This document shows positions 1 through 64,000 of a DNA stretch of 64,000 nt, one piece after another. Each line of letters starts with the position of its first letter. Position 1 is the stretch's first letter. Under the pieces are notes generated by a model that saw only the letters and a list, made by a program, of their open reading frames with translations, did no database searches and was not told the DNA's origin. The stretch comes from an uncultured Verrucomicrobiae bacterium (GTDB taxonomy: Bacteria; Verrucomicrobiota; Verrucomicrobiia; Limisphaerales; UBA11358): the NCBI GenBank assembly GCA_963711945.1, contig CAVQGB010000001.1, positions 406,865 through 470,864 of the forward strand, read 5' to 3'. The position numbers and the translations under genes were made by a program.

Positions 1-3
1 CAA

Positions 4-1475
4 TCATCCGTTCAATCTCAACAATTTTTCAAACCGCGCGGCGGCGGCATCCCATTTTGCGGAATCGCGCGGCATGACGGTTTTCAATTCAAATGAATGG
101 CGCACGACTTCCCGCGCCGCGGCGAGCGACGGCAGATGGCCGAGCGCGATGGCCTGAACCAGAATGTTGCCGAGCGCGGTGCATTCGGCCGGGCCAACGA
201 CGACGGGAATATTCAGCGCGTTGGCGGCAAATTGATTCAGTGTCGCGTCCTTGCTGCCGCCGCCGACGACATGGAGGCGCTCGATTTTCCTGCCGGTGAG
301 CGTTTCCAGCCGGCGCGCGACGACGCGATAGAACAGTGCGAGGCTTTCATAAACGCAACGGATGCAGGCGCCTTGGTTGGCGGGCGCGCGCTGGCCGGTT
401 TCCCCGCAGAACCTGGCGATTTTTTCCGGCATGTCGTCCGGGCTTAAGAACCGCGGGTCGTCGGGGTTGATAAGCGAGACGAAGGGCGGCGCGTCTTCGG
501 CCAGTGGTTTCGAGCGTGTCGAAATCGTATTTATTACCCTCCTTGGCCCAGTGCCTGCGACATTCCTGGACGATCCAGAGGCCGACGATGTTTTTGAGCA
601 GGCGCACGGAACCGCCGAAACCGATTTCGTTCGTGAAACCCAGCGAGCGCGACTGGTCGTTGATGACGGGCTGGGGCCATTCGACGCCGAGAACCGACCA
701 TGTGCCGGAACTCAAATAGGCCCAGTTCCCGCCGGCCGCGGGCACGGCGGCTACGGCCGCGCCGGTGTCGTGCGAGCAGGAGGCGACGACTTCGATCTGC
801 GGCAGGCCGGTTTCCTCGGCGAGGCGTATTTTCAACGGGCCGAGCCGCGTGCCGGACGGACATATCGGCGCGAACAAATCTCCGCGCAGGTTGAGCGCGT
901 CGAGCAATCGCTTCGACCATGTTTTGGCCGTGGGATTGTAAAGTTGCGTGGTGCTGGCGAGCGAAACCTCGTTCCTCGCCACGCCGGAGAAGAAGTAATT
1001 GAACGCGTTGCCTATGAGCAGGAGTTGTTTCGCGCGGGCGAGGCGTTCGGGCGATTCGGCGCCAAGCTGGTAAATCGTATTCAACCCCATGAACTGGATC
1101 CCGGTCTCGGCGAACGTCGTCGGCCAGTCCACGCGGGCGCGGACGTTTTCGACGCCGCGGGCCGTGCGCGAATCGCGATAGCACCAGACCGGCGGCATCA
1201 CTCATGCCGCGCTCGTCGAGCAGCACGTAATCCACGCCCCACGAATCGCTGCTGATGCTGGAGATGGGAAGATTTTTCGCGGCGGCCTTCTTCAACCCCG
1301 TTTTCTGCTCGGCGAATAGGCCGTCAATGTTCCAATGCAACGCGCCGCCGGTCCTCACCGGGCCGTTGGGGAAACGGTGGAGTTCCTCGACGGTGATTTT
1401 GCCGTTGTCGAGCGTGCCGAGCATGACCCGGCCGCTGTCCGCGCCGAGGTCGCAGGCGAGATAATATGTTGCCAT
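4..1475 (-). pseudogene. rhaB: rhamnulokinase-like FGGY sugar kinase; frame broken into 3 segments (breaks near 1200 and 450)
   Basis: Three consecutive FGGY/rhamnulokinase blocks lie in three frames: N-term MATYYLACDLGADSGRVMLG..HRFPNGPV; middle SHDTGAAVAAVPA / YLSSGTWSVLGVE / NEIGFGGSVRLLKNIVGLW; C-term HVVGGGSKDATLNQFAANALNIPVVVGP. Confidence 0.75.
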
Positions 1476-1580
1476 GATGAAAATCCGCCCGCGCATCTTA
1501 ATCGGCGGGCAATCGCCCTGTCAAAATCTTGTCTCGCAATCATGAACTTGCCTCAAAAAACCGCCTTCAGCGGTTAAATT

Positions 1581-3006
1581 TCAGACGGTGCCCTTGAAGG
1601 CTCGCGCGCACGGCGCGAGAACCGCGTCCGTCATGCCGTGGACGATTTTCTTGTCGGCGGGAACAATCGTCGCCAGCACGCCGCCGAGTTGCGGGCGCGC
1701 CGCGTCGCCCTCGCCGGAAACAAAATAATACGGACACAGCCGCGCACGGCCCTTCATCGGCACCAGTTCGTTCCTGCCAAAATCAAACCATTGCGCCTCG
1801 ACCAGTTTCGGTTTTTCAAACCGCTGCAGAACGAACGGCGAGGTTTCAAAACTTGAAATCGCCCGGTCCACCGCCGCGCTCCAGTCGGCTTGCGACAAAT
1901 CGCTGCCCAGGAAAACGCCGCGCGCGCCCCACGCATGCTCGGAAAAGCCCGACACCTTCAAAATCAACCCGCGCTCCTTTTGCGACAGCGTCTTGAGCTG
2001 CTGCCAGTCGGTCAGGTTCAATTCAGGAATCGCCGCGTGCGGCGGCAGCGGCGCCGGGTCCACGAGCCAGGTGTAGGGAATGATTTTTTTCAGCCGCGCC
2101 AGGAAACCTTCGCCGAGTTCCTGCCGCCAGAAGTTTTGCAGGTTCCGGTTCCAGAGCAGCGCGAACAGCATTTTCTCCTCGAACAGCGGTTTCGGCGGCG
2201 GCGTCAGGCGGATTTTCCCTTGCGCCGCCAGGTCAAAAATCAGTTTTGAATCCGGCACGTTCGCCAGATCGAACAACTCGAAGAAGCGATAAACCGCGTC
2301 GCCCTCGGCAAACTCGTTGAATGTTGAATGTTGAATGTTGAATGTTGAATGTTTCCGCTCATTCAACTGTCCCGCCATCCATTCCATTTCCGGCCGGTAA
2401 GTTTTCGCTTCCTCGGAGACGACGATATGAACTTTTTTCGCGTCACCGAAAATCGCCTCAAACCCGCGAATCATCCCGTCCGCGCCGCCGATCAGTTCGG
2501 AGGGACGTGCTCGCGAGTTCCTGTCGAGTTTCGGAGTTTGGACGGTCAGGTATTGATACGTTTGCAGCCACGCCGTCAAGCCCGATGCCGCCGGGCACGG
2601 AATCCAGTTCCGTGATGCTGAAGCCGTTTTCCGTGAGCAGGATGTCCGGGCCGGATGACGCGCGGCACATCGTTTTTGAACGCCGGCGAACGTTGAAGCT
2701 CAATCAACTCACGCGGTTTGCCGTGGTCCAGCCAGCGCGCGACCCATTCCGGCTGTTTGCCTTCGGCGGATTTGCGGTAAAGCAGATTGACCGCGCGATA
2801 AAATTGCAGCAGCACCCGGCCCAGCGATTCGATTTCCTTCCGCCAGATTTTCGTCGAGCGGAAACGGTTCGGGTGAAATGCGCCAGTCCAGCCCGGCAAA
2901 CAAGCCGCCCGACTGGAATTTGTTCGCGGATGAATTTCGCCGCGGTCGGCTGCATCGCCTCGTAGCAGCCAGGTGACGAGGTTCTGACTGATTCTTCGGA
3001 TGACAT
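1581..3006 (-). pseudogene. conserved hypothetical protein with ATP-grasp-like C-terminal half; frame broken near 2580, 2700 and 2900
   Basis: Start MSSEESV at 3006. The consecutive pieces ..PEWVARWLDHGKPRELIELQRSPAFKNDVPRVIRP / DILLTENGFSITELDSVPGGIGL / TAWLQTYQYL.. lie in different frames. LILKVSGFSEHAWGARGVFLG..PFVLQRF looks like an ATP-grasp nucleotide-binding segment (by eye only). Confidence 0.4.
2316..2353. repeat. perfect tandem heptamer (GTTGAAT)x5 inside a coding region
   Basis: gttgaat is repeated 5 times from 2316 to 2350, plus a partial gtt. It is translated on the minus strand as HSTFNIQHSTFN. Confidence 0.95.
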
Positions 3007-3018
3007 TTGGATATAATT

Positions 3019-3041
3019 GAGCCTCTTACGTCGGCTGCTAC
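3019..3041. repeat. copy of the 21-24 nt motif GAGCCTC(C)TYACGTCGGCTGC
   Basis: gagcctcttacgtcggctgctac lies in the 35-nt gap between the proA stop (3041) and the start of the next gene (3006). The same motif occurs at 8180, 48899 (reverse complement) and 48948. Confidence 0.85.
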
Positions 3042-4345
3042 TACGTCCTCATTTGCCCGTTGCCGATGCCCAGCCATTTGTAGCTGGTCAATTCCTCCAG
3101 TCCCATCGGGCCGCGCGCGCCGATCTTGTCGGTGCTGATGCCGATTTCCGCGCCCATGCCGAATTCGCCGCCGTCGGTGAACCGCGTGCTGGCGTTCCAA
3201 TACACCGCCGCCGAATCCACTTCGGCAAGAAACTGCTTCGCGTGCGCTTCGTTGCGCGTCACGATGCTGTCCGAGTGCGCGGAGCCGTAAAAATTGACGT
3301 GGTCAATCGCGGCCTTCACGCCGTCCACGACGCGGACGTTCAGGATGTAATCGTTGTATTCGGTGAAATAATCCTGCTCGGTTGCGGGACGGATTGCGCG
3401 ATTGCGTGATTGCGCGATTGCGCGATTGAATCCAGCAGCTCGAGTGATCGCCTCGTCGCAGCGCAATCTCAACGTTTTTATCTGCAAGAGCTTCTGCGCC
3501 GATCGGCGGGAAGAAATGTTTCCGCGACGGCTTTGTCCACCAGCAGCGTTTCCATCGCGTTGCAAACGGCGGGGCGCTGGACCTTGGCGTTCATCACGAT
3601 GTCCCCGGCCATTTTCAAATCGGCGTCGGCGTCCACATAAACGTGGCAGACGCCCTTGTAATGTTTGATGACGGGCACCTTGCTGCAATCGGCCACGGCG
3701 CGAATCAAACTCTCGCCGCCGCGGGGCATGCAGAGGTCAATGTATTGCGTGAGCGACAGCAGCGCGGGAACCGCCTCGCGGTCGGCCGTGGGCACGACCT
3801 GGATCGCGTGTTCAGGAAAATGGGCGAGAGCGGTTTTCCCGGCGTCAATCATCGTCCGGGCGATGATTTGATTTGAGTTCATCGCCTCCCTGCCGCCGCG
3901 CAGAATCGTCGCGTTGCCGGATTTGAAGCAGAGGCCCGCCGCGTCCGCGGTCACATTCGGACGCGATTCGTAAATGATGACGATGACGCCGATGGGCGTG
4001 GAAATTTTTTGCAGCTTCAAGCCGTTGGGCCGGACGCGCTCGTCCAGAATTTTCCCGACCGGATCGGGCAGCGCCGCGACTTCGCGCAAGCCGCGCGCCA
4101 TGGCGGAAATCCGTTTGTCGTCGAGCTTGAGCCGGTCCAGCATGGCGGACGAAAGGCCGTGCTTTGCCGCGGCTTCCGCGTCGAGCGCGTTGGCTTGTTT
4201 GATGGCCGCGGCGTTTTGTTCCAGCGCGCCGGCCATCGCCAGCAGACAGGCGTTCTTCTCCGCCGTCGGTCAGCCGGGCGAGTTCGCGCGACGCGGCCTT
4301 GGCCTGCCGGGCCAGTTGCGTCATTTGTTCGGTCAGATTCACCAA
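3041..4345 (-). pseudogene. proA: gamma-glutamyl phosphate reductase; 2 frameshifts (near 4250 and 3505)
   Basis: The pieces MVNLTEQMTQLARQAKAASRELARL.. / ..[38 protein letters not shown].. / ..[63 protein letters not shown] form a complete ProA spread over three frames. Confidence 0.9.
3392..3431. repeat. tandem octamer (GATTGCGC)x5, slightly degenerate, inside proA
   Basis: The units are gattgcgc gattgcgt gattgcgc gattgcgc gattgaat. They are translated as [12 protein letters not shown] in a variable loop just before the conserved ATEQDY block. Confidence 0.9.
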
Positions 4346-4686
4346 GGAAGAATACGCCGAAAACGTCCGGAAGAAAACCGAAGTTTTGATGCCGAAGTAT
4401 TAACGCCGCTGCTTCAATCCGGCCCAGACGTCCCCTAGGGCGTCGAAATACAGTGGCAATTTTGAGTAACAATTTGGCAAAAAATGGTGAGCCTGAATTT
4501 CCATTTTGCCCCAATGTTATGCAATGTAACGGTTTGGGATTGCGTGGGATAAGGTTTGTTTGTTCTTTCTCATGCGCCTTGGTTTGGCGGCCGGATTGGT
4601 TGGCGCGGATTTTTTGGTTTTACCGCGTCGCGCTGGTTTGATCCGGGTAACGGATTGCTTTGAGGCGGGTTCCTTTCCCCGTGTTT

Positions 4687-4866
4687 TCAAGCATCCGCTG
4701 CTTGGATCGGCTGGTTTGGGTCGGGTGATTTTTTGCCTATGAGGAATTCCTTTGTGGTCTTCATGGCCGTCGCCCAGATTTTCCTGGCGGCTGTTTGGGC
4801 CGGTCCGGCCGCCAAATTTTGATTTTGATTCGGGCAGACAGTCGTTTCTTCAGCGGGATTCTCCAT
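4687..4866 (-). CDS. possible small protein (59 aa), hypothetical
   Basis: The ATG at 4866 is preceded by AAGGAGGTGGGG (strong Shine-Dalgarno). It has the same orientation as, and lies downstream of, the SCO1 genes. No recognisable domain. Confidence 0.25.
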   Translation of the reverse strand: MENPAEETTVCPNQNQNLAAGPAQTAARKIWATAMKTTKEFLIGKKSPDPNQPIQAADA

Positions 4867-4921
4867 CCCCACCTCCTTGGCGACTGTCGCCCGAATCGTT
4901 TTTTCAGGGGGAAGGAACGAG

Positions 4922-5836
4922 CTACTGAACGGAATTGGTTTGCGCGCCGGCGGCGGCGAGCATCGCGGCAGCGAGTTCTTGCGGCGTCCATTGGTTGCCG
5001 TCCAGTTGCCTGAAAATGCGCCCTTGCGGGTCAAGCACGACCGTCCGCAAATTGTGCGAAATGCTGTCTCCCTGGCGCGCGACGACCAGATCGAGACGCA
5101 ATGCAATGTCGGCGAGCACATTGGTTGACACGGCGGCAAACGACCAGCGGTTGGTGTCATCGCCGCGATAAACCCCGGCATAATTTGACAGCACCGCCGG
5201 CGTGTCAAACGTGGGGTCGAAGGAAATGGAAAGGAACTGCCAGTTCGCCGGCGCGCGGGTGTCGGCCATGAGAATTTTCCGCGCCTGCTCAAAATAATTG
5301 TTCATGCGCGGGCAGAAATCCGGCAAAGGACAGCGCGTGTAAAAGAAGGTGAACGCCAGAACCCGACCCTGATAATCCGAAAAACGGATGTGTTTTCCAT
5401 CCTCCACCGTCAACGGATAATCCGGCAGGCGGTCGCCCGGTTTGAGTTCGGAAATCATCAGGCCGTGAGTCATGCCCATCGGCTTGGACATGCTGTTGGT
5501 CATCGTTTCAGCGGAATGTCCGATGCGACGGATGTTTTCGATCCATTCGACATCATCGCCCACGACCAGCGTAAAGGTGATGTCGTCTTTGGGCGAAATG
5601 CCGCTCAATTCATTCGTGTTTCGCACCGAAAAATCCATCGTCATTTCCATCATGTAACCGGGAATGGCTTGATGATGAATCGTCACCCGCGTCAAGCCCG
5701 GCTCGATTTTCTCAACCACTCCTTGTGCGGAATAGGATTTCGTTCTTTGATCGCCGCCCGTTGGCGCGGCAGAAATGGAACGGGCAAGGAGCAGGGCGCA
5801 GAACAGTGCCAGGCATTTTGGGGCAAATAATTTCAT
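4922..5836 (-). CDS. secreted CusF-like copper-binding domain fused to an SCO1/SenC thioredoxin-fold copper chaperone
   Basis: Signal peptide MKLFAPKCLALFCALLLARSISA. CusF-like block VTIHHQAIPGYMMEMTMDFSV. SCO1 block FTFFYTRCPLPDFCP (CxxxC) ..ISFDP..D. Confidence 0.8.
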   Translation of the reverse strand: MKLFAPKCLALFCALLLARSISAAPTGGDQRTKSYSAQGVVEKIEPGLTRVTIHHQAIPGYMMEMTMDFSVRNTNELSGISPKDDITFTLVVGDDVEWIENIRRIGHSAETMTNSMSKPMGMTHGLMISELKPGDRLPDYPLTVEDGKHIRFSDYQGRVLAFTFFYTRCPLPDFCPRMNNYFEQARKILMADTRAPANWQFLSISFDPTFDTPAVLSNYAGVYRGDDTNRWSFAAVSTNVLADIALRLDLVVARQGDSISHNLRTVVLDPQGRIFRQLDGNQWTPQELAAAMLAAAGAQTNSVQ

Positions 5837-6540
5837 AAGTTTTGATTCAGCAGTTTTTTGATTTCATTGGCCACGGCGGTTGCCGTGTTTTGGTTCAGAC
5901 CATCAAAGTATCCGTGCAGACGCCCCAGCGAATCCACGATGGCGATGCGCTCGGTGTGGGCAAAGTTGCCCGGCATGAAACCAAATTCGTTGTTGGTGTC
6001 CGGTGCGAGAAAACTGGTTCCGATCAAATGATGCAATTCCGTTTTGTCGCCGGTGAGGAACAGCCAGCGGTTGGTGTCCGCGCCAAAGCGTTCGCCGTAT
6101 TTTTCGAGCACGGCGGGCGTGTCATCACGCGGTTCTACCGTGAGCGAAACCAGTTTCACATCCGGCTGGTTCGTGGTCAGTGTCTGGATTTGCGCCATCA
6201 CGCCGCTCACGGCCGGACACGTCAGCGAACAGCTCGTGAACAGAACATCCACAACCAGGATTTTGCCGTCAAAATCCGAACGGGTTATCGCGCGTCCGGT
6301 GCGGTCGGTCAACGAAAAGTTGGCCAACTGTCGGGGATGATCCGGCGGGATGAGGCGGGACACCGAATTCTGCGGCGCATAGCCCGGTTGATCCGTCTGA
6401 TAGCTCCCCCGTTGATTCAATATAATGAGGAGGAGACCAACGCCGGTTGCGAACAGCAAAGACCCGATGACCGCCACAATGGCGAACAGTTGCTCGTCAT
6501 TTCGCTGCTTTCGCCTTCCGCCGTTGCGTTTTCCGGGCAT
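5833..6540 (-). CDS. membrane-anchored SCO1/SenC family protein
   Basis: N-terminal TM segment. Motifs ILVVDVLFTSCSLTCP (CxxxC) and TVEPRDDTPAVLEKY. 4-bp overlap with the downstream gene. Confidence 0.85.
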   Translation of the reverse strand: MPGKRNGGRRKQRNDEQLFAIVAVIGSLLFATGVGLLLIILNQRGSYQTDQPGYAPQNSVSRLIPPDHPRQLANFSLTDRTGRAITRSDFDGKILVVDVLFTSCSLTCPAVSGVMAQIQTLTTNQPDVKLVSLTVEPRDDTPAVLEKYGERFGADTNRWLFLTGDKTELHHLIGTSFLAPDTNNEFGFMPGNFAHTERIAIVDSLGRLHGYFDGLNQNTATAVANEIKKLLNQNL

Positions 6541-6577
6541 GCTTTTTATGTTTTATCGAGTTCCCGCGTCCGGTCAG

Positions 6578-7537
6578 TCAAAACATCCAGCTCGCGCTCA
6601 CTTTAAACATCACCGACGAGGCGAGTTGATTGCCATTGAAATATTGAAAGACGGGAAATTCCGCGTCCGCGTAAATCTTCACTGGATGAATGTGAAATTC
6701 AACTCCCGGCGAAAGCATGAGCCGCTGGTAACCGGTGTCGTCAGGATTCGCGTTCGAGCCGCTGTCACTCGTGCGCTCTGAAAAGATGACCTGCGCCACG
6801 GGCGAAATCCGCGCGCGGCCGAGCGAGAATCCCTTATAGTCAATCCCCGCCGCGGCATCCAGTTCGGTGCCCGGACGATATCCGGCCTGCATCAGCACCG
6901 GCACGTCCAGCAATCCCTGCGCGAACCAGTCCCATTTTTCATCCTTCGTGATGTTGCCGCGGTAAAAACCGCCGAGCAAAATGTCCGTGCTGCCGGTTCC
7001 GATTTGCGTGTCACGGTCAATCACGTCGGGGTCGGCGGAATAATTGCCCGTCGGCAGCTTCAAACCGAACGTCACGCCGGCGGACAGGTCCGCGAAAAAT
7101 CCGGTGTAAATGCCCTCCAGCCGGATGTCGCCCAGACCGCTCCAGTTCTGCGAAACCGCATTGGCCGGCGGCGGCGGGAAATTGAGGTCGGTGCTGAAAG
7201 TGCGCGACCAATACGGCAGCTCGATCTGCGCGCCCCATTTGTTGTTGAACATATATTGCACGCCCAGCGTGACAAAGTGCGTCTCGATTTTCTTGTCGCC
7301 GTTGTTCGCCGCCGCCGCCATTCCCGTGCCGCTCCAGTTGCGGTTTTGATCCTGGAAATCGTATTGCACCCAGGCCATTCCGCCCTGGCCATTCGGAAAC
7401 ATCGAACTCGTCGCCACGTCAAAAACGCCGCAGCCGCACGCGCAGGCATGAACCACGCCCGGCGCGAGCATTCCCGCCAACAAACCACAACCCATCTTTA
7501 TCACCGCTGAATTACGTTTTTTGTTTCTCTTTTTCAT
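6578..7537 (-). CDS. outer-membrane beta-barrel protein (MetA-pathway/transporter-like) with a Cys-rich mature N-terminus
   Basis: Signal peptide MKKRNKKRNSAVIKMGCGLLAGMLAPGVVHA followed by CACGCGVFDV. Alternating beta-strand pattern and a C-terminal ..SASWMF. Confidence 0.6.
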   Translation of the reverse strand: MKKRNKKRNSAVIKMGCGLLAGMLAPGVVHACACGCGVFDVATSSMFPNGQGGMAWVQYDFQDQNRNWSGTGMAAAANNGDKKIETHFVTLGVQYMFNNKWGAQIELPYWSRTFSTDLNFPPPPANAVSQNWSGLGDIRLEGIYTGFFADLSAGVTFGLKLPTGNYSADPDVIDRDTQIGTGSTDILLGGFYRGNITKDEKWDWFAQGLLDVPVLMQAGYRPGTELDAAAGIDYKGFSLGRARISPVAQVIFSERTSDSGSNANPDDTGYQRLMLSPGVEFHIHPVKIYADAEFPVFQYFNGNQLASSVMFKVSASWMF

Positions 7538-7639
7538 ATTAAATTTCAAAATTGCGAGAACGCGCCACGGCGCTCTCAAGGTTAAAGGACAACATTCAAG
7601 CCCGCGCCAACAGGACACGGACAACCAACTGCGATTGAA

Positions 7640-8020
7640 TCAGACGAAGAATCCGCGCGGCGGTGGTGTCGGCGGTTGTTGTATGGAAATTTCGGCGAAG
7701 GCATCCGCCAGGGGCAAAAGATCGAAATGCGATGGCGCGAACAAAACGCAGTTCGCTTTGGCAGGCGGGAATTCGAGTTTTTGAAGATTCAGGGTGAACG
7801 CGCTTTTTTGCTCCGACTTTTTGGCGGCGGCGATGGCACGGCAGATCGGGCAGGGATATTTCCCGTCAAACGTCCGTTCCACGGACTCGGAGAGCGAGTG
7901 CGTGCGCAGGTTGTCGGCAAGCATGGTCGTCCACGCGACGGTTTGCAGCAGCGCCCAGTGCGCGCCGAGCGTCGCCGCCAGCGAGATGACAACAAATATT
8001 TTGCCGAGCCGGACCAACAC
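7640..8020 (-). CDS. small membrane protein with a CPxC motif, unknown function
   Basis: N-terminal TM segment, HWALLQTVAWTTM, then FDGKYPCPICRAIAAAKKSE. It is the first gene of the SCO1 gene string. Confidence 0.6.
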   Translation of the reverse strand: MLVRLGKIFVVISLAATLGAHWALLQTVAWTTMLADNLRTHSLSESVERTFDGKYPCPICRAIAAAKKSEQKSAFTLNLQKLEFPPAKANCVLFAPSHFDLLPLADAFAEISIQQPPTPPPRGFFV

Positions 8021-8179
8021 ACCGGCAACTTAAACCAAATCTGCCGAATCACAAGTCCTGATAATTCTTTGTAGCAGCCAAGGTAACAAGTCTCCGACTG
8101 AATTTGCGATGCTCAATTTGAGGCCTTTTCACGATTCAGGCACGCTCCATCAACCGGATATCGCAAGCCGAAGAACAAT

Positions 8180-8203
8180 GAGCCTCCTCACGTCGGCTGC
8201 TGC
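8180..8203. repeat. copy of the motif GAGCCTCCTCACGTCGGCTGC
   Basis: gagcctcctcacgtcggctgctgc lies immediately 3-prime of the L,D-transpeptidase stop codon. Confidence 0.85.
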
Positions 8204-8206
8204 GAG

Positions 8207-8737
8207 TCAGTCATCAGAAATCCAAACCAGCGTGCCGACCGGCAGTTTGTCGAAAAGCGGAATCAAATCCGCATCGGCCAGATGGATGCAGCCGCAGGAT
8301 GCGGGTGCGCCAATGGTAGTTTGGTCCGACGTGCCGTGGATGTAGATGTAGCGCGCATGGGAATCCACGTTGCCGCCGCGGTTAATGTCGGATTCGAGTC
8401 CCTCCAGCCACAATATGCGCGTGGTGATCTTGGCATCCGCAAATTCCAGCTGCGAGACGTGGCCGACGGCTCTGCGCGATTTGAAAACCGTTCCCGCCGG
8501 CGCGTCCGCGCCGATTTTTTCCGCGATGCGATGAAGTCCGCGCGGCGTGCAATTCGAGCCTTCCGCCTGCCCGATGCCAAAGCGCGACGTGGAGCACTTC
8601 ATTCTGCCCGCAAGACGCCAGGATGCGGACGCCTGTTCAAACAGCGACACGTTCTGCCCGGCGATGCTGACGACGAGGACGAATGGAGTCGGAGCAATTC
8701 CATTCTTTTTGCAGGCATCGAGAATTTCAGGGCGCAT
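8207..8737 (-). CDS. L,D-transpeptidase (YkuD domain)
   Basis: The catalytic block is IYIHGTSDQTTIGAPASCGCIHLADAD. Confidence 0.85.
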   Translation of the reverse strand: MRPEILDACKKNGIAPTPFVLVVSIAGQNVSLFEQASASWRLAGRMKCSTSRFGIGQAEGSNCTPRGLHRIAEKIGADAPAGTVFKSRRAVGHVSQLEFADAKITTRILWLEGLESDINRGGNVDSHARYIYIHGTSDQTTIGAPASCGCIHLADADLIPLFDKLPVGTLVWISDD

Positions 8738-8875
8738 CGTTCAAAATCAAGTTTGGCCGCGCGCCAAATCAATCCTAAAAACACCGGCTGGACAAACATA
8801 AAATGAAACTTTGCAATGGGAACGCGGATGGTGTTTTACCGATTGTTTGGCTGTTGGCGATTTGGGCTTCCCAGT

Positions 8876-10630
8876 TCACCGGTTCACAAATAATTCCCAC
8901 TGGCCGGCTCGCATGGCCCGGCGCAACAGATAGTCGCCATGAGTCTGCTGGAATTCTTCCACCGCGCCGACGGGGCCGACAATCCAGACGCGCTGCCCGC
9001 TTTCAAGCAATTGCACCAGCGCATTGTCATCGGGCAACAGCAGGTTGCCAAGCCGTTCACGGTTGCCCGGAAATTCAAACGGAACCTGCGTCAAATCCAT
9101 GCCGCCGAAATATGGACGGTTCGTCGCGGAAATGGCATTGCCGGCATAAAACGGCAGGCCCTGCGGCAGTTTTCCCCAGCAAATGAGGGCGTCGCCGGGC
9201 CGGTAATTTGCGCGCAGCGCGACGCCGAGCGGCTTGAGCGTCTGATTGCCCCTGAAACTCGTCTCGAACGCCGGCACTTCGGCCATGACGATCATGAAGC
9301 TGAACAGCGCCAGCCCGGCGGTAAGGCCCGCGCACTGCGCCGTTTTGAGATTTTTCGGCAGCCACAAAAGCAAAATCACGGCAACCGCCGCGGCGGACAT
9401 CTGGCAAACCATCCATGCCGACAGCGCATTGTGAAAGGCAACGACCAGCGCCACTGGCAGAACTGCCAGAAGGAACATCGGGCTGACAAGACAAAGCCGC
9501 CACGGAAGAATTATTGCCGCCGGTTTGAGTTCGCGTTCTTCGCCAAAGAATCGCCAGGCGAGAAGAACCGAAAGCGCCGGGAAAATCGGCAGAATGTAAG
9601 CCGGCAATTTCGCATGGGAGAGGCTGAACAGGACGAATGTGAAAATCGCCAAGACATTCAGCAGCAGCCAGCCGTCCCTGGAAATTGCCGATTGCCGATT
9701 GCCGATTGCCGGCTGAATTTCAGACTCTGGACTGTGGACTGTGGACTGTGGAGCGGGTGAACGCCACAGCCAGCCGAGCAGCCACGTCCATGGCAAAAGG
9801 CCGGCGGCGACAATTCCAAAAAAGTAAAACGGGCCGCCAGAACGGTTTTTGATGGTCGTGCCAAGCAGATGACCGGCAGCCTGACCGAGAACCATGTAGT
9901 GCGCCGATTCCGGCATGCGCTGGAAAACCGCCAGAAACCACGGCGCGGCCAGAACCAGGAACAGCGCAAAGCCGGCAATAAAACCGGCAAGCAGCATTTT
10001 CCCGGATGCTTCACTGCGGCGGAACAGTGCCAGGGTGACGAATGCAACCATCGGAATGGCCAGCGCAATCGGCCCCTTGGTTAGAAATCCCATCGCGATG
10101 GCTGTCCATCCGGCGAAGTGCCACGCAAAGAATTTCCCCGCCTTCCGCTGTCCGCTTTCCGCCTTTGCTTCCAGCCAGCTTCGCCAGAAAAAATACACCG
10201 CCCACGCGACGAATTGCGTCAGGAGAATGTCCGGCGTCAGCATCCGCGCCATGGCGAAGTAAAGCAGGTTGGTTTGCAGCAGAATCGCGCTCCAGAAACC
10301 GGCCCGCCGTCCACCCAGCGAGCAGCCCAGCAAAAATGCCGCCCACACGCCGCTGATGCCGGCGAGCGCGACCGGCAGCCGCGCGGCCCATTCGTTCTGG
10401 CCGAAAACCTTCATTGACGCCGCCACGAGCCAGCAGGTCATCGGCGGCTTGTCCAAATGCGGGAGATACCAGAGATGCGGCACGAGCCAGTTGCCGGTCT
10501 CGATCATTTCGCGCGCGATCTCTGAATAACGCCCCTCGTCCGGTTCGTTCAGTGAACGGCTGCCGAGCAGGAGGAAAATGGTGAACAGCGTCAGTGCCGG
10601 CAGCCCCAATTTTTGCAGGATGTTTTTCAT
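8876..10630 (-). CDS. ArnT-like family 39 glycosyltransferase (polyprenyl-phosphate sugar transferase), polytopic membrane protein
   Basis: N-terminal motif NEPDEGRYSEIAREM..WLVPHL...KPP, more than 10 TM segments and a periplasmic C-terminal domain. Confidence 0.8.
   Translation of the reverse strand: MKNILQKLGLPALTLFTIFLLLGSRSLNEPDEGRYSEIAREMIETGNWLVPHLWYLPHLDKPPMTCWLVAASMKVFGQNEWAARLPVALAGISGVWAAFLLGCSLGGRRAGFWSAILLQTNLLYFAMARMLTPDILLTQFVAWAVYFFWRSWLEAKAESGQRKAGKFFAWHFAGWTAIAMGFLTKGPIALAIPMVAFVTLALFRRSEASGKMLLAGFIAGFALFLVLAAPWFLAVFQRMPESAHYMVLGQAAGHLLGTTIKNRSGGPFYFFGIVAAGLLPWTWLLGWLWRSPAPQSTVHSPESEIQPAIGNRQSAISRDGWLLLNVLAIFTFVLFSLSHAKLPAYILPIFPALSVLLAWRFFGEERELKPAAIILPWRLCLVSPMFLLAVLPVALVVAFHNALSAWMVCQMSAAAVAVILLLWLPKNLKTAQCAGLTAGLALFSFMIVMAEVPAFETSFRGNQTLKPLGVALRANYRPGDALICWGKLPQGLPFYAGNAISATNRPYFGGMDLTQVPFEFPGNRERLGNLLLPDDNALVQLLESGQRVWIVGPVGAVEEFQQTHGDYLLRRAMRAGQWELFVNR
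9684..9749. repeat. two adjacent heptamer arrays, (ATTGCCG)x4 and (GGACTGT)x3, inside the GT39 gene
   Basis: Positions 9684-9711 and 9729-9749. They are translated as ..STVHSPESEIQPAIGNRQSAIS.. Confidence 0.95.
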
Positions 10631-11712
10631 CTCGCCGCGGCGGCATTTTCCGGACGCAAAATCACCTCGCGGCCCTTCCAGTTCTTCTCGCCGATGTGAT
10701 TCATCATCCCCAGATGGTAGCGCCAGGACATGCCGTAAAACGGATTGTGAGTCGGCCAGAACGAAATGATGTCCACGCCGATCTCCTTGCCCATCTCAAT
10801 CGCGCGCCGGATGGTTTTCGGATGGTCGTTCCAGTTGAACAGCAGATATTTCCATTCCAGAACCGGCATTTTCCACCCGCGCGCGTCGCGATAAGCCACC
10901 ATTTGCTTCATCGCATCGAACGCCTTCTCAAAACTGCCGCGCATCATGTATTTCTCACACATGGCGTCGCTGATGCCGTGGACGGAAAACTGAATATCGC
11001 TCAAATACAGCGCCGCTTCGCGTTTGGCATCGGTGTTCAACAGGACGCCGTTCGTGGAAACCCGGATGTAGGCGTCGGGATTTTTCGCGCGCAGCAGCGG
11101 CAATTCCTGGCAGATCGTCGGCGACAGAAACGGTTCGCCGAGGTTCAGGTAAAAAATCCGTTTCATGCCGAGCCGGGCGGCGAGGTCGGCCATCTGGCTC
11201 AATTCGGCGAGCGGCATCGTCTTTTTGGTGCGGATGTTCGCCGCGCCTTCGCGGGCGCAGCCAATGCAGTCCACGTTGCAAATCACGGTGTTCTCCAGCA
11301 GCATTCCGCGATACGGCAGACGCGGCTTGGGCGGCGCTTCATTCCTTTTCATCCGGCGCAAATCGCCGCAGCGCGAGCAGGTCGAAATCGGCATTTTCCC
11401 CTTTGCCAGGTCGTCGCGGAATTGTTGCGCAACCGGGCCTAAGAAGATTTCCTCGAACGAATTCTTCCGCAAATCGCCGAGATGCCCGCTGCCGTCATAA
11501 TCCTGGCAATTGCAGGAGACGGTCAAATCAGAATTGATGGTGATGTTGTATTCCGATTCACCTGAAAGCGCGACGCAATCGTATTTCCTCCCGGTGATCT
11601 TGGCGCGCAGTTCAAGCCAGCGCGACATTGTCCAGCGGAGGACATCGCTGACGCGCCAGTTAAAGCGCGTCTTCGGATTCTTGATTGCCCGCGTTGTCGG
11701 CGAAATGGCCAT
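10627..11712 (-). CDS. radical SAM enzyme with an N-terminal SPASM/twitch-like Cys cluster
   Basis: The CNVDCIGC (CX3CX2C) core is preceded by ITINSDLTVSCNCQDYDGSGHLGDLRKNSFEEIF..STCSRCGDL. The stop overlaps the GT39 start (ATGA). Confidence 0.8.
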   Translation of the reverse strand: MAISPTTRAIKNPKTRFNWRVSDVLRWTMSRWLELRAKITGRKYDCVALSGESEYNITINSDLTVSCNCQDYDGSGHLGDLRKNSFEEIFLGPVAQQFRDDLAKGKMPISTCSRCGDLRRMKRNEAPPKPRLPYRGMLLENTVICNVDCIGCAREGAANIRTKKTMPLAELSQMADLAARLGMKRIFYLNLGEPFLSPTICQELPLLRAKNPDAYIRVSTNGVLLNTDAKREAALYLSDIQFSVHGISDAMCEKYMMRGSFEKAFDAMKQMVAYRDARGWKMPVLEWKYLLFNWNDHPKTIRRAIEMGKEIGVDIISFWPTHNPFYGMSWRYHLGMMNHIGEKNWKGREVILRPENAAAAR

Positions 11713-11870
11713 GGGAAAAGGATGGCCGCGCGCGGCTAATTCAGCAAGCGAACTTGGTTGGATACGTTTGCCGGCAAAGTGTGGATGCCGTCGCCAGCCG
11801 CATCATCTTCGACGGACCGCGTTCGGCAGGGCGCTGGCAAGAGACTCCCCGCCGTCCTTGCCGGAGTTAA

Positions 11871-12185
11871 TCTGCCGGTTGAAAGACCGAATCTGCCAAC
11901 CGCCGGATGACGATTGGCACCCGCCAGATTCGATCTGCCAGTTGAAAAATGCCTTCTGTCAGTCGGAAAATGACCTCTGCCGATTGGAAAATGGCTTCTG
12001 TCACTCGCCGGATGACAATGTGCTGTTGATTTATGACCATCGTCGGTCGCCAAATGGCATCTGCCGGTTGGAAAATGACATCTGTCGGTCGCCAAATGGC
12101 CTCGTGCTGTTGATTTTTGACCATCGGCGGTCGGTTTATGGCCTCTGTCAGTCGCCTTTTCCCCGCTGTCGGTTGAAGGATGCCT
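11871..12185. repeat. strictly 21-bp phased degenerate tandem array (~15 units; consensus near TCTGYCGGTYGGAAAATGRCN)
   Basis: Units start at 11871, 11892, 11913 ... 12165. Higher-order similarity links units 7-9 with units 11-13. The array lies in a 600-bp divergent intergenic region. Confidence 0.9.
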
Positions 12186-12312
12186 GTATTCCAAGGGTTT
12201 ACGCCGATGCGACTACAAAAATAGCCTTAAATTATCAATGCGAAGCCCGCCGCCGTGCATAAAATATGAAGTTGCGGAGTGTGGTAATGAATCCGCGTTC
12301 CGCAATTCAAAA

Positions 12313-13050
12313 ATGAACACGAAACAACAAAACAAGCTAGCCATGTATCTGGCGGTGAAAAGCGTGCTCGATGCCAACAATTCCGTCTGGCAATCGTTGC
12401 AGGCCTTCGCGGATGGATACACGGACTTCACCAGCCATGTCACCCGGATCCAGACCTTGGAACTTTCCCAAGTGACGGATTCCACCGGCATCGCGCAGGA
12501 CAAAAAACAGTCCAAGGCGGCGATGGCAACGGCAGCGCAGCAAATCAGTGCGGCGGTTCACGCCTACGCTGTCAAAACCAAGAACAACACGCTGGCCAAC
12601 GAAACGGATTTTACCGTTTCCGACCTGACCGGCGAACGGGACGCGGAGGCCATCAAGGATTGCCAGAACATCCGTGACCTTGCCGCCAACAACCTCGCCA
12701 GTCTCGGCAATTACGGCGTGACGGCGGCCAGGCTGACAGCATTGCAGGCGGCCATTAACGCCTTCAAAGACATCGCCACCAAACCGCGCGACAACATCGT
12801 CACCGGCAAAACGGTGACACAGGAGTTGAGCGACGAGTTTGACACGGTGGATGTAACGCTGTCGGAAATTCTCGACGGCCTGGTTGTGCAATTCCAGGAC
12901 ACCAACGCCAAATTCGTGAGCGACTACCAGAACGCGCGAATCATCGTTGACGCCTCGGCCAGCCACGCCAGCCCGAACCAGCCGACACCCACGCCGCCAA
13001 CGACAACCACAAAACCGGCAGCACCCACGGGATTGACAACCAAGCCGTAA
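12313..13050 (+). CDS. hypothetical alpha-helical protein with a Pro/Thr-rich tail
   Basis: ATG at 12313 (MNTKQQNKLAMYLAVKSVLDANNSVW..). C-terminus PNQPTPTPPTTTTKPAAPTG. A hairpin terminator follows. Confidence 0.6.
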   Translation: MNTKQQNKLAMYLAVKSVLDANNSVWQSLQAFADGYTDFTSHVTRIQTLELSQVTDSTGIAQDKKQSKAAMATAAQQISAAVHAYAVKTKNNTLANETDFTVSDLTGERDAEAIKDCQNIRDLAANNLASLGNYGVTAARLTALQAAINAFKDIATKPRDNIVTGKTVTQELSDEFDTVDVTLSEILDGLVVQFQDTNAKFVSDYQNARIIVDASASHASPNQPTPTPPTTTTKPAAPTGLTTKP

Positions 13051-13064
13051 AAATCAGGAAACGC

Positions 13065-13100
13065 AAAGCGGCCTTCGGAAATGGAGGCCGCTTTTGATTT
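13065..13100. terminator. hairpin between convergent genes (rho-independent-like on the plus strand)
   Basis: aaagcggcc-ttcggaaatgga-ggccgcttt followed by tgatttt. Confidence 0.6.
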
Positions 13101-13391
13101 TCAGGGTTTGGAGCTACGCTTATAGCGACTGATAAACAGCGCTCCCAGCAAATTTGGGACAAAAAAAAGGAAAATAAATGGGAGCAAAAGATATGGAATT
13201 GCGCTTAAAATATAAGCTGGCGAGAGCGATGAGGGAAGGCCTTCCATGAATAGGTCAAATAGCGCATTGATGATCACGCTACTTATCAGACAGCGAATGG
13301 TCAAAGCGGCCGAGCCGCATTTTGAAAACCACCCGATTAAAATTCCCGTTGTTGCTGAAACAAGAATAACGATGAAAAAAAAGAAGAGCAT
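13101..13391 (-). CDS. small 3-TM membrane protein, candidate immunity protein
   Basis: MLFFFFIVILVSATTGILIGW.. starts 12 nt after the stop of the upstream toxin-like gene. The region is AT-rich. Confidence 0.5.
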   Translation of the reverse strand: MLFFFFIVILVSATTGILIGWFSKCGSAALTIRCLISSVIINALFDLFMEGLPSSLSPAYILSAIPYLLLPFIFLFFVPNLLGALFISRYKRSSKP

Positions 13392-13402
13392 TGAACTGCG
13401 TG

Positions 13403-14209
13403 TCAAAATTTGAATTTATTGTCTATTTTGATGTCTTGATCCCCGCCCCACAACAAGATGGGATTTGTGATTCTCAATAGAGTCTCATGTTGTTGAAAGT
13501 CAAAAATAGTTTGCCCATGGACTCGTGCTACATAAGAAGGGTAACTACCGTGCGAACCATATAAAGTTCCCTCTCTTTTGCAGAAATCGAGAGTAAAATC
13601 AAAGTAGTAAGATATATCAAATCCTGAAGGCAATACGGCAGAATGTGCGAGGCCTTTCATAAAGCCACCAACTACCGGCTTGTAAAGCATAGAGGCATCT
13701 TGTTCAAAATAGCCAAATCCGGTTACATCAAAACCCGCTACACTGGTTGCTCCAATATATTTGATAACGCTGACAACTTGACCTTTATCATTTACCGTGA
13801 GGCTATGGATCGTCTTTGCCCCTTGCTCATAGTCTGGTGGTCGTATAATGGTTGTCACTTCAAGTTGGACATTTTCAAGCCCAAGGTAATCTACTTGGGA
13901 CACCGGGTTATTTACGACGAAATCGTAGCTCAAAGTCCGCGCATCTCTGATATGTTTGGAAGCAACTTCTGGATTTTGACCGGGCAAAAGAGACGTTTCT
14001 CCGATCGGATCACGAATAACCCATCGGGCGCGTGGTTGTAGCGCTGACCCGGCAACCTGCGGCGTTGCGTTTTGAAGTGCCTGAAAGCCTGGCTCAACAA
14101 TCGGGTCGCGCGATAGCCAGCGACCTGTTGAAGGGCTGTAATAGGCAGAGGCTATTTGCGCGAACGAAAGCGCAAATAGAACAACTAGGATTGTTTTTGC
14201 AGTTTTCAT
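13403..14209 (-). CDS. secreted protein: signal peptide + terminal RHS-core motifs + unknown C-terminal (toxin-like) domain
   Basis: MKTAKTILVVLFALSFAQIASA / YYSPSTGRWLSRDPI / RWVIRDPIGE / YDFVVNNPVSQVDYLGL, followed by ~165 aa with no recognisable motif. Confidence 0.65.
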   Translation of the reverse strand: MKTAKTILVVLFALSFAQIASAYYSPSTGRWLSRDPIVEPGFQALQNATPQVAGSALQPRARWVIRDPIGETSLLPGQNPEVASKHIRDARTLSYDFVVNNPVSQVDYLGLENVQLEVTTIIRPPDYEQGAKTIHSLTVNDKGQVVSVIKYIGATSVAGFDVTGFGYFEQDASMLYKPVVGGFMKGLAHSAVLPSGFDISYYFDFTLDFCKREGTLYGSHGSYPSYVARVHGQTIFDFQQHETLLRITNPILLWGGDQDIKIDNKFKF

Positions 14210-14264
14210 GGTGTCTTGAATGGATTTCGTGGTTGAATTTGTTGCATCGGGTTCGGGTCGGCTT

Positions 14265-14396
14265 TTATCTGAACCACCTATACACTTGGTAATGATCCAG
14301 GATTTTTGATGCGATTATCACGATTAAAATTGTAATAAGAGTGCCTCCAATGAACATGGCCAAAGGATGCGGATATTTCGGTTTTTGATCTGCCAT
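14265..14396 (-). CDS. 43-aa single-TM ORF (below the ORF-track cutoff), candidate immunity protein
   Basis: MADQKPKYPHPLAMFIGGTLITILIVIIASKILDHYQVYRWFR. The ATG is at 14396, 22 nt after the stop of the upstream toxin-like gene. Confidence 0.35.
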   Translation of the reverse strand: MADQKPKYPHPLAMFIGGTLITILIVIIASKILDHYQVYRWFR

Positions 14397-14418
14397 AATG
14401 CTTGATTGGGGCTATATC

Positions 14419-15114
14419 TTAAGCCCCAGGAGGAGGCGAGCTATTGCACATTATTACATAGTTGCGTTTACAATTGCATTTATCATCAAACCATACGTGC
14501 ATATAAACCCTTCCGCCCTGCGGGCAGTGATATACAATAATGGCTATATTAGCTATGGTAAGAGCTGCTGCCCCCGGCGTTCGGCCAAAAGATTCCATAC
14601 CAGGATGATCAGCAAGATAGTTACATTCTTTCTGCCACATGCCCCAGTCAACACCCGCGATTGCGATGCCAACGATTCCCTGTAATACATAAAACCCATA
14701 AACCGGGGTTGGAACATCCATTCGACCATCCAAGTCAAAGCGATCCATCGGATCATTATGGCAAAATTGATAAACTATGAAATCGGTGTTTTGCTTAACT
14801 GGAGGCCGAAAGGCGGTCTGTTCGTCGGAAACAACCCCAAATATTCTACTGCGACTACCTCCACGAAAACTTTTTGAAATAACAATCGGAGTTGAAGTGT
14901 CTTTGGTGTCCCGAATTAACCAACGACCCGACGATTGCAAAACTGAATTGGCATTTCCCGATGGCAGGGATGCCGTTTGCAATGTTTGAAAGCCCAGCTC
15001 CCCATTTGGATCGCGTGACAACCAATGGCCAGTTGAAGGGCAATAATAGGCAGAAGCAATTTGTGCCGTCAGTAGCGCAACCAAAACAAAGATGATTGAT
15101 TTTGCAGTTTTCAT
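14419..15114 (-). CDS. paralogous secreted protein: signal peptide + RHS-core-tip motifs + a different C-terminal domain
   Basis: MKTAKSIIFVLVALLTAQIASA / YYCPSTGHWLSRDP / GRWLIRD / QFCHNDPMDRFDLDG, followed by an unrelated Cys-rich C-terminus. The ATG at 15114 overlaps the upstream stop codon. Confidence 0.65.
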   Translation of the reverse strand: MKTAKSIIFVLVALLTAQIASAYYCPSTGHWLSRDPNGELGFQTLQTASLPSGNANSVLQSSGRWLIRDTKDTSTPIVISKSFRGGSRSRIFGVVSDEQTAFRPPVKQNTDFIVYQFCHNDPMDRFDLDGRMDVPTPVYGFYVLQGIVGIAIAGVDWGMWQKECNYLADHPGMESFGRTPGAAALTIANIAIIVYHCPQGGRVYMHVWFDDKCNCKRNYVIMCNSSPPPGA

Positions 15115-16214
15115 GGCGTTCGGAATGGATTTCGAGGCATTTGTGGAAGTGGATTCGGGTCTGCGGGAACGTTGAGGTTCACCGGCCGTTGCTGTTGAGT
15201 CAAAATGACCGGACGAGCAAGCCTCTGACGCGCTTGGGCAAGCAACACCTGGTTGCCTCTCCATGCCGGCTCATATCGGTAAGCCAGATTGAAACTTGCG
15301 AGCGCGTCGCCGTGAAGTCCATGTTCGGTCTGGCACATGCCGCGAAGGGAAAGGAAAACGGACAATTCTTCCGCTGGCGTTAGCGATTTGAGATAGCCTT
15401 CTTCCTTGATTTCCTCATCGCTGATTGGAAACGGCCACTGCCGATAAACACTGTCGTCATAATGGCTCACTCCCTTGCTGGTGGCGTCCACGTCGAACTT
15501 TTCCGTCGGACTGTCCCAGCGCACAAAAAGATGCGCCCTCGTCGAGACCAGCTTCAGCGGATAGCCCAGCCGCCGTCCCAAGGCGATGTAAAGCACCGGC
15601 ATTGAACTACATGTGCCCAAATGCCGGCTGCCAATCAAACCGTGAATTAAAATGTCATTGGAGTCGGCAAAGAAATGGTCGTCCGGTGGCGGCGTATCCG
15701 ATGGTGACTCGATCAATTCCGGGTTGTAACGGACGTTGTAATCCTCATACAACACCACTCCCATCATCGCCATCTTGTAAAAGTTCGTTGAGTTGTAGAA
15801 ATAGGCCGGGTCGTCTGAATAATGATGAAAATTCCGATCAATCTCCGACTTGATGTGTTGCGCCCAAGAATCAAGCGTTCCCAAAGATTCGTTCACTTTC
15901 ATATTTTCCGCGCCGGGCAGGTCTTCGGCACAAAGCAGATTCATCCGCGCAATGTCCACTTTTTCCAAGTCGGCTGGCGCTAAGTCCAGAAGTTGTGCGA
16001 GCGTCTCCGGTTGCTTGAATGATGGAGATTGAACGGCAGGAACCGAGTTCGGCGTTTGAGGTCTTTGACGGAAATGAACCCAAACGAGAGCGCTGGTGGC
16101 AACGAGCACAACGCCGACAATTGAGAGGATTCGGGACAACTTCTTCCCATTCGCAAGGCGTGTTTCCCGATGCCTTGTTTCTTCGCGCAGCCGTTGGCGT
16201 GATTCACGGCTCAT
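15111..16214 (-). CDS. membrane-anchored transglutaminase-like/TPR (SirB1-like) protein
   Basis: One TM segment (ILSIVGVVLVATSALVWV), GTCSSMPVLYIALGRRLGYP, and a C-terminal TPR-like LSLRGMCQTEHGLHGDALASFNLAYRYEP. Confidence 0.5.
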   Translation of the reverse strand: MSRESRQRLREETRHRETRLANGKKLSRILSIVGVVLVATSALVWVHFRQRPQTPNSVPAVQSPSFKQPETLAQLLDLAPADLEKVDIARMNLLCAEDLPGAENMKVNESLGTLDSWAQHIKSEIDRNFHHYSDDPAYFYNSTNFYKMAMMGVVLYEDYNVRYNPELIESPSDTPPPDDHFFADSNDILIHGLIGSRHLGTCSSMPVLYIALGRRLGYPLKLVSTRAHLFVRWDSPTEKFDVDATSKGVSHYDDSVYRQWPFPISDEEIKEEGYLKSLTPAEELSVFLSLRGMCQTEHGLHGDALASFNLAYRYEPAWRGNQVLLAQARQRLARPVILTQQQRPVNLNVPADPNPLPQMPRNPFRTP

Positions 16215-16313
16215 GCGCCTGACTTTACCAGACGCGCTTATATTGTCAAGCGCCAGAACAATTTTGCGCAAAAACAAAAAAAAGTCGGAATTTACCAATC
16301 CCGGCGTCACCAT

Positions 16314-17441
16314 TTAATTCAGCAAGCGATACCAGTTGTCGCGCTGATGCGGCTCGTAGCCGAGGTCGGTAATCAGCCGCTTCATGTCGGCCACGGTCAT
16401 GCGGAAGGTGGTGCCGGCCTGGCTCACGACGTTCTCCTCGATCATGATGCTGCCGAGGTCGTTCGCGCCGAATTTCAACGCGATCTGGCCGATTTCCAGA
16501 CCTTGCGTGACCCACGAACTCTGGATGTTGGTGAAATTGTCGAGGTAAATCCGGCCCAGTGCCTGCGTCCGCAAATACTCGTGCGCGCCAACGGTCGGGG
16601 CCTTCAATTTCGTGTGCTCGGCCTGGAACGTCCAGCAGATGAACGCGGTGAAATTTCCCATTTCCGAATTTCCGTTTTCTGCTTTCCGCTTTAATGAAAT
16701 GTCCTGCTGCGCCCGCAGCCGCTCCAGATGTTCGATGCGGTCTTCAACCGCCTCCACGTGGCCGAACATCATCGTCGCGCTCGAAAACAGGCCAAGCCGG
16801 TGCGCCACATCCATCACTTCCAGCCAGTCATCGCTCATCGCCTTGAGCGGCGACACTTTCTGGCGCACGCGGTCCACCAGAATTTCTCCGCCGCCGCCGG
16901 GAATCGAACCGAGACCGGCGGACTTGAAATCGCCGATAATTTTCTCCAGCGGCTCGTTGAACACTTCGCGGAAATGGATGAACTCGCTGGGGCTGAAACC
17001 GTGGATGTTGACCTGCGGCCACTTGTTTTTGACGTGAGAGAGCAGATCAAGATACCACTGCTTTGTCAGTTTGGGGTGATGCCCGCCCTGCATCAAGAGT
17101 TGCGTGCCGCCGAGCGCGACTGTCTCCTCGATTTTCTTGTCCATTTCGTCCAGCGTAATGACGTAGGCGTCGTCGTCCTTTTCCACGCGATAAAACGCGC
17201 AGAACTTGCAATAGACATTGCAGACGTTCGTGTAATTCACGTTGCGGTCAACGATGTAGGTGACGATATCGTTGCCGCGTCCACCGAAATCCTTCGCCTT
17301 GGCAAGCTGGCGGCGGCGGTCGGCGAGCGCGCCAAGGTCCTCCAGCGGCAAATGATAAAGCCGCAGCGCCTCGCTCTGGTTGATGCGCTGGCCGTCCCAC
17401 ACTTTCTGTAGCAACTCGTCCAATGACGCGTCGTAAATCAC
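16314..17441 (-). CDS. mqnC: cyclic dehypoxanthinyl futalosine synthase (radical SAM, futalosine menaquinone pathway)
   Basis: Motifs YIVDRNVNYTNVCNVYCKFCAFY, GGTQLLMQGGHHP, FTAFICWTFQ and LGSIMIEENVVSQAG. Confidence 0.8.
   Translation of the reverse strand: MIYDASLDELLQKVWDGQRINQSEALRLYHLPLEDLGALADRRRQLAKAKDFGGRGNDIVTYIVDRNVNYTNVCNVYCKFCAFYRVEKDDDAYVITLDEMDKKIEETVALGGTQLLMQGGHHPKLTKQWYLDLLSHVKNKWPQVNIHGFSPSEFIHFREVFNEPLEKIIGDFKSAGLGSIPGGGGEILVDRVRQKVSPLKAMSDDWLEVMDVAHRLGLFSSATMMFGHVEAVEDRIEHLERLRAQQDISLKRKAENGNSEMGNFTAFICWTFQAEHTKLKAPTVGAHEYLRTQALGRIYLDNFTNIQSSWVTQGLEIGQIALKFGANDLGSIMIEENVVSQAGTTFRMTVADMKRLITDLGYEPHQRDNWYRLLN
16652..16694. repeat. degenerate heptamer array (NNTTTCC)x6 inside mqnC
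   Basis: The units are aatttcc catttcc gaatttcc gttttct gctttcc gctttaa. They encode SLKRKAENGNSEM, between the conserved LRAQQD and G.FTAF blocks. Confidence 0.7.
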
Positions 17442-17501
17442 GCCGGAAGCTTACCGGATTTTTTTATGAAGACAAGAAGCCACGCTGAAGCAGCGCCGCC
17501 T

Positions 17502-17783
17502 TCAATAGCGGCGAGGTTCGGGATTCATCACGCGCCAGACAATCAGAATCAAAATGAAGCTCCAAAAAATGACGCCAACCGCAGCGCAGACGACCCCACA
17601 AATCCGGTAAGGCCGCGCGGGATTCCAAAAGAGCCGTTCACTGGCGCGCGCGATGCCGGAAATACTCAACGCGGCAATCCCAAAGGGAATGCCAATCAAC
17701 GGCAAAAGTCCAAGCAACCCGAAAATGAAACAGTGGATGGAGGCTTCCATCATCCTGATTTTTTCGGCGGCGTTCTTGTTCAT
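17502..17783 (-). CDS. small polytopic membrane protein, last gene of the T2SS-like operon
   Basis: 2-3 TM segments. 4-bp overlap with the upstream gene. Confidence 0.5.
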   Translation of the reverse strand: MNKNAAEKIRMMEASIHCFIFGLLGLLPLIGIPFGIAALSISGIARASERLFWNPARPYRICGVVCAAVGVIFWSFILILIVWRVMNPEPRRY

Positions 17784-18001
17784 TTTGATCCCGGTTTCGC
17801 CGGCGCTACTGCAACGGCTGTGACGTTGGTTTGAGGAGCGTTCAGCCGCTTGATCTGCTGCTGCTCCATAAATCTCACTTCGCGGTGCAGATGAAGCAGC
17901 GAGCGGGTTTCCGCCGTGATGAGAATCATCATGATCGCCAGCAGCGCGACGAACAGCAGGGTTGCCATACCGCTTTGGGAGTTGTCTTGTTGGATTTTCA
18001 T
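17780..18001 (-). CDS. 73-aa minor-pseudopilin-like protein (no Glu+5)
   Basis: MKIQQDNSQSGMATLLFVALLAIMMILI.. The ATG at 18001 overlaps the upstream stop (ATGA). Confidence 0.45.
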   Translation of the reverse strand: MKIQQDNSQSGMATLLFVALLAIMMILITAETRSLLHLHREVRFMEQQQIKRLNAPQTNVTAVAVAPAKPGSK

Positions 18002-18564
18002 GGCTTGGTTTGCGCGGCCTCGAAGGTGAACAACAGCGGCAACCGCATTTCCGTGCGGCGCGGCGCGAGTTCCAGTTCCCAGCGCCATGCAGCCACGCCG
18101 CCGCGCGGGTCGGCCTTCATTTCGGACGTTTTCACTTTGTCCAATAGCGGCGTGGAAACCTTTGTGGACGAACTCTGCCTACGCATTTCTCCATTTTCAA
18201 AACAGTAAAATATGTTTCCTCCGGCAATTGGAATCCGCACCGTTTGGCCGGCCGCACCGGTTTCGACGGAAATTATCCCGGTCGCGCCGCGCACGTCCGC
18301 GCGCCACCGTTCGCCGGCGCGCAGGGCGGAGCCGATGTCATCGGTGGCGCAAATCATCGCCCTGGAATGGTTCAAGCAGCAATAAAACGCCGCCATGCCG
18401 GCGCCGGTGACGATGGCGAACACGACAATATACACCAGACATTCAATCAGCAGAATACCGGACCGACATCGTGCGCCCCGTGGAATAAGTCGGATCATAT
18501 GCTGCTGCGTTTTGGAACGAGCTATTCCACGGGGCACGTTTGAAATGGCGGAGGGCAGTTTCAT
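17998..18564 (-). CDS. pseudopilin (prepilin-type N-terminus)
   Basis: The prepilin-type segment is RSG/ILLIECLVYIVVFAIV, with Glu at +5. Confidence 0.65.
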   Translation of the reverse strand: MKLPSAISNVPRGIARSKTQQHMIRLIPRGARCRSGILLIECLVYIVVFAIVTGAGMAAFYCCLNHSRAMICATDDIGSALRAGERWRADVRGATGIISVETGAAGQTVRIPIAGGNIFYCFENGEMRRQSSSTKVSTPLLDKVKTSEMKADPRGGVAAWRWELELAPRRTEMRLPLLFTFEAAQTKP

Positions 18565-19001
18565 TTGAGCGTGGTTTCGCGGACGACCGGGCCGACACCG
18601 CTTTTTTTATCGGCGGACCATTCAAGGCGCAGGTGATTGCCCGTTTTAGTCAGTTGAAAATGCCCCGGCGGCAGTTTGGCGGCGGCGTTGGCACGAACGG
18701 TGTAAGCCTGTAAACCATCCGGGAGATTCTTCGCAACGCCAGCGGCGAGAATTTCCATTTCGCCGTCCACGATCTCATTGGCGACGCTGCGATAGTATTC
18801 GTTTTTGAGACCCCGCTGTTCGTGCGCAAAGGAATAGCCCAGCGGCAACACGGCCATCGAGAGAATCGCCGTGGCGACGACCAGGTCCGCCATCAGAAAA
18901 CCGCGCTGGAGTTCAAGCTTCAGCTTGTTCTTCCGGCGCAGGCTGAAGACCGAACTCCAACCGCACATGCTCCGGTTCTTGGGATGCAGTCTCATTTTCA
19001 T
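18561..19001 (-). CDS. pseudopilin (prepilin-type N-terminus, Asp at +5)
   Basis: The prepilin-type segment is QRG/FLMADLVVATAILSMAVL. Confidence 0.6.
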   Translation of the reverse strand: MKMRLHPKNRSMCGWSSVFSLRRKNKLKLELQRGFLMADLVVATAILSMAVLPLGYSFAHEQRGLKNEYYRSVANEIVDGEMEILAAGVAKNLPDGLQAYTVRANAAAKLPPGHFQLTKTGNHLRLEWSADKKSGVGPVVRETTLK

Positions 19002-20164
19002 GTCGCGTCCAACATTCCTTTCAAAATCATCACCAGCATTCCAAACATGCCGACGGCGATGAGCGCCACGACCAGTCCGTTGAAAATCACCAGACCGCTG
19101 GTGAGGGCGTGGGTCGCGGTTTCCTCCTGCTGGAACGCCCTGGCGTCGAGCTCCTCATGCCAGCCGCGCAGCGCATTCAAGAATCCGCCGCGCGCGTGGA
19201 CGGCATTCGTGAGCCGCCAGTGAAATTCGCCGGTGTCGTCAAACGTGCGGATGGCATCATTCAGTTTCACGCCATTTTCGAGCGCGGCGATAACGCGCCG
19301 GGCGCGGCGGCGGCAGATTTCGTTGGCGGTGGCGTCGCCCGCGAGCCGGACGGCTTCGGCCTCCGGCACACCACCGTCGAGCAGCACGGCAAGCATGGCG
19401 GAGAACGTTCGGAGCAATTTCTTTTGCTTCCACGACACGCGCCAGGCGATCCAGTCCACGACGGGAACGCTGCGGAATTGGAATTTGCGGACGAAGCCCG
19501 GCCCGCCGATGTAAATCAACACCACGGACAGCAGCGCCAGGAAGACCACCGCTTCAAAAGTCACGAGCCAGAAAGTATTTTGAAAGACAAACATCGCCGG
19601 CGGCCAGACCCGGAAATTATACCCCGCAGCGATTTCCTTGAACTTGGGAATGACGAACGTGGATTCCAGGCTGATGATAAAACAGGCGACCGGTGCAAAG
19701 ATCAGCAGGATGGCCACCATGTAGTGCATCGTGGTGCGAACGGTGTCCGGCGCGATGCGCAAGACTTCGCGGCAGGCGGGCAGGACGCGTTTCAGGTCGC
19801 CAAGTTTTTCACCGGCACGGATAATGGCGTTGACCTGCGGCGGCAGAAAGCTTGGGACTTTTTCAAGCGCCTCGCCGAGTCCGGCCCCATTTTCGATGTG
19901 CGCGGCGACCATGAAATAACCGACGCCCACCGCGCGGTCGCGGTTTTCTGCGGCGGAAAGAATGGCTTGTTCCACCGGCTGTCCTCGCTGGAGGACGGTT
20001 TCCAGCAAATCCAGAAAAAACAGCGCGCGGTCGCGGCGGCGCATGGGCAGTGAGAGCAGATAATGCATCAGCACCGAAAACGCGCCGCCCGGCAGCAGTA
20101 TCAAAACTGCATACCAAAACAAGACGAACACAAACTGTAACAAATCGGTCATAGAGTTCAGCAC
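18998..20164 (-). CDS. gspF: GspF/PilC-family platform protein, paralog 2 (two T2SSF domains)
   Basis: Two repeats of the T2SSF cytoplasmic domain are separated by TM segments (..LETVLQRGQPVEQAI.. and ..AMLAVLLDGGVPEAEAV..). Confidence 0.8.
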   Translation of the reverse strand: MLNSMTDLLQFVFVLFWYAVLILLPGGAFSVLMHYLLSLPMRRRDRALFFLDLLETVLQRGQPVEQAILSAAENRDRAVGVGYFMVAAHIENGAGLGEALEKVPSFLPPQVNAIIRAGEKLGDLKRVLPACREVLRIAPDTVRTTMHYMVAILLIFAPVACFIISLESTFVIPKFKEIAAGYNFRVWPPAMFVFQNTFWLVTFEAVVFLALLSVVLIYIGGPGFVRKFQFRSVPVVDWIAWRVSWKQKKLLRTFSAMLAVLLDGGVPEAEAVRLAGDATANEICRRRARRVIAALENGVKLNDAIRTFDDTGEFHWRLTNAVHARGGFLNALRGWHEELDARAFQQEETATHALTSGLVIFNGLVVALIAVGMFGMLVMILKGMLDAT

Positions 20165-20176
20165 ATGAGATTGCGA

Positions 20177-21190
20177 TCAGCCGCCGCTCATGCTCGTTGT
20201 CATGCGAACCATCGGTAAAAACATGCTGATGACCAAGAATGCCTGCGATAAAACAACCGCGCCAAGAAACAATGAAATAATCGGCAGCACCGAAAAAAGC
20301 GCGATCTCGGTGCGGTAGATGGCGCGCGAATGGTAGATTTCCGCCGCACGATTGAACCCGGCCGTTAAATCTTCGCCGGCACTGGCCACGACCCAGACGA
20401 ACATCGGCGGAATTGTCCGGTTGCCGGCGGCAATTTCGGAAAATTTCACGGTTCCAGCGGCGAGTCTATTCTGCCACTCCTTTAAATCGGCGGCGGAGGC
20501 GCTGTTTTCAAGTTGCGCCACGAGTCCGATGGCTTCCGGCAGGGGAACGCCATTTTTCAGCAGCAGCGTCAATGCCGACGCGATGCGCGAGACGTTGGCT
20601 TCCTTGAACGCCGGCAGCCGCCAGAGGTATTTCCCGCGCAGCTCCGGCAGAAAAATGACGGACACCATGATAAAAAACAGGACGCCGAGTATTACCGGGA
20701 AAATCCAGATGGTTTTCAACGTCGAAAACGCAAAGAGTGTGGCTGCGGGAAGCGATATGTTCGTGCCGCTAAACACATCTTTGAAGGACGGTCCGATGAC
20801 GCAAGTCCAGGCGAATGCCAAAACCGTCGAGATGACAACCGCGACAAACATCACGATGAGCGGATAGGTCATCATGCTTTTAAGCCGCGTCCAGACATCG
20901 TTCTGCCGCTGGAAATAATCCGCGAGCATCGTCAGCGCACCGGGCAGGTCGCCGCTTTTGACGCCGACGAGAATCATGCGCTTGTAAAGCTCCGGCAACT
21001 GGCGCGGTTTCAGGGCGTCGGCCATCGGCACGCCGTTGGCCAGGTCGGCTTCGAGCGTCTGCAATTCGTCGCGCAGGTTTCCGCGGCGCATTTCCTGGCA
21101 GAGCCGGCGCAGCCCGCCTTCGAGCGGGATGCCATCGCGCAACATCGCCGCAAGCTGCTGGTTGAAGAAGGCAAATTCGTCGTATTTCAT
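20177..21190 (-). CDS. gspF: GspF/PilC-family platform protein, paralog 1 (two T2SSF domains)
   Basis: MKYDEFAFFNQQLAAMLRDGIPLEGGL.. and ..LTLLLKNGVPLPEAI.. Confidence 0.8.
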   Translation of the reverse strand: MKYDEFAFFNQQLAAMLRDGIPLEGGLRRLCQEMRRGNLRDELQTLEADLANGVPMADALKPRQLPELYKRMILVGVKSGDLPGALTMLADYFQRQNDVWTRLKSMMTYPLIVMFVAVVISTVLAFAWTCVIGPSFKDVFSGTNISLPAATLFAFSTLKTIWIFPVILGVLFFIMVSVIFLPELRGKYLWRLPAFKEANVSRIASALTLLLKNGVPLPEAIGLVAQLENSASAADLKEWQNRLAAGTVKFSEIAAGNRTIPPMFVWVVASAGEDLTAGFNRAAEIYHSRAIYRTEIALFSVLPIISLFLGAVVLSQAFLVISMFLPMVRMTTSMSGG

Positions 21191-22284
21191 AAGCCAAAAA
21201 TCCGTTTGAACTCCGCTTCGTTCGTCACGCCACGATTCACGAGCGAACGCGCCGAAGCTTCGAGGTTTTGCACGGGCGCCAACGCGTTCAGTTCGCGCCG
21301 CCGGATGTTGTCGCGCATTTTATCGTCCACGCGCAGCCATTCGGTCAGCGGTGCGCGGCCTTGATAGCCGGTGCGCAAACAGCTTTCGCAACCCGCGCCG
21401 CCGCACGCGGAACAGACCTTGCGCATGAGCCTCTGGTTCAAAACCAGTTCTACCGAGCTGGCGACGGCGGACTGGTCGGCACACATCGCGAGCAGCCGCT
21501 CGAAGACGCCCTTGCACGAGCCGGCGTGCAGCGTCGAAATGACGAGATGCCCCGTCAGCCCGGCGCGGACCGCGAGTTGCGCCGTCGCCTCGTCGCGGAT
21601 CTCGCCGAGGATCAGCACCTGCGGGTCCAACCGGAGCAGATGCCGCGCGGCGCGGGCGAAATCCAGGCCGATGGCTTCGTTGATTTCCGTCTGCATCGTG
21701 CCGGGGACAATCTGCTCGACCGGGTCTTCAACCGTGATGATCTGGCGTCCGCCGCAATCGGCCAGGTGCCGCAGGCAGGCGTAAATGGTCGTGGTCTTGC
21801 CGCTGCCCGCCGGGCCGGTGAGCAGGAGCAGGCCGGTGGTTTGGCGGAGAAAATGTTCCAGTTCGGCGCAGGCGGAATCCGGCAGGGACAATTCGTGCAG
21901 CGTCTTCGCCGACGCCGAATTGAAAAGGCGCAGCACGATCTTTTCGCCGGTCACGGTCGGGTAAGTGGCGACGCGGATGTCGTTTTGGATTCCGAGTTCG
22001 TCGCGCGAAATGCGGCCGTCCTGCGGCAGCGATTCCTGATACGTTTTCAGCCGCGCCAGAAATTTGATCCGGCCAAAGACGCGCTCTGCCACGTCGGCGG
22101 CAAGCTCGGGGCCGGGCGTGATGATGCCATCCAGCCGGAAGGCGACCTCGGAGGTGTGGCCGCGCATCTGCAAATGGATGTCGCTGGCGCCGGCGCACTC
22201 GGCCCGGCGGACGAGTTGCTCCAGGATTTTCGGAGCGGAAGATTCCTCATCGGCGCCCACGGTTTTTGTTTTCTCTGAAATCAT
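21187..22284 (-). CDS. gspE: GspE/PilB-family secretion ATPase (short form)
   Basis: Walker A LLLLTGPAGSGKTTT, Asp box, Walker B VLILGEIRD, His box LTGHLVISTLH, and a tetra-Cys motif CSACGGAGCESC. Confidence 0.9.
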   Translation of the reverse strand: MISEKTKTVGADEESSAPKILEQLVRRAECAGASDIHLQMRGHTSEVAFRLDGIITPGPELAADVAERVFGRIKFLARLKTYQESLPQDGRISRDELGIQNDIRVATYPTVTGEKIVLRLFNSASAKTLHELSLPDSACAELEHFLRQTTGLLLLTGPAGSGKTTTIYACLRHLADCGGRQIITVEDPVEQIVPGTMQTEINEAIGLDFARAARHLLRLDPQVLILGEIRDEATAQLAVRAGLTGHLVISTLHAGSCKGVFERLLAMCADQSAVASSVELVLNQRLMRKVCSACGGAGCESCLRTGYQGRAPLTEWLRVDDKMRDNIRRRELNALAPVQNLEASARSLVNRGVTNEAEFKRIFGL

Positions 22285-22405
22285 GTTTTCTGCGCTAAAT
22301 TTCCAGACGCATCCGCCGCAAACATCCGGCGGTGGCCAGCCAATTCAGCCAATCATTCAATTAGACAATGAAGACGAAAAACCGTCACGCGCTCCCGTGC
22401 GATTA

Positions 22406-23343
22406 TTATTGGCGTGGTTTGACCGGTCTCAACCGCCAGATGCCGGCGAGCAGGCTGCCGATGACGGAATGGAACGTCGCCGAAATCGCGCAGGGCAGCG
22501 CAACCATCAACGGGTTGGCGAAATGCGCCTTGGCCAGTGCCGCGCCGAGGCCGGAATTTTGCATTCCCACTTCCACGGAAATCGTCCGGCTGGTCAGCTC
22601 GTCGCAGCGAAGCAGGCGGCTGGCGAAGTAGCCGAGGAGAAAGCCGCCGGCGTGCAGCAGAAACACCGCCAGAATCAATTCGCCGCCCGACCGTTTCAAA
22701 TCGTCCGCGCTGCTGCCGATGATGCTGGCGCAAATCAGGGTGATGGCCAGCACGGAAACCAGCGGCGACACCGGCAGGACATATTTCACAAAGCGCGGCA
22801 GATAGCGATTCAATGCCACGCCGATGACCACCGGCGCCAGCACGATTTGCAGCACACTCAAAATATTCCCGGCGCGTCCACTGGCACGTATTGGCCGGCC
22901 AGCCATTTCGTCAGGAGCGGCGTCATGACGATGGCCCCGAGCGTCGAGCACATCGTCACCAGCACCGCGAGTGCGACGTTTGAGCGGGCGAGATAATTCA
23001 CCACGTTCGATGCCGTGCCGCTGGGGCAGCAGGACACCAGAATCAGGCCCACGGCGAACGGCGTCTCCAGTTTCAGCCAATGCGCGATGCTCCAGCCGAG
23101 GAACGGCATGATGGCGTAATGCGCGGCGAAACCGATGCCGACTGCGCGCGGAACTTTCAGCACCCGCTTGAAATCGTCCACGCTCAACGTGATGCCCATG
23201 CCCAGCATGATGACCGCGAGTCCCCAGTTGATGAACCCGCCACTGAACCACGTGAACCACGCCGGTTGCGCCAGCGCCAGCGCGCCGCCGATCAACACCC
23301 AAACCGGGAATAAATTCGTAGTGACGGCAAAAATGCGGCTCAT
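22406..23343 (-). pseudogene. bile acid:Na+ symporter (BASS/SBF) family transporter; one frameshift near 22865
   Basis: MSRIFAVTTNLFPVWVL..LVSCCPSGTASNVVNYLA.. continues in another frame as ..VEVGMQNSGLGAALA.. Confidence 0.8.
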
Positions 23344-23484
23344 GTGTGCCGGGATTAAACGAAACTTCCCGCGCAGGCAACAAGAAATGAATGCGCCAAA
23401 ATTCCGGCCTTGCCGCGAATGCAGTGGAAGCGGAACCAGTCCATTCCCACGCGCACGGTTTTGTTGTATCATGACGGACTGTTT

Positions 23485-24717
23485 ATGGATTCTGTTTTGA
23501 CAACGGCAAAGCATGCGCGCACCGAAAAGTCATTCACGCCGGCGATGTTTGCCACAATGATTGCCGGGGGTTGCACGTTTCTGAACGTGTATTGCACCCA
23601 GCCGCTGCTGCCGTTGTTCCAGCGGATTTTCCACGCGTCCGAGGTTGAAGTCAGCCTGACGGTGGGTGCTGTCACGCTTTCAGTTGCCATCATGGCTCCC
23701 TTCGTGGGTCTGGTGGCGGAAACCATCGGCCGTAAAAAAGTCATTGTGCCCGCGCTGTTCGCGATGGCGGTCGCCACATTGCTGACCGCCACGGCACACG
23801 ACCTCCACGCGTTCATTTTTTGGTGGTTTGTGCAGGGGCTGTTCGTGCCCGGCGTCATCGCCGTGATCATCGCCTATATCAACGAGGAATTCCCTGCCCG
23901 CGCCGGCACCGTCATGTCCGCTTATGTTGCGGGCACGGTATTCGGCGGATTTCTCGGCCGGTTCCTGACCGGCGTCATCGCCGAGCGCGGAAGCTGGCGC
24001 GAAGTCTTCTTGGTTTTGGGCGTGCTGGATTTGCTGGGGGCACTGGCGGTGCGGCAATGGCTGCCGCTGGCCGTGAACTTTGTTCCTGCCAAACACATTT
24101 TCAAATCGTTTACAGACACCTCGCGTCATCTGCAGAACTACCGGCTGCTGGCGGTTTGCGGGATGGGTTTCACGGTATTATTTTCGCTGGTGGGCGTGTT
24201 CACCTACATCAGCTTTTACCTGTCCCGGCCTCCGTTCAGCCTGAACCCGGCCGCCTTGGGCGCCGTGTTTTTCGTCTATCTGCTGGGCTGCGTGGTGACG
24301 CCGCTGGCCGGGCGGTTTCTGGATCGGCACGGTTTTCGCCGCACGGCGCTCTGGTCCGTGGGCATGAGCATCACCGGCCTTTTGCTGACGCTGACGCCGT
24401 CACTGCCGGGGGTGATCGCCGGGCTGGCGATTTTTTCCTCCGGCATTTTCATTTCGCAATCGGCGGCGACCGTGCTGACCGGCCGGGTGGCGGAACGCGC
24501 CCGCTCCGCCGCCGCCGGTCTTTATGTGACTTTTTATTACATCGGCGGCAGCATCGGTTCAGTCGCGACGGCGTGGTTTTGGCTGCATGGCGGCTGGCCC
24601 GGCTGCGTTGGGTTGTTCGCTGCGGTCAATCTACTCACTCTCGGCTTCAGCTTTTTGGGCGGACGCTCTTTGACCGGTGAAAAACCCGCTGGCCCGCTGG
24701 TGGATACTGCGATTTGA
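23485..24717 (+). CDS. MFS transporter
   Basis: 12-TM pattern. GLVAETIGRKKV fits the MFS loop 2-3 motif. Confidence 0.75.
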   Translation: MDSVLTTAKHARTEKSFTPAMFATMIAGGCTFLNVYCTQPLLPLFQRIFHASEVEVSLTVGAVTLSVAIMAPFVGLVAETIGRKKVIVPALFAMAVATLLTATAHDLHAFIFWWFVQGLFVPGVIAVIIAYINEEFPARAGTVMSAYVAGTVFGGFLGRFLTGVIAERGSWREVFLVLGVLDLLGALAVRQWLPLAVNFVPAKHIFKSFTDTSRHLQNYRLLAVCGMGFTVLFSLVGVFTYISFYLSRPPFSLNPAALGAVFFVYLLGCVVTPLAGRFLDRHGFRRTALWSVGMSITGLLLTLTPSLPGVIAGLAIFSSGIFISQSAATVLTGRVAERARSAAAGLYVTFYYIGGSIGSVATAWFWLHGGWPGCVGLFAAVNLLTLGFSFLGGRSLTGEKPAGPLVDTAI

Positions 24718-24765
24718 AATCACTGGGATCCGGCCAACAATCATCTCAACGGGGCGAGACGGCGC

Positions 24766-24881
24766 TCATCTGCGGACATTACTTCCCCCTGCTTTGAAAA
24801 CCAACCAACCCCAGCCGGCCAGAAAACTCACGCCGCCAACGGGCGTGATGGCGCCGAGCCAATGCGCATTGGTGACCGCTA
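24766..24881 (-). pseudogene. DUF423 membrane protein, C-terminal fragment (displaced by the IS)
   Basis: ..AVTNAHWLGAITPVGGVSFLAGWGWLVFKAGG.. continues the 26044-26301 fragment exactly once the IS and one TA are removed. Confidence 0.8.
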
Positions 24882-24941
24882 TATATCCGCGCATAAATAA
24901 TTCGACATATTGGCAAAAGCCCGTTATGGTTTGCAGACAAG

Positions 24942-26011
24942 ATGCGTCCTATATTTGCCAGAGGCAACGAGCGCAGCGTCCAGTCGCTGCTCCAACTGCG
25001 TAAAGAAGCGATCAAGGACCAAGAGCCGCGCGTGGCCCAGCGCTTCCATGCTATTGCGTTGAGTATCGAAGGCCATACCACGAGCCAGATCGCCGAGTCG
25101 CTCAAAGTCCATCGTTCCTCCGTCCCGTTGTGGATCGAACAGTGGAACCGGCACCGTGAGCGGGGATTGTTGGAGGGGCATCGTGCGGGCCGGCCTGGGG
25201 AACTGAAGCCTGCGCAGCGGGAGCAATTGCAAGATATTCTGGACAGCGGCCCTGTCGCTTACGGTTTGGAAACCGGCATTTGGACTTCTCCCGTCATCAG
25301 CCGAGTGATCGCCGACGAGTTTGACGTCGACTACCATCCGGGACATGTCCGCAAGTTGCTCAAGCAACTGGGCTATTCGGTGCAGCGTCCCACCACCCGG
25401 TTGGTGCAAGCCGATCCGGACCGGAAGAATCGGTGGGTTCGTTATACGTATCCACGCCTTAAAAAAAAGCCCGGAACGAAGGTGCCATAATCGTCTTTGA
25501 GGACGAGGCGTCGTTTCGCCAGACTCCCACCTTGCACGCCACTTGGGCGCGGGTGGCCAGCCAACCGCGCATTCCCACCCGGGGCGAACGGAACACGCAG
25601 AAGATATTTGGCGCGGTGCGTTTGGACACGGCGCAATTCACCTACCTCCACCAACCAGACTATTTCCAATGGGAAACCTATGTGGCGTTTCTGGATCAGA
25701 TTTTGGTGCCCGCGTTTTATCGGCGCGGGCACCGGGTGTTCTTGATTCAAGACAACGCCTCGTATCACAAAAAGCGCGAAACCTACCAATGGTTCGCCCA
25801 ACACCGTCGCTACGTGGAAGTATTCCAGTTGCCGCCCTACTGCCCGGAACTCAACGCGACCGAGAGAATTTGGAACTACACCAGAAAACACGCCACTCAT
25901 AATCGTTACTTTGAGCAACCTCAATGCCTTTGCCGCGCGCTTTACCGCACCTTCCACCATGTCCAACGCCATCCAGAAGAAATTGCCAATCTCATCCGCC
26001 CATTCTGTTAA
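24942..26011 (+). CDS. IS630-family DDE transposase, two frames joined by a putative -1 frameshift
   Basis: The HTH part (24942-25490) and the DDE part (..IIVFEDEASF..VFLIQDNASYHK..ELNATERIW) are offset by -1 at the A-run. Confidence 0.8.
25463..25469 (+). promoter_or_regulatory. candidate -1 programmed frameshift heptamer A_AAA_AAG
   Basis: The zero frame reads CTT AAA AAA AAG CCC. After a -1 slip the frame reads ARNEGAIIVFEDEASF. Confidence 0.55.
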
Positions 26012-26043
26012 TTTTTATGTCGTATTACTTATGCGCGGATATA

Positions 26044-26301
26044 TAGCAGATACAGGGACCCGGAGAAAACGCAAATGCCGGAGAGAAAACTCCACCACGC
26101 GACCGCCGGAAACGGTTTGCGGTCCGCCAGCACGAACAGCATCACCGCATGGATGAAATGATAAAACACCGCCTTTTCCCAGATGACCGCCGTGCCGTTT
26201 TGCGCGAGCAGATCCTTAAGACCGTGCGCGCCGAACGCACCCAGCGCCACGGCGAGCAGTCCCATCGTCGCGGCGATACGGGTGGCAAGGGTTGAATTCA
26301 T
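26044..26301 (-). pseudogene. DUF423 membrane protein, N-terminal fragment
   Basis: MNSTLATRIAATMGLLAVALGAFGAHGL..SGSLYLL, followed directly by IS sequence. Confidence 0.8.
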
Positions 26302-26333
26302 CGCGCCCAGTGTTCATCGGCCAGCACCCAAAA

Positions 26334-27038
26334 TCAATCGTGATAACCGCGGATCACGATGGCCGTGCTCGTGGCCGGATCAAACACTGCAAAGATGCTG
26401 CCGCGCTGGTGTTCTTCGCCTTCCTTGAAAACGCGCTTGAAGCACAGTGCGTTCGTCAGCAATGGCAGGCTTTGACCCAGCCGTGTCGCCTTGAGACTTG
26501 AAACGTCGAATGCCTTTTGGAACTCAAATTCGTCCGCCGGCGCCAGTTCGGCCCGGGTCACGAATGTTTGAAACGACTTTTGGTCCGCGTGAATAACCGC
26601 CATCCATTCCCCGCGCAGAAAAGCGGAATACCCCGTGACCCGGATCTGGCTGGACGACGCCGGAGCGTTCCCCAAGCAAATGTAGGCGAGCCGGTGACCG
26701 GGCGATCTGCCCGCGCCCAACAGCACGAGCAACAGGGTCAGCACCAGTCCGGGTCCCACCAGCAAAGCCAGCGCCGCCGGCGCCTTCAACGAGCGCTTCT
26801 CGATCATGATCTTGGTCAGGGCAAAGACGGTGCTGCCGCCTCCCCCAACCAGCACCATGACCGGGATGAACGGCAGCAGTGCCATGAGGACGGCTGTGCC
26901 GAAGAAATCGGCAGTGCCGTATTGGGTTGCCAGGAAAAATAGGACGCCGGCGCTCACCAGCACGGCGTTCAAGAGCCACAGCCGCCAGTAATTGATGGGG
27001 CGCGGGATTGCGCCTGTTTGTTGTTCAACTGCATTCAC
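26334..27038 (-). CDS. hypothetical polytopic membrane protein (start uncertain)
   Basis: TM-rich N-terminal half. The annotated upstream extension (27039-27191) is made of REP-like hairpins, so a GTG at 27038 is the preferred start. Confidence 0.45.
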   Translation of the reverse strand: MNAVEQQTGAIPRPINYWRLWLLNAVLVSAGVLFFLATQYGTADFFGTAVLMALLPFIPVMVLVGGGGSTVFALTKIMIEKRSLKAPAALALLVGPGLVLTLLLVLLGAGRSPGHRLAYICLGNAPASSSQIRVTGYSAFLRGEWMAVIHADQKSFQTFVTRAELAPADEFEFQKAFDVSSLKATRLGQSLPLLTNALCFKRVFKEGEEHQRGSIFAVFDPATSTAIVIRGYHD

Positions 27039-27100
27039 GTCGGCATCAGGAAAGCCGACTGGTTTGCAAACGCAAGGTTTAATGGCAGGACGATGACAAA

Positions 27101-27198
27101 GCGCCAGAGGGCTGGCGCAGTCCAATACGTTTCGCGCCATCCACCAATCCCCATTGACGCGCCAGCGTCTTGGAGTGCGGTGGCCCTCCACCGCTTTT
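27101..27198. repeat. cluster of three GC-rich hairpins (REP-like)
   Basis: The three hairpins are GCGCCAG-aggg-CTGGCGC (27101-27118), GACGC-gcca-GCGTC (27156-27169) and GCGGTGG-ccct-CCACCGC (27177-27194, followed by TTTT). Confidence 0.8.
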
Positions 27199-27423
27199 GA
27201 CGGGCCGACGCTTCATCGAAGGCTCGTGCGCAAACTTTTTCCAGGCGGGCGAAGGCGCGGGCAAAGGCGGCGGGGGGCGGCCAGTTCGAGAAATCGGGGA
27301 AGTGAGATTTGCGGACGGCTACCGCCAACTTGTCGCGCCGGAATCCGATGAAGGCGGAAGCTTCGCCGGTGGCCGAGCCCAAGCACTCCCATTTTTTCAC
27401 CATAGCGCAATCCGGTAACAGGA

Positions 27424-28116
27424 TTATGGAGCTTCAAACCTCCACACGCCATCGCGATTTTTTTCATCGTCTGGATTCTTGGGCAAATTGTGAAGCCCAC
27501 CAACTGCCCAATGGAGTTGCATTTTGATTCCTTTAATTCTCTCATTGCCGGGCATTGAGCCTTCCATTCTGAACTGAACATAGCCGACAAACGGCTGATG
27601 CTTTTCAAAGAAATCCGGCTGGCGTTGCAAAATCCACTTCACCGCTGCTTCTTCGTCGTTGCGCCAGGGCACATCCATTTTTGAATATTCTGAAAAAAAT
27701 TGGTCATAGTCCCCGCTTGCGCTTTGCGGCACTTCAATCAATCCATGATGCTGGTCAAGTGCCTGCCATGAAGACCAATGCTTTTTGTCGGGACTATATC
27801 GAACATAAAACGAACTGCTGTCGGGTGGCTGGGAATCAATTTCTACCGTCACGTTAGCTGCCCGCGCTGGTCGCCAAGAAGTGCCGATTGCAACGGGAAT
27901 GCTTTGAATCCAGAAATCTCGATACATATTTGTTTGCCCAACGCCCCAACCCAGCCCGTTCGTTGAAACCATAAACTTATCTGGTTCCGACAGGATGGCA
28001 TTTGTAATTGCCACGGCTGGGTTGGTAAAGCTGACAACGATCTCATTGAATCCGAAAATTACCGCGTGAGCAGAAACGGAGGCCAGCAATGCAACGATGA
28101 TTGTCAGTTTTTTCAC
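27424..28116 (-). CDS. secreted hypothetical protein (AT-richer than its neighbours)
   Basis: The GTG start at 28116 overlaps the trpB stop (GTGA). The signal peptide is [17 protein letters not shown]. Confidence 0.55.
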
Positions 28117-29331
28117 TTCGGCATTTCCAATTTCACCTTCGCCGCCACTTGCGCCACGTCTTTGTCGCCGCGGCCGGAGAGGTTCACGATGATGAGTTTG
28201 GTCCTGCGCCAGCTTCGGCGCGCGCTGCATGCACTTCGGCCACGGCGTGGGCGCTTTCCAGCGCGGGGATGATGCCTTCCAGGCGCGCGAGTTTCATGAA
28301 CGCCTCCAGCGCCTTGCCGTCGGTGGCGTAGGTGTATTCCACGCGTTTGCGGTCGCGCAGCCAGGCGTGTTCGGGCCCGACGGCGGCGTAGTCCAGCCCG
28401 GCGCAGACGCTGTGGGTGAGCTGGATCTGGCCGTACTCGTCCTGCAAAAGGTAGCTGCGCGTGCCTTGCAACACGCCGAGCGAGCCGCCCTGAAACCGCG
28501 CGGCGTGCTTTGCCGGCTTGATGCCTTCGCCCGCCCGCCTCCACGCCGACCATCTTCACGGATTCGTCCTTGAGGAACGGATAGAACAGGCCCATCGCAT
28601 TGGAGCCGCCGCCGACGCAGGCGACGAGCAGGTCGGGCAGGCGCTTTTCCTTTTCCAGGATCTGCCGGCGGGCTTCGTCGCCGATGACGCGCTGGAAATT
28701 GCGCACCATCAGCGGATAGGGATGCGCGCCATAGACCGTGCCGAGGATGTAATGCGTGGTGCGGACGTTGGTGACCCAGTCGCGCATGGCTTCGTTGATG
28801 GCTTCCTTGAGCGTCTGCTGGCCGGCGTTGACGGGCACGACCTCCGCGCCGAGCATTTTCATGCGATAAACATTGAGCGCCTGCCGCTCGCAATCCACCG
28901 CGCCCATGTAGACGACGCACTTCAACCCGAACATCGCCGCGACGGTGGCGGTGGCGACGCCGTGCTGCCCGCGCCGGTCTCGGCGATGATGCGCGTCTTG
29001 CCCATGCGCCGGGCGAGCAGGATCTGGCCGATGCAGTTGTTGATCTTGTGCGCGCCGGTGTGGAGCAGGTCTTCGCGTTTGAGATAAATCTTCGCGCCGC
29101 CCAGTTCGCGCGTGAGGCGTTCGGCAAAATAAAGCGGCGTGGGCCGTCCGCAAAATTCCTTGAGGTAGTACTCGAAAGCTCGCGCTGGAACTCCGGGTCC
29201 TGCTGCGCGCGGAAATATTCGGCCTCCAGCTCCTGCAACGGGTGCATCAGCGTCTCCGGCACGAATCGTCCGCCGTAGGGGCCGAAATGGCCGGTGGCGT
29301 CGGGTAATTTATCCGCAGTAACTGAACTCAT
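28113..29331 (-). pseudogene. trpB: tryptophan synthase beta chain; at least 3-4 single-nt frameshifts
   Basis: The blocks [15 protein letters not shown] / [17 protein letters not shown] / ETGAG|QHGVATA / GGGSNAMG / [13 protein letters not shown] / LSGRGDKD occur in order but in alternating frames. For example ggcagcac near 28967 should read ggccagcac. Confidence 0.9.
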
Positions 29332-29378
29332 CCCGCAATTCTCACGCAAAGGCGCAATGGGCGCAAAGGAATTTGTGC

Positions 29379-29678
29379 TTATTCAAAATCGTAGACGACG
29401 ATCTTTTTCACCAGACGTTTCACGTATTTTCCGACGAATTCGAGATGCTGGGGATGCACTTGGTATTCCTGTTCGGTCTTTTTGTCCGGAAAAATGAGGT
29501 TCAATGCCACCTGATAACTTTGCTCCACGACCGGACGCGCGCTGGGTGACATTTTGCCCACTTGAAAATGGGTCGCGCCGGGAATGTCTTTCAAATGCTT
29601 ATGAGCGCCAGCGATCAGCTCTTCCGCGGCGGACGGCAATGCCGGGTCCGTCCAAAATATAACAATGTGCGATAGCAT
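29379..29678 (-). CDS. Dabb (stress-responsive alpha/beta barrel) domain protein
   Basis: [12 protein letters not shown]...HLKDIPG...[11 protein letters not shown]. Confidence 0.7.
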
Positions 29679-29754
29679 GGCGCTATCGTCCGGCGTCGTG
29701 CGCCTCACCGCAAGGAAATTTAGGTAGTGTCCTAATTTCAATGGTGGCGCGCCT

Positions 29755-29792
29755 CGCGCTGCGAAGCGCGTCGGGTCGCGGCGCGACCCGAC
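29755..29792. repeat. two adjacent GC-rich hairpins (REP-like)
   Basis: The hairpins are CGCGCT-gcga-AGCGCG and gtcgggtcgcg-g-cgcgacccgac. Confidence 0.8.
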
Positions 29793-29824
29793 CCACGAAT
29801 TCAGAATACTACCGAAATGTTACA

Positions 29825-29884
29825 CGCCTTAACCGCCGCGACGAGCGCGTTGAGCGAGGCCTTGGCGTCGCCGAAAAGCATCCG
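29825..29884. repeat. 60-bp duplicate (58/60 identical) of the pntB 3-prime coding end
   Basis: It aligns with 33636-33695. Both encode MLFGDAKASLNALVAAVKA on the minus strand. Confidence 0.9.
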
Positions 29885-30116
29885 GCTTTTTTTCTTGTCC
29901 TGAACTGGCGGCCCATAAGGTTTCAGTAACTGTTCATCAATCGGCGGGTGGCCTTGCGCCTGCCACCAGTCGGCGCATGCCAGCTTCGAACCGAAAAGCC
30001 CTGAATACTCGCTTGTCACCCGCCGATGAAAGCGTAAAATCGGATGAATGAACCCGTCGCACAAGCAAATCTCCCTGAACCACGCAGCGTCTAACAAAGC
30101 AATTCCCAATTCGTTT

Positions 30117-31681
30117 ATGTCTATAACCCGTATCGCGCTCACCCTGGTTTTTTCAGCGGCCATCGGCGTCATTGCCCCCTTCGACCCTGGCCGCCCAACC
30201 CACCGACGCCGTCGCCTTTGACAACGGCAAAGGCGCCTTCGCCACCGGCAAATACCGAAACCTCTTCGCCGAAATCGGCAAATCCGACGCCGAGATCAAA
30301 GCCAAAGTTGACCAGGCTTACAAACAACTCTTTGAAGGCGACCTCAAAACCCAGCGCCTCTTCATCCCCGCCGGAACAAACGACAACGGCCCGCTGGCCT
30401 ACATCCCCGACATCCAGCACACCGACGTCCGCTCCGAAGGCATGTCCTACGGCATGATGATCGCTGTCCAGATGAATAAGAAGGAAGCTTTCGACGCCCT
30501 GTGGAACTGGTCCCACACCTACATGTATCACGCCGATACCAATCACCCCAGCTACGGCTATTTCTCCTGGGAGATGAACTACGACGGCACCGCCATCTCC
30601 GAAGGCGCCGCGCCCGATGGCGAAGAATATTACTGCCATGTCCCTCCTCTTCGCCGCCAACCGCTGGGGCAATGGCAAAGGCATCTACGACTACAAAACC
30701 ATGGCCAACAAAATCCTCACCGACATGGTCCATCGTCAATCCGGCGGCAACGGCCGGATGAACAACGCCGGCCGCAAAATCCCCTCCCCACGCATCCCCG
30801 CCGACCCCTACGAAATGGGAACCGTTTACGTCCAAATGTCCGACTACACCCCCGACACCAACGCCCCCCAAGGCGGCCGACGCGGCGGCATGCGCGGATT
30901 CGGCGGCATGGCCGGCGGCGGCACGAACTTCGCAGGCGGCCGTTTTGGCGGCTTCGGTGGGGGCACCAACCAATTCGGCACCAATTTTGCCGCTGGTCGC
31001 CGCGGCGGCTTCGGTGGTTTTGGCGGCATGGGTGGCGGTGGAGGCCGCGGTGGCGCTCCCCGCATGAACAACATGGTGGATCTCGATTACAAGATGATAC
31101 GCTTCGTTGCTGGCGCCGGAAACACTGACCCCTCCTATCATCTCCCCGCGTTCTACGAACTCTGGGCCCGCTGGGGCCCCTCCGAAGACAGCCAGCTCTG
31201 GTATGACGCCGCCCAAGCCTCCCGCGACCTCTATGTCAAAGTCGCCAACCCCGTCACCGGCCTTTGCCCCAATCAATGCGCTTTCGACGGTTCTTCCGGC
31301 TCCTACTTCATGGAGGACGCCTGGCGTTGTTCCATGAACTGGTCGGTGGACTGGAATTGGTTCCAGAAAGACCCCCGCCAACAGGTGCTCTCGGACAACA
31401 TCCAGAAATTCTTTGAATCCAAAGGCGATAAATACAACGACCATTGGGTCCTCGACGGCTCACAGTCCCGGCGCAACCGCCACTCGCCCGGCCTGGTCGC
31501 CACGGTCGGTGTCGCCTCCCTCGCCGCCACGGATAAAGACCGCGCCAAGAAATTCGCCGAAGACCTCTGGAACCTCGACGTCCCCTCCTCGCTGGTTTTC
31601 CGATACTACGACGGCCTCTTGTATATGATGTGCATGCTCAACGCCTCGGGCCAATTCCAGGCCATCATGCCTCAGAAGTAA
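30117..31681 (+). pseudogene. glycoside hydrolase family 8 (Rex-like), secreted; 2 frameshifts (near 30175 and 30640) and a 306-bp low-complexity insertion
   Basis: Signal peptide MSITRIALTLVFSAAIGVIA. Motifs VRSEGMSYGMMIAV, APDGEEY, SYHLPAFYELWARWG and YYDGLLYMMCMLNASG. Confidence 0.75.
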
Positions 31682-31739
31682 CAAGCCGTCCTTGGAACAA
31701 TTCCGCCCACGGATTATGAATCCGTGGGCGTTTATTCAT

Positions 31740-32323
31740 TCATACAACCTGAAGCTGTTGCGGTTTTGATGTAGCGCAGACGTTGAGGCATGGCGGGTAT
31801 GCATTCACATCTGCGCCAGCGTCAATGAGGATGCGGATAAGCTCTTTGTCTATAGGTTCGTTCCTCACTGCCACGTGGAGTGGGGTTTGTGATAGATAAT
31901 GGCTGTCGTTCACTCTTGCGCCAGACCGCAGAAGTAATCTCACTGCGTCGCGATAATATTTATCTGCGGCTAAATAGAGAGGATTGACAGGCGATAGTGT
32001 GTTTGGCTGTTGAACCGCGGTTAAGCATCTGCACCCCCAGCAATGAGAGCTCCAACCACCGACGCGATCACTTCGGCGGGGACACAGGGCTTTGACAAGG
32101 CGGTTCCGAGGGGCGTGTGGCCACTTCTGCACCATGAGTTGAAGTTGGCCCCTTGTTTACTTAGCCTCTCAATTTCATCAGCATTGCCTTGATATGCGTA
32201 GTAGTGCAGTTCGCTAAAGCCGTTTGCGGATACAAGTCTTTGATCGTCCCTAGACAAACTCGATTGCCAATTTCCTGTGCTTTGGGAAGTCTTGTCTTCA
32301 CCAAGTAAATTTTGCGGATGCAA
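31740..32323 (-). pseudogene. ankyrin-repeat protein; one frameshift near 32030
   Basis: The ANK-like units are GFSELHYYAYQGNADEIERLSKQGANFN, ..GHTPLGTAL.. and ..QTPLHVAVRNEPIDKELIRILIDAGADVN. The region is AT-rich. Confidence 0.6.
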
Positions 32324-32735
32324 CAGACGTAGAATCGTCAGCGTCCTTGATTTCAGGAGCGTGCTTTATCATTGTTTTCAGACGGAGAAATACAGGATCC
32401 CCTTCTAGGGATTGCCTGTTTCCCGCATAGACCCAAGCCTCACTTTTCTTGGGAAACACGATGAGGGCTGTTTCCAGTTTAAGATACTGAATGGTTAAGC
32501 CCGACGATGTTGTGACGTTTTGCAGGAAGCCTCTGTCGGCTGAATCAGTAAATTCAACCGAGTCGGCATTCGTCTTTGCAGTCGCATTGGAAAGCGCTTC
32601 GTAGCCAACACGAACTATTGCACTTGTAACATCATCCTTCTCTTTTTGATTCCCGCAACTTGTGGACGTGAATACTAGTAGAGCAAGCAATATGTGGAAA
32701 ACGATCCTAACGAGTGTCGCAATCGGGTTGAGCAA
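32298..32735 (-). CDS. putative lipoprotein, hypothetical (start uncertain)
   Basis: ..IVFHILLALLVFTSTSCGNQKEKDD is lipobox-like. The region is AT-rich. Confidence 0.4.
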   Translation of the reverse strand: MLNPIATLVRIVFHILLALLVFTSTSCGNQKEKDDVTSAIVRVGYEALSNATAKTNADSVEFTDSADRGFLQNVTTSSGLTIQYLKLETALIVFPKKSEAWVYAGNRQSLEGDPVFLRLKTMIKHAPEIKDADDSTSVASAKFTW

Positions 32736-33150
32736 CAGTTTCCGAACGACTGTCGCAATATTTGCATGATGCCCTAGCCACCGCGCAAGCGGAGGTGAGA
32801 CTTGGTAGTATAACTCCACTAAGTGCCTCAATGAATTCACAGATAGCCGTATCGTTTTCGATCATATCCTGGTTCGATGCAAAATGCAGGTTTGCCTTGC
32901 AGGTTGGACAGTTTCCAAGCGCTATTGCCGTCGGATTGGAGCAAGCAAAGCAGAAAGTTTTCCGACAATTAGGACAATATCCGCCAAGTTTGTGCAGAAC
33001 GTCTGTGGAGAAGTAAGGCACACCATCGCTCGGCAATGGCGTATGCAGGAGAAGCACCACGTTTTGTGTGCATTTATCACAAATGGCATGAAGTGATTCT
33101 TTCGCCTTTGATGCCGCTTCAATCCTGGTGATATGTTGTGGTGATCGCAT
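32707..33150 (-). CDS. Cys-rich zinc-ribbon protein, hypothetical
   Basis: The ATG at 33150 has an AGGAGAA Shine-Dalgarno. Cys pairs: CDKC..CPNC..CFAC..CPTC. Confidence 0.45.
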   Translation of the reverse strand: MRSPQHITRIEAASKAKESLHAICDKCTQNVVLLLHTPLPSDGVPYFSTDVLHKLGGYCPNCRKTFCFACSNPTAIALGNCPTCKANLHFASNQDMIENDTAICEFIEALSGVILPSLTSACAVARASCKYCDSRSETVAQPDCDTR

Positions 33151-33455
33151 TGCATTTTCTCCTTTTTCGATCTTTGAAGGTGAAGGGTTCACCCATTAGC
33201 GTGAACGGTTCTTGGTTTTGATAACTCTGCTAACATTGTGCCTTCAAATTGGCGGCAGCCCTTCGTAAAACGTGTTAGCCGCCTCGAAAATGTTGGCGGT
33301 GACGGGAGCTGGTCGGATTGGGAAATAAGAATGGCAGGCGAGTTGACGCCATCAGTGAGACTTCGGATGCCGCCCGGTTCCTCATGCGTTGCTTTTTGCA
33401 TTTTCAAGAGGCACACCGACCGCGTCAATTTCTATTTACATGATTTTTGACCGCA

Positions 33456-33624
33456 GATTAACACGGATGGACACGGAAAAAAAGCCGATTTAACGCAGAG
33501 GCGCGGAGAACGCGGAGGAGCGGAAAGAATTTGAATAATCTCCGCGAACCTTGGCGTCCTCTGCGTCTCTGCGATTGGTCTTCAATTTGGAAATCCGCGT
33601 TTATCCGTGTTAATCCGTGGTTAA
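33456..33624. repeat. ~170-bp imperfect foldback (MITE-like) directly after the pntB stop
   Basis: The outer arms gattaacacggatggacacgg / ccgcgtttatccgtgttaatccgtgg and the inner stem CGCGGAG..CTCCGCG are mutually complementary. Confidence 0.75.
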
Positions 33625-33629
33625 TAATT

Positions 33630-35053
33630 TCAACTCGCCTTCACCGCCGCGACGAGCGCGTTGAGCGAGGCCTTGGCGTCGCCGAACAGCATCCGCGTGT
33701 TGTCCTTGTAGAAGAGATGGTTTTCGATGCCGGCAAAACCGGCGGCCATCGAGCGTTTCATCACGATGCACGGTCTTGCAATGGTCGGCGTCAATGATGG
33801 GCATGCCGTAAATCGGGCTGGATTTGTCCTCGCGCGCGGCGGGGTTCACCACGTCGTTCGCGCCGATGACGAGGCACACATCCACGCGGTCCATCGAGGG
33901 ATTGATCTGCTCCATTTCGATGAGCTGGTCGTAGGGCACGTTCGCCTCGGCGAGCAGCACGTTCATGTGGCCGGGCATGCGGCCGGCGACGGGATGAATC
34001 GCAAACTGCACCTCGACGCCGCGCTTGCCGAGTTCGTCGGAAAGTTCGCGCACGGAATGTTGCGCCTGCGCCACGGCCATGCCGTAACCGGGAACGACCA
34101 CGACGCGCTGCGCGTAGGCCAGCAGCAACGCCACTTCGTCGGCCTGAATCGGCTTGACCGTTCCGGCAATACCGCCGGCGGCAGCCGCACCGCCGCCGCT
34201 GGAGCCGAACGCGCCGAACAAAACATTCGTGACCGGGCGGTTCATCGCCTTGCACATGAGCAGCGTCAGCAGCGTGCCGGACGAGCCGACCAGCGTGCCC
34301 GCGACAATCATCGCGTTGTTGTTGATGGCAAAACCGTCCGCCGCGACCGCGAGGCCGGTGAAGGAGTTGAGCAGCGAAATGACCACCGGCATGTCCGCGC
34401 CGCCGATGGGCATGACCATCGCGATGCCGAAAAACAGCGCCAGCGAGAACATCACGATGAACGCGATGACGGCGTTGTGGCCGGTGGCATTGAACGTGAG
34501 CCAGCCGCACAAGCCGAGAATCACCAGCAAAATCAGGCCGTTCAGGAAATTCTGGCCGGGGAAGGTGTGCGGCTTTTCAAATTTTCCCTCCAGTTTCAGA
34601 TACGCGATGATGCTGCCGGAAAACGAGAGCGAGCCGATGAGCGTGGCGAACAGCATCGGAATCGTGATGGCTCGCCGAGGGATCGTGCAGTTCCGGCAGC
34701 TTGATGCCGGCAATTCCGGCGGGTTGCGCGCCTTTCATGAATTCCAGGCTCGCGACCAGCGCCGCCGCGCCGCCGCCGAGGCCGTTGAAGAGCGCGACCA
34801 TCTGCGGCATCGCGGTCATCTTCACCGAATACGCGCCCATCGCGCCGATGACGAGACCGATGACGATGCCGATGACGATGAGCAAATAATTGCCGCCGTG
34901 CGTCCAGATGTTTCCGCCGTCCGGCTTGCTCAAAATGACAAAGCCGATCAGCATGCCCGCCGCGGCAACGAGATTTCCAGTCCGCGCGGTCTTCGGCGAA
35001 CTCAAAAACTTGATGCCGAGAATGAACAGGACCGAGACGCCAATGAGAATCAA
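33630..35053 (-). pseudogene. pntB: NAD(P) transhydrogenase beta subunit; frameshifts near 34690 and 33770
   Basis: ..GGAAALVASLEF.. / ..PIGGADMPVVISLLNSFTGLA..VVVPGYGMAVAQAQH..IHPVAGRMPGHMNVLLAEA..VIGANDVVNPAA.. / ..MLFGDAKASLNALVAAVKAS. Confidence 0.9.
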
Positions 35054-35070
35054 AGCAACTGGTGTTCATG

Positions 35071-35346
35071 TTATTTCTTTTTCTTGAACATTTGCAGCAT
35101 CCGGTCCGTGACCATGAAACCGCCGAAGACGTTGGCCGAACCGAAGACGACCGCGACAAATCCCAGCACCTTGGTGAGCGTGTCGCCCGCGTCCGCCAGC
35201 ACCAGGATGCCGCCGAACAAAATGATGCCGTGAATGGCGTTGGTGCCGGACATCAGCGGCGTGTGCAGCATCGAGGGCACTTTGGAGATGACTTCAAACC
35301 CCACGAAAATCGCGAGGACGAAGATGAACAGAATGTTGGTATCCAT
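35071..35346 (-). CDS. pntA: NAD(P) transhydrogenase alpha subunit part 2 (membrane)
   Basis: MDTNILFIFVLAIFVGFEVISKVPSMLHTPLMSGTNAIHGI.. Confidence 0.85.
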   Translation of the reverse strand: MDTNILFIFVLAIFVGFEVISKVPSMLHTPLMSGTNAIHGIILFGGILVLADAGDTLTKVLGFVAVVFGSANVFGGFMVTDRMLQMFKKKK

Positions 35347-35352
35347 AAAATG

Positions 35353-36488
35353 TTAACTGGTTTTGGGCATGAGTTTTTCGTTCACAATCTTGCCGCCGTG
35401 CGTGACGAGGCAGCCCTTGATGATTTCGTCGTCGAGCTTGAGGTTGAAAACTTTTTCCTTCTTGTCCCAGAATTCCTCAATGAGGCTCACGAGGTTCGCG
35501 GCGTAAACCTGGCTGGCGTGCAGCGGCGCGCGACCGGGCAGATTCGCGATGCCGATGATTTTCACGCCGTTGCGGTCGGTCACTTTGTCGTAAACCACGC
35601 CTTCGACGTTGCCGCCGGTTTCCACCGCCATGTCCACCACCACGCTGCCGGGCTTCATGGCGTTGAGCATTTCGGCGGTGACGAGCACCGGCGCTTTGCG
35701 CCCGAACACCTGCGCCGTGGTGATGACCACGTCGGAATCGCCGCAGGTCTTGTTCATCGCCTGCGCGCTGCTTTTGGATTTGCTCCTCCGTCAGCGCCTT
35801 CGCGTAGCCGTCCTTCGTCTGGCCGGTTTCGCCGAGATCAATTTTCAGGAATTGTGCGCCGAGCGATTTCACCTGTTCCTCGACCACGGGCCGCGTGTCG
35901 TAGGCGGTGACTTTCGCACCGAGCCGTTTCGCCGTGGCAATCGCCTGCAATCCGGCCACGCCGACGCCGATGATGAAAACCTTCGACGGCAGAATCGTTC
36001 CCGCCGCCGTGGTCATCATGGGGAAAATCTTGTTGGAATAGCGCGCCGCGAGAATCACCGCCTCGTAACCGCCGAGGTTCGCCTGCGACGACAGCACGTC
36101 CATTTTCTGCGCGCGGGTCGTGCGCGGGATGAATTCCATGCTGATGGCGCTCACGCCGCGCTCGGCGAATTTCTGGACCAGTTCCTTTTCGTTGAACGGA
36201 TCGAGCAGGCTCGCGTGGATGGCGCCCTGCTTGAGCCACGCGATTTCCTCCACCGGCGGTTTGCGCAGGCGCAGCACGATGTCGCCGGAGCCGACGAGCG
36301 CCTTGCGGTCGGCGGACAGCATCGCGCCGGCCTTGGTGTAAGGCTTCGTCCGGAAAACCGGCGGCCACGCCGAGGCCGGCCTCGACCTCCACCTGCGCGC
36401 CGAGCTTGACCAGCTTGCCTGCGGCGTCCGGCATCAATGGCGCGCGGGTCTCGCCCGGATGCGTCTCTTTTGGAACTGAAATTTTCAT
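35353..36488 (-). pseudogene. pntA: NAD(P) transhydrogenase alpha subunit part 1; frameshifts near 36340 and 35760
   Basis: MKISVPKETHPGETRAPL.. / ..SQANLGGYEAVILAA..VFIIGVGVAGLQAIATAKRLGA.. / ..VVITTAQVFGRKAPVLV.. Confidence 0.9.
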
Positions 36489-36640
36489 TGTTCGAAAACT
36501 TGTGCGGCGCATTATAGCACAGTCCGGCCCCGGCGAAACTCAAAAGTTGTCTTTTTCCAATCATCTATTGGCGTGTCTAATTTTATAGATGAATTATTCT
36601 TCACAATTAAGCGGCGCAACGCAGTTAACGGTGTTAATGG

Positions 36641-36930
36641 TTGTGGCGCGGCCCGCCAGACCCGCACCGTCACCTCTTGCGCCAGGCAGGAAGGCGGGAG
36701 CGTGATGCCAAGCTAGAAGAATACGACGTGGACGGCGTGCTGGCGTTCGCATCGCACGTCATTTTGAACGCAGCGCGGCTCTGGCTGGAGTTTTCGAGCG
36801 ACCAGAAACAGCGGTTGCAAAAGATGCTTTTCCCGCAAGGAGTCAGTTTTGCGGACGGGATTTATAAAATCCGCCGAAACCTGCTTGATTTTCAAGCTGT
36901 TAGAGGAATCCGAAGGCGAAAAAACAAGTT
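36641..36930 (+). pseudogene. possible C-terminal remnant of a tyrosine integrase reading into the tRNA-derived repeat
   Basis: ..LAFASHVILNAARLWLEFSSDQKQRLQKMLFPQGVSFADG.. resembles C-terminal extensions of some integrases (from memory only). There is no catalytic domain upstream. Confidence 0.25.
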
Positions 36931-37075
36931 TGGCGACCCTACCGGGAATCGAACCCTGTTTCGCCATTTTTAACAATCTCCGCAAATCACTACGGAAACC
37001 GCATGATTAAAGGGTGGAATCGCTGTTTCAAAAGAAATGCGCGCGGCGCGTGAAAACGGTATTTTGACACAAAAA

Positions 37076-37095
37076 GTGTTGGCAAGTGTTGGCAA
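37076..37095 (+). promoter_or_regulatory. tandem GTGTTGGCAA x2, candidate integrase arm-type site (left end)
   Basis: The same 9-10-mer pair occurs at 41343-41361 near the other island end, in the same orientation. Confidence 0.45.
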
Positions 37096-37378
37096 ACTTT
37101 TTGACGGTTCACGGCGGCGGCGCGGTTCGCCTCTGGCGCGGACGCGGAATTGCCCGCTGTGCTGACTCGCGCCGGGTGTTCGGGCGCGGCGTGGGGCAGC
37201 GTGGCGCGTCCGGCGCGGCAAGCAGGTGCGTTTAGGGAGTCTCCTTTGAGGCTGCCGGCAGCAAGGCAATCATGCACTCCTGCCGGTCTCTATGCGCCAA
37301 CTTTTCACAAAAAAACGCACATATTCATATCAACGGATACGGCGCAAGGAACATTCGCAGGCTTGACTTGTTATCGCC

Positions 37379-37678
37379 ATGCGATATGTTGTCCCGGTGA
37401 TTGTCACTTTCGCCTGTGCGGAAACCGAACGCATCTTTCGCGGGGAACGCTCGCGGAGATTGCCGCCGGACATTCAGAACACGGCGCGGCGCAAACTCGA
37501 ATACTTGCACCGCGCGCGGCGGTTGGAAGATTTGCGGATGCCGCCGGGCAACCGGCTGGAAGCGTTGAAGGGTGGTCGCAAAGGCTGGCACAGCATCCGC
37601 ATCAATGACCAGTGGCGGATTTGTTTTGAATGGCGCGACGGCAACGCGGCGGAAGTCGAAATCGTGGACTATCACTGA
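37379..37678 (+). CDS. higB: HigB-like (RelE/ParE superfamily) toxin
   Basis: ..RRKLEYLHRARRLEDLRMPPGNRLEALKGGRKGWHSIRINDQWRICFEW.. Confidence 0.8.
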   Translation: MRYVVPVIVTFACAETERIFRGERSRRLPPDIQNTARRKLEYLHRARRLEDLRMPPGNRLEALKGGRKGWHSIRINDQWRICFEWRDGNAAEVEIVDYH

Positions 37679-37684
37679 AAATTT

Positions 37685-38008
37685 ATGAGCAAGCAAAATG
37701 ACAGATTGAATCCGGTGCATCCGGGCGACGTGTTGCGCGAGGACTTTATGAAGCCGATGAAATTGAGCGCTTACGCGGTTGCCAAAGCCATTGGCGCGAC
37801 GCCCATTGCCATCAGCCAGATTTGCCGGGGCAAGCGCGGTGTCAGCGCGGAAATGGCGTTGAAGCTTGGCCGGCTGTTCAACGTCTCGCCGGAATTGTGG
37901 ATCGGGATTCAGGCGGACTATGACTTGGAAATTGCCCGGCTGCATTGTGAGAAGCGGATTGAGCGCGACGTTCATCCGCTGGCGGAATTGCAACCGGCGG
38001 CGGCGTGA
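37685..38008 (+). CDS. higA: HigA antitoxin (XRE-type HTH)
   Basis: ..HPGDVLREDFMKPMKLSAYAVAKAIGATPIAISQICRGKRGVSAEMALKLGRLFNVSPELW.. Confidence 0.85.
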   Translation: MSKQNDRLNPVHPGDVLREDFMKPMKLSAYAVAKAIGATPIAISQICRGKRGVSAEMALKLGRLFNVSPELWIGIQADYDLEIARLHCEKRIERDVHPLAELQPAAA

Positions 38009-38081
38009 TTCCATTCTCGCCAGCATTTCAGACGCGCCTGATTTTGTTGACGCGCGGCTTGGGGCGATTCCGCGCGAAGGA

Positions 38082-38345
38082 TTAGCTGCCTGCGACCAGT
38101 TCAATCAATTTCAGAATGAGCCAGCCGATTGCGGCAATGATGAAACCGGCAACCCAAAACGCGCGCCGGCTCATGGCCGCGCCGCAATCCGCGCACGCCT
38201 TCATTCGGGACGTTTGCGCCGGGCGCGGGGCGGAAGGTCCGGTGACGTGCGTTTCACGTCCGCAATGCGGGCAGAATTCAGTCCGCTCTAAGCCTTCGGA
38301 TTCAAAATCCTTCCCGCAAAGTTCGCATTTGACAGTGAGGGTCAT
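38082..38345 (-). CDS. zinc-ribbon protein with a C-terminal TM segment, hypothetical
   Basis: CELCGK..CPHCG..CADCG, then a TM segment FWVAGFIIAAIGWLILKLI. Confidence 0.45.
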   Translation of the reverse strand: MTLTVKCELCGKDFESEGLERTEFCPHCGRETHVTGPSAPRPAQTSRMKACADCGAAMSRRAFWVAGFIIAAIGWLILKLIELVAGS

Positions 38346-38417
38346 TTTACGGGGTGCTGATTCATTGCTGTATTACGACAAATCCGGTTGCGGCGCAATT
38401 TTGTTGACGGGCGGCCA

Positions 38418-38675
38418 TCATGGAAGCGATGCAGCGTCTCTTTGCATTTTGTGAACATAGATGTCAGCCGCTTGCCAGTAAAGGTTGAGGGATTTTTTGA
38501 ATGGAACATACTGCCAATTGGTGAAGCCAAATAAAACACCATCGGTTTCAATTTTTACGACAGTTGCATTGCTGAAAAGAGTGCCAGCATTATTTGTAAA
38601 TGTGAGCGTGTTCGTCTGCGCGGATGAAATCAGCGCGGCGAGCATTGATCCAAGCAGGATGATTTTCGTTTTCAT
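38418..38675 (-). CDS. small secreted hypothetical protein
   Basis: MKTKIILLGSMLAALISSAQT. AT-rich. Confidence 0.4.
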   Translation of the reverse strand: MKTKIILLGSMLAALISSAQTNTLTFTNNAGTLFSNATVVKIETDGVLFGFTNWQYVPFKKSLNLYWQAADIYVHKMQRDAASLP

Positions 38676-38829
38676 GGATTGTGGTTCCCTCCTCGTCCGT
38701 GGCGGGCACTTTGCGCGGAAGCAAAGTGCGGCGAGCATTTCCCCTTTCGCGCCGTGGCTTGCGTGAAAAACTTGAATTTGTCTTTCCCGACATTCACGGG
38801 ACGATTAGACGCCCGAACTGCCACCCGTG

Positions 38830-39126
38830 TCAAGGTTGCCGGTGAGGTATGCAGGGAAATTTATCCCCCGCGCTAACATTTGAAACGGCGTCGCGGGGCA
38901 TCCGTTGGTTGTCGGCAACTGAAGGCAGAATTCTTTCGAGGCTGGCAACGGCGCGACACCCGGTCCCGCGCCTTCGTTTCCTGTGGCCTTTTCCCGTCCG
39001 TTTTCTTGCATCACGCGATTTGCCAGCAATTCGGTCATGCCGCCAGCGGGAAACGGTTTTGTTTCCTGTTTGGTTTTCCTTCGTTTCCCGTTTCCACGCC
39101 GGGGGTGTTGAAATGGAAACGAGCAT
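38830..39126 (-). CDS. possible highly basic small protein, hypothetical
   Basis: The ATG at 39126 overlaps the upstream TGA (TGATG coupling). Arg/Lys-rich. No domain recognised. Confidence 0.25.
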   Translation of the reverse strand: MLVSISTPPAWKRETKENQTGNKTVSRWRHDRIAGKSRDARKRTGKGHRKRRRGTGCRAVASLERILPSVADNQRMPRDAVSNVSAGDKFPCIPHRQP

Positions 39127-39938
39127 CACGCCTGCCCGGTCAGGGCATAATCCCGGCCATCTTTTTTCAGCCAGCCGTCCGCCATTGCCCGCTTTGCCAG
39201 CTTGGAAACCTGCCCTTTGGAAATTTTCATTTCGTCGGCAATGTCACTGGCACTGGTCAACCCGGTTTCGATCAATTGCCGGAAAATCTGCGCGGTGGAT
39301 ATTTTCTTCCAGCTCACGCGGGCATGGGTTTCTCCTTTGGGCAAATAGAAATGCCATTCCAGCGGCGGGCAATCGGCTTCCGTCGCGTTGCGGTTTTTGA
39401 CAAACCGCGCCACAAACTTCGCCCCGTTTTGGATCTCGCCTTCGTCTTTGGCTTCCGTCAGTTGGATGATCCAATTGGCCGCGTCTTCCCGGCGCGACGT
39501 GCCACGCATGAAGCCGTTTCGCCCGGCATGGGCGATGATGATGACGGCAATCCGATTCCGCCGCAATTCCAACAGCCACGGCAAAACCAGTTCCCAAGCG
39601 TCCGCGTCATTTTCTTTGATGCCAGTGAACAGGCACGAAAGATTGTCGAGAATCAGGACTTCCAATTTTTTGCGAAGGCAATCTTCCAAAATCGCGGCTT
39701 GCACAACTGGATTGGTGAGATTCAAAACCTTGCCGGTAAGATGAAACAAGGCTTCGTGCTGAAGGTAAAACATCCCGTCCGCTGGCGCGGTGGACAACCC
39801 CGCGTCCCGTTCGCGGATGGAATCCAAATGCAAGGGAACACGCTTTGGCTCTGTCTCACATTGCATCAGGAATTGCAGCGCAGCTTTGTGAAAGAGCGGC
39901 GCGACACTGTAACGGCTGATTTGTTTCTTCTTTTGCAT
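39126..39938 (-). CDS. AAA_25/RepA-like RecA-fold protein lacking a recognisable Walker A; C-terminal winged-helix
   Basis: Walker-B-like LEVLILDNLSCL, IAVIIIAHAGRNG, and C-terminal SASDIADEMKISKGQVSKLAKRA. No GxxGxGK[ST] anywhere in the ORF. Confidence 0.55.
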   Translation of the reverse strand: MQKKKQISRYSVAPLFHKAALQFLMQCETEPKRVPLHLDSIRERDAGLSTAPADGMFYLQHEALFHLTGKVLNLTNPVVQAAILEDCLRKKLEVLILDNLSCLFTGIKENDADAWELVLPWLLELRRNRIAVIIIAHAGRNGFMRGTSRREDAANWIIQLTEAKDEGEIQNGAKFVARFVKNRNATEADCPPLEWHFYLPKGETHARVSWKKISTAQIFRQLIETGLTSASDIADEMKISKGQVSKLAKRAMADGWLKKDGRDYALTGQA

Positions 39939-39948
39939 GGTCTCACTT

Positions 39949-41335
39949 TCAATTCATTTGCAAAACGCGGTTGCGGGCGGCGACGGGTGCAGGCGGCGTC
40001 ACCGTCACGCGCGGCGCGGCTTTGGCTTTGCCTTTACCTTTGGCCGGCGCAATGGCGAACCATTGCATTGCATCTTCCGGCGTCACCAGTTCGCGGTAGT
40101 GCATGAAAATCATGGCGGGCGAGTTGCCGCTTTCGAGTGCCACGCGCGGCACGTCGCCGGTTTCCGCGACGCGGTAGGAAATGAAAGAGTGCCGGAGCGC
40201 GTTTTGTTTCCATTCCACCGGGGCGAGCGCGGCGCGCTTGGTTTTGGCGTCGGCCTGGATTTCCGTCGCGGCGGCGGTGTCGCGCTGCAATTCGTGAAAA
40301 TAGGCGCGGCCATGCGGAAACACTTTGCCGGTTTTCTTGGTGTGCGGGGCGAGCCATTCGCGCAAGTTCGCGGAGATCGGCACAAGGCGGCGGCTGGCGG
40401 TTTTGGTTTTGTCCGCGCCAAGCTCGATATGTCCGCGCGAAAGTTTCACGTCGCGCCAGTCGAGCCGCATGACTTCGGCGGAGCGCAAACCGGCAAAGGC
40501 TTGCAAGGCGATCACCGGCTTGAAGGAGTCCTTCGCGGCGGCGAGCAGCCGGCGCACTTCGGCGGGCGTGAAAATGGAAATCGGTTCGCTGTTGCGGATT
40601 TTGATTCGCTCCGTGCCGGCGACGGGGTTTTCACCTTTGGCGATGTAGCCGCGCGCTTCGGCGAATTTGAAAAGGCCGCTGGCGGCGGCACGGAAATTTT
40701 TCACGGAGCGCGGTGCGGCCTTCATGCCGTCGAGCCACGCTTGCACGTCGGCGGTGGTGACGCGGGCAACGTCCATCTTGAAGGCGTCGGCGACGCGGGC
40801 GAGCCGCCAGCGCAAATCCTCGACGTAGAGCTTGCTCTTGCCCCGCATGGTTTGCAGTTGAATCATTTCGTCGGCGACTTTGCGAACGGAAAGCGCGGCG
40901 CGCTTCAAGGGATGGCGGCGGTTGAAATCTTTCGCGGCCTCGACGATGCGATCACCGCCAAGAATCCGGTAGGCCTTCGCGTAGTTGGCAGCAACAAGTT
41001 CAAGCGGCAAATCAATGCCGCGCAAAATTTCCTTCGTGCGGCCAAAGCTGGCGGCGTCGGCGTTTGTGAGTGTGGCGGCGGCGGTTTGCCCGGTGGAAAT
41101 CAGCTTGGCGAGCCGTTCGGCTTCGGCGGCGGCTTCGGCGAACGTCGAGAAACCGCGCAACGCGCGCCGGCCTTTGTCCGTGCGTGTTGTCCACCACTTG
41201 AAAGATCGTGCGCTTGCCGGGGCGTTTGCCGTGCCGAAAATGTTTGCGGGCGTGTTCGTAAATCTTCGCGGTGACGCTGCCCAAAGTGCCGGTGTGGACC
41301 TTGCCGGAGCTGGTTTCAATCGCGGTGAATTTCAT
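39949..41335 (-). pseudogene. tyrosine recombinase/integrase; one frameshift near 41200
   Basis: N-term MKFTAIETSSGKVHTGTLGSVTAKIY.. is in one frame. The rest, including LRHSFISYRV..SPAMIFMHYRELV (H-x-x-R and catalytic Y), is in another. Confidence 0.85.
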
Positions 41336-41342
41336 GGAATTA

Positions 41343-41361
41343 TGTTGGCAAAGTGTTGGCA
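41343..41361 (+). promoter_or_regulatory. TGTTGGCAA / GTGTTGGCA pair, candidate integrase arm-type site (right end)
   Basis: It matches the pair at 37076-37095 and lies just upstream of the integrase start. Confidence 0.45.
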
Positions 41362-41444
41362 TAATGTCAAGAAGCGTATCGAATCCGCCAGCATGAAACC
41401 GCGCAAACGCTTTGGATATAAGGAATTAAGCATGAAATTAAAAG

Positions 41445-41519
41445 TGGCGACCCTACCGGGAATCGAACCCGGGCTACCACCGTGAAAGGGTGGTGTCCTA
41501 ACCGCTAGACCATAGGGTC
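41445..41519 (-). tRNA. tRNA-Glu (anticodon UUC), CCA encoded
   Basis: The reverse complement is GACCCTATGGTCTAGCGGTTAGGACACCACCCTTTCACGGTGGTAGCCCGGGTTCGATTCCCGGTAGGGTCGCCA. It folds into a cloverleaf with anticodon loop CTTTCAC. Confidence 0.9.
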
Positions 41520-41563
41520 GTTAAAAAGCGCACGCATTGTAGCCGACTAATCCGCGTTGTCAC

Positions 41564-41602
41564 GCAAATTCACAGCAAATTCACATTGTCAGCAAATTTA
41601 CA
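41564..41602 (+). repeat. three direct 11-mers GCAAATT(C/T)ACA
   Basis: Copies at 41564-41574, 41575-41585 and 41592-41602, between the tRNA and the oxidoreductase operon. Confidence 0.8.
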
Positions 41603-41727
41603 CTGTCCCGCTCCTGGCAAATGCAACAATTCCCATTTGACAGCCGGGTAAATTGGGTTAAAGAAAATGGAAAGCATATTCCCAGCCGCCAAGCATCGCG
41701 AGGAAAGCGCTTTGAACGGAGGACAAA

Positions 41728-42201
41728 ATGATTGAAACGATTTCATTCAAGCTCAATGACAAGCCGGTCCAGTTGGACGTGGACAGCGACCGCACGTTGC
41801 TTTGGGTGTTGCGGACCGACCTCGCACTTACCGGCACGAAATTCGGCTGCGGGGCGGGCTTTTGCGGCTGCTGCACGGTGCTCATCAACCAACACGCCTC
41901 GCGGTCGTGCCTGCTGAAAGTCAAGGATGTAGCGGGCAAGGAGGTCGTCACCATCGAGGGGCTGGCGAAGGACGGGAAGCTGCATCCGCTGCAAAAGGCG
42001 TTCATGGAGCACGATGGAATGCAATGCGGCTTTTGCACGCCGGGCATGATTCTCACCGGGGTCAGCCTGCTGAAATTCAACTCGCAGCCTTCGGAAAAGG
42101 AAATCCGCACCGGCCTCGAAAACAATTTCTGCCGCTGCGGCGCGCACGTCCGAATTATCCAAGCCATGCAGCAGGCCGCCACCGAATTGAAAGGAGCGTA
42201 A
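41728..42201 (+). CDS. (2Fe-2S)-binding small subunit of a xanthine-dehydrogenase-family oxidoreductase (IorA/CoxS-like)
   Basis: Motifs GCGAGFCGCCTV and MQCGFCTPGMIL. Confidence 0.85.
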   Translation: MIETISFKLNDKPVQLDVDSDRTLLWVLRTDLALTGTKFGCGAGFCGCCTVLINQHASRSCLLKVKDVAGKEVVTIEGLAKDGKLHPLQKAFMEHDGMQCGFCTPGMILTGVSLLKFNSQPSEKEIRTGLENNFCRCGAHVRIIQAMQQAATELKGA

Positions 42202-42203
42202 TC

Positions 42204-44382
42204 ATGACCACGAACGATTTTCTGGCGGCCAATTTCCGCGACATCCACAGCTTCGAGGATTTTTTCAAGAGCGACCGCCGGGATTTTCTCAAGCGCGTCG
42301 GTGGCGGCATCTTCATTTTCATGGCCGTCAACGACGCGCTCCTCGCCCAGGAGGAAGCGCCACGCCCGCGCGGCGGCGGCCGGGGCGGCTTGCCGTCGGA
42401 TTTCAACGCCTTTCTGCGCATCGGAGAGGACGGCCGGGTGACTTGCTACACTGGGAAGATCGAAATGGGCCAGGGGCCGATCACTTCGCTGCCGCAGGAA
42501 GTGGCCGAGGAACTGGACGCGCCGCTCGACATGGTGGACATCGTGATGGGCGACACCGACCTTTGCCCGTGGGACCAGGGCACCTTCGGCTCGATGACGA
42601 CCCGGATGTTTGGTCCGGCGTTGCGCGCAGCCGCGGCGGAAGCCCGCGGCGTCCTGCTGGAACTCGCCGCCGATCAACTCAAAGTTCCGCAGTCCCAACT
42701 CGTCGCCAAGGACGGAGCGATTTCCGATTCGCAGGATCCAAAAAGCAAAATCAGCTACGGCCAGTTGGCGAGGGGACAAAAAATCGAGCGGCATTTGCAG
42801 TCGAAGGCCGCGTTGAAACAACCGGCGCAATTCAAAATCGTCGGCCAGCCACACACGCGCCACGATGGCGAGGCGAAGGTTACCGGCAAGGCGCATTACG
42901 CGGCGGACATCCGCGTGCCGGGAATGCTCTATGCGAAAATCCTGCGCCCGCCGGCTCACGGGGCGACGTTGAAAAGTGTGGACACCGTCAGCAGGCCAAG
43001 GCGGTTGAAGGCGCGCAAGTGATTCAGGACGGCGATTTGATTGCCGTTCTGCATCAATTCCCGGATGTCGCTGAAACGGCGCTCGGCAAAATCAAGGCCG
43101 AATGGGACACCCCGGCGGCGACTTACGACGACAAAACGGTCTACGACCACTTGCATGAGCGTTGCGCCCGCGCCGCGAAATCTGGCGCGCGGCGGAGATT
43201 TGGACGAGGGCAAAAAGAATTCCGCGAAACAATTCGATTCAACCTATCTCAACGCCTATGTCGCCCATTCGCCCATGGAGCCGCACGCGGCGCTGTGCCA
43301 GATCGAAGGCGACAAGGCGACGGTTTGGGCTTCGACGCAGAATCCGTTCGGCGCGCGCGACTCGATTGCCCGCGCGATTGGATTTCCGGCGGAAAAAGTC
43401 CGCGTCATCACGCCGTTTGTCGGCGGCGGGTTCGGCGGCAAAACAGACAACCAGCAGGCCGTGGAAGCCGCGCGGCTCGCCAAGGCCGCCGGCAAGCCGG
43501 TGCAGGTGATGTGGACGCCGCGAGGAGGAATTTTTCTACGACAATTTCCGTCCGGCTGCCGTCGTGAAAATCGCCTCCGGCGTGGATGCCGCGGGCAAAA
43601 TGTCATTCTGGGATTACGACGTTTATTTCGCCGGTGAACGCGGCGCGGCGCAATTTTACACCGTGCCGAACCATCGCACGGCGTCGCGCGGCGGCGGGTT
43701 TGGCCCATCGAGCGCGCATCCGTTCGCCACCGGCGCGTGGCGCGCGCCCGGCAACAACACCAACACATTCGCCCGCGAATCGCAGATGGAAATCATGGCC
43801 GCCGGCGCGGGCATTGACCCGGTGCAATTCCGCCTGAACAATTTGAGTGACACGCGCATGATCCGCGTGTTGAAGGCCGCCGCCGACAAATTCGGCTGGA
43901 CGCCCGCCAAGGGACCAAGCAAGCGCGGGTTCGGAGTCGCGTGCGGCATTGACGCCGACACCTACGTCGCCGCCATCGCCGAGGTGGCCGTGGACAAGGA
44001 CAAGGGCACGGTGCAGGTGAAGCGCGTGGTTTGCGCGCAGGACATGGGCGTGATCATCAATCCCGAGGGCGCGAAGATTCAATTGGAAGGCTGCGTCACG
44101 ATGGGCCTCGGCTACGCGCTCACCGAGGAAGTGCATTTCAAGGGCGGCCAGGTGCTGGACACGAACTACGACAGCTACGATCTGCCGCGCTTTTCCTGGG
44201 TGCCGCAAATCGAATCCGTGCTGATCGAAAACAACGAAAATCCTTCCGGCGGCGGCGGCGAGCCGGCGATCGTTTTGATGGGCGCGCTGGTGGCCAACGC
44301 GGTCTACGACGCGACCGGCGCGCGGTTGTTCCAACTGCCGATGACGCCGGAACGCGTCAAGGCGGCGCTCCAAAAGGTCTGA
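42204..44382 (+). pseudogene. molybdopterin-binding large subunit (IorB/aldehyde-oxidase-like) with a Tat signal; at least 3-4 frameshifts
   Basis: Tat motif SDRRDFLKRVGGG. The later blocks ..AHSPMEPHAAL..PFVGGGFGGK.. and ..GEPAIVLMGALVANAVYDATG.. are in different frames (42985-43570). Confidence 0.8.
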
Positions 44383-44504
44383 CGGTCTGCCAATTCCAAC
44401 CGCCCAGGCTTTGGTTGGACATTTATTGGCGAAGTTTCGGCGGAAATTGTCAAAGTGTTGACATCATTGTTGACATTATTTGCCGCCACGCTAAAACAAG
44501 CGCC

Positions 44505-45914
44505 ATGATTCCAATCGCCCGTTTTGCCAAACTGGTCGTCTGGGCTTGTCTCCTGTTCGCGATGGCGTCCGGTTTCGGCGCCACCGCTTTTGCCGCCGGC
44601 ACCACACCCGGTCCGGACAGCGTGGCGCAACTGCAGCAGGCCCCCGCCGCCGGCATCATGCCGGTCATCAACAGCGGCGACAATGCCTGGGTGCTCGCCA
44701 GCGCGGCGCTGGTGCTGATGATGACCGCGCCGGGGCTGATTCTTTTTTACGGCGGACTGGTGCGGAGCAAGAACGTCCTCTCCACGATGATGCACAGCCT
44801 GATACTCATGGCGGTGATTTCCACGTTGTGGATGGTGTTCGGCTACAGCATGGCGTTCGGCGAGGGCAACGCGTTCTTCGGCAACCCGTTCAAGCATTTG
44901 TTTCTGCATGGCGTCAGCGCGACAACACCCAATTCGGATTACGCGGGGACGATTCCCGCGCAGTCATTCATGCTCTTTCAAATGATGTTCGCCATCATCA
45001 CTCCGGCGCTGATCAGCGGCGCGATCGCGGAGCGCATCAAGTTCAAGGCGTATCTTGCGTTCATCGTGATGTGGACGGTGGTGGTTTATCTGCCGCTCTG
45101 CCACATGATGTGGGGCAAGGGCGGGCTGTTCAACTGGGCGTCCGGCGGTTGCAGAATTCCCGCGCTGGATTTCGCCGGCGGCACGGTGGTGCATATCAGT
45201 TCCGGCGTGTCGGCGCTGGTCTGCGCGCTGGTTCTGGGCCGGCGCGACGGCTATCCGCATGAGCCAATGATGCCGCACAATGTTGTGTATTCGCTCATCG
45301 GCGCGGGGCTGTTGTGGGTCGGCTGGTTCGGATTCAACGCCGGCAGCGCGTTGAACGCGGGCGGGCTGGCGACGAGCGCGTTTGCCGCCACGCATTTTTC
45401 CGCCGCCGCCGCCGCGTTGAGCTGGGCGGCAACGGAATGGAGATTGAAGGGCAAACCCAGCGTGCTGGGCGCGGCCTCCGGCATGGTCGCGGGGCTGGCG
45501 ACCATCACGCCGGCGTCGGGTTTCGTGAGCGTGCCGGCGGCATTCTGCATCGGGCTGGTTGCGGGCGTTGTTTGCTATCTGGCCGTCACCAAACTCAAAT
45601 ACCGTTTCGGTTACGACGATTCGCTGGACGTGTTCGGCGTGCATGGCGTCGGCAGCACCGTGGGCATGTTGATGCTCGGCTTTCTGGCCAGCCAGTCGGT
45701 GAACGACAATCTCCGCGCGGCGAACATCACCGGCGGCGGGCATCAATTTCTGAATCAACTCATCGCCGTGCTGTTCACCGTCACGCTCGCGGCGGCGGCG
45801 ACGTGGATTCTGTTGAAACTGGTGGACCAGTCCATCGGTCTGCGCGTGGACCAGGAAGACGAAAGCGCCGGATTAGACCTTTCGCAACACGGCGAGCGCG
45901 CCTACAATGAATAA
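44505..45914 (+). CDS. amtB: ammonium transporter
   Basis: Signal peptide, then AWVLASAALVLMMTAPGLILFYGG, DFAGGTVVHISSG and VHGVGSTVGML. Confidence 0.9.
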   Translation: MIPIARFAKLVVWACLLFAMASGFGATAFAAGTTPGPDSVAQLQQAPAAGIMPVINSGDNAWVLASAALVLMMTAPGLILFYGGLVRSKNVLSTMMHSLILMAVISTLWMVFGYSMAFGEGNAFFGNPFKHLFLHGVSATTPNSDYAGTIPAQSFMLFQMMFAIITPALISGAIAERIKFKAYLAFIVMWTVVVYLPLCHMMWGKGGLFNWASGGCRIPALDFAGGTVVHISSGVSALVCALVLGRRDGYPHEPMMPHNVVYSLIGAGLLWVGWFGFNAGSALNAGGLATSAFAATHFSAAAAALSWAATEWRLKGKPSVLGAASGMVAGLATITPASGFVSVPAAFCIGLVAGVVCYLAVTKLKYRFGYDDSLDVFGVHGVGSTVGMLMLGFLASQSVNDNLRAANITGGGHQFLNQLIAVLFTVTLAAAATWILLKLVDQSIGLRVDQEDESAGLDLSQHGERAYNE

Positions 45915-46256
<342 letters not shown>

Positions 46257-46348
46257 TTTGATGGCGCGTCCGCGCCGCTCCCGCCAACCCAAACACGCCC
46301 GGCTTGAATCAAGCGGGCTGCGATTGTATATTATCCTCGTAGATTTTT

Positions 46349-46781
46349 ATGTCTCAACAATTTGGCAATTTTTTCATCAAGAAAGCGCCGCCAACCGGAC
46401 AGCCATGCGGTTCCAAACCGGCCGGTTTGGAGTTGCCCGCAAAGCTGCCGGTGCGCAAGCCGGTTTTCAGCAAGGTTTTCCGCTGGCGGTTGCCGGACGG
46501 TGAAACCCGCGAGCCGGCCACCGTCGAAATCATCGGCACGTTCACAAAATGGCAAAAGGTGCCGCTCGCGCGTAAAAACGCGCACGATGCCTGGCAGGTC
46601 GCGCTGAATGAAATCCCCTCGCACCGCACGCATCACTACATGATTCTCGTGGATGGCAAACCCGTTGCGGATGACGAGAACGACGGCTTACGCCATCCCG
46701 CAGGGACCGCTGGAACGGAAATACCAGATGACGACCGACCACGGCCCGCGCGTGCTCATGCTGTTCGCGCAAACGAAATAA
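46349..46781 (+). pseudogene. small glycogen-binding (CBM48/AMPK-beta-like) domain protein; frameshift near 46690
   Basis: ..VEIIGTFTKWQKVPLARKNAHDAWQVALNEIPSHRTHHYMILVDGKP.. A C-terminal ..GPRVLMLFAQTK is found in the neighbouring frame. Confidence 0.5.
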
Positions 46782-46812
46782 ACCAACCCGCGTCTTGCGG
46801 CGGGAGCCAATC

Positions 46813-47753
46813 ATGATTCTCTGCATCGGCACAACGCCCGCCGCGCAGCGCGTGATGCTCTTCCGCAAACTCACGCCCGACACGGTGAACCGGGCCGCGG
46901 TCACTCTCGATGGCGCCGCAGGCAAGGCCATCAACGTCGCAAAAGTACTCAAGGCGCTGGGCGAACAAGCCGGTGGCAACGGGCTTTCTCGGCGGCGAAC
47001 GCGGCGAATTCCTGCGCGCGGCCATGGCGGACGAGGAAAATCGAATCCGATTTCGTCGTGGTGAACGTGCCGACGCGCCAGTGCATCACGGCAATTGACG
47101 AGGCCGCGGGCACACACACGGAATTGGTCGAAGAAGGCCGCGCCGTCACGGCGGCGGATTTTGAAAAATTCATGGCGGTCATCCAACGGCGCATGCCCGG
47201 CTGCCGCGCAGCGGTGATGTCGGGAACCATCGCGCCTGGCTGCCCGGCGACGCTTTATCACGAGTGCGTTAGGCTGGCGGAAAAGGCCGGCGCGCTATCG
47301 GTCGTGGACGCACAGGGCGCGGCACTCACCGCCGCGCTGGAGGCAAAACCCGGACTCGTGAAACCGAACCGAACCGAACTTGCGGCAACCGTTGGCCGCG
47401 AACTAAAAACCGACTCGGAAGTCTTGCAGGCGATGCGCGAACTGCACGAGCGCGGCGCGCAACGGGTGATTGTCACGACGGGCAAGGAGCCGGCACTGGC
47501 ATTTGACGGGAAAATTTTCCGGCGCATTATTTCGCCGCGAATCAAGGCGGTGAATCCGATAGGTTCCGGCGACGCGTTCACCGCCGGCGTCGTCTGGCGG
47601 CTGTTGCGCGGCGATGATTTGGACGAGGCGTGTCGCTGGGGCGCCGCCGCCGGCGCGGCCAACGCGCTCACGCTCATGCCCGGCGAACTGGACCGCGCGG
47701 ACGTGGACCGGCTCGTGAAGGAGGTTCAAGTGCAGGAAATTTTGAACGGCTGA
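46813..47753 (+). pseudogene. PfkB-family sugar kinase (1-phosphofructokinase/tagatose-6-P kinase-like); 2 frameshifts (near 46970 and 47040)
   Basis: MILCIGTTPAAQRV..GKAINVAKVLKALG / VATGFLGGERGEF / ..LVKPNRTELA..NPIGSGDAFTAG..AAGAANALT. Confidence 0.75.
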
Positions 47754-47835
47754 ATAAATGGCGGTGAAACAGGGCGCGCGGGGAATTTCATCGTGGCAAG
47801 CCGCGTTCATCTGTGGTTAAATTCCACGCGCAAAC

Positions 47836-49332
47836 ATGGAATACGAAGCCGTCATCGGACTGGAAACGCACGTCCAGCTCAAAACGAAATCGAAGATGTG
47901 GTGCGGCTGCGCCAACGACTTTGGCGCGCCGCCGAACACCAACGTCTGCCCCGTCTGCCTGGGCCTGCCCGGCGTGCTGCCCGTCCCCAACGACGAGGCG
48001 CTGCGCCTGACCGCGCTCACCGGCTATCTGCTGAATTGCGAAATTCCCCGCTTCGCCAAGTTCGACCGGAAGAATTACTTCTATCCGGACATGCCGAAGA
48101 ACTACCAGATCACGCAATACGACAAGCCGTCCACGGCAAACGGCTACGTCGAGTTTGAGTTCAACGGCGGCATCGCGCGCGTGCGCATCACCCGCGCGCA
48201 CCTGGAGGAGGACGTCGGCAAGAACTTCCATTTCGAGCGCAACAGCGGCGTGGATTTCAACCGCGCCGGCGTGCCGCTGATGGAAATCGTTTCCGAGCCG
48301 GACATCACCAGCGCGGACATGGCCTACGAATATCTCAACGCGCTCAAGGACATTCTGATTTATGGCGGCGTGAGCGATTGCGACATGGAAAAGGGCATGG
48401 TGCGCTGCGACGTGAACGTGACCGTGCGGCCCGTCGGCACGAAGGAACTCGGCGCGAAGATTGAAATCAAAAACATGAACAGCTTTTCCGGCGTCCGCCG
48501 CGCGCTGGAATACGAAATCCCGCGCCAGATTGAGGTGCTCAAGAAAGGCGGCAAGCTGATTCAATCCACGCGCCGCTGGGACGACGACGCCGGCGTGACC
48601 GAGGAGATGCGCACCAAGGAGCACGCGCACGATTACCGCTATTTCCCCGAGCCGGACTTGATGCCGTTCGAGCCGACGGAGGAATGGCTGGCGGAGGTGA
48701 AATCGCGCGTGGTGGAACTGCCGCTGGCGCGCAAGCAGCGGTTCATGCGCGATTACGATTTGCCCGCTGCTGACGCGCAGACTTTTGTTAATGATGTGCC
48801 GCTGGGAAATTATTTCGAGCCGATTGCCAAGCAGTCGAAAAACCCGAAGGCCGTGGCGAACTGGGTCATCAACAATCTGCGGGCGAAACTTTCAGAAAGT
48901 AGCAGCCGACGTGAGGAGGCTCTTCCTGAAAACCGGGAAATTGATCAGAGCCTCCTTACGTCGGCTGCCACGGAAATGACGCTCGCCAGCCTCAAATTCA
49001 AGCCCGAAGCGATTCTGGAACTGGTCAATTTGGTGGAGGCCAAGACCATCAGCAGTTCCGCCGCGCAGCAGGTGTTTGCCGAAATGTTCGAAACCGGCAA
49101 GTCCCCTGCCCTGATCGTCCGGGAAAAAGGCCTGGCGCAGGTCAGCGACACCGGCGCGATTGAAAAATTCTGCGACGAGGCGATTGCGGCAAATCCCGGA
49201 CCGGCCGCCGATTTCAAGTCCGGCAAGGCCGCCGCGCTGAATTTCCTCAAAGGCCAGGTGATGAAACTGAGCAAAGGCAAGGCGAACCCGGCGCTCGCCG
49301 GCGAAATTCTGGAGCGGAAGTTGAAGCTTTGA
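47836..49332 (+). CDS. gatB: Asp/Glu-tRNA amidotransferase subunit B
   Basis: MEYEAVIGLETHVQLKT.SKMWCGC..CPVCLGLPGVLPV.. Full length and intact. Confidence 0.95.
   Translation: MEYEAVIGLETHVQLKTKSKMWCGCANDFGAPPNTNVCPVCLGLPGVLPVPNDEALRLTALTGYLLNCEIPRFAKFDRKNYFYPDMPKNYQITQYDKPSTANGYVEFEFNGGIARVRITRAHLEEDVGKNFHFERNSGVDFNRAGVPLMEIVSEPDITSADMAYEYLNALKDILIYGGVSDCDMEKGMVRCDVNVTVRPVGTKELGAKIEIKNMNSFSGVRRALEYEIPRQIEVLKKGGKLIQSTRRWDDDAGVTEEMRTKEHAHDYRYFPEPDLMPFEPTEEWLAEVKSRVVELPLARKQRFMRDYDLPAADAQTFVNDVPLGNYFEPIAKQSKNPKAVANWVINNLRAKLSESSSRREEALPENREIDQSLLTSAATEMTLASLKFKPEAILELVNLVEAKTISSSAAQQVFAEMFETGKSPALIVREKGLAQVSDTGAIEKFCDEAIAANPGPAADFKSGKAAALNFLKGQVMKLSKGKANPALAGEILERKLKL
48899..48971. repeat. 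73-nt inverted-repeat (hairpin) element embedded in-frame in gatB
   Basis: gtagcagccgacgtgaggaggctc - 25 nt - gagcctccttacgtcggctgccac. The arms match the motif at 3019 and 8180. Confidence 0.9.
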
Positions 49333-49406
49333 GGTTGAATCTTGGCGGCGTTTTTTCTACGCTTCGAGCCTCGGTGCTTTGATTATCCATCGCTTTAACG
49401 AAAATT

Positions 49407-50177
49407 ATGCCATTGCTTGACGGGAAAACCGGGATCGTTTTCGGCGTTGCCAACCACCGCTCCATCGCCTGGGCCATCGCGCAGGCGTGGGCGCGCGAGG
49501 GCGCGAAACTCGCGTTCACCTACCAGGGCGAACGGCTCAAGGAAAATGTCGAGGATCTGGTCACAACCTTCGGCGGCGACACGCTCATTCTGCCGTGCGA
49601 CGTGACAAAGGATGACGAGATCGCCGGCGTTTTCAAGGCCGTCGGCGAAAAATTCGGCAAGCTGGATTTGCTCCTTCATTCCGTCGCGTTCGCGCCCAAG
49701 GACGCGCTCGAAGGCGAATTCGTGAACACCAGCCGCGAAGCGTTCCGCGTGGCGCACGACGTGAGCGCGTATTCGCTCGTAGCGCTCGCACGCGCCGCCG
49801 CGCCGCTGATGACCGCGGGCGGCAGCATCGTGGCGATGAGCTATTACGGCGCGGAAAAAGTCGTGCCGCACTACAACGTCATGGGCGTGGCCAAGGCCGC
49901 TCTGGAAGCCAGCACGCGCTATCTCGCCTACGATCTCGGCCCGAAAAAAATCCGCGTCAACTGCATCAGCGCCGGCCCGGTCAACACGCTGGCTGCGCGC
50001 GGCATCGGCGGCTTCACCGAAATGCTCAAGCAATACGAGGCCAGGTCGCCGCTGAAGCGGAACGTCCTGCCCGAAGAACTCGGCGCAACGGGAACTTTTC
50101 TTGCGAGCGACGGCGCGGCGGCCATCACCGGCCAGGTGATTTACGTGGATTGCGGCTACCAGATCATGGGGATGTGA
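49407..50177 (+). CDS. fabI: enoyl-ACP reductase (NADH)
   Basis: MPLLDGKTGIVFGVANHRSIAWAIA.. ..YYGAEKVVPHYNVMGVAKAALE.. Confidence 0.9.
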   Translation: MPLLDGKTGIVFGVANHRSIAWAIAQAWAREGAKLAFTYQGERLKENVEDLVTTFGGDTLILPCDVTKDDEIAGVFKAVGEKFGKLDLLLHSVAFAPKDALEGEFVNTSREAFRVAHDVSAYSLVALARAAAPLMTAGGSIVAMSYYGAEKVVPHYNVMGVAKAALEASTRYLAYDLGPKKIRVNCISAGPVNTLAARGIGGFTEMLKQYEARSPLKRNVLPEELGATGTFLASDGAAAITGQVIYVDCGYQIMGM

Positions 50178-50184
50178 CTTTTGG

Positions 50185-50251
50185 GGGTGGCACCGGCCTC
50201 TGTCCGGTTGTTTCGGGCGCCGCGCCCAAAACCGAACTGCCGCGGGTGAAC
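50185..50251. repeat. ~65-nt structured repeat, copy A
   Basis: It shares the blocks GGGTGGC / GGCCTC / GTTTCGGGCG-n3-CGCCC.AAAC / ACTGC / TGAAC with 61412-61476. Confidence 0.75.
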
Positions 50252-50436
50252 ACGCACGCGAAGACCCCGCTTCAAACAGAAACCTCTCCCCGCGCTCGAA
50301 ATTCGGCGCGACGCCGGCGCCACCAAGGTTCTTACGAGGCTCGCTCCGGCCGAATCATTTCAATCCGGTCGCGTCTCCTGCAAGGCCAGTGCGGCATGGC
50401 CATGCGCCCGATTTGAGATGCATGACCTGCTGACAA

Positions 50437-51734
50437 TTACGTCAAATGCATGAGGCGCGCAACGTAGCCGCCATCCACGCCGTCGGCAAATGGCAGCAGT
50501 TCGCGTTCAGACTCCAACTTGAAATTGGCGTGCTCGGCGAGAAATTCCTTCACGACGCCGGAATTTTCCTCCGGCTCAAGGCTGCAGGTGCTGTAAATCA
50601 AAACGCCGCCGGGTTTCAATTTCGCCGCGGCGAGCTTGAGCAATTCCAATTGCGTCTGTTGCAGCCGCGAAATTTCCTCCGGCGGAAATCCGCCAGCGCA
50701 AATCCACGCGGCGCCGCATGACTCCGGTGTTCGAGCAGGGGGCGTCAACCAAAATGCGGTCGAAGGCTGAAGGCCGGCGGGTGAAATCTGAAATTAAAAT
50801 CGGTTCAACGCAAGTCACGCCGAGGCGCCCGCAATTTTCACGGATCAATTTCAGCCGTTTTTCGGAATTGTCGCAGGCGATGATTTTGCCTTCGTTGTTC
50901 ATCAGTTGCGCGATGAAGGTGGTCTTGCCGCCGGGCGCGGCGCACAAATCCAAAATTGTTTCGCCGGGCCGCGCGCCAAGTCTGCAACGGCGCGAGCAGC
51001 GTGCCGGGGTCTTGAACGTAAAACCAGCCGTCGCGAAAACTGCCAAGCGAGTTGAGCAGTGGATGCGATTTCAGCTCGAAGACAAGATTTTCCTCCAGCC
51101 AGTCGCGCCGGACGAAGTCGTATTCCACATTTTCCTCGCGCCATTTTTCCACCAGTTTGCCGGCATCGGTTTTCAGCGTGTTGACCCGCGCAAAGGTTTT
51201 CGGCGGCGTGTTGTTCCATTCGAGAAGCTGGCGCGTTTTTTCGTCGCCAAAGCGTTTCCGCCATTTCTCGACAAGCCATTGCGGATGCGAGTAGCCGGTT
51301 GCGGGATCGGAAATTTTCAGTTCGGCGAGGATTTTTTTTGTTTCGTCGAATTCGCGCAGGTAGCCGCGCAGGATGGCGTTGACAAATCCGGCCTGCGGGC
51401 CGAAGCCGAGCTGTTTGGCGAGTTCGACGGTTTCGTGGACGGCGGCATGCGGCGGAATGCGGTCGAGCCAGAAAGTCTGGTAGAGGCCGAGACGCAGCAG
51501 GTTTTGCAGCGCGGCTTTTTGTTCGCGCCCGGCTGTTTTTCTGGCGATGAGCCAGTCCAGCGCCGCCTGCCAGCGGACGATGCCATAAACCATCTCCTGG
51601 CAGAGCTTGCGATCGGCGGGCGAAAGCCGCGCGTTGGCGAGCGCGCGGTCCAGCAGATTTTCCGTGAATTCGCCGCCGGCGCGCCGCTGCCCCAAAATCC
51701 GCACCGCAATTTCTCTTGGTTTTTGTGCGTTCAT
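50437..51734 (-). pseudogene. rsmB: 16S rRNA (cytosine967-C5)-methyltransferase; 2 frameshifts (near 50995 and 50700)
   Basis: NusB-like N-terminus MNAQKPREIAVRIL.., then ILDLCAAPGGKT, VDAPCSNTGVMRR and GGVLIYSTCSLEPEEN, in three frames. Confidence 0.85.
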
Positions 51735-51785
51735 CGCGTTTAATGGATCATTGTGAATTCGTGACGGGCAAAATACGATTTTATT

Positions 51786-53659
51786 ATGAGAGAAGAATTT
51801 GAAAAACTGGCGGCGGCGGGAAAAATCGAAGGACGCCACGTGGAGCCGCTGACCAGCCTGGCAACGGGCGGTTTTTGCATGCACCGCAGTTGGGGGTTCG
51901 GACGGATCAAGACGGTGGACACGGTGTTCGCGCGGTTCACGATTGATTTTCCCGGCAAGCCCGGCCACACGATGGATCTGGCGTTCGCCGCCGAATCGCT
52001 CAAGCCGATTCCCAAGGAACACATCCTCGCGCGCAAGGCCAACGACCTGGACGGCGTCCGCCAGATGGCCGCGCATCATCTCGATTTGATCAAGCTCGTG
52101 CTGAACAGCTACGGCGGCAGGGCGACGGCGGAGCAGATCCAGCAGGTGCTCGTGCCCGATGTCATCACGCGACGATTGGAAGAAATGGTGGGAAACCGCG
52201 CGGCGCGAAATGAAAAAGGACGGCCATTTCATCGTGCCGCTGAAAAAAACGGAGCCGGTCATTTTCCAGGCGCAGGAAACGTCGTTGCAGGAACGGCTGC
52301 TCGCGGATTTTCGCAAGGCAAAGGGTTTGAAGGCGCGCGTCGCGGTGGTGGCGGAAGTGCTCAAGGCGATGCCGGATTTGACGGACAAAACCGGCCGCGG
52401 CCAATGAAATCATCGCCGCGCTGAACCCGGACATCGCATCGCATCAGCGCACGCAGCCGGCGGTCGCGCTGGAGGCGATTTTTGCGCGCGACGAATTGCG
52501 CGCCGCCGCCGGGCTTCCAGCCCGCGCCGGACGAAATCACCGACGCGCAGATGTGGCTGCAGGACGGTCTCAAGTTCGGCCCGGTGCTGGAGGCGGTTCC
52601 CGCCGCGAAACATCATCACGCGCTGGCGTCGTTCAAGGCGGCAAACCCCGAACACTGGCCGGAAGTCACGCGAAACGCGCTTGAATTTCGTCTCCGCAAA
52701 ACTGTGCCGCGAACTCGCCAGCCTGCTCGTTCAGGGCGGCAAAATGGAGTTGCTCAAGGAAACGCTCGCGCGGCTCGTCAGCCAGCACACGGCCAGCAGC
52801 GAGTTGCTGCTCTGGCTCGGGCGCGACCGCAACGATTCATTTGCGGACATCCTCGGCCCGGAGGTTTTCCGCGCGATGCTCACGGCGATGGAGCGCGACC
52901 AGTTCAACGAAAAACGCTCCAACCGCCTGCGCGAATACATCCTCGACGACCAGGAGTTGCTCGGCGAACTGACCGCCTCCGCCGACATCGAGGTCATCAA
53001 GGACCTCACCCGCGCGCTGCAACTTTCGACGGTGTTCGACGACATGGACAAGCGTTCGCTGCTCGCGCGGCTCGTCAAGGCGCATCCCGCCGTGCAATCG
53101 CTCGTCAGCGGCGAGCAGACCAAGCAGGACAGCTCGCTGCTCGTTTCGTGGGAAAGCCTCGAACGCCGCCGCGACCGAATACCAGGAACTCGTGCAGAAA
53201 AAAATCCCGGCCAACTCGAAGGAAATCGCCCTCGCCCGCAGCTACGGCGACTTGAGCGAAAACCACGAATACAAGGCCGCCAAGGAAATGCAGAAAATCC
53301 TCATGCGCCGCAAGGAGGAGCTGGAGTCGCAACTCATGCGCGCCCGCGGCACGGATTTTTCAAATGCCAGGACCGACGCCGTCAGCATCGGCACCATCGT
53401 GGAGGCGACCGACCTCGGCACAAACCAGCGCGAAACCTTCACGATTCTCGGCGCGTGGGATTCCGACCCGGACAAGGGCGTCATCAGCTACCTGTCGCCC
53501 GTCGGCGCGGCGTTGCTGAACCACAAGGTCGGCGACGAGGTGGAATTTGAATTTCACGGCGCGAAACACCGGCACCGCATCGAAAAAATCGAGGCGTGGA
53601 AAAGCGAGCCGCCCGCGGCACCGCCCGCCGCTTCAGCGGAAGCGCAGCCGCAGGTTTGA
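51786..53659 (+). pseudogene. greA: long-form GreA-family transcript cleavage factor (~620 aa); at least 4 frameshifts
   Basis: The C-terminal ~160 aa form a full GreA (GDLSENHEYKAAKEMQ.. and ..VSIGTIVEATDL..ISYLSPVGAALLNHKVGDEVEF). The N-terminus has a CarD-like GFCMHRSWGFGRIKTVD. Confidence 0.7.
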
Positions 53660-53750
53660 CGTAGCGGCTCCTCGGCAGAGAGCCGCATTATGCAAATCTC
53701 AAAAATAAATGCGGCGGTCTGCCGACCGCCGCTACGAATGACTGGAGCTT

Positions 53751-54197
53751 TCAGGCTTTTCCGCCGAAGCTGACGTAATCGTCCAGGTCCAGCACGTCAA
53801 ACCATGTGGCGATGTCCGTCGCGTTTGGGCGCGGCGGTCTTGTGAATTTCGTTGAAATGCTCGCGCGATTCCGGGATTGTCCGGCGCGCGCTGTTCCTGC
53901 CAACGCCGACCACGCGGCGATTTCCGCCGGCGCGTGCTTGTGCTTCGCGTTGGCGTTGATCCATTCCAGAACTTCGCTGTCGCTTTTGCCAAGATGCTTT
54001 TTCAGATCTTCCGGATCAATGCCGACGAATTCCAGGAAATCCTGGTCCAGCGGGCAGGCGTAATGATATTCGCCGTTTTTGCCGGCGAGCGTCGCGCGGC
54101 CCTTGTCGAGCATGCGCGGCAGAATCACGTAGCCGCCCAGCCGCACGCGCGGACTGCGCGGCGGAAACTTCGTCAAATCAGGTGTGTGCAATGACAT
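53751..54197 (-). CDS. DUF5069-like protein
   Basis: ..PRSPRVRLGGYVILPRMLDKGRATLAGKNGEYHYACPLDQDFLEF.. ..DIATWFDVLDLDD. The middle part may contain compensating indels. Confidence 0.5.
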   Translation of the reverse strand: MSLHTPDLTKFPPRSPRVRLGGYVILPRMLDKGRATLAGKNGEYHYACPLDQDFLEFVGIDPEDLKKHLGKSDSEVLEWINANAKHKHAPAEIAAWSALAGTARAGQSRNRASISTKFTRPPRPNATDIATWFDVLDLDDYVSFGGKA

Positions 54198-54356
54198 AAT
54201 TGTTCCTTTGGTTAATTTTTTCGTCGTCCTCGTTCTCGTCCTCGATTTTTCATTCCGATTACCGAGCGTCCTTGCGGATTTTCGCGTCGTCGCGCACTCA
54301 ACTTGCACCGAAAATGCCGAATTGCAAGCGGCGCGTAAAAATTTTATCCTGTCCGC

Positions 54357-55055
54357 GTGAAACACTCTGGAAAAGCCGCGCTCGCCGCGCTGAAGCTCAT
54401 CGGCCTGCGGGCTTGCGGCGCTCGCTCGTGCTGCTGGCCGTCGCGTTTCTGGGCAAAGTCGTCGGCGCGTTCATCCTGGAATATTTGACGTGGGTTCTGA
54501 TTTCGCTGTGGGTGCTTTTCGCCGTGTTCACGTTTTATTTCTTCCGCGACCCCGACCCGCTGACGCCGACCGGCGCAAACCTCGTCATCGCGCCCGGCCA
54601 CGGCAAGGTGGACGTGATTGACACGACGACCGAACCGGATTTCATGGGCGGCGAATGCCGGCGCATCTCCATTTTTCTTTCCGTGTTCGACGTCCACGTG
54701 CAAAACGCGCCGGTGACGGGCCGCATCGCCTTTTTCAAACACACGCCCGGCCAGTATCTCAACGCGATGAAAACCGACTCCGCGCAGTTCAACGAAAATG
54801 TTTTGATCGGTTTCGATGCCGCCGAGCCGCGCGGCGAAAAAATCGGCGTGCGCCTCATCGCCGGCCTGATTGCGCGCCGCATCGTGCCGTGGGTCGCGCA
54901 AAACGACGCCGTCCAGCGCGGCGAACGCATCAGCCTGATCCAATTCGGCTCGCGCGTGGAACGTTTATCTGCCGATGCGCGCGAAAATCAAGGTCAAGCT
55001 CGGCGACAAGGTGGTCGGCGGCGAAACGGTGATTGCGTCGTTCGACTTGAAATGA
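54357..55055 (+). pseudogene. psd: phosphatidylserine decarboxylase (short type); frameshift near 54960 and probably one near the start
   Basis: ..VIAPGHGKVDVID..ISIFLSVFDVHVQNAPV..IQFGSRV then, after a 1-nt shift, DVYLPMRAKIKVKLGDKVVGGETVIASFDLK. Confidence 0.75.
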
Positions 55056-55914
55056 ACGAGCCCATTCCCAAACCGCCGCCCGATGATCCGGAAGCAAAGC
55101 TGAAAATTTATTTTCTGCCGAACCTGCTGACGGCGGGAAATCTGTTCTGCGGCTTCGTGGCGCTGACAAAGATCGTGGACGCCGATCCGTTCGCGGACAA
55201 TTATTTCAGCCAGATCAAGCTGGCGCTGGCGTTCATTTTGCTGGCGTGCATTTTCGATTTGTTCGACGGGCGCGTGGCGCGCATGGGCGGCGTGGAAAGC
55301 CCGTTCGGGCGCGAGTTCGATTCGCTGGCCGACCTGGTTTCCTTCGGCGTCGCGCCGGCGTTTCTGGTCCAGCGCGTCGTGCTGGCGGATGTTTTCGGCG
55401 AATACCACCAGATCAGCTGGTTCATCGCCTCGATTTATCTGCTCTGCGGCGCGTTCCGGCTGGCGCGGTTCAATTGCCTGTCCGCGATGCCGCACAGCGG
55501 CGGCGGCAAGGATTTTCTGGGCTTTCCCATTCCGTCGGCGGCGGGGCTGGTGGCGTCGCTGACGCTGCTCATCATTCATTTCAACGAAAATGGAAAAGAG
55601 CACTCTCGGCCACTGGAATTATCTGATCGCGGCCGTGCTCGTTGTTTTTGTCGGCCATGATGGTCAGCACGGTGCGGTATCCCAGCTTCAAATCGCTGGG
55701 ACTGCGCTCGCACCAGCACGTTCATGAAGGCGATCGGCGCGGCGCTGTTCGTCGGCTGCATCTGGTGATTTTGCGCGAAAAAATCCTTTATTACGTCCTG
55801 CCGGCGTTTTTCACGCTGTATCTGGTTTATGGTTTCGTCCGGCCGAGCCTCTCGCGCGCGTGGCGGCGGGAAATCGAAGAAGAGGACGACGAACCGGACG
55901 ACCGCGAATCAACC
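55052..55914 (+). pseudogene. pssA: CDP-diacylglycerol-serine O-phosphatidyltransferase; frameshifts near 55600-55740; 3-prime end unclear
   Basis: The ATG overlaps the psd stop (ATGA). The CDP-alcohol transferase motif is DLFDGRVARMGGVESPFGREFDSLADLV. Confidence 0.75.
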
Positions 55915-56610
55915 ATGTCTGAACTGCCACCCATCCTTCATCGCCGCGCTCGCGGGCTTTGTCGTCGCGCTGCTGTTTTCCGCGATGCCCGTCGGGCCGG
56001 TCAACCTCACCATCATCAACGAAGGCGCGCAGCGCGGATTCAAATGGGCGATGCTCATCGGCCTCGGCGCGTCGGCGATGGAGGTGATTTACTGCACGAT
56101 CTGCGTTCACCGGCTTTTCCACTTTTTTTGGAAGCCCCACCGTCAGGGCGCTCATGGAGGTGTTCAGCTTCGTTTTCCTTTTGTTTCTCGGCGGGAAATT
56201 TCTTTCGGCCAAATCCGTGACCGTGCCGACCAAGCTCGACGCCGCCTCCGAAAAAATCGAGGCGCGCATCGGCGAAAAATTGCATCCGCATTCGGCGTTC
56301 ATGACCGGCTTCGTTCGCGTGATGGGCAACCTCGGCGTGCTGCTGTTTTGGATCGTCCTCGCCGCGCAGACTTCATCGCGCACGACTGGGTGGCCGACAC
56401 GTTCGCCGCCAAGGCGGCGATGCATCGCCGGCGTGGCGCTGGGCACGAACACGTGGTTTTGCGCGTTGAGCTTCGCCGTGTCGCGCGGCCACGGCCGGTT
56501 CAGACGAGCAAACGCTGCTGCGCATGCAGCACTTTTCCGGCCTTTGCCTGCTCGTCATCGGCATCATTGACGGCGGGCACATCGTCTGGCAACTCGCCCG
56601 GCACTCGCAC
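55915..56610 (+). pseudogene. LysE/RhtB-family exporter; several frameshifts; end approximate
   Basis: MSELPP|SFIAALAGFVVALLFSAMPVGPVNLTII.. / ..MEVFSFVFLLFLGGKFL.. / ..[14 protein letters not shown].. in three frames. Confidence 0.55.
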
Positions 56611-56694
56611 GACACCGGATGTGAACAACAATATGTTTTGTCCCGGCGCGGCTTCGTGGTTAATTTGATTGTCCGCCCCTGGCGGCAACTATTT

Positions 56695-57806
56695 ATGCTC
56701 AAAGCCGGAATCGTCGGACTGCCCAACGTGGGCAAATCCACGCTGTTCAACGCCGTCACCCGCACCCACAAGGCGCCGGCGGAGAATTATCCGTTCTGCA
56801 CCATCGAGCCGAACGTCGGCGTCGTCACCGTGCCGGACGCCGCGGCTCGAACCGCTCGCCAAAATCGCCAGGACCACCGTCATCATCCCGGCGGCGATTG
56901 AATTCGTGGACATCGCCGGCCTCGTCAAGGGCGCGAGCGCACGGCGAAGGTCTGGGCAACAAATTCCTCAGCCACATCCGCGAGGTGGACGCCATCGTGC
57001 AGGTCGTCCGCTGCTTCGAGGACCCGGACATCCACCACGTCACCGGCGCGATTGACCCCGTGCGCGACATCGAAATCATCAACACCGAACTCGTGCATCG
57101 CCGACCTCGAAACGATCAAGAAACGCCGCGAGAAAATGGCCAAGGACGTGAAACGCGGCGACAAGCCCGCCATCGCGGAGGACGCCGTGCTGGCGAAATT
57201 TGAACCGCGTGCTCGAACACCGGCAAACTGGCGCTGGCTCGTCCAGCTCACGCCGGAGGAAAAAGTCGTTGTCCAAGAATTTCTTCCTGCTGACCGACAA
57301 GCCGACGATTTTCGCCTGCAACGTGAAGGAATCCGACCTCGCCACCGCCGACACAAATCCGTTCGTCCTGAAAGTGCAGCGACTACGTCAAAACGCACCT
57401 CGCCTGCGAAGCCGTCGTCATCAGCGCGCAAATTGAGAGCGACTTGATTGATTTGTCGCCGGACGAGGCGAAGCAATTTCTGAAGGAACTCGGCGTGGAG
57501 GAATCCGGCGTCGGCCAGCTCATCCGCGCCACCTATCATCTGCTCGGCCTGCGGACATATCTCACCGCCGGCGAAAAGGAGGTCCGCGCCTGGACGATTC
57601 ACGCCGGCGACACCGCGCCCAAGGCGGCGGGCGTGATTCACTCCGATTTCGAACGCGGCTTCATCAAGGCCGAAACCGTGGCCTACGACGATTTGGTGAA
57701 GTGCGGCTCGGTCGCCGCCGCGCGCGAAAAGGGCCTTTACCGGATGGAAGGCAAGGAGTACGTCGTCAAAGACGGCGACGTGCTGCTGTTCAAATTCAAC
57801 GTGTGA
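56695..57806 (+). pseudogene. ychF: ribosome-binding ATPase YchF; at least 4-5 frameshifts
   Basis: [20 protein letters not shown].. / ..[14 protein letters not shown] / [25 protein letters not shown].. / ..LLTDKPTIFACNV.. / ..GVIHSDFERGFIKAE..KDGDVLLFKFNV. Confidence 0.9.
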
Positions 57807-57931
57807 ATCGCCGCCTTTGAAGCGTCGTAATTCAAGTGGACAGGTGACAGTGAAAGGCCTAGCGTCGTTCCGGTGATGAAAGTAAAATCGCACACTTGCG
57901 GTTCAAGAATAGGTTGAGTTGCTTAAGAGCC

Positions 57932-58312
57932 ATGATTCATTATCGCATCATAGCTTCAGTGTGGTTGTTGATTGGAGTTGTTGGTTTCATCACCAGCTTC
58001 CTTGACTCTTTCCGGCTATTTCGCGCCGAAGTTTCGTTCGTCAGCGGGGATATGATTTGGACTTTCATCGTCGTTGCGTTCTGTGCGCTGGCCGCCGTCA
58101 TCGCTGTCGGACTGTTTCGCGCCAGAAAATGGGCGCGGATTTTTATCAGCATTCTTGCCGTGTTACTATGCTTTTACAGCCTCCTTTTCATCAGAATGGC
58201 TGGCTTGCGCTGGGGAGTTGCAATTTATTGCGCGGCTTGGTTTGGAGTTGCATTTGTGCTATACACATTGGCAGTGATTTGGGTTTTGCGAGCACACGAA
58301 CCAGCAGCCTAA
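57932..58312 (+). CDS. 4-TM membrane protein, hypothetical (AT-rich)
   Basis: MIHYRIIASVWLLIGVVGFI.. Confidence 0.45.
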   Translation: MIHYRIIASVWLLIGVVGFITSFLDSFRLFRAEVSFVSGDMIWTFIVVAFCALAAVIAVGLFRARKWARIFISILAVLLCFYSLLFIRMAGLRWGVAIYCAAWFGVAFVLYTLAVIWVLRAHEPAA

Positions 58313-58423
58313 AACCGCACTAGGTTTTTGACACTTTGTTCGATTATCTCATGGTTCCGGCGTCTGCTGGCACCGGACACGGATACCCAAGGAGAGACCG
58401 GTTGCCACGTTAAATTGCACCAG

Positions 58424-59344
58424 TCAAAACACTTCCGCTTTCAATCCCGTCGTCCGCCGCACGACCTGCGCGATGTGGGACAGCGCCTTGAGCGGCAGAT
58501 GGTCGCAGCCGGGCCGCCAGACCGGGCGCGTGGCGGAATAGATCTGCACCAGCGAAATCTGCGCGCCTTGCGCCTTCAATTCCTTGAGCCGCAACGCGTA
58601 TTGGTCAATTTCGTCGAGCGACGGCTCCTCGCCGTTGATAAGCGGGAAAAGGCTTTGGATGACCACCGGACGCTGGCGTGCGATATTCAGGATGTTGGAA
58701 TGGATTTTTTCCAGCGACGTATCCTTCATCCGGCAGACGCGATCCAAATATTGCTGCGTAGCACCATCGAGCTTCACCCAGATTTCATCGGACAGGTTGA
58801 GCCGGCTCAAACTTTCCTGGACCTCCGGACGGTCCAGGCCGGTGCCATTGGTGATGAGGACGATCTTGAAAAACGGAAATCCGCCGGAGGCGCGGATGTG
58901 AATCACCTCACGCACCGCCTCGGCAAAACGCGGCGAAAGAGTCGGCTCGCCGTCGCCGCTCAAGGCCACGTGGCGCAGCCGCAGCAATTCGTCGGGCAGC
59001 GGCTGATACTGCGGTATCTCCCGCAGCCGGCCCTGCAAGACAAACGCGAGCGTCCGGCGTAATTCCGCGGCCAGGGCGGACGTGTTCAAATCGGCTGCCA
59101 CCGCCGGCGTCGAGCGGTCCACTTCGCAATACAGGCAGTCGAAGTTGCACTGCTTGTCGGGATTCATGTTGACGCCCACGGAAAGGCCGCGCGCCCGCGC
59201 CGAGATCACCACATAGACAAAGTGGTTGTTGAGAAAATCCCGCGGCCGGTCAAAGGCGACTTCACGCGCGGCGAGGTGCCGGCGTCCGTCCCATTGCCCG
59301 TTTGTCATGGTCACTTTGTCTCTCGTTGCTTCCACAAGTATCAC
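58424..59344 (-). CDS. radical SAM protein (COG0731-like Fe-S oxidoreductase)
   Basis: CNFDCLYC (CX3CX2C), and ..VALSGDGEPTL.. Confidence 0.7.
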   Translation of the reverse strand: MILVEATRDKVTMTNGQWDGRRHLAAREVAFDRPRDFLNNHFVYVVISARARGLSVGVNMNPDKQCNFDCLYCEVDRSTPAVAADLNTSALAAELRRTLAFVLQGRLREIPQYQPLPDELLRLRHVALSGDGEPTLSPRFAEAVREVIHIRASGGFPFFKIVLITNGTGLDRPEVQESLSRLNLSDEIWVKLDGATQQYLDRVCRMKDTSLEKIHSNILNIARQRPVVIQSLFPLINGEEPSLDEIDQYALRLKELKAQGAQISLVQIYSATRPVWRPGCDHLPLKALSHIAQVVRRTTGLKAEVF

Positions 59345-59552
59345 TGATACATTAGATGGAGACAGGATTTGGCACTACACGGTTATTGCCAAAAGCTTGA
59401 CATGGCTTGCGGGGTTGAAAGCATCCTTTCAGGCGGCGTTCCCGCCGCTTCACTTTGCATTTCTTGGCAATCATGAACCGTCTTTTGGGATAAACAGCCG
59501 CGCGCGATGGAGAAGGGTTGGAAACGGGGGATCTTTGTGATAAGCTGGAGGC

Positions 59553-60329
59553 ATGAATACAACGAATGTGACGACCTCCAAGAACGACCGTGCGAGCTGG
59601 CTGAAAGGCGGCAACGCCGTTTGCACCGCCCTCCCGCAAGCAATCCCGGAAAAAAACTGGCGGCTCGTGCTGCTCGGCTCGCCGGGCGTCGGCAAGGGAA
59701 CGCAGGCGGAATTGCTGACCAAACAATTTGGCGCCTGCCACCTTTCCACCGGCGACGTTTTTCGCGCGGCCAAATGCCTCGCTGACGACGAACGCAGCCC
59801 CGCGCTGGACCGCGCCCTTGGGTTCATGCGCCGCGGCGAACTGGTGCCGGACGAAATTGTGCTGGATATGGTTGCCGAACGCGTCGGGTGCCTGCGTTGC
59901 TGCGGCGGGTTCCTGCTCGACGGCTTTCCCCGCACCGTGGCGCAGGCGGAGGCGCTGGAAAAATTGTTGGCAAGGGAAAAACTGGCGTTGACGGCAGTGC
60001 TCGATTACGAACTGCCGGTCGAGGAAATCGTCGCCCGCCTTGGCGGACGCCGCACCTGCACCAGTTGCAAGGCGGTCTGTCACGTCGCGGACATGCCGCC
60101 CCGCGTCGAGGGTGTTTGCGACAAATGCGGCGGAAAATTGTTCCAACGCGAGGACGACCGGCCGGAAGCCATCCGTGTGCGCCTGGCGACCTATGAAAAA
60201 AGCACCCGTCCGCTGATTGAATTTTACCAAAAACGCGGCCTGCTGGTAACCATCAGGGCGGGAAAAACGCCCCAGGAAACTTTCGGACGGACAATGAACA
60301 AGCTTAACGAGCTTGGCATCAACCGCTAG
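59553..60329 (+). CDS. adk: adenylate kinase with a zinc-lid and an N-terminal extension
   Basis: [16 protein letters not shown]; lid [23 protein letters not shown]. Confidence 0.9.
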
Positions 60330-61384
60330 CAAATCCGCGGCAATTGCTCGCCGCTGGCCATGTCGAGAATGCGCTGAACGCCTATCGCGCTCTTGAGTGT
60401 CACCAGCGGCGCGGATTTTTCCGCGACTTTGCCGATGATTGCAGCGCCTGCGGAAACGTCGTGACGCCGCAGGATGTCCACCGCGCGGTTTGAATCCTTT
60501 GCCGCGACGAAGGCGATGAACCGTCCTTCGTTCGCAACGCTCAACGGATCAAGCCCCAGCATTTCGCACGCCGCGTGAACGTCTTCGCGGACGGGAATGG
60601 AATTCTCCTCCACCGCGATCTTCATCCCGGCGGCTTCCGCGATTTCGTTCAGCGCGCTCGTCAGACCGCCGCGCGTCAAATCGCGCAGGCAATGGATTTC
60701 AATTCCGGCTTTCAGCAAATCCAAAACAAGCTCGTGAACCGGCGCGGAATCGCTCACAATCCGACTCTCAAATTCCAACCCTTCGCGCACCGCCATGATG
60801 GACATGCCGTGCCGTCCCAAATCGCCACTGACCAGAATCGCATCGCCAGCCTGCACACATTGCGGCGCGAGTGTTTGTTCGTGCTCAATCACGCCAATGC
60901 CGGCGGTGTTGATGAACAGGCCGTCGCCCTTGCCCTTGTCCACCACCTTCGTGTCCCCGGTGACAATTTGCACGCCGCATTTCTTCGCAGCGTCGCGCAT
61001 GGAGCAAACAATTTTCCAGAGCGTTTCCATCGGCAGCCCTTCCTCGATAATGAACGCGCTGCTCAAATACAACGGTCGCGCGCCCGCCATCGCCAGATCG
61101 TTGACCGTGCCGTGAACCGCCATCGAGCCGATGTCGCCTCCGGGGAAAAACAGCGGATGCACGACGTAGGAATCCGTCGTGAAGGCCAGACGTTTGCCGG
61201 TCAAATCGAACACCGCCGCGTCGTGCTGTGTTTCCAGGATCGGATTGCGGAACGCCTCCAGAAACATCTTGCCAATGAGCTGGTGCATCAATTTGCCGCC
61301 GCCGCCGTGCGCGAGCACCACGTGCGGGTATTGGGAGATCGGGATGGGACAACTTGAATTGAATTCCATAAAAACATTCAACAT
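60326..61384 (-). CDS. hypE: hydrogenase maturation protein HypE (alternative start 61369)
   Basis: ..[11 protein letters not shown].. and the C-terminal GEQLPRIC. Confidence 0.9.
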
Positions 61385-61388
61385 TCAA
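61375..61388. repeat. (CATTCAA)x2, the same heptamer unit as at 2316 (rotated, opposite orientation)
   Basis: cattcaacattcaa spans the first annotated ATG of hypE. Confidence 0.85.
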
Positions 61389-61411
61389 CGCCCGAACGTT
61401 AAATGAACGGC

Positions 61412-61567
61412 GGGTGGCGCAGGCCTCCGGCCTGTAGTTTCGGGCGTCGCGCCCGAAACCACTGCGCAGGATGAACGACCGCACTCCGCAATTTTCGTGT
61501 CATGGCCATCGAAAACGCCACGACGAAAATCCGGCGCGACGCCGGATTTGACGGGCGCGACGCCCGT
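61412..61567. repeat. array of 4-5 GC-rich hairpins filling the hypD-hypE spacer (includes structured repeat copy B, 61412-61476)
   Basis: gtttcgggcg-tc-gcgcccgaaac (61437-61459), attttcgtg..cacgacgaaaat, aaatccggcg-cga-cgccggattt (61527-61549) and acgggcg-cga-cgcccgt (61551-61567). Confidence 0.85.
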
Positions 61568-61631
61568 TCCACCCACGGCATTGGGCGTTCCATGTCGGAT
61601 GTTGAGTGTTGATTGTTTCCTCATCGGTTTA

Positions 61632-62720
61632 TCAATCGTGCCGCCGGTAGCGGTAATACGCGGCGCACGCGCCTTCACCGGAAACCATGGGCGCGCCAAG
61701 CGGCCGCTCCGGCGTGCATTTCACACCAAAGGCCGGACATTCTTGCGGCTTGATTTGTCCCTGCAAAACCAGGCCGCTCAAGCATTCGGGAGATTCCTCG
61801 ACGCGGTTGTCCGCGATGCCGAATTTCGTCTCGGCGTCAAACAAGGCGTATTCCGCGCCCAGACCCAGCCCGCTCTGCGGTATTTCCCCGATGCCGCGCC
61901 ACTTGCGCGGCACCACCCTGAAGACCCTGCGAATCAACTCCTGCGCCGGCTGATTGCCCTCGCGCCTGACGGCCCGGACGTATTGGTTTTCCACCTCGGC
62001 CCGGCCGGATTCCAGTTGCCGCACGACCATCAGAATTCCATGCAAAATATCCAGCGGCTCAAATCCGGTGACGACAATCGGCACGCGGTATTTTTTTGCC
62101 AGCGGAAAATATTCCTCGAAACCCATCACCGTGCAGACGTGTCCCGCCGCGAGAAATCCCCGCACCCGGCAGTCCGGCGACGACATCAACGCTTCAATTG
62201 CCGGCGGCACGAGGACGTGCGAAATCAGCATTGAGAAATTCTTCAGGCCTTTCTGCGCCGCCTGGTGGATGGCCATGGCCGTCGCGGGCGCGGTGGTTTC
62301 AAAACCGACGCCGAAGAAAACAACCTCCTTAGCCGGATTTTGTTCCGCCAGTTTCACGGCATCGAGCGGCGAATAAACGATTCTCACGTCGCCCCCCCTG
62401 GCTTTGACGGAAAGCAAATCCGTCGTGCAGCCTGGCACTCGCAGCATGTCGCCAAACGAGGTGAAAATCACGTCCCGCCGCGCGGCAATTTCGAGCGCCT
62501 TCTCAATCATCTCCAGGGGCGTGACGCAAACCGGGCAGCCCGGCCCGTGGATCAGCTCAATTTTTTTCGGCAGCAGTTCGTCAATGCCGAACTTGACGAT
62601 GGCATGTGTCTGGCCGCCACAGACTTCCATTATTTTCCACGGCTTCGTCGTGAGGCGCCCGATCTCGCCTGCAAACTTCCGCGCCAGCTCCGCATCGCGG
62701 TATTCGTCAAGATATTTCAT
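61632..62720 (-). CDS. hypD: hydrogenase maturation protein HypD
   Basis: [20 protein letters not shown].., [10 protein letters not shown]. Confidence 0.9.
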
Positions 62721-62971
62721 GGCGATTCCTCCTCCAGCTCGCCAAGAGCTTCAATTTGCTTCAGATACTCAAAAACTTTTTGCGCCTCATCCTCGTCCAC
62801 CTTGCTCAAGGCAAAACCGACGTGGACGATGACGTAGTCGCCGACCTTCACCTCCGGCACATACGCAAGGCAGGCCTGCTTGATGACGCCCGAAAAATCA
62901 ATCTTCCCCATGCGCGTCAACGGTTCGTCGCCGCTGATGCTCACCACTTTTCCTGGAATCGCCAGACACAT
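62717..62971 (-). CDS. hypC: hydrogenase maturation protein HypC
   Basis: [12 protein letters not shown].. Confidence 0.9.
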
Positions 62972-62973
62972 GG

Positions 62974-63008
62974 GATTTTTGATTTACGATTTACGATTTA
63001 CGATTTGC
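62974..63008. repeat. heptamer array (GATTTAC)x3 with degenerate flanking units, spanning the hypF stop
   Basis: The units are gattttt gatttac gatttac gatttac gatttgc. The hypF C-terminus ..QQIVNRKS and its TAA stop are encoded by the array. The hypC ATG is 3 nt away. Confidence 0.9.
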
Positions 63009-64000
63009 TGGTTCCGCAACGCGCCAACCACCTGTCCCAGAGCGATTCCGCCGTCATTGGGCGGCACGCGCTGGTGCCAATACGGCTGGAAGCCTTCCGC
63101 CTGCAACCGCCGCACCGTCCGCTCGGTCAAACGACGGTTTTGAAAACAGCCGCCGCTCAACACCACGCGCCGCCCGCCGGTTTTTTTTGCCACGGCAACC
63201 ACGGCTTCAGCGAGCGCATTGTGAAACATCGCCGAGATTCTGCCAATGACAACGCCTTTTTGCACGTCCGATAAAATCGCCTCAACCATCGGCTGCCAAT
63301 CAAGGATGAGTGACTGGTGACGGGTGATGAGTGACAAGTTGTAGCTTTCGTCCGTTTCGATTCCTTCGAGCGCGAATTCCAATTCCATGGCCGCCTGGCC
63401 TTCAAAACGCATTTTCTGCCGCAGGCCAATGAGCGAGGCCACGGCGTCAAACAGCCGGCCCATGCTTGACGTGACTGGCGAGTTCAATTTTTTTACCAGC
63501 ACCGCTTTCAAAGCGGACAGCTCCCCTTTCGTAAAAGCGGCGACCGTCGGCAAATCGTTTCGTTCGAGAACCGTTTCGCCGAACATCTCGTAAAGCAAAC
63601 CGATCGCCGGTCGGCGCGGCTCTCTGGCCGCTTTGTCACCGCCCGGCAACCGGAACGGACGCAAATATGCGATGCGTTCAACATGACTATCGGCAATCTG
63701 GAAAAATTCTCCACCCCAAATTGTGCCGTCCAGGCCGAATCCGGTGCCGTCCCACGAAACACCGAGCGCCGGCGGCACGATTTCATTCTCGGCCATGCAG
63801 GATAAAACGTGCGCGACGTGGTGCTGAACGCCAATGAGACGGGGCACGAAGCCGCCCCGGCTGCGGTTCGGCGCCCCCTCGCACGAAATACTCGCTGCGG
63901 GAGATTTGCAAAGATGTGATCCTGCATTTGCGGTCGTGCCGACGACAAGGACGTCGTCGGCCGCACCCGGGGCGGGCGCGCTCCCCATTTCCACCGCAAA
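62984..64000 (-). CDS. hypF: carbamoyltransferase HypF, C-terminal part (runs off the window; frame near 63850-64000 uncertain)
   Basis: ..GVQHHVAHVLSCMAEN..GVSWDGTGFGLDGTIWGGEF..LSGGCFQN.. Confidence 0.8.
   Translation of the reverse strand, partial: FAVEMGSAPAPGAADDVLVVGTTANAGSHLCKSPAASISCEGAPNRSRGGFVPRLIGVQHHVAHVLSCMAENEIVPPALGVSWDGTGFGLDGTIWGGEFFQIADSHVERIAYLRPFRLPGGDKAAREPRRPAIGLLYEMFGETVLERNDLPTVAAFTKGELSALKAVLVKKLNSPVTSSMGRLFDAVASLIGLRQKMRFEGQAAMELEFALEGIETDESYNLSLITRHQSLILDWQPMVEAILSDVQKGVVIGRISAMFHNALAEAVVAVAKKTGGRRVVLSGGCFQNRRLTERTVRRLQAEGFQPYWHQRVPPNDGGIALGQVVGALRNQQIVNRKS
63306..63340. repeat. degenerate heptamer array (GAYNRGT)x5 inside hypF
   Basis: The units are gatgagt gactggt gacgggt gatgagt gacaagt. 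They are translated as NLSLITRHQSLILDW. Confidence 0.8.

Follow-up and report, generated by a model that had tools for sequence, protein, structure and literature searches.

RHS toxins are understood as cages in which a shell shields, transports and sets free the toxic C-terminal part, with the tip as a latch. Cleavage in RHS and Tc proteins occurs after DPxGL, and the cleavage products stay with the core. Downstream of the main rhs genes of Salmonella, E. coli and Dickeya lie orphan rhs-CT/rhsI modules. Sec-dependent ('T2SS class') RHS/YD-repeat polymorphic toxins, for example of the WapA type, were catalogued by Zhang, Aravind et al. (2012; PMC3482391), who also described 'inactive transglutaminase' N-terminal domains in Sec-type RHS toxins (section 19). 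In the MafB/MafI/MafA islands of Neisseria (Jamet et al., 2015; PMC4287609), a polymorphic C-terminal toxin follows a Sec signal and a short N-terminal module that is conserved, and it is accompanied by an immunity gene. Alternative cassettes form arrays there, and an accessory gene lies immediately 5' of the gene for the toxin. The islet described here and its relatives share these Maf features, with toxin and immunity roles that are predicted. The accessory MafA is a lipoprotein, and the accessory of our islet is transglutaminase-like. The MafB N-terminal module is DUF1020, which is unrelated to the RHS tip and comes from a different phylum, and DUF1020 (MafB-N) gave no Pfam match in the two toxin-like proteins of the islet or in 120 homologues. 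The initial annotation of this DNA had held that secreted RHS tips free of a shell are not a characterised delivery mode; in keeping with this, we found no account of a shell-less RHS tip fused to a signal peptide in the literature searched, the 2012 survey of polymorphic toxins (PMC3482391) included.

The islet is a 4,563-bp insertion (11752-16314) between two copies of a perfect 15-bp direct repeat in a soil Verrucomicrobium. It lies in a window (the whole stretch of DNA analysed) of 64 kb. The islet and its borders comprise the following features:

11737..11751, no strand: right copy of the direct repeat, 25 nt upstream of the start of the SPASM gene
11752..16314, no strand: inserted islet, bounded by the repeat, with an empty site in relatives
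11871..12133, no strand: tandem repeats with periods of 21, 42 and 84 nt, in the islet upstream of the convergent gene
12313..13050, plus strand: convergent gene, 245 aa, inside the islet; ORF from 12238
13065..13094, no strand: hairpin with a 13-bp stem between the operon and the convergent gene, 86% conserved in locus L010
13101..13391, minus strand: 96-aa ORF read from ATG, candidate immunity protein for A, 3 TM/hydrophobic segments
13403..14209, minus strand: gene A, toxin-like, 268 aa; signal peptide 1-22, extended RHS tip 23-111, 157-aa C-terminus
14206..14262, minus strand: remnant of a TG-like 3' end, overlapping the ATG of A
14265..14396, minus strand: 43-aa single-TM ORF, candidate immunity protein for B, recurring after B-type homologues
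14419..15114, minus strand: gene B, toxin-like, 231 aa from the MKTAKS start; signal peptide 1-22, tip 23-~130, ~100-aa C-terminus
15111..16214, minus strand: transglutaminase-like (TG-like; Transglut_core2) plus TPR gene, 367 aa from M34; open frame to 16313
16222..16249, minus strand: promoter-like site TTGACA-16-TAAAGT, 10/12 matches, TG extension, just upstream of the TG-like gene
16286-16303: terminator-like hairpin 3' of the mqnC-like gene, consensus match only
16315..16329, no strand: left copy of the direct repeat, TAATTCAGCAAGCGA, perfect 15 bp, 100% identity, copy spacing 4578

A and B are the two adjacent paralogs recognized by the initial annotation, and all their elements were recovered on the minus strand. 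In both, a Sec-type signal peptide is fused straight to the last YD repeat and the DxxG[LR] end of the RHS core. Gene A reads MKTAKTILVVLFALSFAQIASA/YYSPSTGRWLSRDP...RWVIRDP...NNPVSQVDYLGL/ENVQ..., its tip ending with NNPVSQVDYLGL, and the tip of B starts with YYCPSTGHWLSRDP and ends with HNDPMDRFDLDGR. The open frame of B reaches 15264, but above 15114 it runs through the 3' part of the upstream gene in another frame. Only the last ~40-90 residues of the RHS "cage" are kept. No YD-repeat shell was detected in A or B (no PF05593 or PF25023 and no other Pfam match), and just the 22 residues of the signal peptide precede the tip, which bears out the earlier view that no shell comes before it. 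TIGR03696 matched residues 23-41 of A with 28.7 bits (E 1.4e-6) and of B with 24.2 bits (E 3.6e-5), both below the curated NCBI cutoff of 32.5 bits; an insertion splits the motif and so limits the match to positions 37-55 of the 76 in the profile. The terminal YD repeat (R)YYxPxxGRWxSxDP followed by NPxxxxDPxG[LWFM], the autoproteolytic boundary, is present in both proteins. Furthermore, a profile of the N-terminal module matched only the extreme C-terminal tips of TccC2, YenC2, TccC3 and RHS2 in the PDB (E < 0.05), at the autoproteolytic end, and both halves of the module aligned to the same terminal segment (TccC2 624-664, YenC2 650-690). The N-terminal motifs had been read as the end of the RHS core, and these matches support that identification though the TIGR03696 scores stay under the cutoff.

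The likeness of the 5' ends of A and B, previously seen by eye, corresponds to a 174-nt direct repeat of 74% identity (14059-14232 and 14964-15137) that starts upstream of both ATGs. The TG-like remnant at the start of A reads ADPNPMQQIQPRNPFKTP and then a stop codon; the full TG-like gene ends with PADPNPLPQMPRNPFRTP and its counterpart in L004 with PADPNPLQQIQPRNPFQTP, each before the stop. The repeat unit thus consists of the TG-like 3' end, the signal peptide and the tip.

Homologues with the shared N-terminal module, a survey of which had been proposed, were found in quantity: the 64-kb window holds these two copies only, and the family, here called SP-tip, has at least 167 proteins in Verrucomicrobiota from soil and peat, in arrays of up to six cassettes. 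In about 110 homologues the conserved module ends in DxLGL and is followed by unrelated C-termini; mean column identity was 44% in the module (alignment A3) versus 11% over the whole protein, and the C-termini are unalignable. Invariant positions are A20, A22, G29, R34-D35, R66-D67, D107 and G110, and the Pro of DPxG is often replaced. Group-1 members, A and B among them, have a partly duplicated tip with a second RWxxRD. RHS repeats were present in one of 120 family members (P0049, an RHS fragment). A reading of A and B as decaying pseudogenes was rejected because the ORFs are intact and many genomes conserve the signal peptides, the invariant tip residues and the partners. Full-length RHS genes of the phylum (L065, L067, L071, L075 and L076) provide the closest comparison. 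Like SP-tip proteins, Sec-type RHS toxins have a Sec signal, the identical tip YYxPSTGRWLSRDP...NLYxFVxNxPxxxxDxLGL before a hypervariable C-terminus and an immunity-like gene immediately 3', and they share Tle1-like and DUF3238-like C-termini. Unlike them, SP-tip proteins are without the YD-repeat shell of ~1,500-2,000 aa, so that the signal peptide sits directly on the last repeat, and SP-tip loci have a linked Transglut_core2 gene, which stood beside full-length RHS genes in 0 of 59 loci.

The C-termini of A and B are mutually unrelated. The 157-aa C-terminus of A is beta-rich, with a remote relation to DUF3238/BAS0735: a profile of 25 A-type sequences matched 3c5p in the PDB (E 1.7e-5), a remote homology only, and PF11579 gave weak matches in 5 of the 25 members (best E 0.006) and none for A itself. 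An AlphaFold2 model of A built from the family alignment had a pLDDT of 54 and was unusable for a fold search. A word-indexed homologue search with the C-terminus of A alone returned the query only; an exhaustive HMMER search gave 69 cluster representatives, in which the domain is always C-terminal and is carried by SP-tip minis, RHS fragments or proteins with only a signal peptide. In addition, at locus L008 an A-type C-terminus is found on a canonical RHS protein with an identical LGL/EN junction, which, together with the variability across the family, speaks for the polymorphic-toxin layout assigned to these C-termini earlier. The C-terminus of B is Cys-rich with two hydrophobic stretches; it is 79% identical to that of P0101 and 63% identical to that of P0048, and had no sequence relative in the PDB and no Pfam match. 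Many other SP-tip C-termini are Cys-rich as well, and the types identified include Tle1/DUF2235-like lipase, PLA2 (CCxxHDxCY), glucosaminidase, Aspzincin, HExxH peptidases and DUF6973. As judged from these domain assignments, the C-terminal domains observed in the family (Tle1-like lipase, PLA2, glucosaminidase, metallopeptidases, DUF3238-like) appear to be envelope-acting types.

A tiny membrane ORF had been reported after each gene, and both ORFs were found (three hydrophobic segments after A, one after B), with relatives beside paralogs elsewhere. Homologues of the 43-aa ORF lie directly 3' of both B-type homologues, in L009 (940-1071, 74% aa identity) and L004 (8669-8821, 41%), so that this ORF type follows 3 of 3 B-type C-termini. 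The L009 copy has the same length and frame, with 24 mostly conservative nucleotide changes, and the L004 counterpart is 50 aa long with 7 extra N-terminal codons. The 96-aa ORF could alternatively start at a TTG at 13406, giving 101 aa and an overlap with the stop of A. At L008, the A-type C-terminus is followed by a 108-aa 3-TM ORF with a 4-nt overlap; its 23% pairwise identity to the 96-aa ORF is weak (E 0.017), and the partner match of A is mainly positional. Across the family, an ORF other than a cassette follows 48 of 50 SP-tip cassettes. At least one TM or signal segment was present in 39 of these 48 ORFs and a lipobox-like motif in 17, and most downstream partners are thus predicted membrane proteins or lipoproteins. 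The apparent co-variation of the downstream ORF with the C-terminus is of the kind that is the hallmark of toxin-immunity pairs.

The initial annotation had mentioned neither the TG-like partner nor the exact limits of the islet, nor the position of SP-tip arrays, often downstream of full-length Sec-type RHS genes, which is the usual place of orphan cassettes. The TG-like stop codon overlaps the start of B (ATGA). Its product matched PF13369 (E 4.8e-6, 26.6 bits against a gathering cutoff of 23.5), a family of uncharacterised function (PMC10318531). The protein has a basic N-terminus, one long TM helix, a papain/transglutaminase core and C-terminal helical repeats with a TPR match, and is predicted to be anchored in the inner membrane with the core facing the periplasm. 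In the triad Cys235-His261-Asp276, C235 and H261 are invariant and D276 is at least 90% conserved among 52 sequences. An AF2 model had a pLDDT of 80, and its best fold matches, menin and PNGase, were weak. More than 1,400 homologues are 330-420 aa long. In group-1 loci the TG-like gene lies immediately 5' of the cassettes, with an ATGA overlap, and in group-2 loci it comes after the array. Of 25 SP-tip loci, 19 have the gene, compared with 0 of 59 loci whose RHS tips lack a signal peptide (Fisher p = 5e-14, for compared loci that are phylogenetically non-independent). Among the six SP-tip loci without it in the sequence examined, four are on contigs of 2.7-6.4 kb and in L023 the last cassette lies near the end of the sequence; L031 (12 kb) is a real exception.

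The 'inactive transglutaminase' domains of Sec-type RHS toxins resemble the TG-like protein in that a transglutaminase fold directly follows a TM helix or signal peptide and is physically tied to RHS-type toxins. Unlike them, TG-like is a separate gene, belongs to PF13369 and has a conserved catalytic triad. Derivation of the TG-like gene from such an N-terminus of long RHS toxins was unsupported: there were no RHS repeats among the best 120 of its >1,400 homologues, and no transglutaminase domain in seven N-termini of full-length Verrucomicrobial RHS proteins. LapG, a periplasmic transglutaminase-like cysteine protease (Chatterjee et al., 2012, cited in PMC10318531), reportedly cuts the N-terminal retention module of the adhesin LapA. 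Here too, a predicted periplasmic enzyme of transglutaminase fold with a Cys-His-Asp triad is paired with putative secreted substrates that have a conserved N-terminal module. LapG belongs to BTLCP/DUF920, is soluble and controlled by calcium and c-di-GMP, and acts on a T1SS adhesin, whereas TG-like belongs to PF13369; LapG-LapA may serve as a working analogy for the TG-like role, with no sequence relationship claimed.

Taken together, we consider that the islet is probably a polymorphic toxin-immunity islet in which one operon encodes a TG-like/TPR protein and two 'shell-less RHS' toxins that have their own small membrane immunity proteins, and the best reading of its genes is a putative new trafficking module on such an islet. 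Sec would export each pre-toxin, and signal peptidase would cut at ASA/YY, so that the mature protein would start precisely with the final YD repeat of the core. The tip retains two Asp residues and the DxxG[LR] boundary, which are marks of the self-cleavage site in full RHS/Tc proteins; the aspartyl autoprotease of known RHS proteins lies within the shell, and this counts against the explanation. The variable C-terminal domain would be the toxic part, acting in the cell envelope, and the downstream membrane protein would neutralise it in the producer, which would need protection because the toxin crosses its own periplasm. The targets are predicted to be other microbes, and the organisms are environmental. 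The 5' module common to the cassettes (3' end of a TG-like gene, signal peptide, tip) may act as a homology handle for cassette duplication and exchange, which could extend to full-length Sec-type RHS genes. The TG-like protein would serve the toxins as a dedicated accessory: it would recognise their tip and then process, hold or pass them on. More tentatively, it is possible that the RHS tip without its shell has acquired a new use as a portable tag at the N-terminus, through which the periplasmic Transglut_core2 enzyme cleaves, cross-links or hands over the toxin set, as a new Sec-dependent maturation or export route on a small integrating islet. If this tag reading is true, the uncharacterised PF13369 would gain its first functional context. 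A large Verrucomicrobiota family keeps only the latch, adds a Sec signal and is linked to a conserved enzyme. If SP-tip proteins are active, RHS-type C-terminal toxin delivery would need neither a shell nor a T6SS/Tc vehicle, so-called orphan cassettes could be weapons themselves, and Transglut_core2, which is widespread and has no known bacterial role, would gain a testable substrate.

Alternatively, the cassettes could be mainly a silent or low-expressed orphan rhs-CT/immunity reserve that recombines via the YYxPSTGRWLSRDP tip into a full-length Sec-type RHS gene, with shell-less products that are barely active; we regard this as unlikely, and a reserve role and a toxin role are not mutually exclusive. 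SP-tip cassettes share with orphan modules a short core end, a C-terminal domain of (here predicted) toxin type and an immunity or immunity-like gene in tandem arrays, and the shared core sequence, a recombination handle in orphans, may be one here too. Arrays do lie just 3' of full-length RHS genes or fragments in L001, L013-15, L021, L023, L025, L027 and L036, and in some loci (L001, L013, L025) the cassettes occupy orphan positions; in L001 an RHS-core fragment ORF (5176-5463, ending YRYYKSS) abuts a cassette. The full-length RHS genes of the phylum carry the same tip, and C-terminal types are common to both forms (Tle1-like in L065 and L027, A-type in L008). However, classic orphans have no start codon or export signal, whereas every cassette, A and B included, has an ATG and a well-formed signal peptide, which is conserved at the protein level in at least 167 proteins and whose cut site is fused precisely to YY. 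Moreover, SP-tip cassettes occur without any main rhs gene (the window, L004, L006); no RHS gene was found within the 64-kb window, and the islet has its own promoter-like site, which is weak evidence because promoter- and terminator-like sites are consensus matches only and their regional number is no higher than in shuffles. The first cassette of the window is translationally coupled to the TG-like gene, unlike in orphans, and the TG-like gene goes with SP-tip loci, not with RHS-only loci.

It is even less likely that A and B are secreted hydrolases or effectors that act against eukaryotic prey or hosts or serve nutrition, with the tip as a sorting or processing tag for the TG-like enzyme and unrelated downstream ORFs. 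Lipases, PLA2, peptidases and glucosaminidase are also known among non-competitive secreted enzymes, and one enzyme gene with many short-tagged substrates resembles sorting systems, but each C-terminus type has its own co-varying small ORF, the same C-termini are found on bona fide RHS polymorphic toxins with immunity-like neighbours, and the cassettes form arrays with hypervariable C-termini. Finally, docking of the tip in trans on a separately encoded RHS shell or other surface structure, with the minis as exchangeable warheads of a shared vehicle, is highly improbable: the tip is the shell-closing strand in solved RHS/Tc structures and arrays often adjoin full-length RHS genes, but known RHS/Tc toxins are enclosed on the same chain as the shell, an RHS gene is absent nearby in the window islet and several other loci, and a tip-less shell gene was seen in no locus.

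None of the islet genes codes for an outer-membrane export component, which speaks against the toxin-islet reading. Export by the neighbouring T2SS/T4P-like cluster (17998-22284) could be envisaged; the cluster was rejected as evidence of a system part because it lies outside the insertion, in the host backbone.

The islet is an insertion, probably acquired horizontally. The left repeat copy is the last 15 nt, stop codon included, of an MqnC/CofH-like radical-SAM gene (16314..17441; Pfam matches CofH_C and Radical_SAM). In related Verrucomicrobiota MAGs with an empty site, the mqnC-like stop is followed after 27-47 nt by the radical-SAM/SPASM gene (10627..11712 in the window). This gap was found in 9 of 80 relatives compared, TG-like or SP-tip genes were at the site in none of the 80, and the empty site of L120 aligns base for base to both window junctions. 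GC content is 41-48% over 13000-15000 and 55-60% in the flanks, so the AT-rich islet of the initial annotation was confirmed. No integrase or transposase was found among the islet ORFs by Pfam and PHROGs searches, and A, B, the TG-like protein and the convergent-gene product had no PHROGs match, and therefore gave no sign of phage origin. The clean empty and occupied sites with the 15-bp repeat make this a small, tractable example of toxin-islet movement. L010 has the same islet backbone as the window with different cassettes. A homologue of the convergent gene is at the same position there (3974-4678, 54% aa identity), the conserved hairpin between the operon and this gene is probably a bidirectional terminator, and similar periodic motifs occur at the place equivalent to 11871..12133.

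Four consecutive minus-strand ORFs fill 13101-15114:

14419..15114, minus strand: gene B, toxin-like, 231 aa
14265..14396, minus strand: 43-aa ORF, candidate immunity gene for B
13403..14209, minus strand: gene A, toxin-like, 268 aa
13101..13391, minus strand: 96-aa ORF, candidate immunity gene for A (101 aa from a TTG overlapping the stop of A)

The features that the initial annotation had described in this region were recovered. A and B start with near-identical signal peptides, MKTAK(T/S)I...AQIASA, with two basic residues, a 14-residue hydrophobic core and Ala at -3 and -1; residues 4-21 of A form a confident helix in the AlphaFold model. Immediately past the predicted cut, both proteins carry YY(S/C)PSTG(R/H)WLSRDP, then a second RW(V/L)IRD, and the putative RHS tip (the last segment of the RHS core) ends in NNPVSQVDYLGL in A and HNDPMDRFDLDGR in B, beyond which the two are unrelated. 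Their 5' ends form a 174-nt direct repeat (74% identity), GC content is 41-48% in the A/B region versus 55-60% in the flanks, and a small ORF follows each toxin-like gene.

The assignment of these N-terminal motifs to the end of the RHS core was borne out by profile searches. Pfam gave no match for the N-terminal module of A or B; the RHS-core model TIGR03696 (NCBIfam) matched residues 23-41 of both (E 1.4e-6 and 3.6e-5), though under its 32.5-bit cutoff. When a tip profile built from 30 family members (alignment A3) was run against all PDB sequences, the matches at E < 0.05 were exclusively RHS/Tc proteins, each at the extreme C-terminus (TccC2 624-664, YenC2 650-690, TccC3 and RHS2; E 0.003-0.04), and a teneurin-like protein, likewise matched at its tip (E 0.12-0.13), was intermixed with chance-level protocadherin-15 matches (E 0.1-0.6). 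One TccC segment aligned with each of the two module halves, so the module is, judging from the alignment, a canonical RHS tip that has been partly duplicated internally. The invariant residues in alignment A3 are R34-D35, R66-D67, D107 and G110, of which D67 and D107 correspond to the Asp pair reported for the RHS/Tc autoprotease (Busby et al. 2013). Genome contigs also yielded a second subfamily, whose plain 41-residue tip comes straight after the signal peptide (consensus ...EAQA followed by FYNPSTGRWLSRDPIEEQGGxNLYGFVGNDPxxxxDxLGL), and this sequence also stands at the end of full-length RHS proteins of the phylum (1,800-2,200 aa) that carry a Sec signal. For RHS/Tc proteins, a cut after DPxGL is documented.

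At least 167 proteins were retrieved with A as the query, nearly all of 150-300 aa, from soil/peat metagenomes and Verrucomicrobiota MAGs and, if named, annotated as 'hypothetical'. Similarity was confined to the first ~110 residues in nearly all of them, and in about 110 of the 120 homologues inspected the module ended in NxYxFVxNxPxxxxDxLGL and gave way to an unrelated C-terminus, which upholds the polymorphic-toxin layout proposed earlier. Domain matches identified glucosaminidase, Aspzincin M35 and DUF6973 C-termini; a PLA2-type CCxxHDxCY C-terminus was present in the database proteins P0062, P0070 and P0077, and further types were HExxH peptidases and Tle1/DUF2235-like lipases. Many C-termini of the family are Cys-rich, and no nuclease or deaminase was found among the recognised types. 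Together, these properties fit putative toxins that would fold and act outside the cytoplasm.

An exhaustive search with the C-terminal domain of A returned 69 cluster representatives, all with the domain at the C-terminus; the carriers were small proteins with a signal peptide fused directly to a tip (SP-tip), RHS fragments and signal-peptide-only proteins. The domain profile matched BAS0735 (3c5p, a structural-genomics protein; E 1.7e-5) and, weakly, DUF3238. In the homologous locus L008, this domain stands behind a canonical RHS tip and is joined to it at the equivalent position (DPFGL followed by ENYSFNVITIIRPPD; in A, DYLGL followed by ENVQLEVTTIIRPPD). B-type C-termini are also present in P0101 (79% identity) and P0048 (63%). 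Signal peptide and tip are more similar within an array than across genomes (L012 6001-7821; L004 8001-9445; A/B in the window), and the two SP-tip genes (cassettes) of L012 differ at 1 residue in the first 40, which suggests that the 5' module undergoes gene conversion or concerted evolution.

Conservation of the small downstream ORFs beside paralogues, also anticipated earlier, stood for the partner of B and, for that of A, by size and topology. A single-TM ORF clearly homologous to the 43-aa ORF lies behind both B-type homologues (L009, 43 aa, 74% identity; L004, 50 aa, 41%). In L008, a 108-aa 3-TM ORF overlaps the end of the A-type RHS gene by 4 nt and resembles the ORF after A in size and topology, but at only 23% identity (E 0.017). 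A non-cassette ORF was present at most 200 nt downstream in 48 of 50 distinct cassettes; 39 of these 48 ORFs encode one or more TM or signal segments, and 17 a lipobox-like motif, the pattern to be expected of proteins that confer immunity to envelope-acting toxins. The producer itself would need such immunity, too, because the toxin would pass through its own periplasm.

Directly upstream of B lies a partner gene that the initial annotation had missed:

15111..16313 (open frame), minus strand: transglutaminase-like (TG-like) gene, Transglut_core2 (PF13369) match

Its stop overlaps the ATG of B (ATGA), and its homologues have 330-420 aa, so translation probably begins at M34 (16214). The protein comprises, in order, a basic N-terminus, one long TM helix, a transglutaminase core and C-terminal TPR-like helices; in 52 sequences, C235 and H261 of the triad were invariant and D276 was at least 90% conserved. 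The best fold matches, menin and PNGase, were both weak, and PMC10318531 gives the function of the Transglut_core2 family as unknown. The TG-like gene abuts a cassette, as in the window, in L001, L003, L004, L006, L009, L010-L013 and L015 and lies upstream at a distance in L016 and L017, while second-subfamily arrays have a homologue of 46% identity downstream (L021, L026, L027, L033, L036 and L041). Within the locus DNA retrieved, it was present in 19 of 25 SP-tip loci versus 0 of 59 loci with RHS tips without a signal peptide (Fisher p = 5e-14, the loci being phylogenetically non-independent). Four of the six SP-tip loci without it are contigs of 2.7-6.4 kb, in L023 the last cassette is close to the end of the retrieved DNA, and L031, at 12 kb, is a genuine exception. 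In another frame, the 57 nt upstream of the ATG of A give ADPNPMQQIQPRNPFKTP*, a leftover of a TG-like C-terminus, so the duplicated unit consists of the TG-like 3' end, the signal peptide and the tip. The database proteins P0203 (602 aa) and P0235 (455 aa) are in-frame fusions of a TG-like protein and an SP-tip toxin, with the junction in P0203 falling where the TG-like 3' end is read in its alternative frame and EELSVF joined to QVLQ in P0235. They arose by frameshift, deletion or recombination, or else through faulty assembly; real fusions would be single-chain TM-TGase-tip-toxin proteins.

A perfect 15-nt direct repeat, TAATTCAGCAAGCGA, occurs at 11737-11751 and at 16315-16329, the latter copy being the final 15 nt of a MqnC/CofH-like gene. 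Among 80 Verrucomicrobiota genomes with 81-90% identity in this gene, none had either a TG-like or an SP-tip gene downstream; in nine, the radical-SAM/SPASM gene follows just 27-47 nt past it, and the empty site of L120 aligns with both window junctions. Taken with the repeat, the empty site in L120 and the relatives marks 11752..16314 as a 4,563-bp insertion, in which no recombinase is encoded. Its other contents and the genes beyond it are:

13065-13094: predicted hairpin terminator, shared by the operon and the convergent gene
12313-13050, plus strand: convergent gene in the islet, 245-aa helical protein
11871-12133: tandem repeats in the islet, periods 21/42/84 nt, upstream of the convergent gene
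10627-11712, minus strand: radical-SAM/SPASM gene, directly beyond the islet
8876-10630, minus strand: PMT_2-family glycosyltransferase gene, beyond the islet, next to the SPASM gene

The convergent protein had no match in Pfam, NCBIfam or PHROG; a role of its gene and the tandem repeats in regulation, maintenance or mobility is possible. L010 keeps the islet backbone, at 81% nt identity in the TG-like gene, 86% in the terminator and 54% aa identity in the convergent gene, and has periodic motifs akin to the tandem repeats; its cassettes differ, and their match to the window is limited to the first 150-185 nt. In relatives, the SPASM and PMT_2 genes keep their synteny with the MqnC-like gene; they have no relation to the islet. 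At the MqnC-like/SPASM junction, L089, L090, L092, L121, L139, L146, L148, L152 and L160 carry other insertions, 0.25-3.7 kb long and devoid of TG-like and SP-tip genes; the MqnC-like 3' end may be a hot-spot for integration.

The best-supported reading of these sequence data is a mobile polymorphic toxin-immunity islet, in which a Sec signal with a bare RHS tip would form a new trafficking module and a dedicated transglutaminase-like accessory would serve the SP-tip toxins. The toxin-layout interpretation of the initial annotation is supported by the RHS-tip matches, polymorphic C-termini and conserved downstream ORFs. Its view of the shell-less mini-RHS tip as an uncharacterised mode agrees with a literature search, partial in coverage and no proof of novelty, that gave no description of shell-less signal-peptide-tip proteins or of a Transglut_core2 partner of such toxins; the search included the 2012 polymorphic-toxin survey (PMC3482391), which lists RHS toxins of the Sec/'T2SS' type as well as inactive transglutaminase domains at the N-terminus.

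L001 contains, in order, a full-length RHS gene (at least 1,485 aa), an immunity-like ORF, an RHS-core fragment, a pair of SP-tip cassettes with one partner ORF apiece, a TG-like gene and one more cassette. L013-15, L021, L023, L025, L027 and L036 are laid out similarly. Cassettes downstream of RHS genes hold orphan positions, and exchange with the main RHS genes is probable. Even so, the cassettes are complete exportable genes and are also found alone. The RHS-core fragment ORF of L001 (5176-5463) ends in YRYYKSS and adjoins the first cassette, a junction that looks like a recombination scar; at the far end of L001 (13680-15596) lie genes for a phage-type integrase and for a 500-aa protein that matches TIR_2 faintly.

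A secretion-type gene cluster lies near the islet:

17998-22284, minus strand: T2SS/T4P-like cluster, ~1.7 kb upstream of the insertion site
21187-22284, minus strand: T2SSE ATPase gene of the cluster
20177-21190 and 18998-20164, minus strand: two T2SSF genes of the cluster
17998-18564 and neighbours, minus strand: pseudopilin-like ORFs of the cluster

The cluster belongs to the host backbone, outside the islet, and could be the outer-membrane route for the putative toxins. In L006, a T2SSE gene lies ~8 kb from the cassettes. Among the compared loci, many MAGs titled 'uncultured Bifidobacteriaceae/Bifidobacterium' combine genes 84-89% identical to Verrucomicrobial housekeeping genes with Verrucomicrobia-type SP-tip arrays, and single MAGs titled Anaerolineae, Methylomirabilota and others show the same mismatch with Verrucomicrobial genes. 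The taxon labels of such records (suspect titles: L021-L023, L025, L027, L030, L038, L042, L093, L119, L122, L134, L150, L161 and L166) look wrong, by mis-binning or mis-assignment.
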